From the NCBI GenBank assembly GCA_001784875.1, contig MFSH01000008.1:1555-65554 (forward strand): DNA of 64,000 nucleotides, given 5' to 3'. Shown piece by piece: positions 1 to 64,000 of the stretch. Position numbers and translations under genes: made by a program. The DNA is from Candidatus Moranbacteria bacterium RIFOXYB1_FULL_43_19. Lineage in GTDB: Bacteria > Patescibacteriota > Minisyncoccia > Moranbacterales > UBA11712. How positions within the stretch are numbered: position 1 is the first letter of the stretch; the number at the start of each line of letters is the position of its first letter. A model generated the notes under the pieces. The model saw only the letters and a list, made by a program, of their open reading frames with translations. It made no database searches and had not been told where the DNA came from.

Positions 1-1339
1 AATATTTATACATTTTCGAATCATTTTCCAAAGCTAAGCTTTTTGGATTAAAGCTCGGCTTTTCCCTTCCAAGAGCTAAGCTCTTGGAATTTCTCAAAGC
101 CAAGCTTTCGCTTAGTTTTTTATCGACTAAAACCTCGACAACCCTACCGATGTATTTTTTATTATTTACGAGTGCGGTGCGCGCGAGGATATTTGTGAGT
201 ATTTTTTCGCGGCGAACCTTTTCTTTTTTCGAAATATTATTTTTCAGCTTCCAAGCGGCGGTCTCGGAGCGGGGGGAATATTGGGAAATGTAAGCCATAT
301 CGAATTTCATTTCACGAAATAATTTTACCGTGTTTTCAAATTGTTTTTTGGTTTCGCCGGGGAAGCCGACGATGATGTCGGTGGAAACGGCTGGCGCTGT
401 GTCCGAAAGCTCAACTTTCGGAAATTTCCGAAAGTTGAGCTTTCGGATTTGATAAGTTTGGCGGATTTTTTTGATGAGATTTTTATAATGGGCAACCGTA
501 TAACGCCGGTTCATTTTGCGCAAAATTTCATTGTCTCCCGATTGGGCGGGGAGAGAAATATACTCGCAAATATTTTTTGATTTGACAATTGTTTCAATCA
601 GCTCGTCGGACATATCTTTGGGATGGGAGGTGAGAAAAGATAACCAAAACTTTCCCCGTATAGCGTCTATTGACTCTAACAAATCGGCAAAGCTAATAGT
701 TTTCTTTTTTGTATCTGGTATTTTGTATCTGGTATTTTGTATCTTTGATCTATAGGAATTTACATTTTGTCCAAGTAAAATAATTTCTTTATATCCTTTT
801 TGAACTAAACCTTTGATTTCTTCTAAAATATCTTCCGCCGGCCGCGAATACTCCCGGCCGCGGGCGTAGGGGACGACGCAGTAGGAGCAGAAATTGTTGC
901 AGCCGGTCATGATGGGAACATAGGCGGTATAGTTGTTTGAATATTTCGGTGTTATTTGGAGATAATTATTGCATGGCAAGGTTTTTATATTTAGTATCTG
1001 GTATTTAGTATTTAGTATTTTTTCAATTTCTTTTGGAAAAACTTTAATAGTTACAAATAGATCAGCTTTTTCTTTAAGTCTTCTCTGGACGTCTTTGCGG
1101 TGGGCAAGGCAGCCGGTGAGAATGATAAATTTCTTCGGATATTTTTTTCGGATATTGTTAATTTGCCCGTAAACCCGGTCTTCAGCTGATTGGCGAACTC
1201 CGCAGGTGACAAATATGACAAAGTCCGCCTCTTCTAGCGAGGCGGATTTTTTCAGCTTATATTTTTTTAAGATGGTTTCAATCCTTTCGGCGTCGGAATA
1301 GTTCATTTGACAACCGAAGATTTTGATATAGTAGGTCAT
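1..1339 (-). CDS. MiaB-family radical-SAM methylthiotransferase (MiaB/RimO-like); C-terminus runs off the window start
   Basis: The reverse-strand ORF starts at the ATG at 1339-1337. Its translation reads MTYYIKIFGCQMNYSDAE, VTCGVRQSAE, PIMTGCNNFCSYCVVPYARGREYSRP (the CxxxCxxC radical-SAM site), ILLGQNVNSY, ISLPAQSGDNEILRKMNRRYT, IIVGFPGET and MAYISQYSPRSE. No stop occurs before position 1. It is missing from the ORF track because it is edge-truncated. Confidence 0.75.
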   Translation of the reverse strand, partial: MTYYIKIFGCQMNYSDAERIETILKKYKLKKSASLEEADFVIFVTCGVRQSAEDRVYGQINNIRKKYPKKFIILTGCLAHRKDVQRRLKEKADLFVTIKVFPKEIEKILNTKYQILNIKTLPCNNYLQITPKYSNNYTAYVPIMTGCNNFCSYCVVPYARGREYSRPAEDILEEIKGLVQKGYKEIILLGQNVNSYRSKIQNTRYKIPDTKKKTISFADLLESIDAIRGKFWLSFLTSHPKDMSDELIETIVKSKNICEYISLPAQSGDNEILRKMNRRYTVAHYKNLIKKIRQTYQIRKLNFRKFPKVELSDTAPAVSTDIIVGFPGETKKQFENTVKLFREMKFDMAYISQYSPRSETAAWKLKNNISKKEKVRREKILTNILARTALVNNKKYIGRVVEVLVDKKLSESLALRNSKSLALGREKPSFNPKSLALENDSKMYKY

Positions 1340-1413
1340 CGGTAACAATGGTTATTAGCGGCTGGAAGAGTCGTTAGTTCCTGGTTATCAGAAAAACCAA
1401 TAGGCAATAAAAC

Positions 1414-3159
1414 CTATGGCTTATCTGCGATTTCTTTGTTTATCTTGGCTAAAAATTTATCGAGCTTCATTGCGCCAAGGTCTCCTTTTTCGCGGTCGCG
1501 GACGGCAACGGTTTTGGATTTCACTTCTTTCTCTCCAACAATCAGCATATAATTGATTTTTTCATTTTGGGCGGTGCGAATCCTTTTTCCAAGAGATTCA
1601 GAGGACTCACGAATTAGGGAACGAATATTATGCGAATGTAAGAATGAATTTATGTCCTCGCCGTATTTTGCAAATTTATCAGAAACCGGGATAACTTCAA
1701 CTTGAACAGGAGAAAGCCAGAGCGGAAAAGAACCCGCGTAATTTTCTGTTAAAATTCCGATAAAGCGCTCAAATGAGCCAAAAACAGCGGCGTGAATCAT
1801 GACCGGGACAGCTGGTTTGCCTTTTTTGTCTATATATTCCAAACCAAATCTCTGCGGCATTTGGAAGTCAAGCTGGATAGTTGCCAGCTGCCAGCTTCGC
1901 CCCAGTGCGTCTTTGATTTCAATGTCGATTTTCGGGCCATAAAAAGCCCCGTCTTTTTCTTTGATTTCGTATTTAACTTTTTCTTTTTTAAGAGCGTTTG
2001 CGAGATTTTTTTCCGCCTTGTCCCATTCCGATTTTTTGCCCATAAAATCATCCGGGCGCGTAGAGAGATAAAAGTTAGGCTCAATTCCAAAAGCGGGATA
2101 ATATTCTTTCACCATTTTGATGAGGCTTGAAATTTCTTTTTCGACTTGGTTTGGAAGACAGAAGATATGGGAATCGTCCTGGGTGAGATAACGCACACGG
2201 AGAAGGCCGTTGAGCTCTCCCGATTTTTCATTTCGCATAATGCGTCCGATTTCAGAAAAGCGGATGGGAAGATCACGGTAAGACCTGGTTGTTTCTTTGT
2301 AGATTAAGATATTGAAAGGGCAGTCCATGGGTTTCAGGCAGTAGGTTTCATTTTCTGATTTAATGGAGAACATACTATCCTTGTAGTGGTCCCAATGGCC
2401 GGATTGTTTCCAGAGGATATTTTTGGCGATAAGCGGTGTCTGGATTTCCTGAAATCCATATTTTCTGCGCAGTTCCTTTCCATATTTTTCCATTTCGTTC
2501 CAAATCGCCATTCCTTTGGGGTGCCAAAAAGCGGAACCGGGAGATTCGGCGTGGAAAGAAAAGAGACCAAGGTCGCGCCCAATTTTTTTGTGGTCGCGCT
2601 TTTCCGCTTCGGCAAGCGCAGCAAGATAGTTTTTGAGTTCTTTTTCCGTTGCGAACGCCACGCCATAAATTCTCTGGAGCATTTTATTTTTTTCATCACC
2701 TTTCCAATAGGCGCCGGAAATTCTGGTGAGCTTGAAAGCTTTTGAATTTATTTCACCGGTGGAATCGAGGTGCGGACCCGAGCACAGATCGACAAAATCG
2801 CGTAACGCGTAACATGTAACCCGCAACATTTTTTTGCTTTTTACTTCTTTTTGTAAGTCTTTAATCAATTCAATTTTGTATAACTGCTTGCTTTTTTTGA
2901 ATCTTTCCGTTGCTTCTTTGGCCGGGATGGTGACCTTTTCGAAACTATGGTTTGCTTTGATTATTTTTCTCATCTTGTTCTCAAGTATCTCTAGATCCTC
3001 GGGAATCAATGTCCGGGGCAAATCAAAGTCATAATAAAAACCATTTTCGACTGCCGGTCCAATACCAAAGCGTGCATCAGGAAACATTTCATAAACCGCT
3101 GCAGCCAGGACATGAGCAAGAGAGTGGCGGGCAATTTCTATTTTTTTGATTTTTTCCAT
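1414..3159 (-). CDS. thrS: threonyl-tRNA synthetase; starts at the HSxAH editing-domain motif with no N-terminal TGS domain
   Basis: The product carries HSLAHVLAAAV, FVDLCSGPHL, class II aaRS motifs and a C-terminal anticodon-binding domain. Confidence 0.9.
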   Translation of the reverse strand: MEKIKKIEIARHSLAHVLAAAVYEMFPDARFGIGPAVENGFYYDFDLPRTLIPEDLEILENKMRKIIKANHSFEKVTIPAKEATERFKKSKQLYKIELIKDLQKEVKSKKMLRVTCYALRDFVDLCSGPHLDSTGEINSKAFKLTRISGAYWKGDEKNKMLQRIYGVAFATEKELKNYLAALAEAEKRDHKKIGRDLGLFSFHAESPGSAFWHPKGMAIWNEMEKYGKELRRKYGFQEIQTPLIAKNILWKQSGHWDHYKDSMFSIKSENETYCLKPMDCPFNILIYKETTRSYRDLPIRFSEIGRIMRNEKSGELNGLLRVRYLTQDDSHIFCLPNQVEKEISSLIKMVKEYYPAFGIEPNFYLSTRPDDFMGKKSEWDKAEKNLANALKKEKVKYEIKEKDGAFYGPKIDIEIKDALGRSWQLATIQLDFQMPQRFGLEYIDKKGKPAVPVMIHAAVFGSFERFIGILTENYAGSFPLWLSPVQVEVIPVSDKFAKYGEDINSFLHSHNIRSLIRESSESLGKRIRTAQNEKINYMLIVGEKEVKSKTVAVRDREKGDLGAMKLDKFLAKINKEIADKP

Positions 3160-3223
3160 ATTTTTAATAAATAGTTACGATTTTATAGTAATATCAAATC
3201 GGCTTACTTGCAAGGTTTCGTGA

Positions 3224-4081
3224 GTGAGATACAATAAGAATATGACTTCTTTACAGCGCTCGATAAAAAGAGCAATTATAATACTGGTTTATATAATAAT
3301 TTTCTCCGGAATCGGAACGGGCGCTTTTTTTCTTTTTCGCACGGAGCCGACTTGCGATGACGGCAAACTTAACCAGGGCGAAGAAAAAGCTGATTGCGGT
3401 GGCCCCTGCCAAAAATGCGAGGAAATTCCTAAAATAGAAAATGCCGAAATTTTGGAAAAAAGACTGGTCCCGTCAGGCGCAAACAGATATGATGCCTTGG
3501 TAAAAATCAAAAATCCAAATTCACTTTTTGGAATTGAAGATCTTGGGTATACTTTCAATTTCTTGGATGCCAGCGGAAAAGTTATTGGCCAAAAAGAGGG
3601 AGCGATCTTTCTTCTTCCGGTTGAAACGAAATACATTTTTGTTTTCAACATGGATCTTGCGGAAAAGCCGGATTCTGTCGACTTTCGTATAAAGTCGTAT
3701 AGGTGGCAAAAATTTTCGGATTATGAAGAGCCGAATATTGCTTCCTACCAGAAAGAATTCAGCTTCATCAGTGGCGGACCCGGGTTTGCTCAGTTGAAGC
3801 TGAAAATTCAAAACAAAAGCGGATATGACTTCAAAAAAATATCAACCAAAGCGGTTCTGCGAGACCGCCAGGGGAACCCGGTCGCTATAAACGAAACATA
3901 CAATAACGACGTACGTATAAATGAAGAAAGAGAGGTTATTTTCCAGTGGAGCGAGCCGTTTTCTCAGGATATTGATGTGCAAAATATCGAAGTTGATGAG
4001 GAGGCGAATGTTTTCAGCGACGATAATTTCATGAAGAAATATGGAACACCCGACCAATATGAAAGTTATGAATCGAATTAA
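3224..4081 (+). CDS. hypothetical membrane-anchored protein
   Basis: An N-terminal transmembrane segment (IIILVYIIIFSGIGTGAFFLF) is followed by a Cys-rich stretch and a soluble domain. No family was recognised. Confidence 0.4.
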   Translation: MRYNKNMTSLQRSIKRAIIILVYIIIFSGIGTGAFFLFRTEPTCDDGKLNQGEEKADCGGPCQKCEEIPKIENAEILEKRLVPSGANRYDALVKIKNPNSLFGIEDLGYTFNFLDASGKVIGQKEGAIFLLPVETKYIFVFNMDLAEKPDSVDFRIKSYRWQKFSDYEEPNIASYQKEFSFISGGPGFAQLKLKIQNKSGYDFKKISTKAVLRDRQGNPVAINETYNNDVRINEEREVIFQWSEPFSQDIDVQNIEVDEEANVFSDDNFMKKYGTPDQYESYESN

Positions 4082-4089
4082 AGTTTCAA

Positions 4090-5184
4090 ATGATTAGATC
4101 TTTATACAAATTTGATTGGGTTTTATTCTCAGCGCTTGTTCTCCTTCTGTTTCTTAGCCTGGCTGTGCTTTTTCCGATCAGCTATTCAGGAGAAAAAGAA
4201 ATTCCAGATGAAAGCCATTTTTTGAGACAGACAATTTTTGCGGTCATTGGGCTGACCGTTTTTTTTGTTTTTGCTTTTTTTGATTATCGGAGTCTTAAGA
4301 ATTATTCGACGGTTTTGTACGCTTTAGGTTTTTTGTTGCTGCTGCTCGTTCTTATATTCGGGAAGGTGGTTCGAGGGACGACCGGTTGGCTCGGGATCAG
4401 TGGGGTCCATCTTCAGCCGGTCGAACCATTCAAAATTGTTGCTGCGATACTGCTTGCAAAATATTTTTCACTTCATTCAAGGAGCATCGGAGACTACAAG
4501 CATATTCTTGTTTCTCTTGTTCCGGTGGCTGCATCAATTTTTTTGGTAATCAAGCAGCCTGATTTCGGATCGGCTTTTGTTATTTTTTTTCTCTGGATCT
4601 CGGTTCTCGTTATGAGTGGAATAAATAAAAAACATCTCTTTGTCCTCTTTTTGGTCATTTTGATCTTTGCTCTTTTAGGATGGAATTTTTTTCTCAAAGG
4701 ATATCAAAAAGAAAGAATAACAACACTTTTTAATCCCACTTCTGATCCGCTAGGCGCCGGATATAATGTTATCCAGTCCACAGTCGCGGTTGGGTCGGGA
4801 GGATTTTTGGGAAAAGGCCTTGGCCATGGTTCTCAAAGCCAACTCAATTTTTTGCCCGAAAAGCATACGGATTTCATATTCGCGGTTGTGGCTGAAGAAC
4901 TTGGCTTTGGCGGAGCGGCTTTTGTGATTGTCCTGCTTGCTGTTGTTATTTCGAGACTCATAAAAATTGCGCTGAGCAGCCGGGATAATTTTGGAAAACT
5001 TCTTGTCGGCGGAACAGCCAGTGTGATTTTTGTTCACTCGTTTATCAACATCGGAATGAATATCGGAGTTATGCCGGTGACAGGCATACCCCTTCCTTTT
5101 TTGAGTTATGGTGGAAGTTCTCTCATTACCCTGATGGCCGCTGCTGGTATGGCGGAAAGCGTCTGCCGGATAAATCGAAACTGA
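4090..5184 (+). CDS. SEDS-family peptidoglycan glycosyltransferase (FtsW/RodA)
   Basis: A polytopic membrane protein with the conserved PEKHTDFIFAVVAEELGFGGA block. Confidence 0.85.
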   Translation: MIRSLYKFDWVLFSALVLLLFLSLAVLFPISYSGEKEIPDESHFLRQTIFAVIGLTVFFVFAFFDYRSLKNYSTVLYALGFLLLLLVLIFGKVVRGTTGWLGISGVHLQPVEPFKIVAAILLAKYFSLHSRSIGDYKHILVSLVPVAASIFLVIKQPDFGSAFVIFFLWISVLVMSGINKKHLFVLFLVILIFALLGWNFFLKGYQKERITTLFNPTSDPLGAGYNVIQSTVAVGSGGFLGKGLGHGSQSQLNFLPEKHTDFIFAVVAEELGFGGAAFVIVLLAVVISRLIKIALSSRDNFGKLLVGGTASVIFVHSFINIGMNIGVMPVTGIPLPFLSYGGSSLITLMAAAGMAESVCRINRN

Positions 5185-5382
5185 ACATGGGGCTGGGCTT
5201 GCCCGGTAGTGAAAATTTAGCTGATAACAAATAGAGATAATTGGTAAGGAGCTTATTTACCCAGCTATCCAGCTCGAAATTTATCCCAGATTTTTTTAGG
5301 CCGAATTTCTACTACCGGGCTTGCCAAAGAATCATAATAATGTTATCTTCTTATAGTGGTTTTTTATTTTTGAAAAAAGGAA

Positions 5383-6090
5383 ATGACGTCGAGTTTGACA
5401 CTAAAAGCCGAGACAAGAAAGAAAGAAGGGAAAAAGAAGGACGCGCCGATAGGCGCCATTCCGGCTATTTTATATGGGCGAGGAATTGAAAACGTGATGC
5501 TTTGGGTGAATCGAAGGGAATTCAATCGCATTCGTGAGCAGGCAGGAGAGAGCACTGTTTTCAAAGTGAAACTTGAAAACGGCGAAGAAAGAAATGTCCT
5601 CATAAAAGAAATCCAAAGGGATATTTTGAATGGGAAGCCAACCCACATAGATTTTTATCAGGTTCGGATGGATGAGGAAATAGAAGCAAAAGTGGAACTG
5701 GAGTTTGTTGGAGAATCTCCGGCCGTGAAAGAGCTCGGTGGAATTTTGATAAAAAACATGGATGAGATTGAGGTAAAGTGTCTGCCGGGAGATCTACCGC
5801 CTAAGATAGAAGTTGACATCAGCCGAATAAAAAATTTCGAAGACTATATATATGTCAAAGACTTGCCTGTTTCAGACAAGGTTGAGCTTTTGGCTGATTC
5901 GGAAAATGTTGTGGCGATGGTGACAGAGCCTCGCTCCGAAGAAGAGCTGGCAGAACTCGAAACCGAAGTGAAAGAAGACGTGACGAAGGTCGAAGGAGTC
6001 GTGAAGGAGGAGAAGTCCTCCTCCGATGAATCTTCGGAGGATAAGTCGGCGGGCAAAATCGGAGAAAATAATGAAGAAAAGAAAAAATAA
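5383..6090 (+). CDS. rplY: ribosomal protein bL25 / general stress protein Ctc, with an acidic C-terminal tail
   Basis: The N-terminal LKAETRKKEGKK...IPAILYG motif and the L25 beta-barrel are recognisable. A long Glu/Ser-rich C-terminus follows. Confidence 0.8.
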   Translation: MTSSLTLKAETRKKEGKKKDAPIGAIPAILYGRGIENVMLWVNRREFNRIREQAGESTVFKVKLENGEERNVLIKEIQRDILNGKPTHIDFYQVRMDEEIEAKVELEFVGESPAVKELGGILIKNMDEIEVKCLPGDLPPKIEVDISRIKNFEDYIYVKDLPVSDKVELLADSENVVAMVTEPRSEEELAELETEVKEDVTKVEGVVKEEKSSSDESSEDKSAGKIGENNEEKKK

Positions 6091-6106
6091 TTTCTGAAAT
6101 ATGCAT

Positions 6107-6136
6107 CCGCCCCGAGTCCATCGGGGCGGTTTTTTT
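6107..6136 (+). terminator. intrinsic terminator after rplY
   Basis: The hairpin CCGCCCCGA-gtcca-TCGGGGCGG is followed by TTTTTTT. Confidence 0.6.
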
Positions 6137-6315
6137 AGAGCCCCGCACCATGCCTTTTGCGTTTTGCTTCACATGCTTTTAAAATTATATCCTGCTGGAA
6201 GCGAAAATCGCCGTGGCGTATTCTGCGGTACGGGGTAAATTATGATATAATCTAGGAAAACAAGGAAGCGCGTTCGCAAGAATGCTTCATCCAAAATGAT
6301 TTGCCAAGAACCAAA

Positions 6316-7623
6316 ATGAAAAAAATATTTTCTAAAGTAAAATTATTTCCCATATATTCAGCAAATATCGGAGTAGTATTTTTAGCTGTTCTTCTTTTTG
6401 GGAAAATGGGAACAGGGGCGGCGGTGCCGTCCCAGAAGGAAATTATCAAAACCAGAATCGATGACCTCCGCAAGCAAATAGAAATATATCAAAAAAATAT
6501 TGAGGAAAAAAACCACAAGGAAGAGTCGCTTTCAAATGATATTGAAATCCTTGAAGCCGACATAAAAAAGATTGAGCTTCAAATTCAGGAAACAAATCTT
6601 CAAATTGACGCCCTTGAGGGAGAAATAACTCAGAAAGAAATTGAAATTGAAAAAATGCAAAAGCAGCTTGAGGCAAAGAAAGAGATGCTGGCGAAATTTT
6701 TGCAGGAGCTTTATGAAAAGGGCGGGGGAGAAACATCTGAGATTGTATTCAGTGGGCAAAGCTTTTCGGATTATTTCTCCAAAATCGAGAGCCTTGAAAG
6801 TTTTGAAGACCAGATCAAAGAGACACACGACCAATTGGAAGCTTCGCGGAATGTGCTCAAAGGCGAGAAAGAAAATTTGGTGGACAAAAAAATAGACAAG
6901 GAAAATTTGAGAGGTATGCAGAATGACCAGGAAAGATCACTAGAGCGCGAAAAACAAATGGAGACACTATTGATTTCCCAAGTCAGAAATGAAAGGCAGG
7001 CTCTGGAAAAAAATGTAGGCAGGCTCCAAGCGGAACTAAGCGAGCTCCAGTCGCTTGGCGAGCCAATCAATTTGGAAGAAGCGGTAAAGGCGGCGAAATA
7101 CGCTGCGGATCTCACGGACGTGGCGCCTGAATTTTTGCTAGGGGTGCTTCGGGTTGAATCGGGACTGGGAACGAACGTCGGCGGCGGAAAATACAAATCG
7201 GACATGAATCCGTCTCAGTGGGATACTTTTAAAAAAATTTGCAAAGAGCTTGGGCTCGATCCGGACAAAACTCCCGTTTCCCGCCGGGCTTGCTACAACA
7301 GTGAGGCGAGTGACGGATGCGGTGGATGGGGAGGGGCGATGGGTCCAGCTCAATTTATGCCTTCGACCTGGATGGGATATAAGAGCCAAATCGAAAAAAC
7401 CACGGGCCGCTCTCCGGCCAACCCATGGGACGTCGAAGATTCTCTTGTGGCCATGGGTTTGAAACTCGGGTCAGTTGAAGGAGTGAAAGCGGGGGATAGG
7501 AAAGCTTGGGCAAAAGCGGCGGGAATGTATCTCGCGGGTTCTAACTGGGAAAAGTATTCCTGGTATTCAGACAGGGTTCTTTATTACGCGGACGGGTTCA
7601 AAAAAATAATGAAAAAATATTGA
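6316..7623 (+). CDS. coiled-coil protein with a C-terminal lytic-transglycosylase (SLT)-like domain
   Basis: A signal/TM segment is followed by about 250 aa of heptad-rich coiled coil. It ends in an SLT-like domain (LRVESGLGTN...GPAQFMPSTW). The ATG at 6316 is preferred over the TTG at 6301. Confidence 0.6.
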   Translation: MKKIFSKVKLFPIYSANIGVVFLAVLLFGKMGTGAAVPSQKEIIKTRIDDLRKQIEIYQKNIEEKNHKEESLSNDIEILEADIKKIELQIQETNLQIDALEGEITQKEIEIEKMQKQLEAKKEMLAKFLQELYEKGGGETSEIVFSGQSFSDYFSKIESLESFEDQIKETHDQLEASRNVLKGEKENLVDKKIDKENLRGMQNDQERSLEREKQMETLLISQVRNERQALEKNVGRLQAELSELQSLGEPINLEEAVKAAKYAADLTDVAPEFLLGVLRVESGLGTNVGGGKYKSDMNPSQWDTFKKICKELGLDPDKTPVSRRACYNSEASDGCGGWGGAMGPAQFMPSTWMGYKSQIEKTTGRSPANPWDVEDSLVAMGLKLGSVEGVKAGDRKAWAKAAGMYLAGSNWEKYSWYSDRVLYYADGFKKIMKKY

Positions 7624-7680
7624 TTGGAAAATGGGGACTATTTTTGTCAAGTTTTTTGTCAGAAATTTACGCAGGTTCGA

Positions 7681-7709
7681 TTGACGAATTGCAAAAATAG
7701 TTATATAAT
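7681..7709 (+). promoter_or_regulatory. sigma70-like promoter (TTGACG, 17 nt spacer, TATAAT)
   Basis: The -35 hexamer TTGACG lies at 7681-7686 and the -10 hexamer TATAAT at 7704-7709, with a 17 nt spacer. Confidence 0.3.
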
Positions 7710-7715
7710 AATAGC

Positions 7716-7820
7716 GTAGAATCCAATAACGGGGGATTTGCGCCCCGGCGAAAAAGCGCCGCTTCGCGGCAATTTCACGGGGCGAGAAGGGTGATTTACA
7801 TGGGTGTAAATCGCTTTTTT
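7716..7820 (+). ncRNA. candidate structured leader or small RNA ending in an intrinsic terminator, upstream of the CAP-domain gene
   Basis: GC-rich hairpins (CGGGGGATTTGCGCCCCG, GCGCCGCTTCGCGGC) are followed by the terminator GATTTACA-tggg-TGTAAATC plus TTTTTT at 7793-7820. The longest ORF in the element is 9 aa. Confidence 0.3.
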
Positions 7821-7854
7821 GATTACTAAAAAATAATAATAATTCATATAACTT

Positions 7855-9264
7855 TTGGAGTGGGGTGAGCTCAAACGCTTGATGGCAGAATTCCTTTATC
7901 GGGTGAAACGGGTGAGTCATGTGAATAGGGTGAGCTCAAAAAGAATACTGGCGGAAGATTCGGCCAATTTTGATGTTGGAAAAATTTCTCTTCCTCGGCT
8001 TTCTGACGGGCTGTTTCTTTTTGGCACGGTAGCCCTCTCGGCTGCTTTCTTCCTGTTTGTCATATTGATAAATACGGCTTGGGCATCTTCCATCACAAAA
8101 AATAAAGTTATTGAACTGGCGAACGCGGACAGAAGGGAAAAGGGAGTTGAGGAACTCAAAGAAAACGAGAAGCTTTCGCAAGCTGCCGCAAGCAAAGCCG
8201 AGGACATGATAGTCAACAATTATTTTTCCCATACTTCTCCTGAAGGATTGACACCCTGGCGCTGGATTGAAAAAACCGGTTATGAATACAGTTATGCCGG
8301 GGAAAATTTGGCAATGGATTTTACCTCGGCCGAAAAAATGAACGAGGCTTGGTTGGCGAGCCCAACCCATCGCGCCAACATTTTGAATGAAAAATACAAA
8401 GAAATTGGCGTAGCGGCAAAAGACGGATTTATAAACGGGCATGCGACAACCATTATTGTCCAGATGTTTGGCTCCGGGGACAAAAGCGCTCCCAAGGAAG
8501 AGGAGGCAGGCGAGCCATCAGAAAAAGAGACAGTCGCCGATCAGGGAAACCTTGTTCCTTTCTTGCCGGCCAGCGGCGAGAGAGCAGACAAATTATCACT
8601 TGCCAGTCCCTTGATTACTTCCCCGCGAAATGCCGAGACACTAAATAACAAAAATATAAATATTGTCGGACGGGCCAATCCTCACAGCGCGGTGACAGTT
8701 TTTGACAATGGGACGGCTGTAGGGGACATTATTTCCGATGCCCAAGGCTGGTTCAGGCTGGAGATCAAAGATGCCTCCGAAGGCAGCCACGATTTGATGG
8801 CTACGGCGGAAAGTGTTGCTGCAGGAAGAAAAGAAATCCGGATATCCGATAAAATATCGTTTCGGGTTGACCGCGAAAAGCCTTCGCTAAACTACCATTT
8901 GTATGCCGACAGCCAGGATGGCAAATATATCGTCCGTGTATTTTCAAATAAAAAGAATTGCTATTTCGAACTGGGAGGGAAAAAGTCGCCAAAGAGCTCC
9001 ACAGGCGTGGCAACTTTTTCCGTTGAGACCCGCCAGTCGTCAATTGTGGCCATAGTATCGGATCAGGCTGGAAACAAAACAAAAAAACAAATTGTCCTCG
9101 CGAATTATTTTGCCGGAAGCAAAAAAGGCATTTTTGACAATCTGGCACTTTCTTTCTCACCCCGAACCGCCCTTTCGGATGATTCAGGAAGAAAGATGCT
9201 TGCGCAAAATTTGGGCCTTGTCTCTCACCACTTTCCACAATTAGCAGATGATAATCAAAAATAA
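7855..9264 (+). CDS. secreted or membrane-anchored CAP/SCP-domain protein (YkwD-like) with C-terminal Ig-like region
   Basis: A TM anchor is followed by the CAP domain (NYFSHTSPEG...AGENLAMDF...WLASPTHRANIL). The start is uncertain because the 5' end carries GGGTGAGCTCAAA repeats. Confidence 0.6.
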   Translation: MEWGELKRLMAEFLYRVKRVSHVNRVSSKRILAEDSANFDVGKISLPRLSDGLFLFGTVALSAAFFLFVILINTAWASSITKNKVIELANADRREKGVEELKENEKLSQAAASKAEDMIVNNYFSHTSPEGLTPWRWIEKTGYEYSYAGENLAMDFTSAEKMNEAWLASPTHRANILNEKYKEIGVAAKDGFINGHATTIIVQMFGSGDKSAPKEEEAGEPSEKETVADQGNLVPFLPASGERADKLSLASPLITSPRNAETLNNKNINIVGRANPHSAVTVFDNGTAVGDIISDAQGWFRLEIKDASEGSHDLMATAESVAAGRKEIRISDKISFRVDREKPSLNYHLYADSQDGKYIVRVFSNKKNCYFELGGKKSPKSSTGVATFSVETRQSSIVAIVSDQAGNKTKKQIVLANYFAGSKKGIFDNLALSFSPRTALSDDSGRKMLAQNLGLVSHHFPQLADDNQK

Positions 9265-9435
9265 TGTAAGAATCATTTTCACGAATTTTTCCGAACTATC
9301 GAAAAAAGTGGTGAGGGACAAAGGAGGAAATAAATAATAATTAAAATATAATGATGTGACATAGAAAAAACAAAAAGAAAGTTCCTTAAAATAAAAATAA
9401 AAAAGCGTATATCAATTATGATATAAGTAGAGGTG

Positions 9436-9594
9436 AAAAACCCCCGCTCCAATTTTGCTGGTGAAAATATTCCAAATATTTCTTTTCATGCTCGATGAAT
9501 ATTGTTGTCGCGCGTCGCTGGATGAAAGAGGGTCGAGTTACTCGCTCGACGCGCCGCGCGTGATGTTCAGCGGCAAAATTGGAGCGGGGCAAGC
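9436..9594. repeat. family F hairpin element with a roughly 20 bp terminal stem (CCCCCGCTCCAATTTTGCTGG ... CAGCGGCAAAATTGGAGCGGGG-CAAGC)
   Basis: Long inverted arms enclose internal GC-rich hairpins. A homologous copy lies at 50086-50196 with a shared internal CTCGATGA(A)TATT. Confidence 0.5.
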
Positions 9595-9797
9595 AAAAAG
9601 GTAAGTGTCCTTACTTTTCGCCAATTGGCGTGAATGACAATATGCCCGTCTTCGCGAGGTCTTCGCAAAGGCGGGTTTTTGTTATATGCGATGCTAATCT
9701 ACAAATAAATGCAAATCAGCGAATTGCGAATATTTTTTTCAGATTTGATTATCTTTGAATTTTGAAATATAATAACAATGCTAAAAAACTTGGAGTT

Positions 9798-11054
9798 ATG
9801 TCATATTTTGAAATAATCGGGGGAAGAAAATTGAATGGAGAGATCGAAGTGAAAGGCGCCAAGAACGCGGCCTTGAAAGCCGTAGCGTCGGCTCTTTTGT
9901 CGCGTGAAAAATGGACAATTACCAATCTCCCGCAAATCGAGGATATAAGCCGGATTTTGGAAATGGTGGAAGATTTGGGCGCGGAAGCAAAAAGAAGCAA
10001 AAATAAAGTTGAAATTCAAGCCAAAAACATCAAAAAAAGCCGTTTAAGCGAGAGACTGGCCGGAAAACTACGGGCTTCGATAATCCTGGCCGGACCGGTT
10101 CTGGCGCGAACGGGAAAAGTTTCCATGCCTTATCCGGGAGGGTGCGTGATCGGCAAGCGCCCCATTGATTTGTTCCTCGCCGGATTCCAGAAAATGGGAG
10201 CCAAAGTGAAATGGCAGGATGACCATTTCAGTTTGTCCGCCAAAAAACTAAAAGGCGCGAAAATATTTTTTCCAAAAATAACCGTGACGGGAACAGAAGC
10301 CATGATGATCACGGCGGTTGTAGCGGAAGGAGAGACGATTCTTGAGAACGCTGCCATGGAACCGGAAATTCCGGCTCTGGCGGAATTTCTCAATCGCTCT
10401 GGCTCAAAAATATCAGGCGCCGGAACGCCGACCATCAGAATAAAAGGGGTGAAAAAAATCGGAGGCGGCCGGATGAAAATTATTCCGGACCGGATCGAAA
10501 CAGGGACATTTGTCATACTCGCGGCGCTTTGCGGAGGAAAAATAAAAATCAAGAACTGCAATCCGGACCATATCAGAGCATTCCTTGCGAATATTCAAAA
10601 AGCGGGTGTCCGGATCGAGGAAGAAAATAACGAGCTTGTCGTTTGGGGAGCGGAAAAAATAAATCCGGTCAACGTGTCAACCCACGAATATCCAGGATTT
10701 GCGACTGATCTTCAGCCGCCTTTCACGCTGCTCATGACGCGGGCCAGGGGGACAAGCCAAATTCACGATCCTATTTTTGAAGGGAGACTGCTTTTCACGG
10801 ATATTTTGAATTCGATGGGAGCGAATATTGTTCTCAATGATCCGCATCGGGCGACGGTTCAAGGGCCGACGAAACTGCGAGGGAGAAAAATTGCGAGCCC
10901 TGATCTTCGGGCGGGGATTACACTTCTTCTTTCCGGACTCATCGCGAAAGGGAAAACGACCGTTGAGAATATTTATCAGATTGACAGGGGATATGAAAGG
11001 ATTGAGGAGAGGCTGCAAAAGTTGGGAGCAGATATCAAGCGAATCGAGAAATAA
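9798..11054 (+). CDS. murA: UDP-N-acetylglucosamine 1-carboxyvinyltransferase
   Basis: The N-terminus reads MSYFEIIGGRKLNGEIEVKGAKNAALK. An active-site Cys lies in the PYPGGCVIGKRPID region (characteristic MurA/EPT fold). The ATG at 9798 is preferred over the upstream TTG. Confidence 0.9.
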   Translation: MSYFEIIGGRKLNGEIEVKGAKNAALKAVASALLSREKWTITNLPQIEDISRILEMVEDLGAEAKRSKNKVEIQAKNIKKSRLSERLAGKLRASIILAGPVLARTGKVSMPYPGGCVIGKRPIDLFLAGFQKMGAKVKWQDDHFSLSAKKLKGAKIFFPKITVTGTEAMMITAVVAEGETILENAAMEPEIPALAEFLNRSGSKISGAGTPTIRIKGVKKIGGGRMKIIPDRIETGTFVILAALCGGKIKIKNCNPDHIRAFLANIQKAGVRIEEENNELVVWGAEKINPVNVSTHEYPGFATDLQPPFTLLMTRARGTSQIHDPIFEGRLLFTDILNSMGANIVLNDPHRATVQGPTKLRGRKIASPDLRAGITLLLSGLIAKGKTTVENIYQIDRGYERIEERLQKLGADIKRIEK

Positions 11055-11058
11055 AAAT

Positions 11059-11190
11059 AAAATCCTAAATCCTAAATCCTAAACTCTAAACAATATCAAA
11101 ATTCAAATTATAAAAATTCAAAACCGTTTTGAAAATTTGTATTTTTGAATTTGAATTTGTTTAGGATTTAGTGCTTAGTGCTTAGGATTT
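11059..11190. repeat. long (~130 nt) near-perfect palindrome between murA and mreB, ending in a T-run; likely acts as a terminator
   Basis: The left arm AAATCCTAAATCCTAAATCCTAAACTCTAAACA mirrors the right arm TGTTTAGGATTTAGTGCTTAGTGCTTAGGATTT. The spacer is itself palindromic. TTTTTTATTTT follows. Confidence 0.5.
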
Positions 11191-11198
11191 TTTATTTT

Positions 11199-12206
11199 AT
11201 GTTTATCAAAAAAATCGGCATTGATTTGGGAACCGCCAACACCCTTGTCTTTCTTCCGGGCAAGGGGATTGTTGTCAATGAGCCGTCTGTTGTGGCTATT
11301 TCCCTCATTGACAATAAGATTCTGGCGGTCGGTAACGAAGCCAAGGAAATGATGGGGAGAACGCCCGAATCCATCACCGCCCAAAGACCCCTGAAAGACG
11401 GTGTAATTGCGGATTATCGGATTACAGAAGCTATGCTTCGCTACTTTATAAACAAAGTAAGCGGCGGTTTTCGGCTAGTGCGACCCGAGGTTATGATTTC
11501 GATTCCGGCCGGAGTCACGTCGACAGAGCGCCGGGCGGTTATTGACGCAGCGGTAAAAGCTGGCGCCAAAACGGCCTATGTCGTCAAAGAGCCGGTTCTG
11601 GCGGCGATTGGAGCGGGGATTCCCATCAACAGTGCGGCGGGAAATATGATTGTTGATATTGGAGGAGGAACGAGCGAAGTGGCAATCATATCTCTCGGAG
11701 GAATTGTGGCGGCTCACAGCGCGCGGGTGGGGGGAAACAAGATAGACCAGGCAATTGCCGATTTCATAAAAAAGAAGCATGGCCTCGCCGTCGGGGAACG
11801 GACAGCCGAGGAAATAAAAATCGCGATCGGGAGCGCCATGCCGCAGACAAAAGATGAATATGTCGAAGTGCGAGGACGCGATCTCATCGCGGGACTTCCG
11901 AAAACAATCCGTGTTTCAGCGAATGAAATGACGGAAGCCATCCAAGACGAGCTTCGGGAAATCATAAACGCGATCAAAAGGGTTCTTCAGGAAACGCCAC
12001 CTGAATTGGCAGCGGACGTAATTGACAAGGGAATGATTCTTTCGGGAGGCGGAGCGCTGCTCCGGAATCTCGATCAGCTTATCACAAAGACAACCGGTGT
12101 TCCGTGCTATGTCGCGGATGATCCGCTTCTTTGCGTCGCAAAAGGAACGGGAATTGCTCTCGAACATCTGGAGATGTATAAGAGAACTATAATGATGTCG
12201 AAATAA
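11199..12206 (+). CDS. mreB: rod-shape-determining protein MreB (paralog 1)
   Basis: The N-terminus reads MFIKKIGIDLGTANTLVF and the actin-fold motifs are present. The ATG at 11199 is used because the track's GTG at 11178 lies inside the palindrome. Confidence 0.9.
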   Translation: MFIKKIGIDLGTANTLVFLPGKGIVVNEPSVVAISLIDNKILAVGNEAKEMMGRTPESITAQRPLKDGVIADYRITEAMLRYFINKVSGGFRLVRPEVMISIPAGVTSTERRAVIDAAVKAGAKTAYVVKEPVLAAIGAGIPINSAAGNMIVDIGGGTSEVAIISLGGIVAAHSARVGGNKIDQAIADFIKKKHGLAVGERTAEEIKIAIGSAMPQTKDEYVEVRGRDLIAGLPKTIRVSANEMTEAIQDELREIINAIKRVLQETPPELAADVIDKGMILSGGGALLRNLDQLITKTTGVPCYVADDPLLCVAKGTGIALEHLEMYKRTIMMSK

Positions 12207-12297
12207 ATCACGAAACACGTAACACAAAAAGAAATGAATTAGGCGAGTTATTATTTAGTTCGGAGTATAGAGTTATGTGCTATGTGTTATGAGTTAT

Positions 12298-13404
12298 ATG
12301 ACTATTGGAATTGACGCCAGTCGCGCGTTTCAAAAAAACAAAACCGGGATTGAAGAGTATTCCTATCAGGTTATCAAGCTCCTGCGCGATTTTTTTAAGG
12401 GCGATCAAGTGATTTTATATTGCAATCCGGCGATAAATATAAAACCGGATTTTAGCTTTCCCGAAAATTGGCAGGTGAAAAATTTGCGCGCGCCGATTTT
12501 TTGGACGCAGGCAAGGCTGTCGCTTGAAATGCTGTTTCATCCCGTGGACGTGTTATTCGTGCCAGCGCATACGGTGCCGCTCATCCATCCCAAAAATACA
12601 ATTGTCACTGTCCACGGCCTTGAATTTGAATTTTGCCCGAAAGCCTATTCGCCTTGGCAAAGATTTTATATGCGCTTCGTGATCAAAAATTCCTGCCGTT
12701 GGGCGAAAAAAATAATCGCAGTGAGCGAGAATACGAAGTCTGACTTAATATCAAAATATAATGTTGATGAAAAAAAAATAAAAGTAATATACGAGGGCTA
12801 CAGCGAGTATAATTTTCAATTTCCAATTTCAAATTTTAAATCGAGTCCAAATAATAAAATTTCAAATTATAGAGGTTACATCTTATTCATAGGGCGCCTC
12901 GAGAATAGAAAGAACATCAATGGTATAGTTGAGGCCTTTGAAATTCTGAAAGAGAAATACAAAATTGCGCATAAATTGATCCTGGTTGGCAAGTTTGGCT
13001 ATGGAGGGGATAAAATAAAAGAAAAAATATATAAAAGCGAATACAAAAACGACATTATTTTGACAGGATACGTGAGCGAAGAGGATAAATATTATTTGCT
13101 GAAAAGCGCGGGTATGTTTTTGTTCCCGACATTTTATGAAGGGTTTGGACTGCCGATTCTCGAAGCGCAGAAGGTCGGCACGCCGGTCGTCACTTCGAAT
13201 GTTTCTTCAATGCCGGAAGTGGCAGGGGATGGGGCGGTTTTGGTTGACCCGAAAGATCCGGGCGCGATTGCGGAAGCGATTTATAAGCTCGTCTCGGACG
13301 AAAGCTATAAAAATGATATAATAGAAAAAGGCCTTGCGAACGTGAAAAGATTTTCGTGGGAAAAATGCAGCCGCGAAATCGCGGATGTAATTCGTAATTT
13401 GTGA
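12298..13404 (+). CDS. GT4-family glycosyltransferase
   Basis: The N-terminus reads MTIGIDASRAF and the retaining-GT EX7E motif (FPTFYEGFGLPILEAQKVGTPVV) is present. The start may be at 12277, 12289 or 12298. Confidence 0.8.
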   Translation: MTIGIDASRAFQKNKTGIEEYSYQVIKLLRDFFKGDQVILYCNPAINIKPDFSFPENWQVKNLRAPIFWTQARLSLEMLFHPVDVLFVPAHTVPLIHPKNTIVTVHGLEFEFCPKAYSPWQRFYMRFVIKNSCRWAKKIIAVSENTKSDLISKYNVDEKKIKVIYEGYSEYNFQFPISNFKSSPNNKISNYRGYILFIGRLENRKNINGIVEAFEILKEKYKIAHKLILVGKFGYGGDKIKEKIYKSEYKNDIILTGYVSEEDKYYLLKSAGMFLFPTFYEGFGLPILEAQKVGTPVVTSNVSSMPEVAGDGAVLVDPKDPGAIAEAIYKLVSDESYKNDIIEKGLANVKRFSWEKCSREIADVIRNL

Positions 13405-13487
13405 ATTTGTAATTTGGATATTTTGAATACTCTCATATATGCATATGTGCATATATGAGAGTGTGCGCACTACGATATATCGTAGTG
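13381..13487. repeat. family D 3'-end element (GATGTAATTCGTAATTTGTGAATTTGTAATTTGG plus two perfect hairpins)
   Basis: The element overlaps the last codons and stop of the GT4 gene. The hairpins CTCTCATATATGCA/TGCATATATGAGAG and CACTACGATATATCGTAGTG follow. A paralogous copy lies at the uvrA 3' end. Confidence 0.5.
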
Positions 13488-13603
13488 AAAAAGTTAAAAG
13501 TTATTTGAAAACGAGGGAAATATATTTGGATAAAAAAACCGGACCGGTTCACAGATGAAAATTGTGAGCGGGCCCGGGGGGATTTTTTCAATATTTTGGT
13601 TAG

Positions 13604-13882
13604 CTACAACATAACCTCAATAATTTCTGTTTCAGGGGGCAGGAATTGAAGCTTACCCGTAGCCAAATCCAGTACTGCGATATTATTGTCCATCAGCTCC
13701 CTGGTTCTTTCTTCGCCCAAGTATAGAGCGAATTCATCGATCCGTTGACAGATCCTAAGTTTATTGCCATCTGGGTGGAATTGGCGAGCGTTAGATAAAA
13801 TTTGATGAACTTCACTCGCGACAATGAACCTGGATTTAGCTGGACAAAATCGGAGTTTTGCAAGGTGCTCTCCTTTTTTCAT
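13604..13882 (-). CDS. hypothetical small protein (92 aa)
   Basis: GGAGG lies 4 nt upstream of the ATG on the minus strand. No family was recognised. Confidence 0.3.
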   Translation of the reverse strand: MKKGEHLAKLRFCPAKSRFIVASEVHQILSNARQFHPDGNKLRICQRIDEFALYLGEERTRELMDNNIAVLDLATGKLQFLPPETEIIEVML

Positions 13883-13914
13883 GGCTCCTCCTAGAGTTCT
13901 ATTATTTTAATCAA

Positions 13915-15093
13915 ATGATTTCGAATCACTCTATCACAACTAATAAACTTCGTCAAGGATTCAAAGTGGCTCTTGTCCACGATTTTCTGAACCAACACGG
14001 CGGGGCGGAGAGGGTGCTTTTGGCGTTGCACGAGATATTTACCGAAGCGCCGATTTATACTTTGCTTTATGACCCTCAAAAAATGCGGGGGAAATTCAAG
14101 GACGCCGACGTTCGGCCGTCGTTCCTTCAAAAATTTCCGAAGTTTTTGAAAAAGCGACATAAGTGGCTTTTGCCTCTTATGCCGACTGCGCCGGAGACTT
14201 TCAACCTTCGGGATTTTGATCTGGTGATTTCTTCTTCGAGCGCTTTCGCCAAGGGAATAATAGTCAAACCAAAAACAATTCACATCTGCTACTGCCACAG
14301 CCCCATGAGATACGCCTGGGATTGGAACGAAAAATATCTCGACGAGCAGGGGCTGGGCACGAAAAGACGGATCCTGGCGCGGCTTCTTCTCAATTATGTC
14401 CGGATGTGGGACAAAGTGGCGGCGGACCGGGTGGATTTTTTCATCGCCAATTCAAAATATACCAGGGAGAGAATAAAAAAATACTATGGCTGCGAAAGTG
14501 CGGTCGTTTATCCGCCAGTGGATATTTCTTCCAAGACTAAATCTGGGAGCGATTTCCAAGACTTAGTCTTGGAAAAACGGGGTTACTTTTTGATTGTTTC
14601 CCGGCTATCGCCATACAAGAAAGTTGAAATCGCCGTGGAAGCCATGAACAAATTGAATCTTCCGCTCTTGGTAATTGGAGAAGGTTCTCCGAAATACGTG
14701 AAATACCTGAAATCAATCGCGGGGCCGAAAACGAAATTTCTGGGATTCCTACCGGATGAAATGATAAAAAAATATTTTTTCGGATGCCGAGCCTTCATTT
14801 TTCCGGGAGAAGATGATTTTGGAATCGCACCGGTTGAAGCCATGTCTTTTGGAAAGCCGGTGATTGCTTTCCGGCGGGGAGGAGCCATGGAAACGGTTGT
14901 CGAAGGAGAAACGGGAGAATTTTTTAACGAGCCAACAATTGAAGTTCTGGCCGACGCGGTGCGCCGGTTCCAGGAAAATGAAAAAAATTATGACCCGGAA
15001 AAAATCCAGCATCAGGCGCAAAAGTTTTCAAAAGAAAAATTTCGGGAGCATTTTTTGGAGGAAATTGAAAAAATAATACAAATACGCGATTGA
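13915..15093 (+). CDS. GT4-family glycosyltransferase
   Basis: The N-terminus has KVALVHDFLNQHGGAERVL and the C-terminus has the EX7E motif (FPGEDDFGIAPVEAMSFGKPVIA). It carries an in-frame CCAAGACTTAGTCTTGG repeat at 14531-14572. The ATG at 13915 is preferred over the TTG at 13858. Confidence 0.8.
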   Translation: MISNHSITTNKLRQGFKVALVHDFLNQHGGAERVLLALHEIFTEAPIYTLLYDPQKMRGKFKDADVRPSFLQKFPKFLKKRHKWLLPLMPTAPETFNLRDFDLVISSSSAFAKGIIVKPKTIHICYCHSPMRYAWDWNEKYLDEQGLGTKRRILARLLLNYVRMWDKVAADRVDFFIANSKYTRERIKKYYGCESAVVYPPVDISSKTKSGSDFQDLVLEKRGYFLIVSRLSPYKKVEIAVEAMNKLNLPLLVIGEGSPKYVKYLKSIAGPKTKFLGFLPDEMIKKYFFGCRAFIFPGEDDFGIAPVEAMSFGKPVIAFRRGGAMETVVEGETGEFFNEPTIEVLADAVRRFQENEKNYDPEKIQHQAQKFSKEKFREHFLEEIEKIIQIRD

Positions 15094-15114
15094 AATGCAA
15101 AATGAAAAATATCT

Positions 15115-15567
15115 ATGAAAAAGAAGAAGTTTAAAATTGTTCCAGCAGCATACCTGGTTTTAGCCAAAAAGAAAAAAGTGCTAATGCTTCGAAGGTTCAA
15201 TACGGGATATGAGGATGGGAATTATAGTCTCGTTGCCGGTCATTTAGAGGGCAATGAGTCTTTTCGTAAATGCCTGGTTAGAGAAGCCAAAGAAGAAGCA
15301 AATATAATACTAAATGAAAATGATCTGGAAATTGTTCATGTCATGCATCGGAGAACTACGTTTCACGATGTTGGGTTGAGAGAAAGAATTGATATTTTTA
15401 TTGCTGCGAAAAAATGGAAAGGAGAGATAAAAAATGTGGAACCTCATAAATGTGACGACTTAAGCTGGTTTCCTCTAAAAAAAATTCCAAAAAATACGAT
15501 TCCATACATTAAACTTGTTCTAAAAAATATTTCGAAGGGTGTATTTTATAGTGAATTTGGATTTTAG
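15115..15567 (+). CDS. NUDIX hydrolase
   Basis: The Nudix box GHLEGNESFRKCLVREAKEEANI is present. Confidence 0.8.
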   Translation: MKKKKFKIVPAAYLVLAKKKKVLMLRRFNTGYEDGNYSLVAGHLEGNESFRKCLVREAKEEANIILNENDLEIVHVMHRRTTFHDVGLRERIDIFIAAKKWKGEIKNVEPHKCDDLSWFPLKKIPKNTIPYIKLVLKNISKGVFYSEFGF

Positions 15568-15570
15568 TTT

Positions 15571-16398
15571 ATGCAAAATGATTTTTCTCCAAAAATAAAA
15601 ACCTATCTCGACCGGCTGGCGGCCTCACCCAAGCGGCCGAATTCCTTTTTGTTTGCCGGGGCGCAGCGAACGGGGAAAGCGGAAGCGGCGGAATATTTTG
15701 TTTCGAAACTGGCCCAAAAAACGGGAGATGCGGAATTTTTACGAAGGTTCAGGGGAAAAGTCCATCCGGATGTGGTTGTGATCGAGCCAGAAACTGTCGA
15801 AGACAAAAAGGGCAGGATCCGGGAAAAAGAAATCACAGCTTCGCAAATCCGAGAGGCGTGCCAAAGGCTGAAATTTTTTCCTTATGAGCTTGAAAAAAAG
15901 TTCTGCCTTATCAAAAAATCCCAGCGAATGAATGCCGAAGCTTCGAACGCGCTTCTCAAAATTCTCGAGGAGCCGACAAAAAGCACTTTTTTTATCCTTC
16001 TGGCAGGCGACACCGATTCGGTTTTGCCGACAATTTCTTCGCGCTGCGCTGTCTTGAGGTTTCCCAGGACAGAGCTTCCCGTTTGGAACGAAGAAAACCG
16101 CGAGAAGTTCCGAAATATTTTCAAGGAAGAAATCTTTGAAAAATTCGATTATATTGAAAAAATTTCCCGCGACAAAAATGAATTTTCCGGGATTCTCAAA
16201 GATTGGGAAGCAGTGGCGGCGGAAGGGATGCGAAAACTTGCGACAGGAGACCAGGGAGGCGGGAACAATTTGGGGAAAATGAAAAAAGTTGCGGTCTTGC
16301 TTGAGAATATCAGGGAAGCTATCGATCAACTGGAGCGCACAAACGCGAGTGCGAGGGCAGTGGGGGAGAAATTGATGTTGGAAATGAGTAGTGGGTAA
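15571..16398 (+). CDS. holB: DNA polymerase III delta-prime subunit (AAA+ clamp-loader subunit)
   Basis: The product carries FAGAQRTGKAEAAEYF, the sensor motif NALLKILEEP and the SRC-like SRCAVLRF. Confidence 0.75.
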   Translation: MQNDFSPKIKTYLDRLAASPKRPNSFLFAGAQRTGKAEAAEYFVSKLAQKTGDAEFLRRFRGKVHPDVVVIEPETVEDKKGRIREKEITASQIREACQRLKFFPYELEKKFCLIKKSQRMNAEASNALLKILEEPTKSTFFILLAGDTDSVLPTISSRCAVLRFPRTELPVWNEENREKFRNIFKEEIFEKFDYIEKISRDKNEFSGILKDWEAVAAEGMRKLATGDQGGGNNLGKMKKVAVLLENIREAIDQLERTNASARAVGEKLMLEMSSG

Positions 16399-16493
16399 CG
16401 AGGCAGTGAGCAGTGGGATTGGCCGTGTGTCTTGAGTTGTGAGAAAAAAATCCTATAACTCACTGCTAATGACCTGGCTCACAGCCCACAGCC
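16390..16493. repeat. family E intergenic imperfect inverted repeat (GTGAGCAGTGGG ... CACTGC...CTCACAGCCCACAGCC)
   Basis: Related copies lie at 18297-18417, 25105-25222 and 31630-31735. Each sits immediately downstream of a gene. Confidence 0.5.
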
Positions 16494-16532
16494 ATGTTAC
16501 TAATGACTAAAATATATGCTATAATTCGCAAT

Positions 16533-17600
16533 ATGAAGCATACTTCAAAAATTTTATTATTATTACCGACAATGATATTCCTCTCTGCTTGTTCTCTAAC
16601 CGGCGGCGGGAATGATGGGGGCATTTTTCGTTCGGACGACGGCGGAAAGACATTCGCGTCCAAAGACAAGGCCGAAAACAATCGGACTATCAGCGGAGTC
16701 GACATTTTGAGTCTTGCGGTTAATCCTCAAAACGGAAACGAGATATACGCAGGCTCGAAAGCGAGCGGCATTTTCAAATCAACTGACGGAGGCGAGCTTT
16801 GGAAGCAACTGGGAGTTTCCCGGCTTACTCCGGCAAAAGTCTATTCTTTGGCGATTGACCCGATGAATCCCAACACCCTTTATGCCGTTGCAGCCATTGG
16901 CAAAAGAGGGAAAATCATGAAATCAACCGATACCGGAGAAACTTGGAAGGACACCTATTCGGAGCCGTCTGACGGGTCGCTTGTTCTTTCGGTTGCTTTG
17001 AATCCGCAAAAACCATCAGATATTTTTGCCGGGACGGACCAGGGACAGATAATTTTTTCCGAAGATTCGGGAGAAACATGGAGGAGCGCTTATTGGACGG
17101 AAGGAAAAGCAGCGGTCTCAAAAATTGTCTTTGACAATGCCAATCCGGATTCGGCCTATTTCGTCCTGTTTGAAAAAGGAATCATAAGAACAACTGACGA
17201 AGGGAAAAATTTCGAAGCGCTAAGCTGGAAAAAAGACGATCGAACTTTTTCTTTTGGAAGCGGGCTTGGTGGGGCGGTTTCATTTGAGACGGATCCAATG
17301 CGCGGAGGATGGGTATACGCAGGAACATCCGAAGGGCTCTTGAGGAGCAAGGACGGGGGCGATAACTGGGAAATCGTGAAAACTCTTAGCAATCCAAACG
17401 AACTCAATATCCGCTCGATCGCCGTCAATCCGCAAAATTCGGATGAAATAATTTGCACCGTGGCGCAGGCGCTGTATAAGTCCGTTGACGGGGGAGTGAA
17501 TTGGCTGCCGGTTCAGTTTGACACGAGCCGGACTCTCGAAGTGGCCGAATATAACCCCCAAAACCCGGGGCAGGTTTTTGTGGGACTGAATAAACGGTAA
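16533..17600 (+). CDS. BNR/Asp-box repeat beta-propeller lipoprotein (Ycf48/sialidase-like)
   Basis: A lipobox (LLLLPTMIFLSAC) is followed by seven SxDxGxTW repeats (SDDGGKTF, STDGGELW, STDTGETW, SEDSGETW, TTDEGKNF, SKDGGDNW, SVDGGVNW). Confidence 0.65.
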   Translation: MKHTSKILLLLPTMIFLSACSLTGGGNDGGIFRSDDGGKTFASKDKAENNRTISGVDILSLAVNPQNGNEIYAGSKASGIFKSTDGGELWKQLGVSRLTPAKVYSLAIDPMNPNTLYAVAAIGKRGKIMKSTDTGETWKDTYSEPSDGSLVLSVALNPQKPSDIFAGTDQGQIIFSEDSGETWRSAYWTEGKAAVSKIVFDNANPDSAYFVLFEKGIIRTTDEGKNFEALSWKKDDRTFSFGSGLGGAVSFETDPMRGGWVYAGTSEGLLRSKDGGDNWEIVKTLSNPNELNIRSIAVNPQNSDEIICTVAQALYKSVDGGVNWLPVQFDTSRTLEVAEYNPQNPGQVFVGLNKR

Positions 17601-17737
17601 AGTTCACTTCATGTTTTTAAGCGAAAAATTAAACTTTCTTAAATAGGCTAACCTTGTTTGCCTTGCAAGCATGGCAAACAAGAACGCGATATTTTCGAAA
17701 GATTAATTTTCCGCTTTTAATAATTATTCCTAACTTT

Positions 17738-18295
17738 ATGCTTGACCAAATCATCCAAAAATCAAAGCCGGAAATGGAGAAGGCGGTTGAGAGGTTCAGG
17801 GAGGAAATCGCGAAACTTCGCACAGGCCGGGCCAATCCGGCGATGGTGGAAAATCTGCCAGTTGACTATTACGGCGCCAAAAGCCCCCTAAAACAGGTGG
17901 CGAGCATCACTGTTCCCGAACCGCGGCTCGTTGTCATCACTCCCTGGAACAAGGACAATTTGGTTGACATCGAAAAAGCCGTGAGCGAATCGGGGCTGGG
18001 GCTGAACCCGACCAATGACGGACAAGTCGTCCGGATTGCCATTCCGCCTCTCAACGAGGAGCGCCGGACGGAGCTTGTGAAAGTTTTGGGAAAATATTCC
18101 GAGGAGGCGCGCGTATTAATTCGGCAGGCGCGTGAAGAGGCTTGGGATGAAATACAGGATATGGTGAAAAATGGAAAATTGGGCGAAGACGCGAAATTCA
18201 AAGGAAAGGAACAGCTCCAGAAATTGATTGATGAATATAACGGGAAAGTAGAAGAAGTGAGGGGGAAGAAAGAGAAGGAAATTATGGAAATATAG
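17738..18295 (+). CDS. frr: ribosome recycling factor
   Basis: The N-terminus reads MLDQIIQKSKPEMEKAVERFREEIAKLRTGRANPAMVENLPVDYYG. The ATG at 17738 is preferred over the track start. Confidence 0.9.
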   Translation: MLDQIIQKSKPEMEKAVERFREEIAKLRTGRANPAMVENLPVDYYGAKSPLKQVASITVPEPRLVVITPWNKDNLVDIEKAVSESGLGLNPTNDGQVVRIAIPPLNEERRTELVKVLGKYSEEARVLIRQAREEAWDEIQDMVKNGKLGEDAKFKGKEQLQKLIDEYNGKVEEVRGKKEKEIMEI

Positions 18296-18296
18296 T

Positions 18297-18417
18297 TTTA
18301 GTAACATAGCAGTGGGCGGTGAGACTGGTTGTGGGCAGTGGGTCATGATAAAATTTTTCCAGTGACTAACGACTCACGGCTATTCCCGCTACTCACAGTC
18401 TTGTTACCCACAGCTTT
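18297..18417. repeat. family E intergenic imperfect inverted repeat
   Basis: AGCAGTGGGCGGTGAG...GTGGGCAGTGGG pairs with CCCGCTACTCACAG...CCCACAGC. Confidence 0.5.
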
Positions 18418-18419
18418 TT

Positions 18420-19604
18420 ATGATTACAGTTTTAATTTTTATCTTCATCCTGGGTCTTCTGGTCTTTGTTCACGAACTGGGACATTTTTTGGTTGCGCGA
18501 AGGAACGGCGTTGAGGTTGAAGAATTCGGTTTTGGTTTTCCGCCGAGAATATTCGGGGTTTATTGGAACTGGGAGGGGAAAAGAAGAATAATCTGGGGAT
18601 CGAAAGAAATTGAAGAAGTTCGAGAAGCGAGAAAAATCGGCGAAGAAAAAACTGTTTATTCGTTCAATTGGATTCCGCTCGGGGGTTTTGTGAAAATCAC
18701 GGGCGAAGACGGCGAGAAGAAGGGAAATCCGAAAAGTTTTGCTTCGAAGCCGCCATTTACCCGGGTTAGAATCCTCGCGGCGGGCGTGGTCATGAATTTT
18801 CTTTTGGCGGCCGCACTGTTTTCTTTCGGTTTTTGGCTGGGAGTTCCGCAACCTGCGGAAGAAGTGAAAAATGGGAAAGTGGGAAATGAGAAGATTCAGA
18901 TTGTAGATGTCGGGAAAGGAACGCCGGCTGAGGCAATGGGTATCCGCGCCGGGGACGAAATTTTGGGGGCGATGAAGGAAAATAATCTGGTGAAATTTTC
19001 TTCAGTTGAGGAAGTGCAGAACTTTATAGGAGAAAATAAAGGCAGCCAAGTAATTCTGGAAATTCAAAGGGGGAAGGAAAAATTGGAAATTTTCGGCACA
19101 CCGAGAGCTGATTTTCCGGAAGGCGAAGGGCCGCTAGGGATTGGCCTTGCGAAAATAGTTGTCGCGAAATATCCGTGGTATCGGGCAATTGCCAAGGGAT
19201 TCCAGTATACTTTCGATCTGACAATCACTTTCATTTCATTTTTGGGGTTGCTCATTTGGCGGCTCATTGTCGGCCAGCCGGCGGGACTGGATGTTTCCGG
19301 GCCGGTGGGGATCGCGGTGCTGACCGGGCAAGTGGCGCAGCTGGGTTTCGACTATCTCATCCGTTTCACGGCGATGCTGTCTGTCAATCTCGCTATTATC
19401 AACATTCTCCCGATCCCCGCGCTTGACGGCGGTCGGATTCTCTTCATACTGATCGAAAGGCTTAAAGGCTCGCCGATTTCTCAAAAATTTGAGCAGCGCG
19501 CGCACAGCCTGGGATTTGCTCTTTTAATCTCCCTAATGGTTTTCGTCACCGTGAGGGATTTCATGAAATTTGATTTGGTGGAGAAGGCTATAAATTTATT
19601 TTAA
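18420..19604 (+). CDS. rseP: RseP-like site-2 zinc metalloprotease (M50) with a PDZ domain
   Basis: The HELGHFLVAR (HExxH) motif, a PDZ domain and the NLAIINILPIPALDGG motif are present. Confidence 0.85.
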   Translation: MITVLIFIFILGLLVFVHELGHFLVARRNGVEVEEFGFGFPPRIFGVYWNWEGKRRIIWGSKEIEEVREARKIGEEKTVYSFNWIPLGGFVKITGEDGEKKGNPKSFASKPPFTRVRILAAGVVMNFLLAAALFSFGFWLGVPQPAEEVKNGKVGNEKIQIVDVGKGTPAEAMGIRAGDEILGAMKENNLVKFSSVEEVQNFIGENKGSQVILEIQRGKEKLEIFGTPRADFPEGEGPLGIGLAKIVVAKYPWYRAIAKGFQYTFDLTITFISFLGLLIWRLIVGQPAGLDVSGPVGIAVLTGQVAQLGFDYLIRFTAMLSVNLAIINILPIPALDGGRILFILIERLKGSPISQKFEQRAHSLGFALLISLMVFVTVRDFMKFDLVEKAINLF

Positions 19605-19823
19605 TGGGAAAAATTGTTTGTTGGGTTGACTTAAGCTTTTTTTATTTTGTAAAAATCTTGGTCTTGGGCAACTTTGACACAATTCTTTGGCTGGGGTAAT
19701 ATTAGGTACTAGGAATAGAAAATAAATATAAAAATAGCCTGAAATTCACACATCGCTGAAATACTTTTTTATTTTTTTCTGATTCTCGTGTTTCGATTGA
19801 TAAAAAAAACATTACACGAATAA

Positions 19824-20876
19824 ATGCTTTCAAAAATATTCGGGAAATTTTCAAAAGATATCGGGATTGACCTTGGAACGGCCAACACTTTGGTTTATGT
19901 CCGTGACAAGGGAATCGTCATCAACGAGCCCTCGGTGGTGGCCGTCAACCAAAAAACGGGACAGATCCTGGCTATCGGCTCCGAGGCCAAAAAAATGGTC
20001 GGGAAAACTCCTTCGCATATTGTTGCCACGCGGCCTCTCGTTGATGGAGTTGTTTCTGATTTTGAAGTTACGGAACAGATGCTTCGCTATTTCATCGAAA
20101 AAGTCCATCAAGGAAGTTCGGCCTTTTTTTCCCGCCCCCAAGTGGTGATCGGAATTCCATCGGGAGTGACTGAAGTGGAAAAAAGAGCGGTGGTCGACGC
20201 GGCAGTCAGTGCCGGAGCGCGAAAAGCCTATCTTGTCGACGAGCCTATGGCGGCGGCTATCGGTGCCCGGCTTCCAGTCCAGGAGGCTTCAGGGAATATG
20301 ATAGTTGACATTGGAGGCGGCACGACGGAAATTGCGGTGATATCGCTTGGTGGAGTGGTTGTTTGCCGGAGTCTCCGTATTGCGGGGGACGAAATGAACG
20401 AAGACATTATCCGCTTCGCCCGGGACGAATTCAACCTTCTTCTTGGGGAAAAAACAGCTGAAGATATCAAAATTGCCATCGGGAGCGCCTATGAGCTCAA
20501 TGAAGTTCTGGAAATGCCGATGCGCGGAAGAGATCTCGTGACGGGCCTTCCTAAAGAAGTAATTGTGAACGATGCCCAAATCCGGGAAGCTATTTTCCGG
20601 TCGATAAAGATTATCGTCAACAATATCAAGTCAACTATTGAAGAAACTCCTCCGGAGCTTCTTTCTGATATAATGCAAAGGGGAATAATCCTGGCCGGCG
20701 GCGGGAGCCTCATTCGGGGGATCGAAAGGCTTATTTCCGAGCAAACTGATATGCCTGTCCGGGTAATGGATGATCCTCTGACGGCGGTTGTCCGGGGAAC
20801 GGGAATAATTCTTGAACACATTGACGAGTTGAAAGATATTTTGACGGAAACGCAGTACGATAAGGTATCTTTTTAG
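19824..20876 (+). CDS. mreB: rod-shape-determining protein MreB (paralog 2), followed by mreC, mreD and PBP2
   Basis: The N-terminus reads MLSKIFGKFSKDIGIDLGTANTLVYV. Confidence 0.9.
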   Translation: MLSKIFGKFSKDIGIDLGTANTLVYVRDKGIVINEPSVVAVNQKTGQILAIGSEAKKMVGKTPSHIVATRPLVDGVVSDFEVTEQMLRYFIEKVHQGSSAFFSRPQVVIGIPSGVTEVEKRAVVDAAVSAGARKAYLVDEPMAAAIGARLPVQEASGNMIVDIGGGTTEIAVISLGGVVVCRSLRIAGDEMNEDIIRFARDEFNLLLGEKTAEDIKIAIGSAYELNEVLEMPMRGRDLVTGLPKEVIVNDAQIREAIFRSIKIIVNNIKSTIEETPPELLSDIMQRGIILAGGGSLIRGIERLISEQTDMPVRVMDDPLTAVVRGTGIILEHIDELKDILTETQYDKVSF

Positions 20877-20970
20877 TAGCTGGTAGCTAGTATATGGTAT
20901 CTGGTATATTTTTTTTGATATCAATAAAATAAAATACTAAATACTAAATAACAGATACCAAATACAAGTC
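20874..20970. repeat. family B repeat (GGTATCTGGTAT / ATACTAAATACTAAATA...GATACCAAATAC)
   Basis: The same motifs occur in-frame in the MiaB-like gene at 711-750 and 983-1024. Confidence 0.45.
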
Positions 20971-21774
20971 ATGACATTTTTTTCCCGCAAAAACACAAAA
21001 TTCATATTCACGGTTGTTCTTCTGCTATTCATTGTTTTTCTTTCTTTCCGCGGGGCGGATAATCCGGTCAAGGGAACGACTCTCTGGCTGATCAGCCCGT
21101 TTATGAAGACTTTCCGCATTTTTTCCGGAGGCGTCCAGGGCTTTTTTCACTTTCTCGGATCAATTGGCGAGCTCAAAGAAGATAATGAAAAACTGCTGAA
21201 TGAGAATCAGAACCTTTCGGCGGAAATCGCAAGGCTCAAGGACACGGCGGAGGAGAACAAGGTTTTGAGATCAGAAATGAGCCTTATCCCAAAGGCAAAA
21301 TATGACCTTGAAGCAAGTTTTGTGATCGGGCAAGACGCACTGGGCTCGGGAAGTTCGATTTTCATAGATAAGGGAGAAAATAAGGGAATCAGAGAAGGTA
21401 TGGCGGTCATTGTTTCAAATGGTATTCTGGTCGGGAAAATAAATCAGGTTTTTCCGGATACATCAAAAGTGGTTCTTATTTCCGACCGGGAAAGCGCTAT
21501 AGCCGGTGAAGTTTTGGAATCGGGAGCGAAGGGTATAATCAGAGGAACATACGGGCTCGGGACCATGATGGATATGATTTCTCAGGCTGAAGTTGTCAAA
21601 GAAGGAGATACGGCCATCACATCAGGTTTGAGAGGAGGTATTCCGAGAGGATTGCTTATTGGAAAAATCGGGCAAGTCGAACAATCAGAAGACAAACTTT
21701 TCCAGCAAGCCACAATTTTTCCGTCAGCCAATTTTTCCTCCCTCAAAGTTGTTTTTATTGTGAAAAGTTTCTAA
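20971..21774 (+). CDS. mreC: rod-shape-determining protein MreC
   Basis: An N-terminal TM segment and a coiled coil are followed by the beta domain (GDTAITSGLRGGIPRGLLIGKI). Confidence 0.8.
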   Translation: MTFFSRKNTKFIFTVVLLLFIVFLSFRGADNPVKGTTLWLISPFMKTFRIFSGGVQGFFHFLGSIGELKEDNEKLLNENQNLSAEIARLKDTAEENKVLRSEMSLIPKAKYDLEASFVIGQDALGSGSSIFIDKGENKGIREGMAVIVSNGILVGKINQVFPDTSKVVLISDRESAIAGEVLESGAKGIIRGTYGLGTMMDMISQAEVVKEGDTAITSGLRGGIPRGLLIGKIGQVEQSEDKLFQQATIFPSANFSSLKVVFIVKSF

Positions 21775-21788
21775 GCCAAATTTCGAGT

Positions 21789-22322
21789 ATGAAGAACTTC
21801 AACCTTTTTTTGCTTATCTTGGTCCTTTTCATTTTCCAATTTTCCATTCTGGGGGTATTCTTCCAGAGCGGCCGTATTCCCAATTTGTTTGTGGCGCTGG
21901 TGGTGAGCCTGGCGATAATTTTCGGTTTTGAAAAATCTCTGCCATGGGTCGTTTTCGCCGGATTTCTTTCGGATGCCGGATCAACCTGGCTTTTTGGTTC
22001 GGGAATTTTGGCTCTGGTGATCATTCTTTGGCTGATTGACAAGGTAAAAGCCATTGCTGAATTTCGCTCGAAGCGATATTTGTTTGCTTTCCTTCTTTTT
22101 CTGACTACGGGTGTTTCGAGCGTTGCTTTCGATATTTCGATCGAGCTTATTCTCAAGGCTGAAAAACTTTTTTCTCTGGGAGTTTCTTCCGCATCTTTGA
22201 ATTTGTCTTTCGGGACAGACTATACTTTAAAGACGGCCTATACGGCTCTTTCGGTCATCGCTGTATATTTTTTTGTCCGTAAGATACCCAAGCGTTCTAA
22301 TATTATTTTGGCCAGAAAATGA
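21789..22322 (+). CDS. mreD: MreD-like membrane protein
   Basis: A small polytopic membrane protein sits between mreC and the PBP2 gene. The call rests on synteny only. Confidence 0.5.
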   Translation: MKNFNLFLLILVLFIFQFSILGVFFQSGRIPNLFVALVVSLAIIFGFEKSLPWVVFAGFLSDAGSTWLFGSGILALVIILWLIDKVKAIAEFRSKRYLFAFLLFLTTGVSSVAFDISIELILKAEKLFSLGVSSASLNLSFGTDYTLKTAYTALSVIAVYFFVRKIPKRSNIILARK

Positions 22323-22359
22323 AGTACATAATCCCAATCAAAGCTAATTGAAATAATAG

Positions 22360-24261
22360 ATGTTTTTCAAAAAATATTTCAAAAATAGGCGGCAGGGGAA
22401 AGGCATTGAAATTGAAGACGTGACCAGCTTCCGCGAGAATAGCCCTCAAAGAGAAATGCTGATCAGCGAACCGATTGACAGCCGGGGCTTTCAATTTTTC
22501 CGTTTTTTGGCGATTTCTATTTTTTTGATGCTTGCCTTCAGGGTTTTTTATCTTCAAGTTATGAGAGGAGATTATTATGGCGGACTGGCGAAGGAAAACA
22601 GAATGCGCTACGTGGATATCAAAGCCCCGAGAGGCCTGATTTATGACCGCAATGGGCGGGAATTGGTGAGAAACATACCCAGTTTTGATGTTATTTTTAT
22701 CCCGGCTGATTTTTCCAGAGATGCTTCTGAAAAAAACAGGGACATAAGGGGCATGGCCGAGCTTCTCAATATGAACGACCAAAACATGGCTGCTATCACA
22801 AATTCCCAAGATGCCGATTCGCTGAATCCGGTTCTCGTGAAAAGCAACATCAGCGAAGAAGAAGCTCTTGTCCTTTCAGAAAGAAAGAAAGATTTCGGAG
22901 GTTTCCAGCTGGACAAGACGGCGGTCAGGCAGTATGAAAACGGAGCCGTTTTTTCGGCAGTCATGGGATATACGGGAAAAATAAACCGTGAAGAGCTTAA
23001 GAAATATCCGGATTATCCGCTGACGGACTATATCGGAAAAATGGGCTTGGAAGAGAGCTATGAGAAATATTTGCGCGGAATAAATGGGAAGCAAAAAGTC
23101 GAGGTTGATTCAGCGGGAAACATCAAGAAAAATCTGGGGACGGAAAATCCGACCAACGGGAACGATTTGCATCTGGGACTTGACGCCGGCCTTCAAGAAA
23201 AAATCGAAGAAAGCCTTCAGAAAATGTTTGAGCAAACCGGGACAAAAACGGCCGCGGCGGTTGCTATCAACCCTCAAAACGGGGAAGTTTTGGCGCTGGT
23301 GAGTCTGCCCGGCTTTGACAATAATCTTTTTTCGCAGGGAATAACGTCCGAAGACTACGAAAAACTTCTCGGCGACGCAGAAAAGCCGATGTTCAACCGG
23401 GCGATTTCAGGGGAATATCCGCCAGGCTCGACACTGAAGCCACTGGTGGCTGCCGCGGCGCTTCAGGAAAAAACAATTTCTCCGGATACAACCATTGGTT
23501 GCAGCGGCGGCATCAGAATTGGCAGTTATAATTTTCCCGACTGGAAAACTCATGGAGAGACCGATGTTCGAAAAGCCATTGCCGAAAGTTGCGACGTTTT
23601 TTTCTATTCTGTCGGCGGTGGATGGCAAAATATTCCACCGCTCGGAATTGACCGGATAAAAAAATATGCCGACCTTTTCGGCCTCGGAAAAATTTTGGGG
23701 ATTGACATTCCCGGAGAAACTAGCGGACTCATGCCAACCCAATCCTGGAAGCAGGAAAAGATCGGGGAGCGATGGTTTTTGGGAGATGACTACCACTCAG
23801 CTATCGGACAGGGATTTGACACCGCGACTCCGCTCCAGCTCGCGAACTATATTGCGGCGGTTGCAAACGGGGGAACGGTCTATCGCCCTCATCTTCTGAG
23901 CTACGTCAAGAAAAATGACGGAACGGAAGAAAAAATAAAACCCGAAATTTTGAGCAAAAATTTTGTTTCGTCTTCTAATATGGAAGTGGTGAGAGAGGGC
24001 ATGCGCCAGACAGTTTTTTCCGGAACAGCGCAGTCGCTCAAAGACTTGCCGGTTGAAGTGGCCGGGAAAACCGGAACAGCTCAATTCGGGGGCGAGAACA
24101 AAACGCATGGCTGGTTTGTTTCTTTCGCGCCTTACGACAATCCGGAAATTGCCATGGCAGTTTTGGTTGAAGGCGGAGGAGAAGGGCACTCGACGGCGGT
24201 GCCGGTGACAAGAGAAACTCTCGATTGGTATTTTTCCCGGCGGGACAATGGAACAAAGTAA
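22360..24261 (+). CDS. mrdA: penicillin-binding protein 2 (transpeptidase)
   Basis: A TM anchor and dimerisation domain are followed by the transpeptidase motifs STLKP and KTGTA. Confidence 0.85.
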   Translation: MFFKKYFKNRRQGKGIEIEDVTSFRENSPQREMLISEPIDSRGFQFFRFLAISIFLMLAFRVFYLQVMRGDYYGGLAKENRMRYVDIKAPRGLIYDRNGRELVRNIPSFDVIFIPADFSRDASEKNRDIRGMAELLNMNDQNMAAITNSQDADSLNPVLVKSNISEEEALVLSERKKDFGGFQLDKTAVRQYENGAVFSAVMGYTGKINREELKKYPDYPLTDYIGKMGLEESYEKYLRGINGKQKVEVDSAGNIKKNLGTENPTNGNDLHLGLDAGLQEKIEESLQKMFEQTGTKTAAAVAINPQNGEVLALVSLPGFDNNLFSQGITSEDYEKLLGDAEKPMFNRAISGEYPPGSTLKPLVAAAALQEKTISPDTTIGCSGGIRIGSYNFPDWKTHGETDVRKAIAESCDVFFYSVGGGWQNIPPLGIDRIKKYADLFGLGKILGIDIPGETSGLMPTQSWKQEKIGERWFLGDDYHSAIGQGFDTATPLQLANYIAAVANGGTVYRPHLLSYVKKNDGTEEKIKPEILSKNFVSSSNMEVVREGMRQTVFSGTAQSLKDLPVEVAGKTGTAQFGGENKTHGWFVSFAPYDNPEIAMAVLVEGGGEGHSTAVPVTRETLDWYFSRRDNGTK

Positions 24262-24408
24262 ATGGAATTTATCTATTTGCTGGAACATATAGATTAATTT
24301 ATATCTTGCCTGTTTAATCGGAAGTGGGTTGACAGAATTTCTCTTTTTTATATAATTCATACTGTTCAATATAATAAGTTTCCAGTGCTCGCGAACGAGT
24401 GCTTTTAA

Positions 24409-24527
24409 ATTCACCCCGCACCAATCCTAACAACGCGCGTCAATTATTCACGACAGAGAGGCGAAGCCGCTTCACTCTCTAGCTCAGTCTAACTATGGAC
24501 CTTGGCTGGGATTGGTGCGGGGTGAAC
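24409..24527. repeat. family F-like hairpin element directly upstream of greA
   Basis: The arms TTCACCCCGCACCAATCC ... GGATTGGTGCGGGGTGAA are near-perfect and enclose about 80 nt. Confidence 0.45.
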
Positions 24528-24535
24528 CCAATACT

Positions 24536-24991
24536 ATGACAAAACTTCTTACTCCCGAGGGCTTCAAAAAGCTGGAAGAAGAGCTTGGCATGCGAAAAAC
24601 AGAAATGAGGCAGAAAATTGCCGCCATTATCAAGGAAGCCAAGGAACAGGGAGATCTTTCTGAAAACGCGGAATATACCGAAGCCAAGCGCCAGCAGGCT
24701 GACAACGAAAGGCGGATTATGGAGCTGGAAAGCCAGATCCGCACTTCGGAAGTGGCCAATTTTGTGAAGGGTTCTAACGTGGTCCAGATGGGCTCAAAAG
24801 TGAAAGTGAAATTCAACGGCGAAGAGCAGGTTTTTGAAATTGTCGGCTCGAACGAAGCTGATCCGATGGTCTGGAAAATTTCCAACGAATCGCCGATTGG
24901 CAAAGTTCTTCTCGGGAAAAAAGCCGGAGACAAAGTGAAAGCCGGCACGCCAAGCGGGGAGAAAGAGTATGAGATTATTGAGGTGAAATAA
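24536..24991 (+). CDS. greA: transcription elongation factor GreA
   Basis: The N-terminus reads MTKLLTPEGFKKLEEEL. A coiled coil and an FKBP-like C-terminal domain follow. Confidence 0.9.
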   Translation: MTKLLTPEGFKKLEEELGMRKTEMRQKIAAIIKEAKEQGDLSENAEYTEAKRQQADNERRIMELESQIRTSEVANFVKGSNVVQMGSKVKVKFNGEEQVFEIVGSNEADPMVWKISNESPIGKVLLGKKAGDKVKAGTPSGEKEYEIIEVK

Positions 24992-25104
24992 TATTTCTAT
25001 TGTTTTATCGGAGAGCTAATGGGTTAACGAGTTATATTACAACAAGCACTGGATGAAAGTCCGGGCTTGTTTTTTTGTGGGGGAAAAGATAATATATAGT
25101 CATT

Positions 25105-25222
25105 GGGAACAAGGTTGTGAGCAGTGAGTTAGGTCTTTGGTCATGGGTCTTTGGGGGCTCAATTCCCACAGCCAATGAATCATGACTAGTCCCACTGCCC
25201 ACTGCTTCGTTACTCACAGCCA
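25105..25222. repeat. family E intergenic imperfect inverted repeat
   Basis: GTGAGCAGTGAG ... CCCACTGCCCACTGC...CTCACAGCC. Confidence 0.5.
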
Positions 25223-25227
25223 AATTT

Positions 25228-26673
25228 ATGCTCGACGAAATCAAAGAAATAAAGCTCAAAAAACTCATAAACCTGCGTCAGTCCGGTATGGAAGCCTATC
25301 CGGAAAAAACGGAACGGTCGATGACCAACCAAAAAGCACTGGCCGGTTTTGAGGCGCTCCAGGAAAAAGAATTGAGCCTTGTCGGCAGAATCCGGTCGCT
25401 TCGTCCCATGGGCGGTTCGGCTTTTGCCAATATCGAAGACGAGTCGGGAAAAATCCAGATTTTTCTGAATAAAGATAATATTGGTGAAGAGAAATACAAA
25501 TTATTCACAGACAATGTCGAGCTTGGGGATTTCATCGAAGCCGGCGGGAAACTTTTCAAAACCCAGACTGGAGAAACAACTCTTCAAATTCGGGATTGGA
25601 AAATGCTCTCCAAGAGTCTAGCTCCCGTTCCGACTGAATATTTCGGGCTCAAAGACACGGAAGAACTTTTGCGCCGGAGATACTTGGATCTTATGATGAA
25701 CGCGGAAACGCGCGAAATTTTCCGCCAAAAAAATATCTTCTGGCAGACGGTGCGAAATTTCCTTGCTAAACACGGCTTTCTCGAAGTTCAGACTCCCGTT
25801 TTTGAAAATATTCCCGGCGGCGCCGACGCGGAGCCTTTTGTCACGCGCCACAACGCCCTCGGAAGGGACTATTTCATGAGAATATCCTTGGAGTTGCCGC
25901 TCAAAAAAATGCTGGTCGGCGGATACGAAAAGATTTTTGAAATCGGGCGGGTTTTCCGAAATGAAGGAATTGACCGCGAGCATCTTCAGGAATACGACAT
26001 GGTCGAGCTATATTCGGCTTATACAAACCTCAAAGAGGGGATGAAACTGACGAAAAAAATATTCCAGGAAATTGTGAAAAAATCCGGGAAAGCAGAAACT
26101 GAATACGAAGGGAATATGATAAACTGGCTCGGAAAATGGGAAACAAAAGACTATTTCAAATTATTCAAAGAGGAGACGGAGATCGACCTTGGAAAGGAAA
26201 TCTCCGTGGAAGATCTCAAGAAAAAAGCGGTCGAACTCCGGATTGAATACAGGCCGGAATATGGGAAGGGCCGAATGGTTGATCTTCTTTTCAAAAAAAA
26301 GATCCGGCCGAAATTGACGAATCCTTGTTTTTTAGTCGGCCATCCAATTGAAGTTTCACCGCTGGCGAAAAAAGACCCGAAAAATCCGAAAAAAGTTTTG
26401 CGAGTGCAAGTAATTGCCGGCGGAACGGAACTTGCCAACGGTTTTTCCGAGCTCAATGACCCGATTGACCAGCGAGCCCGTTTTGAAGCGCAAATGAAAC
26501 TTCGCGAGGCCGGAGACAAAGAGGCTCAAATGCTCGACGAGGATTTTGTGGAAGCGCTCGAATATGGAATGCCTCCCGCTTTCGGCCTTGGAATCAGCGA
26601 ACGACTCTTCGCGTTTCTCATGGGAAAGTCGGTGCGAGAAACGATCATTTTCCCGCCGATGAAGGAGAAGTAA
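25228..26673 (+). CDS. lysS: lysyl-tRNA synthetase (class II)
   Basis: An OB-fold N-domain and class II motifs (FRNEGIDREH, GGTELANGFSELNDP) are present. Confidence 0.9.
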   Translation: MLDEIKEIKLKKLINLRQSGMEAYPEKTERSMTNQKALAGFEALQEKELSLVGRIRSLRPMGGSAFANIEDESGKIQIFLNKDNIGEEKYKLFTDNVELGDFIEAGGKLFKTQTGETTLQIRDWKMLSKSLAPVPTEYFGLKDTEELLRRRYLDLMMNAETREIFRQKNIFWQTVRNFLAKHGFLEVQTPVFENIPGGADAEPFVTRHNALGRDYFMRISLELPLKKMLVGGYEKIFEIGRVFRNEGIDREHLQEYDMVELYSAYTNLKEGMKLTKKIFQEIVKKSGKAETEYEGNMINWLGKWETKDYFKLFKEETEIDLGKEISVEDLKKKAVELRIEYRPEYGKGRMVDLLFKKKIRPKLTNPCFLVGHPIEVSPLAKKDPKNPKKVLRVQVIAGGTELANGFSELNDPIDQRARFEAQMKLREAGDKEAQMLDEDFVEALEYGMPPAFGLGISERLFAFLMGKSVRETIIFPPMKEK

Positions 26674-26694
26674 AGTAATAATTAATAAAAAAAT

Positions 26695-27120
26695 ATGGGT
26701 ATCGAAGACGGACCAAAAATGCCGATAAAACAAGAAGAAAGTCCAGGCGTTGAAGGATCTCCAATTCAAGATCCCGCCCTTGAAGCCGAAAAAAGAAAAA
26801 GAGAAATTATGGGCTTGTTTGAAATTATTCAGGATATCATTCAAAGGGCTGGCACAACCGGGGGCGAACTCAAAAAGTTACTTGATGACTTGCAGGATTA
26901 TCAGCAACAGAAATACGGCGAGGTCTTGAAGCTGTTACAAGAAGATAATCAAGAAGATAATTCGGAAGAAGCTCTGGCTTTTCTGAAAGATTCAGACGAA
27001 AGAGCCAAGCGAGCTAGGATGACAGCAGCCCAGATCGAAAGCCTGATGGATGATGTAGTGAAAAAAACCGGCGAATTGAGCGGTATTATTCAACCAAAAG
27101 AACCGAAAAATATTTCTTAA
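26695..27120 (+). CDS. hypothetical acidic protein
   Basis: A clean ORF between lysS and serS. No family was recognised. Confidence 0.4.
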   Translation: MGIEDGPKMPIKQEESPGVEGSPIQDPALEAEKRKREIMGLFEIIQDIIQRAGTTGGELKKLLDDLQDYQQQKYGEVLKLLQEDNQEDNSEEALAFLKDSDERAKRARMTAAQIESLMDDVVKKTGELSGIIQPKEPKNIS

Positions 27121-27126
27121 TTTTCT

Positions 27127-28392
27127 ATGCTCGACCTAAAATTTATCCGGGAAAATAAAGAAAAAGTAAAAGAGAATTGCCGGCTGCGCAATTTTGAGGT
27201 AGATGTTGACCGGCTTTTGGAATTGGATGAAAAAAGGCGGGAAATGATCCAGAGGATGGAAAAGCTGAAAAATGAAAAAAACAAGCTGAACGAAGAAATT
27301 AAAAAATCTGCGGATAAAAAAGTTATTGTCGAAAAAGGAAAGATTATAAAGAAAAAACTTGAAGAAGCTGTTCCGGAATTCGAAGAAACGGAAAAAGAAT
27401 GGAAAAAACTGGTTATCAAAATTCCCAATATGACCCATCCGGACGCGCCGATTGGGAAAGACGACAGCGAGAATAAAGAAATTGAAAGATACGGCGAACC
27501 GCCAGAATTTGCATTTACGCCGAAAGGGCACGAGGAACTAATGAAAAATCTGGACCTTATTGATTTCGAAAGGGGGGCGAAAGTGGCCGGGGCGAAATTC
27601 TATTTTCTCAAAAACGAGGCCGTTTTTTTGGAGCAGGCTTTAGTGAACTACGCACTCGAAGTTTGCCGCCAGGAAGGATTTTCGCCGTTTGTGACTCCGG
27701 ATTTGGCCAAAGACGAGGTTTTGCTGGGAATCGGATATAATCCCCGAGGCGAAGAGACACAGGTTTATTCCATTGAAAAAACGGATCTCAATCTAGTCGG
27801 GACGGCGGAAATCACGATGGGCGGCTATCACAAAGACGAAGCAATAGACGAGAAGGATCTGCCGCTCAAATACGTGGCGCTTTCCCATTGCTTTCGCACC
27901 GAAGCCGGTTCCTATGGCCGACACAGCGCCGGCCTTTTCCGGGTGCACCAGTTCACGAAGGTGGAAATGTTTGCCTATACGCTTCCGGAAAACTCGGAGG
28001 AAATGCACACTTATTTCAAGGATATGGAAGTGAAAATTTTCAAAGGGCTGGGTGTGCCTTTTCGGGTGGTGGACATCTGCACGGGCGACCTTGGCGGACC
28101 GGCTTACCGGAAATACGATCTCGAGGCCTGGATGACGAGCCGCGACGGGTGGGGAGAAGTGACTTCCACTTCCGATACGACGGACTACCAAGCGAGACGG
28201 CTCAACGTGAAAGTGAAACGCGAGGGCGGCCAAAAAGAATTTCTGCATATGCTCAACGGCACTGCCATTGCCACATCCCGGGCTTTGATTGCAATAATCG
28301 AGAATTGTCAGCAGGCCGATGGTTCGGTTGTCATTCCGGAAGTGCTTCGCAAATGGATGCCGGGAGGGATGAAAACAATTAACAGAAAATAA
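27127..28392 (+). CDS. serS: seryl-tRNA synthetase
   Basis: An N-terminal coiled-coil arm and class II motifs (FRTEAGSYGR, GLFRVHQF) are present. Confidence 0.9.
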   Translation: MLDLKFIRENKEKVKENCRLRNFEVDVDRLLELDEKRREMIQRMEKLKNEKNKLNEEIKKSADKKVIVEKGKIIKKKLEEAVPEFEETEKEWKKLVIKIPNMTHPDAPIGKDDSENKEIERYGEPPEFAFTPKGHEELMKNLDLIDFERGAKVAGAKFYFLKNEAVFLEQALVNYALEVCRQEGFSPFVTPDLAKDEVLLGIGYNPRGEETQVYSIEKTDLNLVGTAEITMGGYHKDEAIDEKDLPLKYVALSHCFRTEAGSYGRHSAGLFRVHQFTKVEMFAYTLPENSEEMHTYFKDMEVKIFKGLGVPFRVVDICTGDLGGPAYRKYDLEAWMTSRDGWGEVTSTSDTTDYQARRLNVKVKREGGQKEFLHMLNGTAIATSRALIAIIENCQQADGSVVIPEVLRKWMPGGMKTINRK

Positions 28393-28393
28393 A

Positions 28394-28693
28394 ATGGAAG
28401 ACGAAAAAAAATATGGCCCGGATGGAATTGTGAAGCTTCAGCAAGCAGATAAAGACTCCAGGGAAAAGGGCATGACCTTGAAAGAATGGTATGATGGGCT
28501 TCAAGAATTGGAAAAAGAAATAATTCAAAAGCTAAATGATCTGGATATTTCATTTAAAAAAGGAGAGATTGACGAGGAGACTCACAATGCAAAAAGTGAA
28601 GAACTTTATCGCGCGATAGGGGAAATAGACGAATCATATAATCGGCTGAAGCAGGCCTATAATTCACATTTAAGAATAAGAACAACTAATTAG
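28394..28693 (+). CDS. hypothetical small acidic protein
   Basis: A clean 99 aa ORF abutting serS. Confidence 0.4.
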   Translation: MEDEKKYGPDGIVKLQQADKDSREKGMTLKEWYDGLQELEKEIIQKLNDLDISFKKGEIDEETHNAKSEELYRAIGEIDESYNRLKQAYNSHLRIRTTN

Positions 28694-28730
28694 CAAAATG
28701 GCCATGGTACAACAAGAAAATCTATGCTAA

Positions 28731-29921
28731 ATGTCTGAAAAAATAGACTTATCACCTATAAAAGAAATGGAACTCCGGGCGTCTCGCATTCCCGGAGTTG
28801 TTTCGCTGGCGCAGGGCGTGCCGTCTTTTGACACTCCGGAAACAGTGAAAAGCGCGGCCATTGAAGCGATTGAGAAGGGGAAGGTGGCCAAATATTCTCT
28901 GGCGCCGGGAACTCTTGAATTCCGGGAAGCAATTGCCCAGCATCTGGAAAAGGAAAACAAATTTTTTGACTTTGAGAAGGAAGTCATCGCCACTGCCGGA
29001 TCCATCGAGGCAATCACGGCGACACTTCTGGCGATTATCGAACCGGGTGACGAAGTTCTGATTCCGGATCCGACTTACACTTCATACCAGTCGGCTATCA
29101 AAGTTGCCCGGGGAGTTCCCGTTTTTGTTCCGCTCGATGAAAAAAATCATTGGGCACTCGACATTGAGAAATTCGAAAAACTCATCACACCGCGGACGAG
29201 AGCTTTTCTTTTTTGCAATCCCAACAATCCGACTGGAACCGTATTTGCTCGCAACCAGCTGCACGCGCTGGCGCAACTGGCCATCAAGCACAATTTATAC
29301 ATTTTGAGCGACGAAGTTTATAAGGATTTCGTCTTTGATTCCGGGGAAAAATTATATTCTCTTGCCGAACTTCGCGGCATCCGTGACCGACTCGTCTACA
29401 TATATTCCTTTTCCAAAGCCTATGCCATGACCGGCTGGCGGATAGCATATCTCGCCACGCATCAGGATCTATCCGCGCGCATTCTGGCGGTTCATGACGC
29501 GCTGGTCACCTGCGCGCCGGTCATTTCCCAATTCGCGGCCCAGGCGGCGCTTGAGATGGCCGATAAGGAGGTCATGCGTTTTAGAAATTATTTCCGGAAA
29601 AGACGGGACCTCATCTGCAAAAGACTGGACAAACTCAGCCACGTTTTTGAATATCAGAAACCGGACAGCGCCTATTTTGTGTTTCCCCGGATAAAAAAGG
29701 ATATTCTGCAAAAAATTGCCCCTGATGGCGGTTCCTGGCAGTTTGCGATAGAATTATTGGAGAAAGCCAAAGTGGCTACAGTCCCCGGTTCGGCTTTCGG
29801 TCCCAACGGCGAAAACCATATCCGGATGTGTTTTGGAAGGAGCGAAGAAGATATTAATTTGGCCTTTGACAGGATGGAAAAATATTTCAATGAACAAGGA
29901 ACAAAGATCAACGATCAATAA
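28731..29921 (+). CDS. class I/II PLP-dependent aminotransferase (AspC family)
   Basis: The PLP-lysine motif SFSKAYAMTGWRIAY is present. Confidence 0.8.
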   Translation: MSEKIDLSPIKEMELRASRIPGVVSLAQGVPSFDTPETVKSAAIEAIEKGKVAKYSLAPGTLEFREAIAQHLEKENKFFDFEKEVIATAGSIEAITATLLAIIEPGDEVLIPDPTYTSYQSAIKVARGVPVFVPLDEKNHWALDIEKFEKLITPRTRAFLFCNPNNPTGTVFARNQLHALAQLAIKHNLYILSDEVYKDFVFDSGEKLYSLAELRGIRDRLVYIYSFSKAYAMTGWRIAYLATHQDLSARILAVHDALVTCAPVISQFAAQAALEMADKEVMRFRNYFRKRRDLICKRLDKLSHVFEYQKPDSAYFVFPRIKKDILQKIAPDGGSWQFAIELLEKAKVATVPGSAFGPNGENHIRMCFGRSEEDINLAFDRMEKYFNEQGTKINDQ

Positions 29922-29967
29922 TTTTTTGTTCGTTGTTCTTTGATCATTGATCATTATCTAGGTAAGT

Positions 29968-30711
29968 ATGAAAAATTTATTTAAGAAAATAATTCAGCAT
30001 TATCTGAAATTATTTACCAAAATCATTCTTTGGCGGCACAAGCCGTTCATTGTAGCTGTGGCCGGAAGTACGAACAAGACCACGACCAAAGACTACATTC
30101 TCAAATTTCTGCGGGAAAAATACGGAGAAAAAGAGGTCCGGGGAAACCCGAAATCCTACAATACCGAAATCGGACTGCCTCTGGCGATCCTTTATCTTAA
30201 TTCCGGCGAATCCTCGGCGCTGCGCTGGCTGAAAATTCTTGTCCAGGCCAAAATACGGGCCCTGTTCGGACGAAAATTCCCTAAAAAACTGGTGCTTGAG
30301 TTTGGCGTGGAGGAAAAAGGGGATATGAAATATCTTCTTGAAATGGTTCGGCCGAACGTAGCTATCGTCACCAATATTGAAGGGAGCTATACCTACTCAA
30401 ATTCAGGCCTTGAAAAAATTTTTGAAGAAATGAAGATTATGGCGGAAAATATTCCCAAGGATGGATATATTCTTCTCAATGCTGATGACGAGCGGGTGAA
30501 TGGGCTTAAAAAACACACGAAAGCGAAAACGTTCACCTATGGATTTTCCGAGAATGCGGATGCCCGGGCGGAAAATTTGAAAACCGACGCCCAGGGCCAG
30601 ACATTCGGTTTTGTTTTTCAGGGCAAAAAAGAGTTTGTCCGGATAAAAAAATACGGCCGGACGAACATATATGCCTGGATGGCAGCAAAAGTGGTGAAAA
30701 ATATTTTGTGA
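29968..30711 (+). CDS. Mur-ligase-family protein with the central ATPase domain only; short and possibly truncated
   Basis: The P-loop reads VAVAGSTNKTTTKDYI, close to the Mur ligase GTNGKTT motif. At 247 aa it has no C-terminal domain. Confidence 0.5.
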   Translation: MKNLFKKIIQHYLKLFTKIILWRHKPFIVAVAGSTNKTTTKDYILKFLREKYGEKEVRGNPKSYNTEIGLPLAILYLNSGESSALRWLKILVQAKIRALFGRKFPKKLVLEFGVEEKGDMKYLLEMVRPNVAIVTNIEGSYTYSNSGLEKIFEEMKIMAENIPKDGYILLNADDERVNGLKKHTKAKTFTYGFSENADARAENLKTDAQGQTFGFVFQGKKEFVRIKKYGRTNIYAWMAAKVVKNIL

Positions 30712-30748
30712 AAGCGTAATTCCTAAGATCGGATCTTAGGAAAAAAAT

Positions 30749-31627
30749 ATGGCTTTTTTCCGCAAAAAAGAAAAAAACAAAAGTTGGAAGCGCAAGAAAA
30801 CAAAAATATATTCCGGTGTGCCGAAAAGGGAAAAACAAGAAAAAAAGGGCCGCTTCAGTCGATTCCTTTTTTGGATCTTGCTTTTGGGATTTTTGGGAGT
30901 ATGTGGATACCTTCTTTTTTTCTCGCCTTTTTTGGATGTGGACTCCATAGCTGTCGATGGAAACAAAGAAATACCGTCGGAGCAAATAGTCGAAAAAGCG
31001 AACGGCGCAATAGAAGGAAAATATTGGGGCTATCTTTCGAAACGTAATTTTCTCCTTGTCAGCAAGAATGCCATAAATAGTCAGCTGAAAAGCAGCTTCA
31101 ACCGGCTCGAAATTTCTTCAATCGAAAAAAAGTTTCCCCGGACAATTTTTATCAAAGTCAAGGAGCGCCAGCCGGAGCTTGTCTGGTGCAGCGGGGGAGT
31201 CTGCTATCTGGCTGACAAAAACGGCCTGATCTATTCCGGAGCCAACGCGACAGACGAACAGATAAACAAAGAACGTTTTCTGGTCGCGATTGATGACAAC
31301 GCCCGGCCGGTTGAAATAGGAAAAAATACTCTCGGCGAAAACTTCATCCAATATCTCAAAGAGATTGACGCGGTTCTTGTAAATGACCTCGGGTTTTCAA
31401 TTGACGGAAAATACCATACCCCCGCCCTTTCTTCGCAGGAAATCATTGTGAAAATCAAAGAGGGTGAAGGCTGGACGCTGAAGCTTTCCAGCTTGATTTC
31501 CCCCGGGGAGACAAAAAAAATTCTCGAAACGGTTTTCGAGAAGGATCTATCGGGGGACAAAAGGATCCGATTGGAATATTTGGATTTGAGGGTGAAGGGT
31601 AAGGTGTATTATAAACTTAGGTCATAA
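30749..31627 (+). CDS. FtsQ/DivIB-like cell division protein (POTRA domain)
   Basis: A basic N-terminus and a TM segment are followed by a POTRA-like region (SIAVDGNKEIPSEQIVEKA). Confidence 0.6.
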   Translation: MAFFRKKEKNKSWKRKKTKIYSGVPKREKQEKKGRFSRFLFWILLLGFLGVCGYLLFFSPFLDVDSIAVDGNKEIPSEQIVEKANGAIEGKYWGYLSKRNFLLVSKNAINSQLKSSFNRLEISSIEKKFPRTIFIKVKERQPELVWCSGGVCYLADKNGLIYSGANATDEQINKERFLVAIDDNARPVEIGKNTLGENFIQYLKEIDAVLVNDLGFSIDGKYHTPALSSQEIIVKIKEGEGWTLKLSSLISPGETKKILETVFEKDLSGDKRIRLEYLDLRVKGKVYYKLRS

Positions 31628-31629
31628 GA

Positions 31630-31735
31630 AACAAGCGGTGGGCGGTGGGTCTAGCCGTGGGCCATTAGTTATTAGTTTCCCATGACCCAAGACCGGTGAC
31701 CTGCCCCATTACCAATGACCTAGTTACCAATGACT
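31630..31735. repeat. family E intergenic imperfect inverted repeat
   Basis: AGCGGTGGGCGGTGGG ... CCCATGACCCAAGACCGGTGACC. Confidence 0.5.
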
Positions 31736-31769
31736 TATTATTGCTCCAAAGTTCAAGATAATATAGAAA

Positions 31770-33563
31770 TTATTCTATTTTGTATATTAAAATTGAGTAT
31801 CCAATCGTGGCATAAGGTTCCCGTTCCCGCAGCCACTCGTAGTCCGGTTTTCCTTCTGTGATTTTGTAGTAGAGTGAATTCTGGATGAAAGTCGCCGAAA
31901 TAGCATACCAGCCGGGTTCTTGTCCTGAATCGGCGTGCCAGATGACGGCTTTTGAACCGAGATAGTGGACAACATCTCCGCCGCCAAAATAGTCAACCCG
32001 GATTTTGTCGATGTTGTTTTCGTCCACGAAACTTTTGAGGCGCTTCAAATCCTGGCCCCAGTCAACATTGGAATCGGTTACGTATTTGTAGCCGTTTTTT
32101 GATCCGCCGATGGTTTCGTTGAAATAGGCGAGATAATAGGGATAGGCAAAGGCGGTTTCGGCGACTAGCCAGAGCAAAAGAACAGCCACAACCGCTGAAT
32201 AAATTTTCCTCGTTTTTCCCCGCAACCTCGCCCAAAGAAAAATAATTTCTTTGGAAATAAGAATATACATGAACGGCAGGATCGGAAAAAGGTGCCGAAA
32301 GCCAATATTGAGATTTCCGGTGATGCTCACATAGGCATAGAGGGCGACAAAAAGGAGCATGGCGGTTTCGGCGATGTGGCCATCCAGATAATTTTTGGCG
32401 TTTTTCCAAATATGCCGCGGAAAATCAGCCAAGTTGTTGCGCAGGATGAAATAGATAGAGATAGCGAGCGCGCTAAGAAGCAAGATAAGAATTGGCAAAG
32501 GCTCTTTGATGAGAAAGACAAGCGGAAAGTATTCGCGGAAACTCTGGTTTGTCACTTGGCCGAAGAAATAGGTCGTGTTCCCCCCGGCAACGCGCCCAAA
32601 GACCATGAAAAATCCGGTGAAGTATTGGGCCAGAGGCCTCAAGACGGGGCTGTCTGCCATTTTGTGAAGATAAGGCGCCGCGATGTTTTGCGTTCCGCCA
32701 TAAAGCTGCGTGTCAATAAGTTGGTGGACTTTTTCCGCCGGCATTTTATATATATTGGCTTCATACACAACCCAGATCATGGCAAAACAAACGATCACAA
32801 TGACTGCAAAGGTGGCGGCGTAGTGGCAAAATTTCTGGAGCCAGAACTTCTTGATCTTGCTGATGCCCCAAAAAGAATATTTCAGCTTGTCTTTTCGGAA
32901 AAATATGCAAATAAGAAGCGATAATCCAAAAATGGGGAAAAGAAGCACGGCCGAAAATTTGGCCAGCTGGGCGAGGCCCAAAAAAACTCCAGCCAGCGCT
33001 GTCATCTTCCAGCTTGGATCTTTGAGATATTTGACGAAAAAATAAAAGGCGAAAACAGAAAAAGCGGCAATTCCGAGATCGGTTGTCACATAGTGGTCGT
33101 GGCCCAAAATATTGGGGTCAAAGGCGTAAAGAACGAGTGCCAGAAGTCCCGCTTTGACGCCAAAAAGCTCCTTGGCCCATTTGAAAATGAAAAATCCTAA
33201 AAGAAGAGAAAGCAGGACAATCGGAAATCTCGACCAAAAAATTATTTTTTCCGTATCGTTTCCGGGCAGATACATAAAGCGCCAGCCAGCGTTCCATTGT
33301 CCGTTGGCGTCAGTTGCCCAGAACTGTTCATCGGTCGGAAAAGTGACGTTCAGGAATTGGAGCGGGATGCCGGCCAGGTCCTTGAGAATGGGGGGATGCT
33401 CCGGATTGAGGCGATAGTCGTGATATTTAATATATGAGTATCCCGACGGAATATGGGCTACTTCATCCATAATGGCCGCGTCGCCAAGCGCTGTGCCAAT
33501 AGAAATGGCAAGCATGATTGCCAAAATCGCAGCAACGATATACTTTTGGTATTTTTCGAGCAT
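31770..33563 (-). CDS. GT-C glycosyltransferase, PMT/GT39-like (dolichyl-phosphate-mannose-protein mannosyltransferase family)
   Basis: A polytopic membrane protein with the N-terminal-loop DE motif (AAIMDEVAHIPSGYSY). Confidence 0.7.
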   Translation of the reverse strand: MLEKYQKYIVAAILAIMLAISIGTALGDAAIMDEVAHIPSGYSYIKYHDYRLNPEHPPILKDLAGIPLQFLNVTFPTDEQFWATDANGQWNAGWRFMYLPGNDTEKIIFWSRFPIVLLSLLLGFFIFKWAKELFGVKAGLLALVLYAFDPNILGHDHYVTTDLGIAAFSVFAFYFFVKYLKDPSWKMTALAGVFLGLAQLAKFSAVLLFPIFGLSLLICIFFRKDKLKYSFWGISKIKKFWLQKFCHYAATFAVIVIVCFAMIWVVYEANIYKMPAEKVHQLIDTQLYGGTQNIAAPYLHKMADSPVLRPLAQYFTGFFMVFGRVAGGNTTYFFGQVTNQSFREYFPLVFLIKEPLPILILLLSALAISIYFILRNNLADFPRHIWKNAKNYLDGHIAETAMLLFVALYAYVSITGNLNIGFRHLFPILPFMYILISKEIIFLWARLRGKTRKIYSAVVAVLLLWLVAETAFAYPYYLAYFNETIGGSKNGYKYVTDSNVDWGQDLKRLKSFVDENNIDKIRVDYFGGGDVVHYLGSKAVIWHADSGQEPGWYAISATFIQNSLYYKITEGKPDYEWLREREPYATIGYSILIYKIE

Positions 33564-33656
33564 GATTTCGAATTTTTAATTTTATAATTTTTAAATAATG
33601 TCCAAATTTTTAATGTTTTAAAATTAGATCATTAAAAATGATTTAAAAATCAAAAA

Positions 33657-35495
33657 TTAATTTACGTTTATAACATAATAATCCGTCCCATTTCCGGGCT
33701 GGGGATCGAGCTTTTGGACATAGGCTCCCGGGAAAATTGATTTTGTTTTGGCGATGATTTCGCCGTCATAATACATAAGAACTATCTTGGCCGGCGCCTT
33801 GACGGTTTTCGGGTCGAAGTCGACGGGACGGAAATAGGCAATTTCCGGAGTCGGATAATGCGTTAGAACTTTTATCGCTTCGGCCGAGACAGGCAGGCCA
33901 TCGTCCATGATCTGGCCCCCGGCATTGGCAATGACGTATTTATTCACGTTGGGCGGAAGATTATTGAGATAAAGGGCCATATTTTTGAAATTTTGGGAAA
34001 AAGCGGCGTGAATGTCAGGGGCGCTGGCCCAGTCGATGAAATATGTTTTGATGGCGGCAAATCCAGACCAGGCAATGAGAATGATCAGCGCGGCGCGGCC
34101 GAGCTGGGCGGCAGGAAGCCGGAAATTTCTGGTTTTCATATGGTCGAGAAACCGGAAAATCATTTCCACGGCAAAAGCGGCAATGAGAATAGCAGCCGGG
34201 AGGGCTCCAATGGTCCGAAGAGCGTGGGGAAGGCCTTCGTAGGTGAGAAGTCCCGGCAGAAGCATGGCCACAAGCCAGGAAAGGAGAAGGACAGAGACCA
34301 CAAATTCCTGGCTTCTTTTCCTAAACCTGATTCTCTGATAAAGCCAATAGAAGAAATGGTAAATCAAAATGATTATCCCAATCAGGAAAAATATTCCCGT
34401 CCATGACTGAAGCTCTGGCTGGGAGGGAAAATTATGCCGCCAGTTCTGGTCACCTTTCACATTGAACATTCCAAAAGTCTTGCTGGTACTTTCCCAAAGA
34501 GCCGGCAGAAGATGGCCCTGGTTAACTTTTGGCGAAAGGACAGAAACAGATTCGGATCGGGTTTCAAAATATTCGGGATGCAGCCAAAAAGTGAGAAGCA
34601 TCGGAAGGGCGACAAAAAAAGCAGCTGAAAAGAAAGCCAGAATCGGCCTCCAGTGTTCGCGGAGGAACTTTTTCTTTGAAATGAGGAAAGCGATGAAAAG
34701 GGCAACGAGAATCGCCGGGGCGATCCGGAAGGCGATGTAACCGTGGATTCCAAGGCCGAAAAACACGCCGGCCAAAATATAATCATAGACCCCGCACCAA
34801 TTTTTTATATTAAAAAAAGATCCTAATTTTTCTCCCAAACTTTTTTGTCTTCGGGAAATTGATGCGGGGCAAGCTTTTTTCTCGCGCAGGCCCTTGAAAA
34901 GAAAATAAAAGGCAAAAACAAGGACGAACGGCAGCATGTTGGCGCGAAAAGAAATGCGGTTGAAATTGATGGCCCAAAAAGAAGTGGCGTATAGAAAACC
35001 GGCGACCAGTCCGGTCCGGTAGGTGCCGAAAAGCTCGCGGGCAAGAAGCATCATCCCGGCCACTGTCAATGCGCCGAAAAAGACCGACCACATTTTGAGA
35101 GTAATGATGCTGACGCCGAAGAATTTGAATCCCAAAGCAATGAGATTCATGAAAAGTCCCTCACGCCCATAGTTATTGGGATAGAACCACTGAAATTGGC
35201 CGGTTTCGAGAGCGTTGATGGCGTCGGTCCCATTGACAGCCTCATCCGGATAAACTCCGGGAGGCAACGTCGTGATATGATATGTCCTTGCCAGAATAGC
35301 AATCGCAAAAATCGAAGCCGCGACTGTCAAATAGAAAAATCGATGTTGGAGAAAAGAGTTATCTTTCCAAACAGCAGCTATTCTGTCCTTGAGGGCAGGT
35401 TTTTTTTGCTTTTTTGTTTTACTTTTCATTTCTGTTTTAGAAGTTATTCCGATGATCATATTATACATCAAAACCCCGAGGCTTGACAATATCAT
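33657..35495 (-). CDS. GT-C glycosyltransferase, ArnT/GT83-like
   Basis: A polytopic membrane protein with a DE motif (YPDEAVNGTDAINALETG). Confidence 0.7.
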   Translation of the reverse strand: MILSSLGVLMYNMIIGITSKTEMKSKTKKQKKPALKDRIAAVWKDNSFLQHRFFYLTVAASIFAIAILARTYHITTLPPGVYPDEAVNGTDAINALETGQFQWFYPNNYGREGLFMNLIALGFKFFGVSIITLKMWSVFFGALTVAGMMLLARELFGTYRTGLVAGFLYATSFWAINFNRISFRANMLPFVLVFAFYFLFKGLREKKACPASISRRQKSLGEKLGSFFNIKNWCGVYDYILAGVFFGLGIHGYIAFRIAPAILVALFIAFLISKKKFLREHWRPILAFFSAAFFVALPMLLTFWLHPEYFETRSESVSVLSPKVNQGHLLPALWESTSKTFGMFNVKGDQNWRHNFPSQPELQSWTGIFFLIGIIILIYHFFYWLYQRIRFRKRSQEFVVSVLLLSWLVAMLLPGLLTYEGLPHALRTIGALPAAILIAAFAVEMIFRFLDHMKTRNFRLPAAQLGRAALIILIAWSGFAAIKTYFIDWASAPDIHAAFSQNFKNMALYLNNLPPNVNKYVIANAGGQIMDDGLPVSAEAIKVLTHYPTPEIAYFRPVDFDPKTVKAPAKIVLMYYDGEIIAKTKSIFPGAYVQKLDPQPGNGTDYYVINVN

Positions 35496-35577
35496 TTTTT
35501 CGTAGTAAGCAGAAGGCAGATATACAAGGCGTTTTGCAATGTCAGGCGCTTAAATTTCAGGCGGGAGGGGAAAGGAA

Positions 35578-36435
35578 ATGGTAAAAAAATTGTGGATTTT
35601 TCGGATTTTTTTCTTTTTTTCTTTGATATTTAGCACGAATGCCTTTGCCGCTGACCGGCAGGGCGTGTGGGAAGCTCTGCACTTTGATCGTCTGTATCAG
35701 GAGTATGTGCTTTGGCACCAATGGGCTGACAGCGGAAAAGTCAAGTTTGAGATCTCAAAGTATTCACTCATCGGTGACCAAGAAAAAGAAGAAGTTTTCT
35801 GTTCCGGAGAAATTGAAGCCAACTCCATTCTTATCGCCAAAGATTTTTTCAATGGCGATGATGGCATCGTTTTTGCCCGGAGAGAGGGGAGTTCTGGAAA
35901 TTTGAGTTATTCTTTCTTCTGTTTCTATCCATATGCCAGAAAACTGGAAAAAGTTTTCCCGGAACGGTTTCTGGAATGCGGCTCCCTCACGGTCGAAGGT
36001 GGACGCCTGATCGAATGGTCAAGCTTGAGGTCCACGGTCATAGAGCTCGAAGATGGAAAAGTTATTTTCAAAGATGAAATTGTGGGTAAAAATCTTCTTC
36101 TCTATGCCGGCGGATATGTCATTTCCTTCAATATGAGTGACGGAAAAATATCTGCTCGGCTGGGGGAAATTATCCGCCGCAAAAAAAAGGTAATCACAAT
36201 GGATCGAGGTGCCCTTGCCAACGGCTCGACCATAAATATACCAGTTGGCCAGGGCATAATACTGATCCGGACCGACAGGATCACGACCTGTGAAAAAATC
36301 AGGATTGAGGGAGAAGCGCTTAAGATAATCACGCCCAATGTTTCCATCGGCGACAAAAAAGGAGAGAGCCGAATTTCGATCGAGTATAATCATAGCCAGC
36401 CCCATTCTTTTGAACTGAAAGTCAGGGCGAATTGA
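35578..36435 (+). CDS. secreted hypothetical protein
   Basis: A signal peptide (FSLIFSTNAFA|AD) is present. No family was recognised. Confidence 0.45.
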   Translation: MVKKLWIFRIFFFFSLIFSTNAFAADRQGVWEALHFDRLYQEYVLWHQWADSGKVKFEISKYSLIGDQEKEEVFCSGEIEANSILIAKDFFNGDDGIVFARREGSSGNLSYSFFCFYPYARKLEKVFPERFLECGSLTVEGGRLIEWSSLRSTVIELEDGKVIFKDEIVGKNLLLYAGGYVISFNMSDGKISARLGEIIRRKKKVITMDRGALANGSTINIPVGQGIILIRTDRITTCEKIRIEGEALKIITPNVSIGDKKGESRISIEYNHSQPHSFELKVRAN

Positions 36436-36661
36436 ATGGGTGTCCAAATTTTTAAGCTTCCGGTGCCAAACTGCGTGGATTCCACGCGGGGCAGCGCCGG
36501 GGCTTTTTTTATAGAAAAAACCTTGCCCCGTACCAATTCTGCGCAATATACACCAAACATCGCAGGCAAATTAAAATTATCTTCTAACAAGCTGCTGATA
36601 CGGCAGAAAAATTGGTGCGGGGTTATCCACACCGCCGGATGTTGTTCTCTCCAGAAAGTTT

Positions 36662-39187
36662 TTGTGGTATAATTCTGGAAAAGAAAAGAAAATTTTTTCC
36701 ATGGTAAACAAAAAACCATCACAAACGGGCGGGAGAATTGAAGTTGGTACAATATCGCCAACTGGACCAGCTAGGCAAGTTGAAAATCCAGAAAAAAAAG
36801 AGCTCAAGTTGACCAAAGAAGAGGAAAGAAAAATCGCCCAAGACATCCAAATTCTTTCCGGAAAATACGATTTTGCCAAACTTTTGCGGCAAAAGGGTTT
36901 CGATGTGACAGATACAGACGGAGAAGAATTCAGAATATTTGTTTTGAACAATATGGGTGATCTTCAGGGCGCCCTGCTGTCATATTTGGAAGAAGAATAT
37001 GGGACGCAAAAATTGAAGCAAGAAATTCTTGGAAACGGAAACCTTGCAAGCGAATTTTTTGAAGCTGAAATGGAAAAACAGACGGGAGAATATTATTGCA
37101 AATTTTTGAACAGCCAGAATGAATTGAGTGAAAAACAAGGCCGGAATTTTGACCGGATGAACCTTGAGAAACACTCAGATGTTGTTTTGAAATCAGCGGC
37201 AGAAGTCCTGTCAGAAGCCGTGGACCAAAAAGAGCTGAAAGAAAAAATAGAAGCAGCTGTCGAGGAAAAAATTCAAAAAATTATGCAAGCCATGGACGGG
37301 CTGGATCAAGACGGGTTGCGAAAAAGTGGAGTGGATCCGGACGCTCTCGAAGCAGAAAAGAAATCTTTCTTAGAAAAGGAGAAACAGAAAATTATCGAAC
37401 ATTGTCTGGAAAGATTCCAAAAAGGTTCTGAAGCGGGACCACTGCCTCAAGATCCCGAACAAATTGTTTTTTGGACGAACTATTTCACGAACTCCGCTTT
37501 CAGCCATAAGGGTGACGAAAATCTCCGGAAGGCCTTCGGAAAAGCGTTTCCAAAAACTGTGGGCGGGACAGAAAAATCCGAAATGGACAACAGGGCGGAT
37601 CCCAATGCCACTCCCGAGAGGTTGATTGCCGAACACGGGCTATATAGCGCCAAAACGCCGAATTTGGATGAAATGCTGGGAAAAAGTCCTTCTAAAGAAG
37701 AAGCTTTGCAACGGCTCAAAGAAAATATGCGCAAGTTTTTGGATGATTTCACGACGCACGGGATGCTCGGTCCCCCCGATCCGGAAACAGGAGAGCGCCA
37801 AATTTTGCCGCGGTCTGATCTGGACGGACAGGCTTGCGTGCTGCTTCTCAAAAAAGCGGGCTTCAATTTGGACAAATTGAAATACGTGAAACAGGGCGAG
37901 GAGCCGGAATCGGGCTGGGCATTTGACATAACCAAGGAGCACGGCTATGTCCTGAAAGACGGAGGCCGGGTTCTCATCACCAACGATTCAAACAAAGAAT
38001 CCGGAAAAGACAGTTCGGCCAAGTTTATCTTCGAGGGGCTCAAAAATTTTGGCCTGCTTGACCAGATTGGAAAAGAGGAAATGAAGGCTCTTGAAAAATT
38101 TGTCGAATTTGTGACAAAAGAAGACAACAAAGACTACACCGACCACGAAGCGAAGCAAATCATTGACCATTATCCCAAAAATCTGGCGGGACTGCGCAGA
38201 TTCTTGACGGACGAGGACTTGCTTCGGGTTTTTGAAGAACAGGTAAAGGAAAAAAAATATTTCAACCCATATATGGCTTTGCCGGGCATATATCTGGAAA
38301 ATCTTTCCTATCGCGATCCGGCAACGGGCGAACCGATGAAATTCGAGCAGGTTTCGAAAAAACTCCATAATTCCAAAAAATATTCTTTGGAATCGATCAG
38401 CGATTCGGAGAGCAAGGGATTCTTCATTGACACGGGCGACGGGCGTTTTGGAAAAGTTTTGATTGACTCCGGAAGGCTCGACGCGCAGGGAGTCCGGAGA
38501 AGAAAAATCGGCTTGGGTTATGATGCAGCGAGAAGCGAGGGATTTGGAGCCTATGTGGTTTTTGACGAAGAAGGCAAATATTTTTCCGTCCAAACCGTGA
38601 AAGACATGGACTTTGAATTTGGTCAGGGAATGGAAGTTAGCAAGCGGTATTGGCTTTTCACAGGAGACAGGAAATTGGAGGTGAATCTGGAGGAAATACT
38701 CAAAAAATTGAGTGGCAATCCGGATTATCAGATGGAAGCCGGTCTCAAAGAAGCTCTGGAAAAAGAGAAAAAAGAAATTGAAGAAACAGAAAAAAGAGTG
38801 AATCTTCTCTTTGATGGGTTGAAAATCGGGGCGATTGAAGCAGGAATGCCCGAAGATATTTCCGCCCTTTCAGGCGAAGAAAAAAAGAAAGCCGAGGCGA
38901 AATTCAGGCTTCTGGAAGAAACAAAAACGCTTGCGCGGAAGATTGCGGGCGCTGTATCAGTGAAGGATGTCGAATATTTTTTGGCGAGCGTCTTGGGAGA
39001 GAAAAACTTTGAACAATATGCCAGTTTGAGGGACAAGGAAACAGATCCGGGAAAAAGAGAAAGATTTGGCAATGTAGTCAAAAAAGCATCGCGTGATTTT
39101 TTGGAAAAAAGAGGCTATAATAAGGATGAAGCAAAACAAGTTGTCAACTTATTTTTCAAAATAACGGATCTAAGGTTTACCAAATAA
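36662..39187 (+). CDS. large hypothetical protein (841 aa, highly charged, no TM)
   Basis: A clean ORF, first of a same-strand block that ends in a T4CP-like ATPase. Confidence 0.5.
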   Translation: MWYNSGKEKKIFSMVNKKPSQTGGRIEVGTISPTGPARQVENPEKKELKLTKEEERKIAQDIQILSGKYDFAKLLRQKGFDVTDTDGEEFRIFVLNNMGDLQGALLSYLEEEYGTQKLKQEILGNGNLASEFFEAEMEKQTGEYYCKFLNSQNELSEKQGRNFDRMNLEKHSDVVLKSAAEVLSEAVDQKELKEKIEAAVEEKIQKIMQAMDGLDQDGLRKSGVDPDALEAEKKSFLEKEKQKIIEHCLERFQKGSEAGPLPQDPEQIVFWTNYFTNSAFSHKGDENLRKAFGKAFPKTVGGTEKSEMDNRADPNATPERLIAEHGLYSAKTPNLDEMLGKSPSKEEALQRLKENMRKFLDDFTTHGMLGPPDPETGERQILPRSDLDGQACVLLLKKAGFNLDKLKYVKQGEEPESGWAFDITKEHGYVLKDGGRVLITNDSNKESGKDSSAKFIFEGLKNFGLLDQIGKEEMKALEKFVEFVTKEDNKDYTDHEAKQIIDHYPKNLAGLRRFLTDEDLLRVFEEQVKEKKYFNPYMALPGIYLENLSYRDPATGEPMKFEQVSKKLHNSKKYSLESISDSESKGFFIDTGDGRFGKVLIDSGRLDAQGVRRRKIGLGYDAARSEGFGAYVVFDEEGKYFSVQTVKDMDFEFGQGMEVSKRYWLFTGDRKLEVNLEEILKKLSGNPDYQMEAGLKEALEKEKKEIEETEKRVNLLFDGLKIGAIEAGMPEDISALSGEEKKKAEAKFRLLEETKTLARKIAGAVSVKDVEYFLASVLGEKNFEQYASLRDKETDPGKRERFGNVVKKASRDFLEKRGYNKDEAKQVVNLFFKITDLRFTK

Positions 39188-39199
39188 AAAATAAATTTT

Positions 39200-41389
39200 A
39201 TGGGGCTCAAATACAAAGTTTTAGAAACAGGGAAAGTAGCACCTCCTCGGCAGTCTCAATCTCCCGATCCGGATCCAAAATCCCAGGATCAATCACGGGA
39301 TATAAATGCGGAGCAGAGCGCAGAAATACCCACGGTCAATCTCGAAGTGTCTTCCGGGGAACCGGCAGGTGAGCCAGCGACACCTGCCACTCCCGAAGCC
39401 GATTCCGTTGCAGCGTCTGCTGATGTTCCTGAAACTCCTTCCAAAAAACCGGCAGGCGAGCCGGTTGCTCCTCCAGCTCCGGAATCCGAAACCGAAAGAA
39501 AAAACCGCGAGGACCTTAATAGAATACAGAAAGAATTTGATGAGAATGAAAAGAAAATAGCCGAAGCGAGGGCGAAAAATTTCAAAAGATGGAGAACAAT
39601 TGGCGAAGCATTGGGCTTGATTAAGAGGCCGGTTGATGAAGGCGATGATGTCAAGGAATATCTTGAGAGAAGAGGAGCTCTTTATAAGGCTTTGAGGGTA
39701 TCCGGAGTAAACGCGTTTAGAGGCAAAAACGAAGATCTTCAGAATTTTTTGACTGAATATGACAAAAGTATGATTGCTGTCAGAACCAGGACCTGGGAGA
39801 TGGATACCAGAGCGGGAAATGCAAAATGGTATGACAAGGCCTTTGTCAAATTCGCGAACGTCAGCAAAAATTATAGGGAGTTCATAGGCAAACAATTTCT
39901 CAATGAGAAAGGGAAGTTGAGCGCCAAAGGAATTTTCAAGGGAACAGCGATTGCAGCTTCAGTGTCCATAGCTATCGCGACGGCTTTGGGCGCAGCCTTG
40001 CCGGCCTTGGGGATTGCCGCTGTCGGCGCTGCTGGGACGACCGCTTGGGGCATGCGGATTTTTGGAGGCGTCGGAGCTGGCTATGCCGCCAAAAAGCGAA
40101 TGGAAGCTGGATTTTTCGAAAAGACCAAAAAAGATGTTGAGAGAAGAGTTTTGGATGCGGTTGAATCGATGAAAAATAAAACTGATGAACAATGGAAGGG
40201 TTATATTGAAGGTTTGGAAATGACTAGTGAGAAAAAATTAAAAGGCATATTAGAGGGAGAAGAGCACAAATTCGCAGATGTGGACGCCAAGCACAAAAGA
40301 TATGCTTTGGCCATCGGTTCGGGGACTGTAGTTGCCGGAGCTCTTGCAAGCCATTATATTATGCCTCATGCCAGAGGAATATTCGGTCAAACTTGGGAAA
40401 AAATAACAAATTCATTTGGTGACGGGAAAACCGGTTTCTATGAATCGTCGCACAGTCCGGTTTCTGATGCGGTTGTTCCGGAAAAGACAGGAGGGCCGTT
40501 TTTGGGCGATTCGCACAGGATCAAATCCGGTGAAAATGTCTGGAAAGTGACGAGGGAGATGTATATAGAGCACGCGAAGGAATATGATCTTAAGCCGGAT
40601 GATCCGAAAATCAAAAATCTGTTCCATTCACTCAAAAAACAGGGTTTCTTGGGCCGGATGGGGATTAATGCCGAAAATTTCAATGATTTGTCAGACGCCG
40701 AAAAAATAAAAATCCTCGCGGAAAACAAAACCGCCAATGCGATGGAATGGTATAAGTCCCATCACGGAGGAAAATTGCCGTCAGCGGTCAGAGAAGGCTG
40801 TACGGTTACTCTGGACGACAAAGGAAAATTGTTTGTAGAGGACATTTCGCAGATCAAGGCCGGAGCCGTTCATCACGAGCCAACTCATAGCGCTGGAAAG
40901 GCGGCTACGGCAGCGGAACATCATGGACGGGGCGGCAGAGGAGCAGTTGATACGAGCGAATTCGATCGGAGAATAGAAGATGCTCGGGAACGTGGAGCAG
41001 CGGCGGAAGCTTTTGGCAGGAGTGAAGTTGCGCGGCTCGGAGCGGAGGCTCAAGCCTTGAATGAACAGGCTGTTGCGGGCCTTACCAGCGCCAACGCGCG
41101 GCTTTGGAACAGCTGGCTTGAAAATCTGGGAGGTTTCAAGCTCAACACGCCGGCTTCTCAAATTCAAGAAGCTATCGGCCGTTTTAGTCCGGGAATCACA
41201 AGTGACATGCCGCTTGCGCCAACTGCCGAGGAAATGACTCAAAGGGCAAGTGCGGTCAATTTCACACAGGAAACTTTTCAAAAATTTCCGCCTCTCAATG
41301 CTCGGGAAACGATGCAGCAATATCTAGAACGGATGTCGCGAACCAGTTTCAACCTTTTCAAGGCCTTGAGCATAAAAAACAGACTTTAA
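39200..41389 (+). CDS. hypothetical membrane protein with a Pro/Glu-rich N-terminus and an Ala/Gly-rich TM hairpin
   Basis: The TM region reads GTAIAASVSIAIATALGAALPALGIAAVGAAGTTAWGMRIFGGVGAGYAA. It starts 12 nt after the upstream ORF. Confidence 0.5.
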   Translation: MGLKYKVLETGKVAPPRQSQSPDPDPKSQDQSRDINAEQSAEIPTVNLEVSSGEPAGEPATPATPEADSVAASADVPETPSKKPAGEPVAPPAPESETERKNREDLNRIQKEFDENEKKIAEARAKNFKRWRTIGEALGLIKRPVDEGDDVKEYLERRGALYKALRVSGVNAFRGKNEDLQNFLTEYDKSMIAVRTRTWEMDTRAGNAKWYDKAFVKFANVSKNYREFIGKQFLNEKGKLSAKGIFKGTAIAASVSIAIATALGAALPALGIAAVGAAGTTAWGMRIFGGVGAGYAAKKRMEAGFFEKTKKDVERRVLDAVESMKNKTDEQWKGYIEGLEMTSEKKLKGILEGEEHKFADVDAKHKRYALAIGSGTVVAGALASHYIMPHARGIFGQTWEKITNSFGDGKTGFYESSHSPVSDAVVPEKTGGPFLGDSHRIKSGENVWKVTREMYIEHAKEYDLKPDDPKIKNLFHSLKKQGFLGRMGINAENFNDLSDAEKIKILAENKTANAMEWYKSHHGGKLPSAVREGCTVTLDDKGKLFVEDISQIKAGAVHHEPTHSAGKAATAAEHHGRGGRGAVDTSEFDRRIEDARERGAAAEAFGRSEVARLGAEAQALNEQAVAGLTSANARLWNSWLENLGGFKLNTPASQIQEAIGRFSPGITSDMPLAPTAEEMTQRASAVNFTQETFQKFPPLNARETMQQYLERMSRTSFNLFKALSIKNRL

Positions 41390-41407
41390 TATTTAGAAAA
41401 CAAAACA

Positions 41408-41746
41408 ATGACAACAAAAAACACAATCATGCAGGAAACAATCGTTGAAGAATTGGGACTCACGGATTTGCCTGAAGAGCAAAAATCCAAAGTTCTGGTG
41501 AATCTCCTGGAGTTGGTTTTGAAGCGCCTTTATATGGAGACAATGGACAAACTGTCGCCGGAAGACCAAAAGGAACTGATGAAAATAATTGATGAAAAAG
41601 GGGAACCGGACAGAATTGAAAAATTCCTTCGCGAGAAAATTAGCGATTATGACGAATTTGTGAAAAAAGTGGTGAGCGACCTGAAAGACGAGCTGAAAGA
41701 AGACATCGCCGGCTTTGGAAATGCGGAGGAAGCGACAAAGAGCTGA
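41408..41746 (+). CDS. hypothetical small acidic protein
   Basis: A clean ORF that starts 18 nt after the upstream ORF. Confidence 0.4.
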   Translation: MTTKNTIMQETIVEELGLTDLPEEQKSKVLVNLLELVLKRLYMETMDKLSPEDQKELMKIIDEKGEPDRIEKFLREKISDYDEFVKKVVSDLKDELKEDIAGFGNAEEATKS

Positions 41747-41949
41747 AAGTTGATATGGAAATAGCGACGCTTTTGGCGTAATTTCTAATTTCTGATACCC
41801 AATTTCCAATAAAATGTCCAATATTAAAAATTAAAATTTTTGTAATTGGGCATTTAGATTTTTATTAGAAATTAGATGTTAAATATTGGAATTTTGACGG
41901 GAAGTTTATTTACGGTGATATTGCATAAATAAATATTTACGGATCTTTT

Positions 41950-42474
41950 ATGGCACAACAATTATATCAGGAGCCTATCGAAAAGGAGGATTTGGATTTG
42001 GCGAAAAAGTTAAAAAGTGATATTCCAGCCGCGGGCGCAGGAAAAGTACCAGAAAATGTGGAAACGAAAAAAACGGAAATTACTGAAATTCCGGAAGTAC
42101 CGGTGCCGGAGGCTGAAAAAGCCACGGGAGTTGAATCTGAAATGGGAGGAGAAAAAAAGGCCGAGGAAGTTTCCGAAAAAATTGAAACCGTCCGGAAATC
42201 GATCCAAACCCAAAAACCGACGGCCGGGGCGAGCGTGGCTTCGGACGCGGGAACAGTTTCGCAAATCACAGAATATGAAAAAAAAGTGGAAAAACTGGTC
42301 GAAATGGCGCTCCAAAAAGGCCCGGAGCACGCGATCAAAGTCGCGCGGCACATGGACAAAGGAAAGTCTCCCAGCCAGGCGGATAACTATACCCTCGATG
42401 AAATCCACGACCGTCTTTTGGAAGAGAGTCTTCGAAAACAACTTATTCAGAAAGGACTATTAAAAGAATTATAA
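41950..42474 (+). CDS. hypothetical acidic protein
   Basis: A clean ORF flanked by AT-rich spacers. Confidence 0.4.
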   Translation: MAQQLYQEPIEKEDLDLAKKLKSDIPAAGAGKVPENVETKKTEITEIPEVPVPEAEKATGVESEMGGEKKAEEVSEKIETVRKSIQTQKPTAGASVASDAGTVSQITEYEKKVEKLVEMALQKGPEHAIKVARHMDKGKSPSQADNYTLDEIHDRLLEESLRKQLIQKGLLKEL

Positions 42475-42621
42475 ATTTTTAATTTAGAATTTCGAAATAA
42501 TTTCAAATGATATAATTTTGAAACATTAAAGCATTGGAACATTATTTCAAAATTAAAAATTGGAAATTCAAAATTGTATATCAGAATATTCTTCTTAAAA
42601 TAAAAACAAAAACATATTTAG

Positions 42622-45156
42622 ATGGATGTATATAATTTGAACTTGATAATGTATCCCCTTGCTTTTCTTTTGGCCGCGCTAAGCTTTGGTTCGGCGTTTT
42701 TGATGATTTTCAAAAGCTTTGTTTCTTTTCGCGCTGAAATCACCCGGTCGCTTAATATGGATATTGACATTGTCAAAGTTTCGCGGTCACTCAAAGCCCA
42801 GAATCCGCAGGCGCAGCAGCAGCAGCCGAAAAATGACAAAGAGCTTATTTCCGTAACGGAACATCTTTTCGCGAGCCTCGGGAATATCAAGGAAAAAACC
42901 GGAATTTTCCATCGGCTGATCTATGGCGATGCGGTTATATCCCTTGAAATCGCCAATCCGGCGAGCGGAGATGAGATTTGTTTTTTTGTCGGGGCGCCAA
43001 AAAAATTTATCAATATAGTCGAACGCCAGATTCATAGCTTTTATCCCAAAGCAGCCATCGAAAGGGTAAAAGATTACAATATTTTCAATCCGGGAAGCTT
43101 CACGGCGGCATCGTACCTCAAGCTCAGTCAAAAAAATCATTTTCCGATCCGCACCTATCTGTCTTTGGAGTCCGATCCGCTCAACAATATCACCAATGTC
43201 CTTGGAAAATTTGATGAAAAAAAAGAAGGAGCGGCGATCCAGCTTCTGATAAAACCAGCTCGTGGCGATTGGAGGACCAAAGGGCGGGAAGTAGCTCATA
43301 AAATGCAGCAGGGGAGGCAACTTTCGGACGTGAAAAAAGACAGTTTTTTTCGAGAACTGTTTCGAGGATTCTTCAAAATAGCCGTGAAAAAAGATGACAG
43401 TCAGAAAAAAGATATTCTGAAAAGTGATAAAGATCCGGTGCAGCTGACACCTGAAGAACAGGAAATCATAAAAAAAATCGAGGGAAAGTCGAACAAGCCC
43501 GGATTTTTGGTCAACATCCGCCTCGTGGCTTCGGCCCTCACCCAGGAACGTTCCGAGCAGGTGCTGGCCGAACTTGAAAACGCTTTCATTCAATACGAAA
43601 ATCCCGGGCTGAACCGATTTCGGGTGTTGAGGGAAGACAAAATACGCAAAAAAAACATCGCTTTCGATTTCATTTTCCGGAATTTCAAAGACGACCAGGG
43701 AATGATTCTTTCCTCCGAAGAAGTGGCCAGCATATTCCATTTCCCTCTTTCTTCGACAGAAACGCCGAAAATTTCCTGGCTCAAGTCCCGCACGGCCTCT
43801 CCGCCTTCGAATATTTCCAAGGAAGGAATCAAAATTGGCTACAATGACTATCGCGGAGTGGAAACGGTCATCCGGCACAACGCTGACGATCGTCGCCGCC
43901 ATTTCTATATCATTGGTCAAACCGGAACCGGAAAATCGACCATGATCCAGGAAATAGTGAAGCAGGACATCAAAAACGGTGAGGGGGTCTGCGTGATCGA
44001 TCCGCACGGCGATCTGGTTGACCACATCATTGAATCCATTCCCAAAGAGCGGGCGGAGGACGTCATTTATTTTGACCCGGCCGATATAGAGAGGCCATTC
44101 GGGCTCAATATGCTTGAATTCGACCATGCCAAACCGGAGCAAAAGACTTTTGTTATTAATGAGATGATCAACATTTTTGACAAGCTCTATGACCTCCGCC
44201 AGACAGGTGGGCCGATGTTCGAGCAGTATATGCGCAATGCCGCTCTTCTTGTCATGGAACACTCCGAATCCGGCGCAACACTAATGGAAATTCCGCGCGT
44301 TCTCGCCGACGAAGAATTCCGTCATATGAAACTTTCCCATTGCACAAACCCGGTCGTCAAGAATTTCTGGGAAAAAGAAGCTGAAAAAGCGGGGGGCGAA
44401 GCGGCGCTGGCCAACATGGTTCCCTATATCACTTCAAAACTCACCCAGTTCATTTCGAACGACATGATGCGCCCGATCATCGCCCAGGAAAAAAGCACCA
44501 TCAATTTTCGGCGGGCAATGGATGACCGGCGGATAGTTCTTGTCAATCTTTCCAAAGGAAAAATCGGAGAAATAAACGCCAACCTTTTGGGTATGATTAT
44601 TGTCGGAAAAATTTTGATCGCGGCTCTTTCACGGGTGGACACGCACGAAGAAGGGCGCAAAGATTTCTATCTCTATATCGACGAATTCCAAAATTTCACG
44701 ACCGATTCAATCGCCCAGATTCTTTCCGAAGCCCGCAAATACCGCTTATCACTTATCATAGCCCACCAGTTCATTGCCCAGCTCAAGGAGGAAATTTCGA
44801 AGGCTGTTTTCGGAAACGTTGGTTCAATCTGCTCATTTCGCATCGGGGCCGAAGATGCCGAGTTTGTCCAGAAGCAGTTCGAGCCGGTTTTTGACGCCAA
44901 CGACCTCATGAATGTTGATAACCGGAATTGCTTCATGAAACTTTTGATCGCGAGCCAGGTGGCGCCGCCGTTCAATATGAAAACTTATCCACCGACTGTC
45001 GGCAATCCGAAGATTGCCGAAGCCATCAAAGAGCTTTCCAAGTTGAAATATGGCAGGAACCGTGATATAGTGAATGAGGAGATCATGAAAAAGGCGGCAT
45101 TTGTCGCCGCTGCTCCGACGGCCGACGCGTTTGATATGGGAGAAAAGCCTTTGTGA
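42622..45156 (+). CDS. type IV secretion coupling protein-like ATPase (VirD4/TraG/TraD family) with an N-terminal TM segment and a ~390 aa unrecognised domain
   Basis: The Walker A motif reads RHFYIIGQTGTGKST. A T4CP-type VCVIDPHGD (DPKGE-like) motif follows. The Walker B motif is FYLYIDEFQNF and the C-terminal ARKYRLSLIIAHQFIAQL block is present. Confidence 0.7.
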   Translation: MDVYNLNLIMYPLAFLLAALSFGSAFLMIFKSFVSFRAEITRSLNMDIDIVKVSRSLKAQNPQAQQQQPKNDKELISVTEHLFASLGNIKEKTGIFHRLIYGDAVISLEIANPASGDEICFFVGAPKKFINIVERQIHSFYPKAAIERVKDYNIFNPGSFTAASYLKLSQKNHFPIRTYLSLESDPLNNITNVLGKFDEKKEGAAIQLLIKPARGDWRTKGREVAHKMQQGRQLSDVKKDSFFRELFRGFFKIAVKKDDSQKKDILKSDKDPVQLTPEEQEIIKKIEGKSNKPGFLVNIRLVASALTQERSEQVLAELENAFIQYENPGLNRFRVLREDKIRKKNIAFDFIFRNFKDDQGMILSSEEVASIFHFPLSSTETPKISWLKSRTASPPSNISKEGIKIGYNDYRGVETVIRHNADDRRRHFYIIGQTGTGKSTMIQEIVKQDIKNGEGVCVIDPHGDLVDHIIESIPKERAEDVIYFDPADIERPFGLNMLEFDHAKPEQKTFVINEMINIFDKLYDLRQTGGPMFEQYMRNAALLVMEHSESGATLMEIPRVLADEEFRHMKLSHCTNPVVKNFWEKEAEKAGGEAALANMVPYITSKLTQFISNDMMRPIIAQEKSTINFRRAMDDRRIVLVNLSKGKIGEINANLLGMIIVGKILIAALSRVDTHEEGRKDFYLYIDEFQNFTTDSIAQILSEARKYRLSLIIAHQFIAQLKEEISKAVFGNVGSICSFRIGAEDAEFVQKQFEPVFDANDLMNVDNRNCFMKLLIASQVAPPFNMKTYPPTVGNPKIAEAIKELSKLKYGRNRDIVNEEIMKKAAFVAAAPTADAFDMGEKPL

Positions 45157-45283
45157 ATAAAAAAGTAAAAATGAATAAGTAAAAGTTTCGGTACTCGCTT
45201 CGCTCGTTTTTTTTATAAATTAATATCGCGAAGCGAATCCTTAGCCTTTAGTTTTTCGCTTTTAATTTTTAATTTATATCGTT

Positions 45284-45421
45284 ATGACCGACGAAACTAC
45301 AACTCCGATGACGGATGCTCCGGCAACGGATGCTCCGGCTGCTCCGGAAGCTCCGATGGCTTCTCCAGTGGAACCGACTCCGGAAATGCCTCCAGCGGAA
45401 GAAGCTCCGAAAGCCGAGTAA
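45284..45421 (+). CDS. candidate 45 aa Pro/Ala/acidic peptide (MTDETTTPMTDAPATDAPAAPEAPMASPVEPTPEMPPAEEAPKAE)
   Basis: An ATG-to-TAA ORF that is too short for the ORF track. It lies just downstream of the T4CP-like gene and just upstream of a terminator, and it has no obvious SD. Confidence 0.25.
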   Translation: MTDETTTPMTDAPATDAPAAPEAPMASPVEPTPEMPPAEEAPKAE

Positions 45422-45450
45422 TTATTTTTCAAAAATTACTCATCAAAAAA

Positions 45451-45476
45451 GCCAGTCGAGAACGACAGGCTTTTTT
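45451..45476 (+). terminator. intrinsic terminator closing the T4CP-like block
   Basis: The hairpin GCCAGTCG-agaa-CGACAGGC has one mismatch and is followed by TTTTTT. Confidence 0.45.
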
Positions 45477-45537
45477 GTTTGGAAAAGAAAACCGCTTGGC
45501 GAATGCCCAAGCGGTCGGTTCTGCAGTTATTTTGCCC

Positions 45538-46167
45538 TTAGAAAAGGTCTCTTTGCCGGGCCGGATCCGACAAGCTTCTCAAATTTGGATCGTTGGTTGG
45601 AATCATATAATCGACACAGAGGTAGTATTTCAATACGTTGGCAGCGGCTTCTCTCATTTTTATGCCCGAAAATTTATAATCTTTCAGGACTGAATATACA
45701 GCGTCCCGAATTATGGCCGCGTCAACTTTTGCCTTTTTTCTTCCTTTACCCCTTTTTTCAAGGACGATACTTCTTGCCTTGTCCAACTGTTCTCGGGTCC
45801 TTTCGTTTTCCGGCTGTCCGAAAGAATCTTTCAGCTCTTTTGCCCGCTTCCGACGGAAGTGCTCTTCCGGCGGGATGGATATTGTATTTTCAATACGTCT
45901 GGCCAAACTTCCCCAGAAACGGTCCTGTTCCTCCTTGGAGCTTATTCCCGTGATTCCAAAAACAATTCCGATAACTTCTTTCTTGCGTTCTTGAAATTCG
46001 GGGTGTTCGACACCGACCTCCTTGTTTCTCAGGATGCGCACGGCTATTTTCACCATTTCGTTGAGAAGTGAAACCTCCTCGTCGGTGAAAATCCTCTCTT
46101 TTTTCTTTCCCATTTGCGGGTCTCCTCCTTTTTTCCGGAACGGGTTTTCAATATCTCCCTTGCTCAT
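45538..46167 (-). CDS. hypothetical protein, in an operon with the DUF763 gene (ATGA overlap)
   Basis: A clean ORF whose start overlaps the stop of the upstream minus-strand gene by 4 nt. Confidence 0.45.
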   Translation of the reverse strand: MSKGDIENPFRKKGGDPQMGKKKERIFTDEEVSLLNEMVKIAVRILRNKEVGVEHPEFQERKKEVIGIVFGITGISSKEEQDRFWGSLARRIENTISIPPEEHFRRKRAKELKDSFGQPENERTREQLDKARSIVLEKRGKGRKKAKVDAAIIRDAVYSVLKDYKFSGIKMREAAANVLKYYLCVDYMIPTNDPNLRSLSDPARQRDLF

Positions 46168-47393
46168 ATTATGCGATTCATTATCTTATTTCTTTCAGAA
46201 TATCCGATTTTCATTTTCTCGACAAGTTTTTGCATGGTTTGGATTGTTTGGTCATAAGTCGGCCGGTCGACGGGGTAGGGGATGAAATCCTTTCCTCCAT
46301 GGGCGAAAGAATAGCGGGCCGGGTCTTCATACGAGGCTTTCGCGCCATAAATCACTTCGGCTGTGAGAGCCAACGCTCGAATGGTCTTTGGGCCGACGCC
46401 TTTCAAGGATAAAAGCTGTTCGTAACTTTTTGGTTTTATTTCGGAAACTTCATATAAAATCTTTTCGAGATATTTACTTTTTGAAAAATCTTCAAATATC
46501 ACAGGGTGGGTTTTGAAATCGAGATTGGTTAAATTAACTTTCGTCAGCACCTGGTGTTTGTTGCCAACAGACATTACTTCACTTTGGGGCGTGGAATATT
46601 TTCGCAGCAGTTTGAGATCTTTCATCAAAGTATTATAACTCCCTTGCACGAGTTCTGTGCTGATTTTTTGCGCATTCTCGCTTTCTTTGGCGGTCATATT
46701 TAGTCCGGTATTTTTTCCATCCGAAATTATACCAGCATGTGGTTCAATAACCATGTTATTAGTAGAGTCCGAAAACCAGTGATATCTCCGCGCTGTGACC
46801 TCTCTTTCGTTCATGCCTTGCTGGACGACTGCCCAGGCGCCGTTCTCGCCCCCACACCAATCTCCGGAATTATTGGATTTATTTTTTTCGTTTTTTATCT
46901 TTTTCTTCCATGAGGATTGGTATGGGGGTACCGAAAAGAAAAAACAGTGATGATAGATTTGAAATCCGTCTTGAATGAGTGAGGAATCAACTTTGGCGGC
47001 CATGCGGGAATTATACTCGAGCGAATTTATTTTCTCTTGCGAGAGTTCGGCTCGCGCGCCAAAAAGAGAAATTTGTTCCGGAGTCTTGAGGGAAGTTTTT
47101 CCTTTCCCGCCGCAAATATATATTCCCAAGTCCTTTTCTTCGCCCCGAATGGCTTCTTTGAGAGCAGCGGTCAAAATCGTCGTCAGTCCCGACGCGTTCC
47201 AGTCAAAAGCGAGAACCGTTCCGAGCGCTTGAAACCAGACCGGATCGGAAATCCTTTTCACAAATTCATCCGGTCCGTATTCGGCGACAATGACCCGCGC
47301 CATCTCTCGTCCCAGCTTCACCATCCGCTCAAAGAGCCATTTCGGACACTTGCCGTAATCAAGGGTAAATGTAGCAATTCCACGCTTAAACAT
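46164..47393 (-). CDS. DUF763-family protein (helix-hairpin-helix containing)
   Basis: The HhH block reads LSLKGVGPKTIRALALTAEVIYGAKASYEDPARYSFAHGGKDFIPYPVDRPTYD. A low-complexity insert is also present. Confidence 0.6.
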   Translation of the reverse strand: MFKRGIATFTLDYGKCPKWLFERMVKLGREMARVIVAEYGPDEFVKRISDPVWFQALGTVLAFDWNASGLTTILTAALKEAIRGEEKDLGIYICGGKGKTSLKTPEQISLFGARAELSQEKINSLEYNSRMAAKVDSSLIQDGFQIYHHCFFFSVPPYQSSWKKKIKNEKNKSNNSGDWCGGENGAWAVVQQGMNEREVTARRYHWFSDSTNNMVIEPHAGIISDGKNTGLNMTAKESENAQKISTELVQGSYNTLMKDLKLLRKYSTPQSEVMSVGNKHQVLTKVNLTNLDFKTHPVIFEDFSKSKYLEKILYEVSEIKPKSYEQLLSLKGVGPKTIRALALTAEVIYGAKASYEDPARYSFAHGGKDFIPYPVDRPTYDQTIQTMQKLVEKMKIGYSERNKIMNRII

Positions 47394-47539
47394 GATATCA
47401 CTATATCACTATATTATAATTTGTGGTAGTATCTATATGGACGTATCTATTTTTTACCTATATAATAATTGAACATGAAATTCCGCGGTTGAATATTTGC
47501 TGCGCAAATTCAACTGGGCAGGCAAAATTTAATCTAAGT

Positions 47540-49522
47540 ATGTCGAAGTTCAAGATAAATTCAAAATTTCACCCCGACGGTGACCAACCGAAAGCAATTA
47601 AGCAGCTGACGGCTGGTCTTAAGGATGGCATGAAATTCCAAACCCTTCTTGGTGTGACGGGGTCAGGGAAGACTTTCACGATGGCGAATGTCATCGAAAA
47701 TGAGCAAAAACCAACTCTCGTGATCGCGCCGAACAAAACGCTTGCAGCCCAGCTCGCCCAGGAATTCCGGACTTTTTTTCCAAAAAACGCGGTGGAATAT
47801 TTCGTTTCCTACTATGACTACTACCAGCCGGAAGCATATATTGCGTCCTCGGATACCTACATTGAAAAAGAATCCCAGATAAACGACGAAATTGACCGAC
47901 TGCGGCACGCGGCGACGGTAGCGGTTATGTCGCGGCATGATGTGGTCATTGTCGCGTCAGTGTCGTGTATCTATGGTCTCGGATCACCCGAATTCTATGA
48001 AGAGATTTCTCTTAGCTTCAAAGTGGGGGAGGCAATTGATCGGGAAAAACTGATTCAGGATCTCACGGAAATGCACTTCCTTCGCAGTGAATATCTGTCT
48101 CGCGGGAGGTTTCGCTCTCATGGAGATACGATTGAAGTGATGGCTCCGTCGCGGGAAATTGTCACCAGAATAGAATTGAGAGATGGGAGAGTGAGAACTA
48201 TAAGCGAATATGATTTTCTCACCGGCGAGGCGCTGGGAAAATTGGAAAAAGTTTTAGTCTATCCTGCCAAGCATTTTGTCGTTCCGGAGCCGGTGATGGA
48301 AGAAGCGCTTCATGAGATAGAAAAAGAATTGAGAGACAGGGTGAATTATTTCAAGAAGAATAATAAATTATTGGAAGCGGAAAGGATATACCGGCGGACC
48401 AAGCAGGATCTGGAAATGATGCGGGAAATCGGATATTGCAACGGAATTGAAAATTATTCCCGTTATCTCACCGGCCGCGCTCCGGGAGAAGCGCCGTATA
48501 CGCTGGTGGACTATTTCGGCAAAAATTTTCTCATGGTGATAGACGAATCGCATGTGACCGTGCCCCAGCTCAACGGAATGTATAACGGCGACCACGCCCG
48601 CAAGAAATCTTTGATCGACAACGGTTTCCGTCTCCCGAGCGCCTATGACAACCGGCCGCTTAAATTCAGCGAGTTTGAGAAAAAAATAAATCAAGTGATT
48701 TTCACTTCGGCAACTCCGGGAGGATACGAAACACGTAACTCGCAACACGTAGCACATAACACAAGTGGAATTGTGGAACAGATTATCAGGCCTACTGGGT
48801 TAGTGGATCCTGAATTAGTAATTAAGCCAGCCAAAGGACAAGTGAAGGATATAATTGAAGAAATAAAGAATGTGGTGGCGAAGAAAGAGCGGGTGCTCGT
48901 GACGACGCTCACCAAAAAAATGGCCGAAGACCTCGCGGAATTTTTGAAAGAAAACGAAATAAAATCCGAATATTTGCATTCGGGAGTGGATACGATGGAG
49001 CGAGTGAGAATTCTCGAAAATTTGAGAAGGGGAAAATTTGACGTGCTTGTGGGAGTTAATCTTTTGCGAGAAGGTTTGGATCTCCCTGAAGTTTCGCTCG
49101 TCGCAATACTCGACGCGGACAAAGAAGGCTTTTTGCGCTCCGAAACTTCGCTCGTGCAAACAATCGGACGCGCGGCGAGGAACATTTCCGGGAGAGTTAT
49201 ACTTTATGCCGACAAAGTCACCGGCTCGATGAAGCGGGCGATCAATGAAACGAACCGTCGGCGCGCCACGCAGACAAAATACAACAAAAAACATCGTATC
49301 ACGCCGACAACCATCAAGAAAAAAATCGAATCTATCGTCGATCACGAGCTGAAGCCGGAAATTCCGCGGGAATTCGTGAAACTCGAATCGCTCGAGGATA
49401 TTGCCGGATATGTGAAACAAAAAGAAGCCGAAATGAAATCCGCCGCCCGAAATATGGAATTCGAAAAAGCGGCGGTGATTCGGGACGAAATCATCCAGCT
49501 CAGGAAATTGCAGATGGGGTAA
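47540..49522 (+). CDS. uvrB: excinuclease ABC subunit B
   Basis: The N-terminus reads MSKFKINSKFHPDGDQPKAIKQL. The product carries the Walker A motif GVTGSGKT, helicase motifs and a C-terminal UVR domain. The ATG at 47540 is preferred over the track start. An in-frame ACACGTAAC-type repeat lies at 48726-48766. Confidence 0.9.
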   Translation: MSKFKINSKFHPDGDQPKAIKQLTAGLKDGMKFQTLLGVTGSGKTFTMANVIENEQKPTLVIAPNKTLAAQLAQEFRTFFPKNAVEYFVSYYDYYQPEAYIASSDTYIEKESQINDEIDRLRHAATVAVMSRHDVVIVASVSCIYGLGSPEFYEEISLSFKVGEAIDREKLIQDLTEMHFLRSEYLSRGRFRSHGDTIEVMAPSREIVTRIELRDGRVRTISEYDFLTGEALGKLEKVLVYPAKHFVVPEPVMEEALHEIEKELRDRVNYFKKNNKLLEAERIYRRTKQDLEMMREIGYCNGIENYSRYLTGRAPGEAPYTLVDYFGKNFLMVIDESHVTVPQLNGMYNGDHARKKSLIDNGFRLPSAYDNRPLKFSEFEKKINQVIFTSATPGGYETRNSQHVAHNTSGIVEQIIRPTGLVDPELVIKPAKGQVKDIIEEIKNVVAKKERVLVTTLTKKMAEDLAEFLKENEIKSEYLHSGVDTMERVRILENLRRGKFDVLVGVNLLREGLDLPEVSLVAILDADKEGFLRSETSLVQTIGRAARNISGRVILYADKVTGSMKRAINETNRRRATQTKYNKKHRITPTTIKKKIESIVDHELKPEIPREFVKLESLEDIAGYVKQKEAEMKSAARNMEFEKAAVIRDEIIQLRKLQMG

Positions 49523-49604
49523 AAAGCTATACGGCGTATTGACATATTGTTTGCTTATGCTAGCTTTAGGCAAAACAAATATCAGGGAAAAGGAGGGAAT
49601 TGGC

Positions 49605-49988
49605 ATGCCTGCAGAAGTGATAGAGTTCTTTGCATGTAAACGTGGAAAGGCGGCTGTCGGGGAATTCGAACAAAAATTAAAGGCTCTTCGCGGCAAACTC
49701 GTATTGGTCTTTTTTTATGCCATGTGGTGTGGGCCGTGCCGGAGAATGCTTCAGGAAGCAAAATACCTTCCTTATGTAATAGAAGAGGTCGACAGTCGGG
49801 TAGTTATTTGCAAAGTCGACGTCGACAAGGATAAGCTAAAAAACGCCGGGAATATTGCCATAGCCGGAGAATACAGTGTCCTTGCTATACCTACCACTGT
49901 GTTTATTAAGGACATGAGACATGTTCACGACATCACTGGTGCGGCAGAAGGCGGTGTCATTTTACACAATATCAAAAAATACCTGTAA
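49605..49988 (+). CDS. trxA: thioredoxin
   Basis: The WCGPC active site is present. GGAGGG lies 7 nt upstream of the ATG at 49605. Confidence 0.8.
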   Translation: MPAEVIEFFACKRGKAAVGEFEQKLKALRGKLVLVFFYAMWCGPCRRMLQEAKYLPYVIEEVDSRVVICKVDVDKDKLKNAGNIAIAGEYSVLAIPTTVFIKDMRHVHDITGAAEGGVILHNIKKYL

Positions 49989-50013
49989 TACAGGTGGAAA
50001 TTAAACCCTTTAC

Positions 50014-50041
50014 TCCCGCGGCTTGCTGCGGGACTTTTTTT
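50014..50041 (+). terminator. intrinsic terminator after trx
   Basis: The hairpin TCCCGCGG-cttgct-GCGGGA is followed by CTTTTTTT. Confidence 0.5.
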
Positions 50042-50085
50042 ATGCAATTTGAAATTGATTTATTAACTTAATAGTATTATATTAG

Positions 50086-50196
50086 TGAAACCCCCGCACC
50101 AAATTTTTGCTGGTTTGTATATATGCCAATTTGGGGTAAGTTTTTGTATTTGCGAAATCAGAAACTTATTCTCGATGATATTTGGTACGGGGCAAG
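50086..50196. repeat. family F hairpin element (CCCCCGCACCAAATTTTTGCTGG ... TTTGGTACGGGGCAAGC)
   Basis: A paralog of the element at 9436-9594. Confidence 0.45.
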
Positions 50197-50295
50197 CCTT
50201 AAATGGGGGATTTTTGTGTTAGGGATATGAATTTAGCGCGGAGAATCCTAAAGCTAAACTTTAGGAGCGCCTAAAGTTTAGCTTTAGGGGAAAAT

Positions 50296-50377
50296 ATGGA
50301 TAAAATAATCATTCGCGGAGCTCGCGAGCACCCCGAAGTATAACGCTTCGCGTTAACTACGGGGCAAGCAATTTGAT
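50296..50377 (+). promoter_or_regulatory. uvrA leader: a 15-codon uORF (MDKIIIRGAREHPEV) mimicking the UvrA N-terminus, overlapping a conserved hairpin element (50331-50370)
   Basis: The uORF ATG at 50296 has a GGGGA SD and its stop lies at 50341-50343. Its first 12 codons are synonymous or conservative variants of the uvrA start at 50378. The hairpin CCCCGAAGTATAACGCTTCGCGTTAACTACGGGGCAAGC has a paralog at 55392-55436. Confidence 0.35.
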
Positions 50378-53254
50378 ATGAATAAGATCATTATAAAAGG
50401 TGCTAGAGAACATAATCTCAAAAACATCGACCTTGAACTTCCGCGGGGGAAGTTTATCGTGTTCACGGGAATCAGCGGGTCGGGAAAAAGTACACTCGCA
50501 TTCGACACCATTTTTGCCGAAGGGCAAAGGCGGTATCTTGAAAGTTTGTCGAGTTATGCCCGGCAGTTTTTGGGACAAATGGAAAAACCGGATGTGGATT
50601 CAATCGAAGGTTTGAGCCCTGCGATTTCGATTGACCAGAAAGCCTCATCGCACAATCCGCGCTCGACAGTCGGGACAGTGACGGAAATCCAAGACTATCT
50701 GCGGCTTCTCTATGCCAAAATCGGACGGCCGCACTGCCCGGTATGTGGAAAAGAAATTTCGAAACTTTCAATTGATGAAATTGTGGATCGGATACTAACA
50801 TTCAATGCTCCGGGAACATTGAATGTTTTAGAAATTCTTTCACCGGTAGTCCGCGAGCGGAAAGGTGATTATGCCACGCTTCTTGCGGAGATGTGGAAAA
50901 GGGGATTCGCGGAGGCCTACGTGGATGGAAAAAAAGTGGTCCTCGAAGATGAAGCGAAAAAAGGAAAAATACTCGCCAGATACAAAAAACACAGCATTGA
51001 TATTTTGATTGATACGGTTGAAATCAGCGATAAAAATATTAGCCGGATATTTGAAAGTGTTGAGTCGGCGCTCAAGTTGTCTAAGGGATTGGTGAAAGTT
51101 ATTCCCGAAACGCATAACACGAAACACGACACGCGAGGGGAAGGGATTATTTTCAACCAAAATATGGCTTGTCCGGATCATGAGGACGTGGTTTTCCCAG
51201 AACTCGAGCCGAGGCTGTTCTCTTTCAATAGTCCGCAGGGGGCTTGTCCTGACTGCGAAGGATTGGGAACGAAAAAAGAAATTGATCCGAGCCTCATCAT
51301 TCCCGACAAAACCCGAACGATTGCCGAAGGGGCGATCATGCCCTGGAGCTACAAGCCGAACAACTACCAAGGCTCGATTTTGCGGGCGGTGACGAACTAT
51401 TATCATATTCCCGACAACGTCCGTTTCCGGGATTTGAGCGAAAAACAGCAAAATATTTTATTGTATGGGGATGAGGAACCAGAGGATATTGAAGTGCGGC
51501 TGAAGACAAAAACCGGAGCAGTTTGGCGCTTTGACGTCACCTGGAACGGAATTTTGGGCTTTATGCGCGACCGCTATTTCAAGACCGAATCGGAAGCGGT
51601 GCGGCAGGACATTGAAAAATATATGTCCCAAAGTCCGTGCAGCGCCTGCAAAGGTTCACGATACAAGCCGGAAGCGCTGTTAATAACAGTTGGAAGTCGT
51701 AATATTGCCCAAGTTTCAAAAATAAGCGTAAATGAAACGCTGAAATTTTTTGAGAGTTTGAAACTGAACGAGCGGGAAAAAATAATCGCGGGAAAAATCT
51801 TGAACGAAGTGAAAAGCCGCCTGAAATTTTTGGATGATGTCGGGTTGGGCTATTTGACCCTGGCCCGTTCAGCCAATACTCTGGCAGGCGGAGAAACACA
51901 GCGAATTCGTCTTGCTTCTCAAATCGGTTCGCAACTGGTCGGAGTCCTATACATTCTCGACGAACCGTCTGTTGGTCTTCATGCACGTGACAATGCGAAG
52001 CTTCTTGATACGCTGCTTAAGTTGAGAGACATTGGCAACACAGTGATTATTATCGAACATGACGAGGAAACTATCCGGAGTGCCGATCATCTGGTTGACA
52101 TCGGGCCGGGTGCGGGAAGGCTTGGCGGGGAGATTGTGGCTGAAGGAAAAATTAAAGATATCGAAACTGCTAAGAATTCTGTCACTGGCAAATACTTACG
52201 GGGAGAACTTGAAATTTCAATCCCAAAGGGTCGCCGGCCAGTGCGAAACAAAAAATGGCTGACCGTGAAAGGAGCGACAGAGCATAATCTCAAAAACGTG
52301 ACGGTTGAATTTCCTTTGAAAACTTTGACGTGCGTGACGGGCGTTTCGGGGTCGGGAAAATCAACACTCGTCGAAGACATTCTTGGAAAAGGACTTTCAG
52401 CAAAAATCATGCGTTCGCTGGAGCGGCCAGGCCGGCACAAGGAAATTCTCGGTACGCAGTATGTGGACAAAGTGATCCATATCAACCAGTCGCCGATCGG
52501 GAGGACGCCGCGATCGAACCCGGCGACATATGTGGGATTTTTCACACTGATTCGAGAACTTTTTGCGATGACAAAAGATGCGAAGCGGCATGGTTATGGT
52601 CCGGGAAGGTTTTCTTTCAACGTGAATGGGGGGCGTTGCGACAATTGCCGCGGGGAAGGATTTTTGAAAGTTGAAATGCAGTTTATGCCGGATGTATTTT
52701 TGCCGTGTGATGTCTGTCGCGGAAAAAGATACAACCGGGAAACGCTCGAAGTGAAATATAAAGGAAAAAATATCGCCGATATTCTCGCGATGACGGTTTC
52801 GGAAGGAAAAGTTTTTTTTGAAAATTATCCACGGATATATGCGCCGCTCAAAGTCCTCGAGGAGGTCGGGCTGGGATACATCAATCTTGGCCAGGCGGCG
52901 ACAACGCTCTCGGGCGGGGAAGCGCAGAGAATCAAACTGGCCTCGGAACTTTCGCGGCGGATGACCGGAAATACATTATACATTCTTGATGAGCCGACAA
53001 CAGGACTGCATTTCGACGACGTGAAAAAATTATTGAACGTTCTCCATCGCTTGGTGGAGGCGGGAAATACTGTTATTGTGGTTGAGCACAATATGGATGT
53101 TATCAAAACGGCCGATTGGATCATTGACCTTGGACCGGAAGGCGGGGACAATGGCGGACGCGTGGTGGTCACCGGCCCGCCGGAAGAAGTGGTGAAGTAT
53201 CATCAAGAAAGTTATACCGCAAAATTTCTTCGCGACGTAATTCGTAAATCGTAA
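50378..53254 (+). CDS. uvrA: excinuclease ABC subunit A
   Basis: Two ABC ATPase modules (GISGSGKSTL, GVSGSGKSTL), zinc fingers and LSGGE signatures are present. An in-frame ACACG repeat lies at 51107-51137. The last codons lie inside a family D repeat. Confidence 0.92.
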   Translation: MNKIIIKGAREHNLKNIDLELPRGKFIVFTGISGSGKSTLAFDTIFAEGQRRYLESLSSYARQFLGQMEKPDVDSIEGLSPAISIDQKASSHNPRSTVGTVTEIQDYLRLLYAKIGRPHCPVCGKEISKLSIDEIVDRILTFNAPGTLNVLEILSPVVRERKGDYATLLAEMWKRGFAEAYVDGKKVVLEDEAKKGKILARYKKHSIDILIDTVEISDKNISRIFESVESALKLSKGLVKVIPETHNTKHDTRGEGIIFNQNMACPDHEDVVFPELEPRLFSFNSPQGACPDCEGLGTKKEIDPSLIIPDKTRTIAEGAIMPWSYKPNNYQGSILRAVTNYYHIPDNVRFRDLSEKQQNILLYGDEEPEDIEVRLKTKTGAVWRFDVTWNGILGFMRDRYFKTESEAVRQDIEKYMSQSPCSACKGSRYKPEALLITVGSRNIAQVSKISVNETLKFFESLKLNEREKIIAGKILNEVKSRLKFLDDVGLGYLTLARSANTLAGGETQRIRLASQIGSQLVGVLYILDEPSVGLHARDNAKLLDTLLKLRDIGNTVIIIEHDEETIRSADHLVDIGPGAGRLGGEIVAEGKIKDIETAKNSVTGKYLRGELEISIPKGRRPVRNKKWLTVKGATEHNLKNVTVEFPLKTLTCVTGVSGSGKSTLVEDILGKGLSAKIMRSLERPGRHKEILGTQYVDKVIHINQSPIGRTPRSNPATYVGFFTLIRELFAMTKDAKRHGYGPGRFSFNVNGGRCDNCRGEGFLKVEMQFMPDVFLPCDVCRGKRYNRETLEVKYKGKNIADILAMTVSEGKVFFENYPRIYAPLKVLEEVGLGYINLGQAATTLSGGEAQRIKLASELSRRMTGNTLYILDEPTTGLHFDDVKKLLNVLHRLVEAGNTVIVVEHNMDVIKTADWIIDLGPEGGDNGGRVVVTGPPEEVVKYHQESYTAKFLRDVIRKS

Positions 53255-53325
53255 TTTGTAATTGGGATAATTTTCACTACAACTAGTTGTAGTGAGTTTT
53301 ACTACTATATATAGTAGTAAAATAA
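53231..53325. repeat. family D 3'-end element (GACGTAATTCGTAAATCGTAATTTGTAATTGGG plus two perfect hairpins)
   Basis: It supplies ...DVIRKS-stop to uvrA. The hairpins CACTACAACTAGTTGTAGTG and TTTACTACTATATATAGTAGTAAA follow. Confidence 0.5.
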
Positions 53326-53401
53326 TTTTACAAAAGAAAAAGGACCAGTTTTCTAGGCTGGCCCTCAGCACCTCAGATTATTAATATCAGGAGAATTTAA
53401 G

Positions 53402-53644
53402 TTAAGATCTCGTGATAACACGGACTCGCTGGTCCATGGTGTTCTGCATGTCCGTACTGGTTCCCACAGAAATGATTTTTTCCGCGCAGGCCTGATTCTC
53501 AAGGTAATTCAAGAACTCAGACAAGACGAGATCATCCGTGGCGCCAGTGAAAGCTCGATCCAGTGCGCGCCTTCCATCTTGAGTAACCAGGGCTTCGTAC
53601 TCGCTGCCTTTGAATTTAATCCGTACCTCGTAAACCATTATCAT
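53402..53644 (-). CDS. hypothetical small protein (80 aa)
   Basis: A strong SD (AAGGAGG) precedes the ATG at 53644. Confidence 0.45.
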   Translation of the reverse strand: MIMVYEVRIKFKGSEYEALVTQDGRRALDRAFTGATDDLVLSEFLNYLENQACAEKIISVGTSTDMQNTMDQRVRVITRS

Positions 53645-53655
53645 GGCCGGCCTCC

Positions 53656-53976
53656 TTAGCTGATTGGCTCGATCGGGGTCACTGGCGTCGATTGGTGAAG
53701 TTCGTAATAATTGTCGCCAGGTCCTAAGATTGGGATGATATCCCGCCCCGGATTTTCCATCGGTCGCACGACGACAAATTTTACGCCGCCGTTATTTGGC
53801 CAGCCCAGTTCGAAGAGTCGCCAGGGTTCCATTTCGCCGAGAGGGATTAAGGGTAATTTTTTATACATCTCTCCCAGAGGAGGGGGAACGTCCAGACGCT
53901 TGCCTATAAGATACAAACCTGACAACACCAGTGCAACGAAGCACAAAGCGATTCCAATGATATCCACTTTTTCCAT
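53656..53976 (-). CDS. hypothetical small membrane-anchored protein
   Basis: An N-terminal TM segment (IIGIALCFVALVLSGLYLI) and an AAGGAGG SD just upstream of the start region. Confidence 0.45.
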   Translation of the reverse strand: MEKVDIIGIALCFVALVLSGLYLIGKRLDVPPPLGEMYKKLPLIPLGEMEPWRLFELGWPNNGGVKFVVVRPMENPGRDIIPILGPGDNYYELHQSTPVTPIEPIS

Positions 53977-54043
53977 TCCTCCTTGGAGTTAAAGATCTTG
54001 TTGCTTTTTGGTTTTCGTATAAACATATAGCATTAAGATTTGT

Positions 54044-55342
54044 ATGTCAATGCAAACCATAAAATCTAAAATCTCCAATCTCCCCAAATCTCCCGGTGTA
54101 TACGAATTTCGCGATAAGCAAGGGAAAATTCTTTATATTGGGAAAGCAACGAGTCTTAAGAGCAGGGTGGGGAGCTATTTCGGAAATTTTTCCAAGACTA
54201 AGTCTTGGAAAACCACAAAACTTAGTCTTGAGAGAGGGCCACGGATTGTTGAAATGGTCTCGCGAGCTACAGAAGTAAAAATCCATGAAACCGATTCGGT
54301 TCTCGAAGCCTTGATTTTGGAATCGAATCTCATCAAAAAGTACCAGCCGAAATATAATGTGATGGCGAAAGATGACAAGAGTTTTGGCTATTTTGTGATC
54401 ACCAAAGAAAAATTTCCGCGAGTGGTGATTTTCTGGAAAACGGAGCTGGGGAAAGTGCCGGCAAAAAAAATATACGGGCCGTATCTATCAAAATATCAAA
54501 TGAATATTGCTCTGAAACTGATTCGCCGAATTTTTCCGTTTCATTCCAACAAGCAGCAAACCGAAAAAGGGTGCCTTGATTTCCAAATCGGCCGGTGTCC
54601 CGGACCGTACGTGGGAGCTATTACGAAAAAAGATTATCTCAAAAATATCCGCAATATCGAGATGATACTCCGAGGCGAAAAAAAGCGGCTCGTCAGCTCG
54701 CTTAAAAAAGAAATGAAAAATTGCGCGAAGAACCACGAATTCGAAAAGGCCGCCGAAGCCCGCAACCGAATTTTCGCGCTCGAACATATCAGGGATGTTG
54801 CATTGATAAACCAAGACTTAGTCTTGGAAAATTCCAAGACTAAGTCTTGGGGAAGGATCGAGGCCTATGATATTTCCAATATCGGCGGTGATTATGCGGT
54901 TGGTTCGATGGTCGTTTTCACGAACAGCAAAGCGGATAAAAACGAATATCGTAAATTCAAAATCAAAACAGTCATTGGTGTTGACGATGTTGGTATGATG
55001 AAAGAAGTTTTAGCTCGGCGTTTTAGGAATAATTGGCCGAAACCGGACCTGATTCTCCTCGACGGGGGGAAGGGCCATCTCAATATGGCCCAGAAAATAA
55101 TGGAGGAATTGAAACTCGAAATCCCGATCATTGCTGCTGCCAAAGGGCCGACACGAAAAAAAATCGATATCTACCAGTCAAAATACCTCTTGACATATCT
55201 TGGTCGAAATGAGGAAATAAGGGAGAGGTATAACAGTATATTGAGTGATGCGAAGCTAATCGAGAGAATTCGCAACGAAGCCCATCGCTTTGCGATCAGT
55301 TATCACAAGAAATTACGACAGAAAAATTGGAAAAGTAGATAA
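54044..55342 (+). CDS. uvrC: excinuclease ABC subunit C, short form lacking the C-terminal (HhH)2 domain
   Basis: The GIY-YIG module (GVYEF...ILYIGKA), a UVR domain (EFEKAAEARNRIFALEHI) and an RNase-H-like endonuclease domain are present. Two in-frame CCAAGACTAAGTCTTGG insertions lie at 54192-54232 and 54811-54851. Confidence 0.8.
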   Translation: MSMQTIKSKISNLPKSPGVYEFRDKQGKILYIGKATSLKSRVGSYFGNFSKTKSWKTTKLSLERGPRIVEMVSRATEVKIHETDSVLEALILESNLIKKYQPKYNVMAKDDKSFGYFVITKEKFPRVVIFWKTELGKVPAKKIYGPYLSKYQMNIALKLIRRIFPFHSNKQQTEKGCLDFQIGRCPGPYVGAITKKDYLKNIRNIEMILRGEKKRLVSSLKKEMKNCAKNHEFEKAAEARNRIFALEHIRDVALINQDLVLENSKTKSWGRIEAYDISNIGGDYAVGSMVVFTNSKADKNEYRKFKIKTVIGVDDVGMMKEVLARRFRNNWPKPDLILLDGGKGHLNMAQKIMEELKLEIPIIAAAKGPTRKKIDIYQSKYLLTYLGRNEEIRERYNSILSDAKLIERIRNEAHRFAISYHKKLRQKNWKSR

Positions 55343-55391
55343 GCATATCTAGTACAGTAATACAGTATACTATACCGAATGTCCTTGTCGT

Positions 55392-55436
55392 CCCCCGAAG
55401 TATAAATGCTTCGCATTTAACTACGGGGCAGGCAAT
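55392..55436 (+). repeat. conserved hairpin element (paralog of 50331-50370) immediately upstream of the tRNA locus
   Basis: CCCCGAAGTATAAATGCTTCGCATTTAACTACGGGGCAGGC differs from the uvrA copy by compensatory AACGC/GCGTT to AATGC/GCATT changes. It is flanked by a duplicated TGTCCTTGT. Confidence 0.4.
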
Positions 55437-55442
55437 GGATAT

Positions 55443-55464
55443 GTCCTTGTAGCTCAACTGGATA
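55443..55464 (+). other. tRNA-like 5' fragment (acceptor strand plus D-arm start: GTCCTTG-TA-GCTC-AACTGGATA)
   Basis: It matches a canonical tRNA 5' end up to the D-loop. The cloverleaf then breaks off into a GC-rich hairpin. Confidence 0.3.
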
Positions 55465-55534
55465 CCTGCCCGCTTCGAGTCGCGAAGCGAGTCGGGCGGG
55501 GAGTGTTGGTTTCCGGCCGCCTGCTTGCGCTTTT

Positions 55535-55606
55535 GCCCTTGTCGTTCAATGGATAGGACGCAAGTTTCCGGAACTTGAAATATAGGTTCGATTCCTATCA
55601 AGGGCG
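55535..55606 (+). tRNA. tRNA-Arg (anticodon CCG)
   Basis: A clean cloverleaf. The acceptor stem GCCCTTG pairs with CAAGGGC. The D-arm reads TCGTTCAATGGATAGGACG. The anticodon stem-loop reads CAAGT-TTCCGGA-ACTTG. The T-arm carries GGTTCGATTCC. There is a discriminator G and no encoded CCA. Confidence 0.85.
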
Positions 55607-55636
55607 CAAAAAAAAACGGGCAGGGAACCAAAGATC

Positions 55637-55661
55637 GCAGGTTCGAGTCCTGCCAAGGACG
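55637..55661 (+). other. tRNA-like 3' fragment (T-arm GCAGG-TTCGAGT-CCTGC plus acceptor strand CAAGGAC and discriminator G)
   Basis: A perfect T-arm consensus. Its acceptor strand is the exact complement of the 5' fragment at 55443-55449. Confidence 0.3.
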
Positions 55662-55726
55662 CAATTTTTAGGTTCGATTTTTACCCGCCAAAGTGAGAGT
55701 GTCGGCGTGCCTGTCGAGGGCACAGA

Positions 55727-56476
55727 TTATAAATTCTTTATCCCAATCACCGCTATCATTGCTTCGACTTCTTTGGGTTTATCCCTTCTTGCCGAGAAAT
55801 ATTTTCCAAGTAGCTCAAAAGTGCATTCGGAGCTGATTTCTATATTTTTGCTATATATACCCAAAGATAGAAGCTGCAATTCGGCGACTTTTTTTATGTC
55901 CAAAAAAATTTTATTGCCTTTTCTTTTTATCGCCTCCGGATATTTTGCGAATTTTTTCGCCACTTCCAGACCGATTTCATAGTGTTTTTGGCAAATCGCC
56001 GGGCCGATGCCAACTAAAATATTTTGTGACTTACCTCCCGATTCTTTTATTTTCCCGACTGCGTTTTCTAAAACATTTCTTTCTAAGCTTCGCCAGCCGG
56101 CATGAACCATCCCGACTATCTCTTTTTTCGGATCAAACAAGAAAATCGGCAGACAATCGGCGGCTGTAACTGATAAAAAAATGTTTTTTTGATCGGTGAC
56201 TAAGCCGTCTGTACCTGTGAATCTTTCTCCTTTATTTTTTGCGGATACATATTCAACTCGATTTCCGTGGCATAATTCTCCGCTGGAAACATCTTTGGGA
56301 AAGATGCCAAAAATATTCAAAAATTTCTTCCTGTTCCTCAGATTTTTTTTCATCAAAACAGAATTATTATTCTGGAATTTCATTGACCCGTCTGTTTTTT
56401 GCGAGAACAAAACCAGAAGGCCTCGATATCTTTTGAATAAAGCAAAATTACATTGCATCTTTTCCCTGGAGTTCAT
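55727..56476 (-). CDS. YfiH/PgeF-family (DUF152) laccase-domain protein / purine nucleoside phosphorylase
   Basis: The product carries VTAADCLPIF, GMVHAGWRSL and CTFELLGKYFSARRD. Confidence 0.75.
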   Translation of the reverse strand: MNSREKMQCNFALFKRYRGLLVLFSQKTDGSMKFQNNNSVLMKKNLRNRKKFLNIFGIFPKDVSSGELCHGNRVEYVSAKNKGERFTGTDGLVTDQKNIFLSVTAADCLPIFLFDPKKEIVGMVHAGWRSLERNVLENAVGKIKESGGKSQNILVGIGPAICQKHYEIGLEVAKKFAKYPEAIKRKGNKIFLDIKKVAELQLLSLGIYSKNIEISSECTFELLGKYFSARRDKPKEVEAMIAVIGIKNL

Positions 56477-56602
56477 GCCGGATTATCGTATCGAAATCCT
56501 TGAAATAAAAATTTCCTTTGGAATTTCTTCCTCTGGTTTTTTCATAGAAACAAAACCAACGCTTTAGTTGTTGACAAAGCTCGCGAAAAAAATGTTTTTT
56601 GC

Positions 56603-56821
56603 CTAACCGGCTTTTTCTTCCCCCATCATCGTGAATTTCTTCACCACCATAAAGAGGGCGGACAGACCGACCAAGTCGTAGATAATCCGGGAAAGCGCAG
56701 TCATGTCTCCAAAAATAGCGGCTACAAGGTCAAAATTAAAAAATCCAACCAATCCCCAATTCAAGCCTCCGACGATAAGAAGGATGAAAGCGATCATGCC
56801 CAAGAGCCCTTTTGTCTTCAT
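56603..56821 (-). CDS. DUF378-family small membrane protein
   Basis: The family signature reads GGLNWGLVGFFNFDLVAAIFG. A strong SD (AGGAGGTGA) precedes the ATG at 56821. Confidence 0.65.
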   Translation of the reverse strand: MKTKGLLGMIAFILLIVGGLNWGLVGFFNFDLVAAIFGDMTALSRIIYDLVGLSALFMVVKKFTMMGEEKAG

Positions 56822-57108
56822 TTTTGTATCACCTCCTTTCGAAATACTAAAATAATCCGCGAATCTCATGCTAATCAATGAATTGCGAATGTATTTTTAC
56901 GTTTATTTTATACTATCAAATTAAACTGATTTAGGCGAATATGAAAAAACCAGCCACTTTGGCTGATTTTTACATTAAATCACGGCAACAACTAGCCGCA
57001 GTGATGGCCGCAATGCGAGCAGTCGCATCCTTCGTCACCTTTGGGCTCGTCTTTTTCTTCATCATGCGGCTTTCCGCAATTTGATACCTTTCTCATTGTA
57101 TGAAAAAA

Positions 57109-57717
57109 TTATTGATTATTTTCTAACAATTTTTTTGGGATCTTCCCGGATCCCTCTCTCATTATACTCACGCGGCCGCTTTTTATTTCAACCAGAGAGG
57201 AAGGGAGCGATTTCATTTTACCACCGCCCGTGTAAAAATCAACTTTGTTGCCAAAGTATTTTTTTGCTTCGGCAATTGTTTCAGCCGATTTAATGCTTTC
57301 CGGGTTGGCGCTCGAAGAGATAAGCGGACCGGTTTTTTTGATTAAATTTATCAGGCTTTTCTTTTTCGGAACTCTAAAAGCTAATGTTTTTGTCCCACGG
57401 TGGAGATACTCAAATTTCTTGGTCTTAATCGGCAAAATAACACTCACTTTTCCAGGCCAGATTTTTTTGAGAATATTTTTTGCAGTGCTATCTATTTTTA
57501 TACTAAACAAAGTCAAATCCCTTGTTGAAGAAATAAGGATGATAAAAGGCTTCTTCGGATTGCGCTTCATGATTTTGTATGCCCGTTCGACCGTTTTTTT
57601 TGACCATGCCGAAGCCGCAACGCCATAGATGGTGTCAGTTGGGATCACACCGATTCTATTTCGCTTAAACAAACTGATAGTTTTTGATGCTGATGGGTCG
57701 GAAGAGTTTTTTTTCAT
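57109..57717 (-). CDS. tsaC: L-threonylcarbamoyladenylate synthase (TsaC/YrdC/Sua5 family)
   Basis: The YrdC fold motif VIPTDTIYGVAASAWS is present. It overlaps the upstream gene by 4 nt. Confidence 0.75.
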   Translation of the reverse strand: MKKNSSDPSASKTISLFKRNRIGVIPTDTIYGVAASAWSKKTVERAYKIMKRNPKKPFIILISSTRDLTLFSIKIDSTAKNILKKIWPGKVSVILPIKTKKFEYLHRGTKTLAFRVPKKKSLINLIKKTGPLISSSANPESIKSAETIAEAKKYFGNKVDFYTGGGKMKSLPSSLVEIKSGRVSIMREGSGKIPKKLLENNQ

Positions 57718-58001
57718 AAAGAAAGCTTTTCTCCTTGGGACTTATTCCGGAAAATAAAATAAATAAAGACAACCGACAAGCTTGTGAACAATTTGATTGC
57801 GTTTCCAATAATCAAGGGGATATTTTTTATTGAAATTCCATAAAATAGCCAAAGGGCACCGATAGTCAAAATAGATAAGAAAGTGAACAGTGAAACGTCT
57901 TTAGCACTCTTTCTTTTTATGCTTTTAACAGCTTGAAAGAGAGGATTAAATTCCAAGAGAGTAGAGGCGATAAGAATAAACTCGAGAGGCGTAAGATGCA
58001 T
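57714..58001 (-). CDS. SemiSWEET-type (PQ-loop) sugar transporter
   Basis: A ~95 aa 3-TM protein with EFNPLFQAVKSIKRKSAKDVSLFTF and LWLFYGI, closely resembling bacterial SemiSWEETs. Confidence 0.6.
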   Translation of the reverse strand: MHLTPLEFILIASTLLEFNPLFQAVKSIKRKSAKDVSLFTFLSILTIGALWLFYGISIKNIPLIIGNAIKLFTSLSVVFIYFIFRNKSQGEKLSL

Positions 58002-58152
58002 AATATATTATCTAAATGATTACGATAAAATTCTAGCATTTTGTTTTTTTTGACACAAATTTTAAAAAACACTATAGTTATAAAAAGGAACAAGTTCTCT
58101 TTTTGGGGACTTTATTTTTTACCCCGTTAAATAATACTTAAGCTAATATTTT

Positions 58153-59616
58153 ATGCCAGCAAAAGACGATATTAAAAAAGGCCTTACTTTCGATGATGTT
58201 CTTCTCGTCCCGCAAAAATCGGGGGTTTCGGCGAGGAACACGGATGTGAGCACCTATATAACCAAAGATATCAAGCTGAATATTCCCATTCTCTCCGCGG
58301 CGATGGATACGGTGACTGAATCGCGGCTCGCCATTGCTCTCGCGCAGGAAGGAGGAATTGGAATTATTCACCGCAACCTATCTCCCAAGCAGCAGGCGGC
58401 CGAGGTGGAAAAAGTGAAAAAATCGGAAAGCGGAATGATTGTTGATCCGGTGACGGTGCGGCCGAGCGCGACTATCGGGGAGGTAAAAAAGCTGATGGAA
58501 CACTACCGTATTTCCGGAATTCCGGTGACGGACAAAAAAAACAAGCTGATCGGAATCATCACCAATCGCGATATGCGGTTTGAAACCGATATGAAAAGGC
58601 TGGTGAGAAACGTGATGACGAAAAACAAGCTAGTGACGGCGGCGGAAAAGACAACTCTTGAGCAGGCCAAAAAGCTGCTCCATAAATATAAAATCGAAAA
58701 ACTTCCCATTGTTGACAAACAGTATATTCTCAAAGGGCTGATTACTATCAAAGACATTGAAAAAAAGAGAAAATATCCGAGCGCCGCTAAGGATAGCCTT
58801 GGTAGGTTGCGAGTCGGGGGAGCCATCGGAACAAGCGCTGATATTTTGGAACGGGTGGAACTTCTTGTGAAAGCGGGCGCGGATTTGGTTTCCATCGACC
58901 GGGCGCATGGGCATTCGGAAGCGGTGCTCCGAACTTTGCGCGAAGTCAAGAAAAATTTTGACATTCCGGTGACGGCGGGAAATATTGTGACGGCCGAAGG
59001 AGCGGAGGATCTCATCAAAGCCGGCGCGGACGCTCTAAAAGTCGGAGTCGGTCCTGGATCAATTTGCACGACTCGGATAGTTTCCGGAGCAGGCATGCCC
59101 CAGCTTACAGCTGTTTTCGATGTTGTGAAAATAGCAGCGAAACACAAAATTCCGGTGATTGCCGACGGAGGTATCAAATTTTCGGGCGATATCGCTAAAG
59201 CTCTCGCAGCCGGGGCGAATGCGGTCATGATCGGCAGTCTTTTCGCCGGAACGGATGAAGCGCCGGGCGAAACTATTTTATTCCAGGGGAGAAACTATAA
59301 GCTCTATCGTGGAATGGGGTCGCTCGGAGCGATGCTTGACGGGTCGGCCGACCGGTACGGACAGGGGAAAGTCGAAGCCTCGAAATTGATACCAGAGGGG
59401 ATTGAAGGGCGCGTTCCTGCCAAAGGGCCGCTCGCGAACAGTCTTCATCAGCTGGTCGGGGGCATTCGTTCGGGAATGGGATACTGCGGCGCAGAAAATA
59501 TCAAAGAACTTCGGGAGAAAGCGAAATTTGTGGAAATTTCCAATGCGGGGCTCAAAGAAAGTCATGTCCATGACGTGACTATCACCAAAGAATCGCCGAA
59601 TTATCAAGTGAGTTAA
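58153..59616 (+). CDS. guaB: inosine-5'-monophosphate dehydrogenase
   Basis: A TIM barrel with a CBS pair, the catalytic loop GVGPGSICTTR and GIGIIHRNL. Confidence 0.92.
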   Translation: MPAKDDIKKGLTFDDVLLVPQKSGVSARNTDVSTYITKDIKLNIPILSAAMDTVTESRLAIALAQEGGIGIIHRNLSPKQQAAEVEKVKKSESGMIVDPVTVRPSATIGEVKKLMEHYRISGIPVTDKKNKLIGIITNRDMRFETDMKRLVRNVMTKNKLVTAAEKTTLEQAKKLLHKYKIEKLPIVDKQYILKGLITIKDIEKKRKYPSAAKDSLGRLRVGGAIGTSADILERVELLVKAGADLVSIDRAHGHSEAVLRTLREVKKNFDIPVTAGNIVTAEGAEDLIKAGADALKVGVGPGSICTTRIVSGAGMPQLTAVFDVVKIAAKHKIPVIADGGIKFSGDIAKALAAGANAVMIGSLFAGTDEAPGETILFQGRNYKLYRGMGSLGAMLDGSADRYGQGKVEASKLIPEGIEGRVPAKGPLANSLHQLVGGIRSGMGYCGAENIKELREKAKFVEISNAGLKESHVHDVTITKESPNYQVS

Positions 59617-59643
59617 AGTATGGCATATAGAGTATTTTTTATT

Positions 59644-59871
59644 CTATAATCCCGTGATGCTTGTCAGTGTTTTCAGGAAATAAGGGATAACGAAGGCGAG
59701 AGCAATAAGAGGAAGAATGAACAACACGGCCGTGGCAATCGCTGTCCAGAGGATTATCTTATAAGTCCGGTTTGTGATCCTGTTGATTTCATCTATTTTT
59801 TGGCTCATTTCTTCAAGCTCCGCCTTAGGCGGATCAGTCTTGGGCTGGTTTTCCAACAAGTCTTGGTCCAT
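59644..59871 (-). CDS. hypothetical small membrane protein
   Basis: A single TM segment. No family was recognised. Confidence 0.35.
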   Translation of the reverse strand: MDQDLLENQPKTDPPKAELEEMSQKIDEINRITNRTYKIILWTAIATAVLFILPLIALAFVIPYFLKTLTSITGL

Positions 59872-59949
59872 AAATTTTGGTGACTATAAAATGTTGCTCT
59901 GGCAATAGTTTATAGAATTAATAAATTATTTTATTTCTTCAGGAAACAC

Positions 59950-61542
59950 TTATTTAAGCTTGTAAATAACCAAAAGATCCGACTCGTATCTTGATATTTT
60001 GTAAAATGGCTCTTTTTGTTCATATTTGAAAATTTCCTCCATATTTTCAGGTGTATAAGCCCAGCGGGTAATGGACATGAGATAATTCGCGTTTTCAGTG
60101 CAGTCGAAAGAGAGATCAGCCCGGACAGGATAGCAGCCCACCAGATGGCCAGCTATAGGAACGCAAAAACTGGAATCGGGGTCAGCGTATTGGTTCAGCC
60201 AATCCATACCCTGGCGGTAGCTGGGACCCCAATACTCAAAGTCAAAGCGCTTTTCAATTTGCGATCCAAGCATCAGCCTCGCAGTTTCATTATAATACGA
60301 CCCTCCGAAAGGGTAAATCCAGAAAAACTCGACGAGGAGCCAAAGAAAAGCAAGGCCAATCGCAGTGCTCAGCAGCTTGATCCGGCCTTCGTTGGCGAGA
60401 TTAAACTTTTTATCAAGATATTTTAAGAAGATATCAAATCCAATTCCGGCGAGAATCAAGATGGGCGGAATCACGAGCATGAAATGCCGGACACCGTCGT
60501 ATTTTACTGATTTTGGGAAAAGGCCAAAAGCGAGCCGCAAGAATATCCAGAGGGAAATAAGCGAAAAAAAGAATATTTTTTTGCCGGAGAGCATGTTTCT
60601 GGCAGCAGAAATAAAACCCCAAAAAGCAAAAAGCAGGACCAGCGCGGAAGTAGTGGCCAAGACATGAAAAATGGCGTAATGCCAAGGAAGGGCGCTGCCA
60701 GAGTATAGGTCCCCGAAATAAAGAACATGGCCGGGAAAGCTATGGTGAAAAAAATATCCGATGGCTGAAAATAAGAAAGCGGGATTTCTCCAGAGAGCCG
60801 GCCAAGCCAGGTAAAAAAACGACGCAAATATGCCAACAAAGAGAAGGGAATACAAGAAATCTTTTTTTATTCTCGCGACAAACTCTTCTTGTGAAGAGGT
60901 TTTGTGCTCAAAGATTATATAAATGGCGTATGCGGGGAAAAAAATCGGCAGCAGAAACATCACGTCAATTCTTGTAGCGAGACAAAGGCCGAAAATTGCA
61001 CCGGATACAATAACAAACTTGCATTTTCTATCAAAAAAACCACGTAAAAGAAAATAAAGGGTGGTGATAAATCCAGCGATAACTGGAATGTCTTTGGAAT
61101 TATACTGGCTGTGAGCGGATAAAATCGGATGGAGAATCCAAAAGGAAGAGGCGAGGAGAGCGGCACGTTCGTTGAAAAGCAGGGAAGCCAGCTTGAAGAA
61201 GAAGTAGAGGCCGGTCGCGGCTGTGATAATCAGCAACAGGTGGAAGGCAATTACCGGATCCATCCGAAAGACTTCGATCATTGCCGAGCTGAAGCTGTAG
61301 TTCACCATTTCGAAAAAAGGGCCGTAATATTGGAGATCGTTGCCAGCGGGGAAGTCAATGCGGTCGATTTTCCCACGCAAAAGGTCGGAATAAGCCTGGC
61401 CGATAAAATGCTGTGATGGCTCGTCCCAGGTGATGCCAAAATTCCTCATCGCCGAAAAGTTGAAAATGAGATAAATGGCAAGAATCAGCAGAAAAACAAT
61501 TTGATAGCTGTTTAATTTGCGATTTGTTTGTGCAGCTTCCAT
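59950..61542 (-). CDS. GT-C glycosyltransferase, PMT/ArnT-like (third in the window)
   Basis: A polytopic membrane protein with a DE motif (FGITWDEPSQHFIG). Confidence 0.65.
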   Translation of the reverse strand: MEAAQTNRKLNSYQIVFLLILAIYLIFNFSAMRNFGITWDEPSQHFIGQAYSDLLRGKIDRIDFPAGNDLQYYGPFFEMVNYSFSSAMIEVFRMDPVIAFHLLLIITAATGLYFFFKLASLLFNERAALLASSFWILHPILSAHSQYNSKDIPVIAGFITTLYFLLRGFFDRKCKFVIVSGAIFGLCLATRIDVMFLLPIFFPAYAIYIIFEHKTSSQEEFVARIKKDFLYSLLFVGIFASFFYLAWPALWRNPAFLFSAIGYFFHHSFPGHVLYFGDLYSGSALPWHYAIFHVLATTSALVLLFAFWGFISAARNMLSGKKIFFFSLISLWIFLRLAFGLFPKSVKYDGVRHFMLVIPPILILAGIGFDIFLKYLDKKFNLANEGRIKLLSTAIGLAFLWLLVEFFWIYPFGGSYYNETARLMLGSQIEKRFDFEYWGPSYRQGMDWLNQYADPDSSFCVPIAGHLVGCYPVRADLSFDCTENANYLMSITRWAYTPENMEEIFKYEQKEPFYKISRYESDLLVIYKLK

Positions 61543-61921
61543 CAGTTGGCAATTTATTTCCTATATTATAGCATTTTTTTTGAAGGTCTTGACAATTGCT
61601 GTTTTGTGGTATAAATTTATCTATTCCAAAAAAAGGAGGTGAGGAGAAATTGTTTGGACCAGATATCGAAGCCTATAAAAAACTTCTTCAAAGGCGCATG
61701 GAATGGAGGGAACTCACTGAAGAAGGAAAGGCCGCGGAAATGTTGCAGCTTCACCTTCCCTCATTTTGGCAAATTGTTCCGTACCTCGTTGTCGAGGCTC
61801 GCAGGATAGCGCAAACTTGCGCGATGTCTTACAGGAAATTTGTGTGGGATGCGCTCTTTATGCCTTCAATTCAAAACCCCATTACATAGAAGATTTTTAT
61901 AAAATCTTCAGGGGATCAAAC

Positions 61922-62227
61922 ATGAAACCGCTGGCGCACGGTCCTAATATGTGTGCCGAAGCTGTTGCGGCGCAGGCGGCCAGGCATGCCGGTTACGAAT
62001 TGATTGTCGGAATTGTAATTGCCGGTGAGCCTCAAGAAGATCATAAGAGCGGTCTCATTACACTGACTCTCGAACCCTGCGGAAATTGCCGGACATTTCT
62101 CTCCGCAATGTTGGAGATGAGAGAAGATACTGAAATCATCACTGTGCATCTCGAAAATGACATACATGAAGTCCACACTTTCGGGCAAATTCTGACTAAA
62201 CATAATCACAATTCTTGCGAAAAGTGA
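61922..62227 (+). CDS. CDA-fold zinc deaminase-like small protein
   Basis: The zinc-ligand motifs CAEAVA and EPCGNCR are present. The N-terminus and frame upstream of 61922 are ambiguous. An overlapping frame (61650-61889) has a strong SD. Confidence 0.4.
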   Translation: MKPLAHGPNMCAEAVAAQAARHAGYELIVGIVIAGEPQEDHKSGLITLTLEPCGNCRTFLSAMLEMREDTEIITVHLENDIHEVHTFGQILTKHNHNSCEK

Positions 62228-62339
62228 TCGCCCGGAGGCAAAATATCGCCCCGGGCTTTTTTATTTTTCGAAATATTTATAAAAAAGAACCCCACCGGCG
62301 AACCGATGGGGGAGAAGAGCCATGAGACTCTTGATATTT

Positions 62340-62501
62340 TCAGTTGACGCGGATTTCGGCAACCTTGCCCTCGCGCCGCTTGGGAACGATTGAAGCGATA
62401 GGTGTTGCCCCGGCCTGCTCATACTCCTCGATGGCGGCCGCAACTGCCTTTTCGAACTTTTCCTTCGCCTTCCTTAGTCTCGCGTAGTTTTTTTCTGCCA
62501 C
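62340..62501 (-). CDS. hypothetical small basic protein (53 aa, GTG start)
   Basis: AAGGAGG lies 8 nt upstream of the GTG at 62501. A terminator-like hairpin plus T-run lies downstream (62290-62330). Confidence 0.4.
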   Translation of the reverse strand: MAEKNYARLRKAKEKFEKAVAAAIEEYEQAGATPIASIVPKRREGKVAEIRVN

Positions 62502-62626
62502 GTTTTTTTCCTCCTTAAATAAAAACTCAACCAAAATGGTTGGCTTTGTATAGTATAAGCTGGAAAATTTTTTGTCAATTATTGCTGGGGCTATGGGACG
62601 AACTTCGAATTTATTTAATATCAAGT

Positions 62627-63154
62627 TTATCCACTCGCTAATAACTTAAGCATTTTATTTGGCCATTCAATATTTCCCCTTTTTACTTCCGACTTGAAAA
62701 AGGCGATCATTAATTTTTTTGGTTTTTCGGAAATTGGCGCGTGAATTATCTCGGGCCAAACTTCGCGGTAGTGTAGACCGATTTTATCATGCTTCATATC
62801 GCAGGCTCCGCCGTTCGGATCCTTTTGGATGTATATAATTTTGCTCACATTATTTGTCACACAGGATCCCAAGCATTGAATACAAGGTTCGAGAGTTGTA
62901 TATAAGGTCGAAGATTTGCCAGCATCAAAAGCTTTGAATAATTTTTTTCCGTTTCTAATAATCAAAGTATTCTCCGCATGCATAACCCGCGATTTATGCC
63001 CAAACATATTGCTTCCGGTTGCATCAACAATTTTGCCGTCAATAGACAAAACGGCTCCGACAGGATAATTGGTACCTTTCTTGAATACTTCAGACGCAAA
63101 ATCGATAGCTTTTTGTAGACACTCTTTATCAAATTTTGATATTTTTGATTTCAT
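62627..63154 (-). CDS. CMP/dCMP-deaminase-family zinc-binding protein (TadA-like)
   Basis: The zinc-ligand motifs HAEN and LEPCIQC are present. Confidence 0.7.
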   Translation of the reverse strand: MKSKISKFDKECLQKAIDFASEVFKKGTNYPVGAVLSIDGKIVDATGSNMFGHKSRVMHAENTLIIRNGKKLFKAFDAGKSSTLYTTLEPCIQCLGSCVTNNVSKIIYIQKDPNGGACDMKHDKIGLHYREVWPEIIHAPISEKPKKLMIAFFKSEVKRGNIEWPNKMLKLLASG

Positions 63155-63166
63155 AAAATGTTGCAG

Positions 63167-63239
63167 CTGGGGCGGTAGGATTCGAACCTACGCAATGGTG
63201 GCTTCAAAGGCCACTGCCTTACCGCTTGGCTACGCCCCA
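63167..63239 (-). tRNA. tRNA-Gln (anticodon TTG)
   Basis: The reverse complement reads TGGGGCG-TA-GCC-AAGCGGTAA-GGC-A-GTGGC-CTTTGAA-GCCAC-CATTGC-GTAGG-TTCGAAT-CCTAC-CGCCCCA-G. This is Gln-like architecture with a 3 bp D-stem. Confidence 0.85.
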
Positions 63240-63243
63240 GTGT

Positions 63244-64000
63244 TTACTCCTTCACAATCTTGCCACCGAAAATGTCGACGGCTTCCTGCAGAAGGCTTTT
63301 TTTCTCTTTGAAATCGGGATATTGGGCGGAAAAATCTTTTTCAGTGACGGCTTTCAACCGCAAATTAACGCCCGTTATCTTATCAATCGCTTTCTCTATT
63401 GTCAACCGGTTCTGGGTGTCGGAAATTTTGTCGTTATAAAAAGAGTATTTCGTTTTGAGAATGAGATATTTTCCGTCAATCAGAGCCGGCTGGGACATTT
63501 TGAGGACTGAGGAAAGGGAATGGTTGTAGCTTTTGAGAGACTCGATAATTTCCGTCCATTGGGAAACAATGAGATTGAAATCCTCGCTTGAATTTCCAGG
63601 ACTTTTATTTTCAGATTTCGCAGCCGTTTCTTTCACCTCTTGCTTTCCTGAAATATCCGTTTTTTTCTTTGCCGAAGGTTCAACCTTCGGAAGCGCGGTT
63701 TGCGCAATTTCTCTTTTAGGGGTCGGATCTCTAAATTCAGCAGGTTTGCTGCGGATTGTTTTGGCGAGGCTTACTTCCAAAAATAATTGGGGAATGGGGC
63801 TGTTGCGAAATTTTTCGATATTTTCCTGAAGAATATTGATCAGATCCAAAATCTCGGCAAGTTCTATGTTATTGATTTGATCATTTATTTGTTCGAGCCT
63901 TTCTTTTGTGAGTTCATATGACAATTTTTTCCCAAGTTCCGGGTTTATTTTGAGAACGAGCATTTGGCGAAGATAATTGAGCAAAGATTTTCCAAAATTT
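63244..64000 (-). CDS. dnaX: DNA polymerase III subunit gamma/tau, C-terminal portion; N-terminus lies beyond the window
   Basis: The frame stays open to the window edge. The C-terminus (...LQEAVDIFGGKIVKE) resembles the DnaX C-terminal domain and the middle section is coiled and charged. No AAA+ region is visible in the window. Confidence 0.55.
   Translation of the reverse strand, partial: NFGKSLLNYLRQMLVLKINPELGKKLSYELTKERLEQINDQINNIELAEILDLINILQENIEKFRNSPIPQLFLEVSLAKTIRSKPAEFRDPTPKREIAQTALPKVEPSAKKKTDISGKQEVKETAAKSENKSPGNSSEDFNLIVSQWTEIIESLKSYNHSLSSVLKMSQPALIDGKYLILKTKYSFYNDKISDTQNRLTIEKAIDKITGVNLRLKAVTEKDFSAQYPDFKEKKSLLQEAVDIFGGKIVKE

Follow-up and report, generated by a model that had tools for sequence, protein, structure and literature searches.

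Heptanucleotide arrays at the 3′ ends of two Moranbacteria genes encode their last codons and stop

Heptanucleotide repeats that overlap the stop codons of upstream genes, and that carry stops in all three frames, have already been described (PMC4679880). The excess of heptanucleotide repeats in bacteria is attributed in that paper, with reference to the survey of Mrazek 2007, to slippage. Repeats extending the 3′ ends of genes or translated in frame are treated in section 15 of PMC3184786, and the same source presents SPRITE as a terminator-like dispersed repeat of pneumococci. Fusions between repeats and the 3′ ends of genes are known from other bacteria; our search of the literature found no description of arrays like those treated here in CPR bacteria. 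In the present work, we report two genes of a CPR bacterium, one for a GT4-family glycosyltransferase and the other uvrA, whose final five codons and stop codon are supplied, as far as the DNA is concerned, by a heptamer repeat.

The stretch of DNA that was analysed, called the window in what follows, comprises 64,000 nt of Candidatus Moranbacteria bacterium RIFOXYB1_FULL_43_19, a metagenome-assembled genome of the CPR/Patescibacteria (contig MFSH01000008.1, positions 1,555-65,554 of the forward strand). The same organism is named by the best protein matches of the window, and a 371-aa representative (P0121) is 100% identical to its GT4 protein. Two other samples yielded contigs with 100% identity to the window, across 17.5 and 22.9 kb, and the repeat-bearing gene ends are therefore not an artefact of assembly. 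Rfam recognised only two tRNAs in the window and no known RNA family in the related loci L100-L102, including a 190-nt loop insert described below. The search of viral contigs gave a single match (L103). A metagenome scan with the UvrA tail returned mostly other phyla, the useful loci being L018-L020 only. The features of both gene ends are collected in Table 1.

Table 1. Features at the 3′ ends of the GT4 and uvrA genes (coordinates of the window)
Feature	Coordinates	Strand	Description or basis
GT4-family glycosyltransferase gene	12289..13404	+	ORF list; homologs with Pfam PF13439 and PF00534
GT4 heptamer array	13387..13415	+	GTAATTC (13387-13393), GTAATTT (13394-13400), GTGAATTT (13401-13408), GTAATTT (13409-13415); 5′-arm type of the GTAATTN family
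GGAT closure and T-rich tract, GT4	13416..13425	+	GGATATTTTG; GGAT at 13416-13419, then ATTTTG; alignment A2
GT4 hairpin 1	13429..13462	+	Perfect; 15-bp stem (13429-13443 / 13448-13462), 4-nt loop; without ACTAC arms
GT4 hairpin 2	13468..13487	+	CACTACGATATATCGTAGTG, perfect palindrome CACTAC GATATATC GTAGTG, then A-run
GC-rich hairpin	13539..13578	.	Between A-run and T-run; folds on both strands; terminator-scan match on - strand
92-aa ORF	13604..13882	-	Lineage-specific, convergent with GT4; no Pfam match
uvrA	50378..53254	+	
uvrA heptamer array	53237..53264	+	GTAATTC (53237-53243), GTAAATC (53244-53250), GTAATTT (53251-53257), GTAATTG (53258-53264)
GGAT closure and T-rich tract, uvrA	53265..53274	+	GGATAATTTT; GGAT at 53265-53268, then AATTTT
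uvrA hairpin 1	53275..53294	+	CACTACAACTAGTTGTAGTG, perfect palindrome CACTAC AACTAGTT GTAGTG, then AGTTTTAC; terminator-like on +
uvrA hairpin 2	53297..53322	+	TTTTACTACTATATATAGTAGTAAAA, perfect palindrome TTTTACTAC TATATATA GTAGTAAAA
Two small ORFs (80 and 106 aa)	53402..53976	-	Lineage-specific, between uvrA and uvrC; no Pfam match

The GT4 protein terminates in ...ADVIRNL, with a TGA stop at 13402-13404, and UvrA in ...RDVIRKS, with a TAA at 53252-53254, and in both cases the codons of the last five residues (VIRNL and VIRKS) and the stop lie inside the heptamer array. A frame in which the repeat begins with the codon GTA yields V-I-(NGT)-(AAW)-x and terminates within the third unit, the other frames stopping sooner. 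Both the five-codon tail and its stop in unit 3 follow from the presence of a TAA in every unit and from a unit length that equals 1 modulo 3. In the uvrA array, this TAA falls successively in frames 2, 3 and 1, and in the GT4 array all three frames are closed by position 13404. A change in unit number past the third unit leaves the protein unaltered. Moreover, GTA and CGT, the rarest valine and arginine codons of the window (8.2% and 8.3% of the codons for each residue), occur in both tails. The ends VIRNL, VICNL, VIGNL and VISNL found among GT4 orthologs correspond to CGT, TGT, GGT and AGT, codons that differ in their first base, which comes from the variable seventh position of the unit; the repeat thus fixes a chemically unconstrained residue as NGT. 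A preliminary description of this DNA, made from its sequence, had proposed that a repeat supplies the C-terminal codons and stop of the two genes, and the stops in unit 3, the rare codons and the NGT variation bear this out at the DNA level. It located the uvrA string at 53231-53265, which is 1-3 nt off its real position at 53234-53266, and did not remark that the 33 nt shared by both genes are a tandem heptamer array. Both loci fall in the class of repeat-derived gene 3′ ends (Delihas 2007; Croucher 2011; Hot 2011), an in-frame member of a repeat family supplying the terminal codons and the stop.

Regarding the proteins themselves, around 110 of 120 UvrA orthologs end in FL[KR][ED][VI]L[KR]K, and in the solved structures of UvrA from distant phyla the chain finishes with FLKNVL, as in Thermotoga, or runs on as FLAEVV. 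Since these tails align with that of the window, the first heptamer of the uvrA array encodes conserved positions. GT4 orthologs without arrays end in IA[DE][VI]I[KR]N[KL] or similar, and the length of the tails changes by 0-1 residue. At the DNA level, array-less relatives of UvrA have other sequence in the tail, for instance gaa gtt tta aaa aga taa, and show AAA or AGA at the Lys position where the window has CGT. The idea that the element had replaced or extended both 3′ ends is thus supported in so far as the DNA differs from that of array-less UvrA relatives, but the tails are neither extended nor new. Orthologous proteins ending with the same DVIR(N/K) residues had been named beforehand as an observation that would speak, together with an absence of the shared string elsewhere, against a repeat origin; this was half found, because the ortholog tails do resemble those of the window. 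In practice, UvrA and GT4 are probably unaffected.

The two arrays differ in their distribution. At the 3′ end of GT4, the array recurs in L099, L100 (six units), L101, L102 and L011, while L009 and L010 retain remnants of it, and the sharing of the array by at least six species indicates that its takeover of this gene end dates from long ago. At the uvrA 3′ end no heptamer array was detected in L098 (88% identity), where uvrC starts 4 nt past the uvrA stop, nor in L018, L019 and L020. The RK[ST] tail of the uvrA type was found, among 120 orthologs, only in P0001-P0003, and this restriction to the closest relatives points to a recent takeover.

A broader look at Moranbacteria revealed tandem runs of 3-6 GTAATTN units, each run finishing in GGAT and a T-rich tract. 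The complete element, of about 75 nt, has the architecture (GTAATTN)3-4 GGAT / T-rich loop / ATCC (NAATTAC)3-4, with inverted arms forming a hairpin whose consensus fold has four 6-bp helices, unpaired seventh bases between them and the GGAT/ATCC closure. Complete copies occupy intergenic spacers of at least five related genomes, namely the murA-mreB spacer of L007, L099, L100, L101 and L011, and the mreB-GT4 spacer of L012 and L100; the loop of the murA-mreB hairpin of L100 houses the insert of about 190 nt. A covariation analysis of the full hairpins gave 0 compensatory pairs, the degree of sequence conservation being too high. At GT4 and uvrA, the 5′ arm stands alone and is joined to short perfect ACTAC-N8-GTAGT hairpins. 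The missing 3′ arm (ATCC NAATTAC...) was not found downstream in the window beyond the minus-strand small ORFs, and the possibility of two arms separated by cargo was rejected on this ground. Most family copies start 2-16 nt past a stop codon and not across it, and the piece present at the two gene ends is the 5′ arm of a heptamer hairpin, which does not fit the discrete C-terminus cassette initially envisaged.

Both window copies align with the 5′ arms of relatives, including the GGAT, present in 8 of the 10 arms of alignment A2, and the T-rich tract (alignments A2 and A3), and the counterpart of 13416..13425 adjoins the loop in complete elements. A 20-nt heptamer-trimer pattern, allowing up to 3 mismatches, was matched in the window only at these two loci (3 overlapping matches) versus 0.03 in shuffles. 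The two gene ends are accordingly copies of one repeat family, specific to Moranbacteria, although only two copies of the GTAATTN unit type are visible in the 64 kb. In agreement with this, the unit order, GGAT, T-rich tract and ACTAC hairpins that they share favour the previous suggestion that one repeat element gave both ends. With respect to MITEs, the complete copies of relatives have inverted heptamer arms, and one of them has a 190-nt core; no target-site duplication is evident at the GT4 or uvrA loci, and no transposase or other sign of mobility was found.

The GTAATTN arrays are part of a general abundance of 7-nt tandem repeats. Tandem Repeats Finder (TRF) reports the GT4 and uvrA arrays with period 7, 4.3 and 4.0 copies and 84-85% matches, and the window contains 11 period-7 arrays compared with 0-3 at any other period and 0 in shuffles. 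Across 238 kb of Moranbacteria DNA, there are 64 TRF arrays of period 7, while periods 14 and 21 account for 17 and 6 more, which makes a period-7 density of about 27 per 100 kb; in other phyla, 367 kb around uvrA hold 17 period-7 arrays, or 4.6 per 100 kb. The units recurring over loci and species include GTAATTN, GTATCTG / GTATTTA, AATTTCC / AATTTTC, GTAACCC, GCTCAAA and AAATCCT. Intergenic sites hold about half of the arrays, mostly as inverted pairs making long hairpins, such as the one folded in the murA-mreB spacer of the window (-38.5 kcal/mol, z -7.3), around 26 are in frame within ORFs and 6 lie across stop codons. Heptamer arrays or palindromes are found in frame in linkers of the MiaB-like, GT4, second glycosyltransferase and uvrC genes. 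A third gene, for an aminotransferase (28731..29921), also ends on a heptamer array, of a different unit and with an inverted partner, and GTCTTTG-like units are seen at 25132-25154 of the window. Closure of all three frames was considered as a selected feature and discarded, since 8 of the 16 stop-adjoining arrays close every frame, about what chance gives for AT-rich heptamers. As for copy number, L001 and L002, which represent the same species in other assemblies, do not differ from the window, with no strain polymorphism in unit number among the three, and orthologous GT4 arrays range from 3 to 6 units between species.

Downstream of the arrays there are four hairpins, two per gene, which begin 21-25 nt past the stop codons. 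All four are perfect, as first described, but the CACTAC arms attributed to each of them are lacking in GT4 hairpin 1, and ACTAC/GTAGT arms are found in the other three. The motif ACTAC-N(2-14)-GTAGT has 3 occurrences in the window, all at the GT4 and uvrA loci, versus 0.01 in shuffles; in the 64 kb, the three palindromes keep a constant 8-nt palindromic centre and are all extragenic at 3′ ends. A further ACTAC-N8-GTAGT palindrome exists in L102, which carries TTTACTACGATATATAGTAGTAAA downstream of its GT4 gene, the type found behind the uvrA of the window. The block of hairpins behind the GT4 array in the window has homologs in L102 and, in imperfect form, in L100, and both of these loci have imperfect homologous copies of GT4 hairpin 1; it is missing in L101, and a MITE-like element takes its place in L099.

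The RNA of the GT4 and uvrA 3′ regions forms folds much more stable than those of shuffles, at -36.7 kcal/mol (z -5.4) and -26.4 kcal/mol (z -4.4). The terminator role assigned to these hairpins is weak: only uvrA hairpin 1, with 10 pairs followed by TTTTACT, matches a simple pattern of stem plus T-run, and a terminator scan of the + strand gave no site at the GT4 hairpins, where A-runs follow and there is no U-tract, and L101 and L099 do without the hairpin block. From its predicted fold, the GC-rich hairpin at 13539-13578 is likely to act as an intrinsic terminator in both directions, serving GT4 as well as the small ORF convergent with it, and would be a better candidate for the GT4 terminator than the array-side hairpins, about 130 nt further on. 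The latter may function as 3′ stabilisers.

How could these gene ends have originated? We would propose that heptamer arrays arise through replication slippage, as proposed for other bacteria, and that copies of the GTAATTN type subsequently reached other sites through some recombination or transposition step. At GT4 and uvrA, the array would have taken over the last five codons at the DNA level, and the peptide that it encodes would imitate the ancestral amphipathic tail. Such imitation would make the takeover nearly neutral for the protein, and a takeover so conservative probably explains the persistence of the arrays. More tentatively, the array could be an unstructured spacer setting the stable 3′ hairpins 21-25 nt past the stop, and the hairpins might protect or terminate the transcript. 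To this account as a whole, from family to function, we assign a probability of roughly 55%.

Other readings have to be weighed against that of a common repeat family. The tails could be native, both proteins naturally ending in D-V-I-R-(N/K), with a GTAATTC seed expanded by slippage at each locus and a merely convergent likeness. The tail residues do align with those of array-less orthologs, the many arrays of other units in the window suggest local generation, and in L013 another unit (TTTATGA) runs across the orthologous GT4 stop. We nevertheless consider it quite unlikely, given that the rarest valine and arginine codons are used in both tails, that the change from Lys to Arg through CGT takes three substitutions from AAA, that unit order, GGAT, T-rich tract and ACTAC hairpins are common to both loci with copies elsewhere in at least five genomes, and that GTAATTN-GGAT copies are seen in murA-mreB spacers away from any V-I-R codons. 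Another reading would be an adaptive portable module delivering a C-terminus, a stop and a transcription terminator to any gene behind which it landed, close to the portable cassette of the preliminary description, which is partly supported: tail codons, stop position and hairpins are common to two genes, the uvrA copy is a lineage-specific addition, and uvrA hairpin 1 with its T-run looks like a terminator. Most copies lie past stops, however, and many are paired with an inverted arm and not with ACTAC hairpins; the GT4 hairpins precede A-runs, with a separate GC-rich candidate terminator 130 nt on; L101 lacks the hairpins and L099 has the MITE-like element instead; and the tails, with 0-1 residue of length change, are not new, all of which makes such a module unlikely.

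The surroundings of the arrays allow for still other interpretations. Both window copies stand at the left junction of lineage-specific inserts with small minus-strand ORFs: in the case of uvrA, the insert with the two small ORFs (53402..53976), and in that of GT4, an insert of about 520 nt that holds the 92-aa ORF, separates the gene from the next glycosyltransferase and is absent from L003, L005, L007, L008, L011 and L013. In relatives without inserts, GT4 adjoins the next glycosyltransferase and uvrA adjoins uvrC. The small ORFs have no mutual kinship, no relatives in other loci and no Pfam match. Arm and hairpins could mark a recombination hot spot that takes up or exchanges small genes of foreign origin, in which case their overlap with gene ends would be incidental, and the left-edge inserts together with the 190-nt loop insert of L100 keep this reading alive. 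The cargo behind the GT4 array is unrelated among the window, L099 and L102, and the GT4 tail types are few and patchy on the tree. Against it, no recombinase was found and there is neither a matching right-hand site nor a 3′ arm downstream in the window, while the cases are few and the neighbour-joining tree is poorly resolved, so that we find it distinctly improbable. By analogy, heptamer-armed hairpins might even be recombination sites used as folded single strands, like the attC sites of integrons; this is a long shot, but if true, CPR bacteria would have a new system for inserting and swapping small orphan genes behind conserved genes, and the overlap would be an insertion scar. Finally, an oligomeric nucleic-acid-binding protein, for which a cold-shock-type single-strand binder would be a candidate, might read the 7-nt register with a constant GTAATT core and a free seventh base, and control hairpin formation and thereby termination or translation of the neighbours. 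The strict register with its variable seventh base is conserved between species at the same loci, CspB binds heptamer repeats with one protein per heptamer, according to a review passage in PMC4679880, and the GTCTTTG-like units of the window would suit such a protein. The search for a gene of this kind yielded no candidate, with no cold-shock protein motif in the 238 kb of Moranbacteria loci, and the coexistence of many units is more in keeping with an origin by mutation than with one specificity of binding, which leaves this reading very improbable.

These observations show a reduced CPR genome in which 7-nt tandem arrays and perfect palindromes are widespread and shape gene ends, intergenic hairpins and protein linkers, and repeat-encoded tails and linker inserts should be expected in the annotation of Moranbacteria. 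The GTAATTN family, with one locus traceable through many species, may help to study the unexplained preference of bacteria for heptamers, and its overlap with coding sequence would be a record of which changes a repeat imposes.

The closest relatives of these arrays among described systems are the heptanucleotide LSSRs, such as the cyanobacterial STRR and the TAACTGA repeats of Beggiatoaceae. They share tandem 7-nt units in 2-6 copies, a mostly intergenic location, an over-representation of period 7, some arrays across upstream stops and a proposed origin by slippage (PMC4679880), and with at least 3 head-to-tail copies and an excess of period 7, the Moranbacteria arrays conform to heptanucleotide simple-sequence repeats in these two respects. 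They differ in the unit, which is GTAATTN and not TAACTGA or CCCCAGT, so that membership of the TAACTGA family of Beggiatoaceae and cyanobacteria was rejected, and in the inverted pairs making long GGAT/ATCC-closed hairpins, the coexistence of several unit families and the CPR host. The TAACTGA sets, moreover, are mainly found upstream of start codons (PMC4679880), unlike the arrays described here. REP/BIME and SPRITE elements (PMC3184786) are also short dispersed palindromes at 3′ ends, often between convergent genes, with stable RNA hairpins and proposed roles in the formation or stability of transcript 3′ ends. In our case, the stems are AT-rich and perfect, the visible ACTAC copies number only three, neither a RAYT nor another mobilising gene is known, and there is a linkage to heptamer arrays that is not a feature of REP or SPRITE. 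The translation of a repeat within a host protein recalls Rickettsia RPE, Neisseria Correia, Bordetella BRE, enterobacterial RU-1/2/3 and pneumococcal BOX and RUP elements, some copies of which form a 3′ end and stop while others lie in frame in tolerant linkers; those are defined units of 100-170 nt (PMC3184786, section 15; PMC2759123), in contrast to a 7-nt tandem array with a frame-limited tail of up to 5 residues. Borg tandem repeats (PMC9879509) are likewise pervasive and fast-evolving, at gene boundaries and inside genes, where they encode low-complexity peptides, but they have longer units with in-gene lengths in multiples of three, are not organised as hairpins and belong to an archaeal extrachromosomal replicon. 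Compared with all these systems, what is new in Moranbacteria is the heptamer-built hairpin architecture, the CPR host and the frame-locked tail of five residues.

Repeats also occur in frame inside genes. The MiaB-like radical-SAM gene contains three of them: one is a perfect palindrome of 46 nt with two hairpins, and the others are heptamer arrays (period-7 tandem repeats). They are translated as IRKLNFRKFPKVELS, KIQNTRYKIPDTK and KILNTKYQILNIK. In addition, a near-identical palindrome, CCAAGACTTAGTCTTGG..CCAAGACTAAGTCTTGG, is found in two unrelated genes, uvrC and that of a second glycosyltransferase, where it is read in frame as part of the interdomain linker of both proteins. Among orthologs of the second glycosyltransferase, this linker is hypervariable. 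The uvrC linker of a related genome (locus L098) harbours a heptamer array instead, which is perfect (AAATACCAGATACC x2.7) and has a position similar to that of the palindrome in the window.

The interdomain linker of GT4 is likewise encoded by a heptamer array, of the AATTTCC type, giving the peptide NFQFPISNFKS. Orthologs P0121-P0180 show variants of this linker, among them NFQFSIFNFQKIFNDKIF and IQYPISNIQKNTKYQIPNTKY, which indicates that repeat-encoded linkers keep their position but not their sequence. At the C-terminus, the GT4 orthologs P0121-P0200 display few types of tail (VIxNL, LLRN(KVSN), IIQIC, QRRTSVT, MVANDKNE, LGAGEIRI and IIKNK), scattered on a poorly resolved neighbour-joining tree; the IIQIC tail results from an overlap between the GT4 end and the beginning of the following gene.

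Positions of repeats and related features (window coordinates unless a locus is named)
Feature	Position	Remarks
MiaB-like gene	ORF 1..1348	minus strand; Pfam UPF0004 and Radical_SAM
Palindrome in MiaB-like gene	402-447	in frame
Array in MiaB-like gene	707-751	in frame
Array in MiaB-like gene	984-1020	in frame
Intergenic heptamer hairpin	11053-11197	
GT4 linker array	12811-12841	
Palindrome in second glycosyltransferase	14526-14577	
Intergenic heptamer hairpin	20876-20965	
Aminotransferase-end array	29888-29918	gene from 28731
Inverted partner of that array	29926-29955	immediately before Mur ligase gene
Intergenic heptamer hairpin	31620-31740	
Intergenic heptamer hairpin	41778-41900	
Intergenic heptamer hairpin	42467-42575	
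Double-hairpin palindrome upstream of uvrA	50247-50288	perfect; CCTAAAGCTAAACTTTAGG / CCTAAAGTTTAGCTTTAGG
Region of the diverged uvrA start copy and the hairpin after it	50297-50378	
Palindrome in uvrC	54811-54850	
uvrC linker array	L098 13641-13678	
MITE-like element	L099 11130-11300	
MITE-like element	L009 ~11150-11300	
Similar element	L018 3300-3440	
Hairpin-loop insert	L100 1200-1375	
Viral GTAATTG array	L103 2962-2992	

The aminotransferase gene terminates on a heptamer array as well (NEQGTKINDQ-TAA), whose inverted partner precedes the next gene. Five further intergenic hairpins are made of arrays with xxxTGAC, AATTTCT, AAAATTA, GTATCTG/GTAGCTG and AAATCCT units, and occur at junctions between genes in convergent, divergent or tandem arrangement. 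In two other species (L099 and L009), a MITE-like element with ends GTCATTCCGACCGAAGCGAAG... and ...CGCTCGGGATGAC directly follows the GT4 array, and a similar one is located behind uvrA in a third species (L018). In L100, the GTAATTN hairpin between murA and mreB carries in its loop a GC-rich insert of ~190 nt without any Rfam match. Among 2.9 million viral contigs, (GTAATTG)x4 GGAT was found only in L103 (IMG/VR contig IMGVR_UViG_3300045918_000781), which itself has a very high tandem repeat content.

The UvrA orthologs P0001-P0049 range from 944 to 1032 aa because two hot spots of insertion, in columns 164-211 and 308-362 of the alignment, are hypervariable; the hot spots contain peptides that resemble repeats, for example IKSQFPISNFQQNPKNKIPKSK and KVRPFPSSSxALGIPQGQTL. 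Upstream of uvrA in the window, the perfect palindrome follows the same design of two small hairpins as those in the MiaB-like gene and uvrC. Moreover, the first 12 uvrA codons are present as a diverged second copy (ATGGATAAAATAATCATTCGCGGAGCTCGCGAGCAC, MDKIIIRGAREH) 81 nt before the real start (MNKIIIKGAREH), and the hairpin CCCGAAGTATAACGCTTCGCGTTAACTACGGGG, containing an in-frame TAA, lies between both copies. It looks as if this hairpin had been inserted in the 5′ end of the gene, the start region being then duplicated as a repair.

Follow-up and report, generated by a model that had tools for sequence, protein, structure and literature searches.

In-frame palindromic hairpins in a Moranbacteria genome match the hairpins of RAYT-like Y1 transposase genes

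A short palindrome that recurs inside genes of the Moranbacteria genome RIFOXYB1_FULL_43_19 is probably a REP-type hairpin, a multicopy repeat that a cognate Y1 (HUH) transposase resembling RAYT/TnpA-REP proteins recognises in its folded single-stranded form. The palindrome, denoted family A, lies in a GT4 glycosyltransferase gene and at two sites in uvrC within a 64-kb stretch of DNA (the window), and the same hairpin flanks a transposase gene of the same metagenome-assembled genome (MAG). We found many such cognate pairs, family A and its transposase being one of them, in which hairpins and transposases are associated one to one. Because the repeat families match hairpins flanking dedicated tyrosine-transposase genes, they can be placed with a known kind of selfish DNA, the REP/RAYT type. 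The mobilising enzyme is likely the RAYT-like Y1 transposase flanked by the family A hairpin; its catalytic activity and the mobility of the hairpin are what we infer from homology.

Hairpin families in the window

A pattern search of the 64-kb window located perfect copies of CCAAGACTWAGTCTTGG at 14556-14572, 54192-54208, 54811-54827 and 54834-54850, which with the decayed partners listed in Table 1 make four perfect and two decayed units. An earlier note on this DNA had reported the copies, and all were recovered, two of them shifted by one position (54216-54232 became 54215-54231, and 54835-54851 became 54834-54850). The peptides it had read from them, NFSKTKSWKTTKLSLERG and INQDLVLENSKTKSWGRIE in UvrC and SSKTKSGSDFQDLVLEKRG in GT4, were correct, and Pfam bore out its naming of GT4, UvrC and MiaB-like host genes. 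The related CCAAGAGCTAAGCTCTTGG copy that it had placed in the MiaB-like gene was also found by pattern search, at 69-87, and is flanked by decayed copies at 28-46 and 93-110. Family A gave 11 strand-matches in the window, while 0.07 were expected from shuffles. The full unit, T3-4CCAAGACTWAGTCTTGGA3-4, is 23-25 nt and thus longer than the 17-base core. At each family A site in the window the units form an inverted doublet, in some cases with one arm decayed, and all copies there are in frame.

Table 1 Hairpin units and host genes in the 64-kb window.
Feature	Position	Strand	Context and reading
MiaB/RimO-like methylthiotransferase host gene	2..1339	-	UPF0004 and Radical_SAM (Pfam); runs off the window start
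Related-unit cluster	28..110		MiaB-like C-terminal tail; perfect 67-89 TTCCAAGAGCTAAGCTCTTGGAA; decayed 28-46, 93-110; KSLAL x3
Family B perfect 46-nt inverted doublet, TCCGAAAGCTCAACTTTCGGA x2	402..447		In frame, MiaB-like gene (IRKLNFRKFPKVELSD)
GT4 glycosyltransferase host gene	13858..15093	+	Longest ORF; public gene calls begin at ~13966 or 13915
Decayed family A unit CCAAGACTAAATCTGGG	14531..14547		First doublet arm, GT4 interdomain linker; 2 mismatches; read SKTKSG
Perfect family A unit with T/A feet TTTCCAAGACTTAGTCTTGGAAA	14553..14575		Second GT4 arm; read FQDLVLEK
Family C unit TTCCTAAGATCGGATCTTAGGAA	30720..30742		Intergenic; fills the gap from Mur-ligase stop to ftsQ start
Family B-like inverted doublet, TCCTAAAGCTAAACTTTAGGA / CCTAAAGTTTAGCTTTAGG	50246..50288		Intergenic, upstream of uvrA
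Imperfect unit TTCAATGCTCCGGGAACATTGAA, possible, weak	50801..50823		Variable uvrA segment (FNAPGTLN)
uvrC host gene	54044..55342	+	432 aa; GIY-YIG, UVR and UvrC RNaseH domains (Pfam)
Perfect family A unit TTTTCCAAGACTAAGTCTTGGAAAA	54188..54212		uvrC site 1, GIY-YIG domain loop; read FSKTKSWK
Decayed partner unit ACAAAACTTAGTCTTGA	54215..54231		uvrC site 1; 3 mismatches; read TKLSLE
Perfect family A inverted doublet	54811..54850		uvrC site 2; read QDLVLENSKTKSW
Single unit CCGAAGGTTCAACCTTCGG	63672..63690		dnaX linker, in frame (LPKVEPSA)

Family A is accompanied by similar repeats. The window holds at least five hairpin families including family A, which were chosen as perfect palindromes and share the shape TTxxAAG...CTTxxAA; those other than family A are found in the MiaB-like gene, in dnaX, upstream of uvrA, and between a Mur-ligase gene and ftsQ. 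Perfect hairpins with a stem of at least 9 occur at 18 loci, compared with 2.9 +/- 1.7 in shuffles. Most repeats are intragenic: 12 of the 15 recognised window units lie inside ORFs, as do 84 of 114 perfect hairpins in 16 related loci (ORFs of at least 100 aa). Unit length is 23-25 nt and doublet length 40-49 nt. The doublets are inverted in 6/6 cases and are predicted to fold into 18-21 bp hairpins (z-scores -9 to -11), with single-stranded DNA folding energies of -13 to -26 kcal/mol; the doublet at uvrC site 2, with 19-bp arms, has a predicted energy of -19.7 kcal/mol. Scanning the window for Rfam families and tRNAs returned two tRNAs only, and the repeats matched no known RNA family.

We also found family A outside the window. 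One contig of the same population carries five more units, and identical 23-25-mers occur at >10 unrelated loci and around the transposase gene of the same population. In related genomes, copies were identified in rsmI, cysS, uppP-like, ELP3-like and GT4 genes, with all three reading frames used. The claim that the palindrome always lies inside an ORF holds for family A in this window only; related genomes also carry intergenic copies (L118, L119, and 5' of the transposase gene at locus L114). When 23 copies of family A were aligned, conservation outside the palindrome was limited to the T-run and A-run feet, and no GTAG/CGTC tag or other guide motif was seen there. The spacers vary between doublets.

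The palindromes might instead have arisen in place, if template switching or quasi-palindrome correction acted on unconstrained linkers and nothing was copied between loci. Such an origin would fit the equal-length orthologous sites that hold related but different palindromes (dnaX, rsmI), and it would fit the fact that target-site duplications were not seen. However, the identity of the 23-25-mers between unrelated loci and at the transposase gene strongly disfavours it, as does the chance expectation given above, and we consider it highly improbable.

Insertion sites in the host genes

To characterize the sites, we compared them with orthologues. Site 1 of uvrC is empty (LKNAHLDRPN) in most orthologues, three syntenic genomes included, and the window gene has a net 33 nt more at this site; the decayed partner at this site may be partly native sequence. 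Site 2 of uvrC is the linker from the UVR domain to the RNaseH endonuclease domain and is hypervariable in length among orthologues. The GT4 linker was found to be similarly hypervariable in the alignment, and the insert in it falls exactly between the two Rossmann domains, with Glyco_transf_4 at aa 48-224 and Glycos_transf_1 at aa 237-383 (Pfam). The GT4 orthologues L030 and L120 have a perfect doublet at the site of the window insert, and at the GT4 site of L136 the loop is altered in both arms in a complementary way. An empty/filled contrast was also observed in uvrB (L129 and L131 versus L130). At the dnaX site, L130 and L131 carry decayed copies of equal length at the same position, and the stems vary among orthologues in a compensating fashion.

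These comparisons agree with the earlier proposal that the element colonises coding sequence in frame. In the AlphaFold model of UvrC, both inserts are segments with pLDDT<50 (51-63 and 252-266) flanked by ordered elements, and are thus predicted to sit in unstructured loops. The evidence supports true insertions at tolerant positions. No target-site duplication or clean filled/empty junction was found at the compared orthologous sites, because the flanks are too diverged. A protein-cluster look-up returned no strain variants lacking an insert, and no presence/absence polymorphism was found at the strain level.

Different hairpin families were found to fill one and the same site in different orthologues. 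Simple random insertion does not explain this occupancy.

Transposase genes and their hairpins

The transposase flanked by family A, P0121 (A2359_02630 of MAG RIFOXYB1_FULL_43_19), is a 235-aa Y1 HUH transposase encoded at L114:1701-2408. There is no transposase gene within the 64-kb window, and the link of P0121 to the window rests on the MAG bin together with UvrC A2359_03150 of the same MAG, which is identical to the window UvrC (430/430). The family A hairpin is present 16 nt before the start codon of the P0121 gene, once in the ORF (FPRLSLGK) and at the 3' end. P0121 scored 25.6 bits with the Pfam Y1_Tnp model, above its gathering threshold of 23, and H90-x-H92 and Y149-xxx-N153 are invariant among 35 homologues. 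The transposases of this clade are ~220 aa long and possess an additional helical region at the C terminus, and the internal hairpin copy is at a fixed position within the transposase ORF.

The AlphaFold model of P0121 (pLDDT 85.7) had as its top PDB match by Foldseek 4ER8 (E 5e-6, target-normalised TM-score 0.61), the structure of the RAYT (REP-associated tyrosine transposase) of E. coli in complex with a REP hairpin. The next structural matches were the TnpA proteins of IS608 and IS200, and ISDra2 TnpA was also a strong match. P0121 scored below the cut-off of the NCBIfam RAYT equivalog NF047646 (17.9 bits vs 80), and PDB sequence searches with the transposase and with the family profile gave no match, so that the fold search alone succeeded. 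The kinship of P0121 with RAYTs is structural only, as judged from the predicted model.

The pairing is not confined to P0121. In all 9 complete paralogue loci examined, the transposase gene carries its own palindrome at both the 5' and 3' flanks, and in 6 of these 9 a perfect copy is also found internally. Genomes contain several divergent paralogues, each with its own repeat; the paralogues are 43-60% identical and the hairpins differ from one to the next. Families A, B and C of the window are identical to the hairpins of L114/L123, L119 and L134, respectively, with the family B unit at 402..447 matching the hairpins that flank the L119 paralogue and the family C unit matching the internal hairpin of paralogue P0162 (L134). 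Since other paralogues carry other hairpins in the same three positions, the window contains several families of similar shape. At E<=1e-10, RAYT-like transposases formed 3,528 clusters at 50% identity.

We found that the P0121 gene has a single genomic context in 10/10 places shown (20 contigs carry P0121). Between L114 and L123 the transposase gene is syntenic at ~78% nucleotide identity, while the three hairpins stay perfect, and P0149 occupies the same genomic position as the L114/L123 gene. The single context and this synteny indicate that the gene is resident and not hopping. This bears on whether the transposase-like genes could be autonomous IS200/IS605-type insertion sequences, with the solitary palindromes as PATE/MITE-like derivatives or leftover ends. 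The Pfam match to the IS200 family, the strong structural matches to IS608 and ISDra2 TnpA, the hairpins directly at both gene ends and the several paralogues per genome would all suit insertion sequences. However, the paralogues differ in sequence and hairpin with no identical IS copies among them, the P0121 gene has the single context and the synteny given above, the top structural match is a RAYT, and the 5' and 3' hairpins have the same sequence whereas IS608 has distinct left and right ends. Near-identical whole elements (gene plus ends) at several loci, as in IS200/IS605, were not found, and neither was the MITE arrangement, in which terminal inverted repeats enclose a non-palindromic core and the target site is duplicated; the unit is a simple hairpin. 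We therefore regard the insertion-sequence origin as unlikely.

The perfection of hairpins whose flanks have diverged to 78% could also reflect host function, if the hairpins were kept mainly for protein binding, as a DNA uptake signal or as an mRNA or single-stranded DNA structure that pauses translation between domains, the transposase association being secondary. CPR bacteria rely on DNA uptake. Consistent with host function are the complementary loop change in both arms at the L136 GT4 site, the compensating stem changes in dnaX, the positions at domain boundaries, and the very stable mRNA hairpins that RNA folding, as suggested in the earlier note, predicted for the repeats (-31 to -37 kcal/mol). 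Against it, each genome holds many sequences and no single signal, family A density is low (~0.1 per kb), partner copies decay freely, uvrC site 1 is without any hairpin in many orthologues, and the pairing with transposase paralogues is left unaccounted for. We consider host function as the main cause decidedly unlikely. The multitude of families and their pairing with transposases led us to reject the uptake-signal and operator readings.

Relation to REP/RAYT systems

Short multicopy palindromes are common to our system and the REP/RAYT systems ('REPtrons', REPIN-RAYT) of Enterobacteria, Pseudomonas and Stenotrophomonas (PMC3733652, PMC5581495, PMC8266576). RAYTs flanked by REPs have precedent (PMC3733652), and REPs that are perfect palindromes are known to co-evolve with the TnpA-REP they belong to (PMC8266576). 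As in those systems, the Y1 HUH transposase gene is single-locus, flanked by the same repeats, vertically inherited and not IS-like; several paralogue/repeat pairs co-vary per genome; and the protein has the HUH motif, the catalytic Tyr and a fold nearest TnpA-REP (4ER8). The inverted doublets forming long hairpins resemble REPINs. IS200/IS605 elements and PATEs share the Y1 HUH fold and, by homology, presumably the hairpin-recognising chemistry on single-stranded DNA, but IS200/IS605 are multicopy whole elements with distinct ends, whereas here there is one conserved gene locus and the hairpin alone is multicopy.

The system differs from described REP/RAYT systems in its remote protein clade, which is below the NCBIfam RAYT cut-off, in the hairpin copy that the transposase ORF carries at a fixed position, and in its Patescibacteria/CPR lineage. 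REP hairpins have a conserved GTAG (or CGTC) tetranucleotide or guide at the foot (PMC3733652, PMC6006769), whereas the feet here are AT-rich without this tag; the L116 family has CTAC...GTAG within the stem. Unlike extragenic REPs, most window units are inside ORFs. Intragenic REP dimers have been described in uvrA/uvrB and similar repair genes of other phyla (Di Nocera et al. 2013, PMC3733652). In Opitutus terrae, Thauera and Thioalkalivibrio, and as RPE-4/-6 in Rickettsia, REP singlets or dimers are in frame, encode ~8-30 aa, often occur twice per gene, and are notably found in uvrA/uvrB/excinuclease and replication genes (PMC3733652). The hosts here are likewise uvrA, uvrB, uvrC and dnaX. 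In those bacteria the families are GTAG- or CGTC-tagged and intragenic copies make up the smaller part of them, whereas here intragenic copies dominate and the families are untagged, and nearly every linker orthologue bears some palindrome. Since other phyla are already known to have REPs inside genes, we consider this REP/RAYT-type system with mostly intragenic hairpins a variant and not a new category.

The earlier note had likened the repeat to the Rickettsia palindromic elements (RPE). RPE-1-type elements are palindromic selfish DNA, reportedly tolerated in frame in functional housekeeping genes and at surface-exposed positions (Ogata et al. 2000); the repeat here similarly occupies tolerant positions of functional ORFs without a frame break. 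With about 100-150 bp, RPE-1 is larger than the repeats here (about 23-49 nt), and it belongs to Rickettsiales, a different phylum from that of Moranbacteria. RPE-1 is not known to have a dedicated transposase or to resemble the present repeats in sequence. The analogy is apt, since the short RPE-4/-6 have been classed with REPs (Di Nocera et al. 2013, PMC3733652).

Under the REP/RAYT-type reading, the enzyme would act at replication forks, nicking and rejoining its own hairpin in single-stranded DNA, and so seed new copies. These would often settle beside an existing copy in inverted orientation, giving REPIN-like doublets. Most insertions would hit genes because the genome is almost all coding, and selection would retain only whole-codon insertions in flexible loops or interdomain linkers that also avoid the one stop-containing frame of each orientation. 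Later, copies would decay or be overwritten at the same permissive sites. A candidate single-stranded substrate for P0121 is TTTTCCAAGACTWAGTCTTGGAAAA. A broader reading, possible though doubtful, is that Patescibacteria harbour a very large, diversified RAYT-like clade in which each enzyme has a 'master' hairpin in its own ORF and at both gene ends, and in which the hairpins keep rewriting loops and linkers of essential proteins. If true, much linker sequence of CPR housekeeping proteins would be REP-derived and turn over faster than the genes, as a protein-embedded REPIN-RAYT system pushed into coding sequence by scarce intergenic space.

The earlier note knew of no description in CPR-like genomes, and we found none in the open-access literature, so that REP/RAYT biology would be extended to the Candidate Phyla Radiation. 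Where a genome has hardly any intergenic space, selfish or domesticated DNA of this kind would then live inside proteins. This would account for hypervariable odd peptides in CPR orthologues (SKTKSW, QDLVLE, FPRLSLGK, VELSD/ESSTFG, PNIECW and others), segments that disturb alignments, domain models and phylogenies. The short cognate pairs, one of them a 235-aa protein with a 25-nt hairpin, may suit study of how Y1 enzymes recognise perfect palindromes, and the hairpins are candidate strain markers for CPR metagenomes.

A genome-collection scan with the bare 17-mer gave, among the matches listed, mostly the S17 gene of unrelated bacteria, because this 17-mer also occurs natively where that gene codes for PLSKTKSW, a conserved motif of ribosomal protein S17, for example in Pseudomonas. 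These S17 matches are unrelated to the family A element. Four useful Moranbacteria loci were among the matches listed.

Palindromic units in the window

The earlier note had described a 17-nt palindrome, CCAAGACTWAGTCTTGG, in the window, and a pattern search recovered it with 11 strand-matches against 0.07 expected; most of the coordinates first assigned to it agreed, while two were shifted by one base. A related sequence, CCAAGAGCTAAGCTCTTGG, was located at 69-87 amid a run of decayed copies. Alignment of 23 copies of this family (family A) from the window and related genomes gave a conserved unit of 23-25 nt, T3-4CCAAGACTWAGTCTTGGA3-4, with no conservation outside it. Every family A site in the window was found to consist of two oppositely oriented units with the central A/T flipped and 6-8 variable bases between them, so that the whole site is a palindrome of 40-49 nt.

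An unbiased hairpin survey of the window detected perfect stems of at least 9 bp at 18 loci, compared with 2.9 +/- 1.7 in dinucleotide shuffles. Several of these loci had the geometry of family A and a different sequence. Among the 15 units recognised in the window, 12 were intragenic and in frame, hosted by the genes for a MiaB-like methylthiotransferase and a GT4 glycosyltransferase, by uvrC (two sites), and by dnaX. The three intergenic units comprised one filling the gap between a Mur-ligase gene and ftsQ and two upstream of uvrA. Folding predictions gave about -8 to -10 kcal/mol for single units as single strands, and -20 to -26 kcal/mol as DNA and -31 to -37 as RNA for perfect doublets, with z-scores to -11. 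Two doublets with one decayed arm folded more weakly (DNA -9.9 and -13.3, RNA -21.4 and -23.4 kcal/mol).

Palindromic units located in the window
Feature	Position	Source
Family A, perfect copies	14556-14572, 54192-54208, 54811-54827, 54834-54850	pattern search
Family A, decayed copies	14531-14547, 54215-54231	pattern search
Unit of like geometry, MiaB-like gene	67-89	hairpin survey
Family B, perfect 46-nt doublet of TCCGAAAGCTCAACTTTCGGA	402-447	hairpin survey
Family C unit TTCCTAAGATCGGATCTTAGGAA	30720-30742	hairpin survey
Hairpin doublet upstream of uvrA	50246-50288	hairpin survey
Unit CCGAAGGTTCAACCTTCGG, dnaX	63672-63690	hairpin survey

In-frame inserts in host proteins

We compared the host proteins with their orthologues. 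At uvrC site 1, orthologues mostly have a short conserved LKNAHLDRPN (n = 46, 55-80% identity), relative to which the window carries a net +33 nt. Site 2 was hypervariable in both length and sequence across 46 UvrC orthologues, and the GT4 linker VYPPV...YFLIVSRLS spanned 14 to 47 residues in 50 orthologues. The window UvrC has a 100% identical match in Candidatus Moranbacteria bacterium RIFOXYA1_FULL_44_7; in the AlphaFold model of the window protein, both inserts coincide with segments of pLDDT <50 (51-63 and 252-266) between ordered elements. In GT4, the insert separates the two Pfam domains. The orthologue alignments, the UvrC model, and the GT4 domain boundaries thus favour true in-frame inserts at tolerant positions, as had been proposed from the sequence. 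In other orthologues, the same sites hold other translated palindromes, such as EGSTFGNRKVEPS, SESSTFGIPNVELSD, SQHSMLGYRPNIECW, and SLSLTLGNVPKVKLKE, and these were confirmed in the DNA of two related loci (L129 and L130).

The UvrC of this lineage is about 420-430 aa long (window 54044-55342 and orthologues) and ends after the RNaseH-like endonuclease domain; no C-terminal helix-hairpin-helix domain was detected in the window protein or its orthologues.

Across about 0.3 Mb of related DNA, orthologous sites were found filled or empty at uvrC site 1 and in uvrB, which has a doublet in L130 and is empty in L129 and L131. The rsmI site showed a singlet versus a doublet at equal length (L117 versus L121), and the dnaX site held decaying copies of one old insert. 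At the GT4 site of the L136 genome, family A stems enclose another loop with complementary changes in both arms, which points to the doublet being maintained as a palindrome. No target-site duplication was seen. The presence of different families at the same site across lineages possibly reflects a permissive-site filter, insertion beside existing hairpins, or conversion between copies.

A RAYT-like transposase paired with the hairpins

A metagenome scan with the extended family A pattern yielded 15 loci and uncovered in-frame copies in rsmI, cysS, a uppP-like gene, GT4, and an ELP3-like gene. In L114 and L123, three family A units surround one gene encoding 222-235 aa. The product scores above the Pfam Y1_Tnp gathering threshold (25.6 versus 23 bits), and H90-x-H92 and Y149-xxx-N153 were invariant in 35 homologues. 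Its structure model is confident (pLDDT 85.7), with the best PDB match to 4ER8, the E. coli REP-associated tyrosine transposase with a REP hairpin (E 5e-6), followed by the IS608, ISDra2, and IS200 TnpA. In profile searches, the protein fell below the NCBIfam RAYT cut-off and the family profile matched no PDB sequence, the latter marking it as a remote clade. This clade comprises 3,528 clusters at 50% identity (E<=1e-10), and some members already carry the JGI pipeline label 'REP element-mobilizing transposase RayT'. From homology, we infer catalysis and mobility.

All nine complete paralogue loci share one layout, with cognate palindromes at both gene ends. The 5' palindrome precedes the ATG by 4-16 nt in most loci and by about 20 nt in L119 and L135, and the 3' palindrome overlaps the stop codon or lies 0-11 nt past it. 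A perfect hairpin copy was also found within the ORF, at residues ~66-73, in 6 of the 9 loci. This position is ungapped across the family and reads F-x-R-x-x-L-x-K (TTT NNA AGN ... CTT NNN AAA), which explains the common shape of all hairpin families. The internal cognate hairpin may act as a master copy or in autoregulation; in L114 it is located at 1896-1924 and falls in a loop of the transposase model. The window hairpins were identical to those of L114 and L123 for family A, to those of L119 for family B, and to the internal copy in L134 for family C.

The UvrC of MAG RIFOXYB1_FULL_43_19 (A2359_03150) is identical to the window UvrC (430/430), and this MAG also includes the family A transposase, as A2359_02630, with MAG bins as the link to the organism. 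The transposase is also present in another MAG with an identical UvrC. The exact protein, carried by 20 contigs, had a single genomic context, flanked by two giant ORFs, in 10 of the 10 places listed. L114 and L123 share synteny of the gene and its neighbour at ~78% nucleotide identity, and the three hairpins are still perfect. A single context and synteny with perfect hairpins are RAYT-like, not IS-like, properties. No transposase homologue was present in the 64-kb window or in three syntenic 21-kb loci.

The giant ORFs flanking this gene and its positional orthologue encode roughly 2,000-2,800 aa (L114, L132, L137-L146), and a Peptidase_S74 (endosialidase chaperone) domain is found in the upstream one. 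This locus lies near a break in many assemblies.

RAYT genes with REP flanks ('REPtrons') are well known, as are REP dimers (PMC3733652, PMC5581495), and perfect-palindrome REPs co-evolving with their own TnpA-REP have been described (PMC8266576). Di Nocera et al. 2013 reported REPs inside genes, as singlets and dimers that encode ~20-30 aa, with uvrA, uvrB, and further repair/replication genes as notable hosts, and grouped the Rickettsia elements RPE-4/-6 with REPs (PMC3733652). The system described here shares most structural features of REP/RAYT but falls below the cut-off of the curated sequence model, lacks the GTAG/CGTC tag, and has its repeats mainly within genes. It would therefore work like a REP/RAYT system, as a variant. 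Among the results listed by searches of open-access text, we found no report of RAYT/REPIN or palindromic in-frame repeats in CPR/Patescibacteria, and a broad Y1 survey does not mention these bacteria (PMC6006769).

Other repeats and coincidental matches

The conserved PLSKTKSW of ribosomal protein S17 was encoded by exactly TCCAAGACTAAGTCTTGG in all three loci read in context (L122, L124, and L128). Palindrome matches in S17 genes were rejected as coincidental false positives of this coding, which probably also accounts for many Pseudomonas matches to the 17-mer (L001-L113).

Four perfect intergenic palindromes are AT-rich: ACTCTCATATATGCATATGTGCATATATGAGAGT (13429-13462), CACTACGATATATCGTAGTG (13468-13487), TCACTACAACTAGTTGTAGTGA (53274-53295), and TTTTACTACTATATATAGTAGTAAAA (53297-53322). 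They differ from the REP-like families and probably serve as operators or promoter sites. The two upstream of GT4 have counterparts beside the GT4 gene of a second Moranbacteria genome (L120, 3129-3179), with the 20-mer identical and the longer palindrome a similar variant.

The uvrA 5' region (50128-50412) is a mosaic. It contains a pseudo-start of 12 codons, MDKIIIRGAREH (50296-50331), which matches the real uvrA start of the relative L129 at 33/36 positions and the functional start of the window (50378) at only 23/36. Two copies of a conserved leader motif are present, and a direct repeat, TACGGGGCAAGC, brackets a 172-nt stretch containing the second leader, a REP-like doublet, and the pseudo-start. 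Its structure suggests either a partial duplication or a patch of DNA from a foreign lineage.

A second filler repeat is not palindromic and consists of heptamers in tandem, (R)ATAC(Y)A(R), such as AATACTAAATACCAGATAC (13 matches versus 0.15 expected), located at 711-743, 987-1019, and 20883-20965 and also at uvrC site 2 of L131. The MiaB-like gene contains two in-frame instances (IQNTRYKIPDTK and LNTKYQILNIK), the intergenic gap at 20877-20970 holds two arrays in inverted orientation, and many orthologues have the repeat at uvrC sites 2/3 (IPDTKYQIPNT).

Follow-up and report, generated by a model that had tools for sequence, protein, structure and literature searches.

What are the similar inverted repeats that recur in the gaps between genes of a Candidatus Moranbacteria (CPR) genome? 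An initial annotation of the 64,000-nt stretch analysed here (the window) described four such repeats of ~110 nt, placed just after stop codons and before the next gene, and likened them to REP or MITE-like elements that could act as terminators, mRNA stabilisers or nucleoid-protein sites. The window genome was extended by ~1–1.5 kb per side via flanking proteins. The four copies, termed Family E, and a degenerate fifth remnant were located as follows.

~16387–16512, no strand assigned: Family E copy 1 (c1), left arm ~16387–16443, A-rich loop, right arm ~16455–16512
~18296–18419, no strand assigned: Family E copy 2 (c2), occupying the entire frr→rseP spacer
~25095–25227, no strand assigned: Family E copy 3 (c3), ending 2 nt before the lysS ATG (25228), in the probable lysS 5′ UTR
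~31617–31745, no strand assigned: Family E copy 4 (c4), between the convergent ftsQ-like and PMT genes
1332–1420, no strand assigned: fifth, degenerate E-like copy (nhmmer E 2e-3 to 8e-3) within the thrS→miaB spacer, whose two flanking genes are on the − strand

All four copies proved to be genuine members of one family, each being recovered at E ≤ 1e-12 by an nhmmer model of the remaining three (leave-one-out range 1e-12 to 1e-23), with a mean column identity of 70%. At 123–131 nt (family length ~125 nt) they are slightly longer than first described. Placement just after a stop codon was borne out for c1, where the holB stop TAA (16396–16398) falls within the unit GGGTAAC, for c2, which begins at the base following the frr stop (18293–18295) and is succeeded by the rseP ATG at 18420, and for c4, where the ftsQ-like stop (31625–31627) falls within the first unit, GGTCATA; it was not borne out for c3, which lies ~105 nt past the greA stop. 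Placement before the next gene fails for c4, the most decayed full copy, which has convergent neighbours (PMT stop at 31770). Orientation carries no information, because the elements are quasi-palindromes and their reverse complement scores equal to the forward strand. The overlap of Family E with stop and start codons will also mislead gene callers, and start calls differ.

Chance similarity of GC-rich motifs would account for the short cores alone and for nothing further. At one mismatch or fewer, GTGRGCRGTGRG has eight matches in the window against 0.76 expected, a count reached in 0 of 100 shuffles; seven of the eight fall inside the four elements, and clusters of GTGRG/CYCAC are confined to the four element sites in the 64 kb. 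Chance is already refuted by these core counts together with the leave-one-out E-values, and we regard its probability as negligible.

Census and heptamer anatomy

A 23-nt degenerate pattern matched 14 metagenome loci, which with follow-up yielded 19 distinct full-length copies on at least nine other contigs and a clear consensus. Family E is therefore a dispersed intergenic family with defined ends that extends well beyond the window. Loci L001–L004 are uninformative because they are at least 99.96% identical to the window. The nhmmer searches separate copies cleanly, with register slipping by whole heptamers. No Family E match was found in viral contigs (0 matches) or in the phage, plasmid and E. 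coli collections; a gathering-threshold Rfam search of the window returned only two tRNAs, and an Rfam search at E ≤ 1 over 16–32 kb matched no family.

Two features missed by the initial annotation are the most informative: a 7-nt periodicity, and a link to IVS-protein cassettes that is treated in the last section. Each arm spans 56 nt and is made up of eight degenerate heptamers whose order is fixed, summarised as (GGTCATT)GGTAACAAGG...CCTTGTTACC(AATGACC). The left arm reads tt GGTCATT GGTAACA AGGCnGT GGGCnGT GAGACAG GTCnTTG GTCATnG GTCATTa and is followed by an A/T loop of ~10 nt and a mirror-image arm ending in CCTTGTTACC AAnGACT aaaa, such that the whole element is quasi-palindromic. The conserved termini GGTAACAAGG and CCTTGTTACC constitute terminal inverted repeats, and the near-invariant positions are only the periodic GG/CC. 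Autocorrelation of the arms is 0.448 at lag 7 and 0.345 at lag 14, as compared to 0.19–0.29 at all other lags, and the 64 kb contains 153 period-7 windows at lag 7 versus at most 20 at any other lag.

This periodicity is reminiscent of bacterial heptamer simple sequence repeats, which include the cyanobacterial STRR, Nostoc GGGGA(C/T)T, Xanthomonas GGGAATC (some in inverted pairs) and Beggiatoaceae TAACTGA (PMC4692102, PMC4679880). Like Family E, these have a 7-nt unit, are intergenic and often end at start codons, and the intergenic tandem 7-nt periodicity that characterizes them is present in Family E. They differ in that the STRR-type arrays are homogeneous head-to-tail units, while Family E has eight variants in fixed order that are mirrored, copied whole and linked to a PF05635 ORF in a CPR genome of the ~1-Mb class. 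We take the inner E unit GGTCATT to be the STRR2 unit TTGGTCA shifted in register.

In-situ growth by slippage has been proposed for the cyanobacterial and Xanthomonas repeats, and each E locus might similarly have expanded its own heptamers, the four copies having come to resemble one another by convergence. Spacers of both the window and its relatives are indeed pervaded by period 7, in many flavours; between L034 and L036, orthologous arms are distinguished by an indel of exactly 7 nt; and heptamer repeats are over-represented in bacteria (PMC4692102). However, the order of the eight unit variants is common to 19 copies from different genomes and contexts, as are the nonrepeat GGTAACAAGG/CCTTGTTACC block and the loop, and the leave-one-out E-values are incompatible with independent origin. 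Moreover, two copies in L044 (L044a and L044c), located 1.4 kb apart, share a stretch of 117 nt, running from GGTCTTTGGCAAC to GTTACCAAT, at 100% identity. The conserved unit order already refutes most of the case for independent growth at each locus, which is thus very unlikely.

Transcript context, folding and turnover

Three features on the + strand bear on how c1 and c3 might be transcribed.

25042–25076, + strand: greA intrinsic terminator (stem + T7), upstream of c3
25088–25098, + strand: −10-like box GATAATATATA, just upstream of c3
16517–16525, + strand: extended −10 TGCTATAAT; a BNR lipoprotein gene has its probable ATG (16533) 7 nt further on

A hairpin and T-run equivalent to the greA terminator is conserved in L006, L008, L011 and L030, and since this terminator precedes c3, c3 is not needed for termination. 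The position of the −10-like box is likewise conserved (GATATAAT in L011, GGTATACT in L006, GGTATTATAT in L030), which suggests that c3 is transcribed as a lysS leader. The extended −10 past c1 is conserved in L006, L007, L008 and L017, consistent with the holB transcript ending in c1, past which a leaderless mRNA would start from its own promoter. Because Family E abuts or overlaps stop and start codons, copies are probably transcribed within mRNAs. Their contexts vary, however, comprising 3′ ends, intercistronic positions, 5′ UTRs and convergent genes; four copies in L044 part successive genes of a single co-directional cluster, and others lie between divergent genes. This diversity argues against a dedicated terminator, and no U-tract abuts the stems. 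An intrinsic terminator was accordingly rejected as an identity for Family E, there being no T-run against the stem and a separate canonical terminator ahead of c3. Termination as a general function, as first proposed, is therefore unlikely, while roles as mRNA stabiliser or protein-binding site are possible.

Folding of c1 and c2 as RNA gave −44.3 kcal/mol (z −4.2) and −43.6 kcal/mol (z −3.4), respectively; c3 (z −2.0) and c4 (z −0.9) fold less favourably relative to shuffles. Ten of the 13 nonwindow copies fold at z ≤ −4, with 0 of 200 shuffles equally stable, and most E copies form a single long imperfect hairpin (z −4 to −7). Fold covariation, a check called for by the initial annotation, revealed no compensatory change between arms: complementarity of an arm to its own partner (0.60) does not exceed that to arms of other copies (0.653; mean rank 12.7 of 17), and the RNAalifold consensus is weak (−3.4 kcal/mol, covariation term ~0). 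The sense strand is the more stable in eight copies versus five, a bias that is not significant. That pairing is not visibly kept by compensatory change weakens the case for a function in RNA structure.

Orthologous spacers show extensive turnover. The frr→rseP spacer measures 4–30 nt in eight relatives; it is 84–126 nt long in the window, L006, L007, L013, L014, L017 and L018, where it contains hairpins that differ in flavour. The greA→lysS spacer is empty in L008, L011, L013 and others, is E-filled in the window and in L030, which holds an orthologous E copy at the c3 site, and is filled in L006 by a hairpin of GAATT flavour; the c4 site in L006 likewise holds a GAATT-flavour hairpin. As orthologous spacers are empty or other-flavoured, the elements must have been gained and replaced. 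Target-site duplications were looked for, and no direct repeat flanks any of the 19 copies. Sequences flanking L044a and L044c are unrelated, and the 117-nt identity of these copies may have arisen without transposition, by gene conversion of copies already in place.

One explanation for these observations is that Family E copies are selected, host-encoded RNA elements, i.e., intercistronic terminators, attenuators or 3′-end stabilisers that set operon polarity, their likeness being a functional consensus and not a sign of mobility. The adjoining stop and start codons, the 3′-end positions of c1 and c4 and the folding of most copies far better than shuffles are consistent with such a function. 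So is conservation: identity is 0.73–0.87 for orthologous E copies and for the heptamer hairpin in mreB→mreC, as compared to 0.46–0.59 for third codon positions (L034 versus L036: 73–79% and 46–53%). In contrast, c3 and its L030 orthologue share an identity of 0.62, near that of the neighbouring spacer (0.54), and c3 sits past a canonical terminator and a promoter-like box. The copies within the L044 cluster and between divergent genes, the stems free of U-tracts, the very short frr→rseP spacers of eight relatives and the lack of both compensatory arm covariation and sense-strand bias also speak against selected RNA elements, which we consider unlikely although not negligible.

Cassettes with PF05635 genes and known systems

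The architecture of Family E is clarified by loci in which the loop is occupied by a gene. L036 and L034 each contain a complete hairpin of 8 + 8 E units with a 134-aa ORF replacing the loop, and this ORF has matches to PF05635 (E 5e-21) and to TIGR02436 (E 6e-18). PF05635 is 23S_rRNA_IVP, the four-helix-bundle 23S-rRNA-intervening-sequence protein (IVP), which is not known to have any catalytic activity. At other sites the left half of the E model was found just upstream, and the right half just downstream, of PF05635 ORFs (E 1e-5 to 1e-10). E-armed PF05635 ORFs occur next to UbiA, in dnaE→thrS and in thrS→miaB, the last of these spacers holding E-armed IVP cassettes in L047–L050 and L056 and being the same spacer as that of the window remnant (1332–1420). 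More divergent IVPs bear arms of other flavours (L061 and L062, 63–66% identity in alignment A6; L047a, 25%). The new point is that, at several independent sites, a PF05635 ORF occupies the loop position between complete arms of E type. There is no PF05635 gene within the 64-kb window, no transposase, RAYT or integrase was detected in the window or any related locus examined, by searches that included precomputed Pfam annotation, and no RAYT was found in the window plus ~0.5 Mb of related loci.

Intervening sequences (IVSs) of rRNA genes form stem-loops, some of which contain a PF05635 ORF; they are substrates of RNase III and are considered selfish (PMC4990558), and CPR rRNA genes contain both 23S_rRNA_IVP ORFs and short ORF-less insertions (PMC11270868). 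The IVSs of Leptospira, Coxiella, Salmonella and CPR resemble Family E in having a long terminal inverted repeat as the stem, an optional PF05635 ORF in the loop with short ORF-less forms, sporadic occurrence across sites and lineages, and neither a transposase nor a known mobility mechanism. They differ in location (23S helices 9/25/45, while all E copies lie between protein genes) and in the stem, which is a near-perfect 20–30 bp rather than 56-nt heptamer arrays. The one 23S rRNA gene examined, in L037, contains IVS-like hairpin inserts that are not E-like, and thus gives no direct link to rRNA. In architecture, Family E is the between-protein-gene counterpart of the stem-loop IVSs of rRNA genes.

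We therefore favour, at a probability of roughly 0.55, the reading that Family E represents an IVS-like cassette in its ORF-less form, located between protein genes; the full form of this cassette carries a ~130-aa PF05635 gene in the loop, and its stem would be transcribed and then be processed by RNase III and/or block exonucleases. Which of the ORF-less and ORF-bearing forms came first we can only infer. Once transcribed, an element would form a double-stranded RNA stem that could be cut by RNase III and/or block exonucleases, and the effect would be to mark off and stabilise the ends of cistrons, not to terminate transcription in the classical way. Moranbacteria loci do encode RNase III, and processing of the stem by this enzyme is presumed. 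We likewise infer the copying mechanism: copies would be placed or overwritten in very short AT-rich spacers by copying or gene conversion, with no target-site duplication left behind, and heptamer slippage might afterwards alter unit number. Amplification of different heptamer flavours in different lineages would account for orthologous spacers being empty, E-filled or other-flavoured.

A protein may instead be what the heptamers serve. The GG/CC anchors every 7 nt would then be a putative footprint on DNA or RNA, with one unit per monomer of a PF05635 pentamer or a cold-shock/OB-fold protein, and the palindrome would be secondary. Such an array could explain why sequence is kept without pairing being kept, why near-invariance is limited to the periodic GG/CC positions, why arm flavour shifts with IVP clade and why heptamer arrays also occur in frame within miaB; PMC4679880 cites a report of CspB binding to heptamer repeats, one protein per unit. 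The covariation of arms with IVPs is, however, equally explained by co-inheritance as one cassette, and E copies are present in a 64-kb window that has no IVP gene. A binding array of this kind seems rather unlikely as the primary explanation. Comparably doubtful is an extension of the favoured reading, in which the PF05635 protein and its inverted heptamer arms would form a self-contained mobile or self-maintaining cassette without a classical transposase, the protein would read the 7-nt register of its own flavour, solo E copies would be nonautonomous derivatives, and rRNA IVSs would be the special case of cassettes that landed in rRNA. 

Other known repeats share some of these properties. 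REPINs (PMC3116915) are, like Family E, symmetric hairpin-forming extragenic repeats of ~100 nt, present in many copies with genome-specific flavours and without classical target-site duplication, and in both cases the repeat arms can flank a gene. However, REPIN arms are 16–25-nt REP sequences that flank a gene for RAYT, a Y1 transposase, and commonly show compensatory changes; E arms are heptamer arrays that flank a gene for a four-helix-bundle protein, with no such transposase seen in the window or ~0.5 Mb of related loci and compensatory changes absent. The proposed identity as REP elements is thus not sustained, and a REP doublet (inverted palindromes of about 20–40 nt) was also rejected given the 56-nt arms. 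The likeness to MITEs extends to the terminal inverted repeats but not to target-site duplication or to a transposase-encoding parent with the same ends, the ORF-bearing relative carrying a PF05635 gene instead; Family E is accordingly not assigned to the MITEs. ERIC/IRU sequences (127-bp imperfect palindromes) and the Correia/NEMIS elements of Neisseria, which are flanked by a TA duplication and whose RNA is an RNase III substrate, are imperfect palindromes of ~100–150 bp in transcribed intergenic regions beside ORFs, variably present among relatives. Family E resembles them in size, palindromy, position and variable presence, and differs in sequence, in its 7-nt periodicity, its CPR host and the lack of a TA duplication; blastn found no match to Family E in 5,426 E. 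coli genomes (20,395 E. coli records). Integron attC sites were rejected because RYYYAAC/GTTRRRY is not matched by the ends GGTAAC/GTTACC, no integrase is present and the adjacent genes are syntenic housekeeping genes.

Family E joins in one object three things that were described long ago yet lack explanation, namely STRR-type heptamer repeats, ERIC/REPIN-like hairpins and the PF05635 IVS protein. It makes testable whether PF05635 proteins bind or mobilise heptamer arms, whether IVSs are a general cassette in mRNA spacers and whether E-type stems are sites of RNase III cleavage in CPR operons; the self-contained mobile cassette, if real, would give PF05635 a function and the heptamer repeats of bacteria a reason. 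For the organism, a streamlined CPR genome that has no Shine–Dalgarno sequences and hardly any intergenic DNA gives over much of this DNA to such hairpins, whose replacement outpaces the divergence of the flanking genes and which are usable as strain markers.

Family E copies and their anatomy

The initial annotation claimed four similar inverted repeats in the window, and all are present. Read from the sequence of the four regions, copies c1–c4 are imperfect inverted repeats whose 5′ arms are rich in G and 3′ arms in C, and clusters of GTGRG/CYCAC are restricted to these sites across the 64-kb window. At no more than one mismatch, GTGRGCRGTGRG has eight matches in the window (0.76 expected), seven of them inside c1–c4, a count reached in 0 of 100 shuffles. 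Mean column identity in the c1–c4 alignment is 70%, and in leave-one-out nhmmer searches a model of the other three copies recovered each one (E 1e-12 to 1e-23). A fifth, degenerate copy, also detected by nhmmer, is the sole E material in the window's thrS→miaB spacer. Because the element is quasi-palindromic, forward strand and reverse complement score equally well, and a shared orientation of copies is uninformative.

Family E copies in the window (c1–c4, model-defined limits)
16387–16512: c1, 3′ end of holB, upstream of the conserved extended −10 of the BNR lipoprotein gene
18296–18419: c2, occupying the entire stop-to-start spacer of frr→rseP
25095–25227: c3, in the putative lysS leader, following the greA terminator and a −10-like box
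31617–31745: c4, in the spacer of the convergent ftsQ-like/PMT pair
1332–1420: fifth, degenerate copy (thrS→miaB)

GAGGGCAGTGGG, a core-like motif at 16353–16364, falls within the coding part of holB, 35 nt before c1; it is either chance or what is left of an older unit that the ORF absorbed.

A degenerate 23-nt pattern drawn from the outer arm matched 14 stretches in metagenome contigs and none in viral contigs. Across the pattern loci and loci fetched later, nhmmer identified 19 distinct full-length copies plus several half copies. Searches of Rfam, phages, plasmids and E. coli genomes yielded no sequence relatives. Each arm comprises eight degenerate heptamers in conserved order, with autocorrelation of 0.448 at lag 7, 0.345 at lag 14 and 0.19–0.29 at other lags.

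Consensus arms of Family E, separated by an A/T loop
Left: tt GGTCATT GGTAACA AGGCnGT GGGCnGT GAGACAG GTCnTTG GTCATnG GTCATTa
Right: CCAATGA CCAAnGA CCnATGA CCAGnCC CACTGCC CACAGCC TTGTTAC CAAnGAC T aaaa

A pair of copies in L044 (L numbers denote related loci on other contigs), separated by 1.4 kb, shows 100% identity across the 117 nt from GGTCTTTGGCAAC to GTTACCAAT and has unrelated flanks, which delimits the copied unit. The target-site duplications for which the initial annotation proposed a search were absent around this pair. In L044, four Family E copies separate consecutive genes of a T4SS-like cluster (947–4130; TraG/TraC/PrgI-like); in the window, the T4SS-like component is a TrwB/VirD4-like coupling protein (42622–45156).

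Fold, constraint and transcriptional setting

A single long hairpin is predicted for most copies, with z ≤ −4 in 10 of 13 non-window copies. The window copies (c1 −4.2, c2 −3.4, c3 −2.0, c4 −0.9) rank among the more decayed members. Sense RNA was the more stable strand in 8 versus 5 cases, which is not significant. A copy's left arm had a complementarity of 0.60 to its own right arm, which ranked 12.7 of 17 on average, and of 0.653 to those of other copies; the consensus fold across the whole alignment is weak, and only periodic GG/CC anchors pair consistently. These observations give no sign of compensatory maintenance, and the fold covariation raised in the initial annotation was not detected. 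Between L034 and L036, orthologous copies and arms share 73–79% identity (third codon positions, 46–53%), with one exact 7-nt indel; c3 and its L030 orthologue have an identity of 0.62 (adjacent spacer, 0.54; third positions, 0.52–0.58). Family E sequences are not free to drift: they are either constrained at the sequence level or homogenised from a conserved pool.

The genes around c1–c4 are housekeeping genes (holB, BNR lipoprotein, frr, rseP, mreBCD, pbp2, greA, lysS, serS and ftsQ-like), and the four copies occupy four distinct transcriptional settings. Among the 19 copies, neighbours are co-directional in 13, convergent in 3 and divergent in 2, and the element usually ends 0–9 nt from a stop or start codon. 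These contexts are what one expects if the element fills the very short spacers of a compact genome; a dedicated terminator does not fit. The terminator role suggested initially is unsupported in its classical sense, given the varied contexts and the position of c3 downstream of the greA terminator. Taking these positions as transcribed, we infer that Family E is co-transcribed with its neighbours and that its stem is an RNase III substrate; an RNase III gene is present in Moranbacteria loci. The stem could also form an exonuclease barrier.

No Shine-Dalgarno motif precedes any mapped window start codon (e.g., 18420, 20971 and 25228), the upstream sequence being A/T-rich. An extended −10, TGCTATAAT, lies at 16517–16525, merely 7 nt upstream of the probable BNR ATG (16533), with the same layout in L006, L007, L008 and L017. 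This conserved arrangement suggests that the BNR lipoprotein mRNA is probably leaderless.

Heptamer hairpins of other flavours and their turnover

The spacers of the window, and likewise those of its relatives, stand out for period 7: in the window, 153 sliding windows exceed a match of 0.6 at lag 7, and no other lag gives more than 20. Family E is one of many flavours, that is, sequence types of the heptamer unit.

Hairpins of other flavours
Window 20864–20977; L005 148–278; L008 7295–7413; L011 8481–8596: GGTATNT, filling mreB stop to mreC start
Window 11036–11210: CCTAAAT, stop-to-start hairpin
Window 29877–29967: CAATGAN, stop-to-start hairpin
L006: GAATTNN

The mreB→mreC hairpin shows 0.75–0.87 identity between species (third codon positions, 0.48–0.59), with a loop 100% identical in the window and L005; L006, L007 and L013 carry other hairpins at this site, and L020 a 3-nt spacer. 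The mreB→mreC hairpin looks selectively maintained.

Further period-7 regions lie at 12248–12307, 12799–12852, 41769–41854, 42466–42588, 45232–45285 and 53235–53278. Across these and the regions at 11036–11210 and 29877–29967, of which at least the latter two are stop-to-start hairpins, the flavours include CCTAAAT, CAATGAN, AATTTCN and others. Within ORFs, such stretches occur in uvrB (48719–48771) and uvrA (51104–51145). The miaB gene (minus strand, 2–1339) is intact and contains two in-frame GTATCTG/GTATTTT arrays (697–768 and 980–1037) of the mreB→mreC flavour, encoding ...KIQNTRYKIPDTKKKT... and ...KILNTKYQILNIKT...; colonisation by heptamer arrays thus extends to coding DNA. A distinct short family, the perfect 24–25-nt palindrome TTTCCAAGACTTAGTCTTGGAAAA, has four occurrences (83–100% identity) at 14553–14577, 54187–54237 and 54808–54856, with two tandem pairs in or beside the uvrC region.

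GCA_036789825.1 and Rifle-aquifer (ANAN16) contigs encode a LysS identical to that of the window, and their loci are at least 99.96% identical to it. A PBP2-based scan with one genome per species gave 25 syntenic loci (PBP2 identity 50–83%), nearly all labelled Candidatus Moranbacteria/Moraniibacteriota. The frr→rseP spacer measures 4–30 nt in eight relatives; in the window (E), L006, L007, L013, L014, L017 and L018 it is 84–126 nt long and holds hairpins of differing flavour. At greA→lysS, L008, L011, L013 and others have a terminator, −10 box and short leader, the window and L030 a Family E copy, and L006 a GAATT-flavour hairpin; at ftsQ→PMT, the window has Family E and L006 the GAATT flavour. 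Since orthologous spacers are empty, E-filled or other-flavoured, the elements are gained and replaced. One flavour tends to fill several sites of a given genome.

PF05635 cassettes with heptamer arms

In L036 (Moranbacteria RIFOXYB1_FULL_43_19) and its orthologue L034, a 134-aa ORF exactly replaces the loop of a complete 8+8-unit E hairpin. The product is a PF05635 23S_rRNA_IVP protein (IVP; E 5e-21), a TIGR02436 four-helix-bundle protein. Homologues abound in Moranbacteria, Falkowbacteria and Parcubacteria (2,624 matches); in the contexts inspected, IVP ORFs are wedged between co-directional genes, mostly for housekeeping and polysaccharide synthesis.

Contexts of IVP ORFs
dnaE→IVP→thrS→IVP→miaB
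mazG→IVP→gatB
glycosyltransferase clusters
ABC transporter→IVP→pyruvate kinase

Heptamer-type, at least partly complementary arms border the IVP ORF in every case examined (L055, partial only). The left half of the E model matches upstream and the right half downstream (E 1e-5 to 1e-10), at a UbiA neighbour, dnaE→thrS and thrS→miaB. Other arms are GGTTTAT/GGCAGCC around the L061 and L062 IVPs (63–66% identity) and CAAGAAA around the very divergent L047a IVP (25% identity). The 64-kb window itself contains no transposase, RAYT, integrase or IVP. In Moranbacteria GW2011_GWE1_36_7 (L052/L053, 6736–8165), a diversity-generating-retroelement-like cluster with RVT_1 fragments and a bAvd/PF05635-like gene sits between dnaE and an E-armed IVP cassette; the Avd gene lacks heptamer arms.

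Intervening sequences (IVSs) of rRNA are stem-loops bounded by inverted repeats, with an optional PF05635 ORF, cut by RNase III and regarded as selfish (PMC4990558), and CPR rRNA genes carry 23S_rRNA_IVP ORFs plus many short ORF-less insertions (PMC11270868). Together with the E-armed PF05635 ORFs, this literature leads us to interpret Family E as an IVS-like cassette in its ORF-less form, resident between protein genes. Several short ORF-less stem-loop insertions occur in the L037 23S rRNA gene (5946–8844 of a 320-kb metagenome contig): those at 6228–6298 and 7437–7500 are copies of one repeat, TTTTTGCGTTTRAGACGTCCRACTTCAGTCTGATGAGGTTGAGAAGTCGGACGTCTG, containing a CUGAUGAG box, and those at 6654–6750 and 6805–6890 resemble helix-25-type IVS hairpins. 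Family E works like REPINs (PMC3116915), ERIC, Correia elements and rRNA IVSs, and is built like heptamer SSRs (PMC4692102, PMC4679880); each of these has at least one tested defining feature absent in Family E. The association of heptamer arms with PF05635 is the aspect of Family E worth pursuing.
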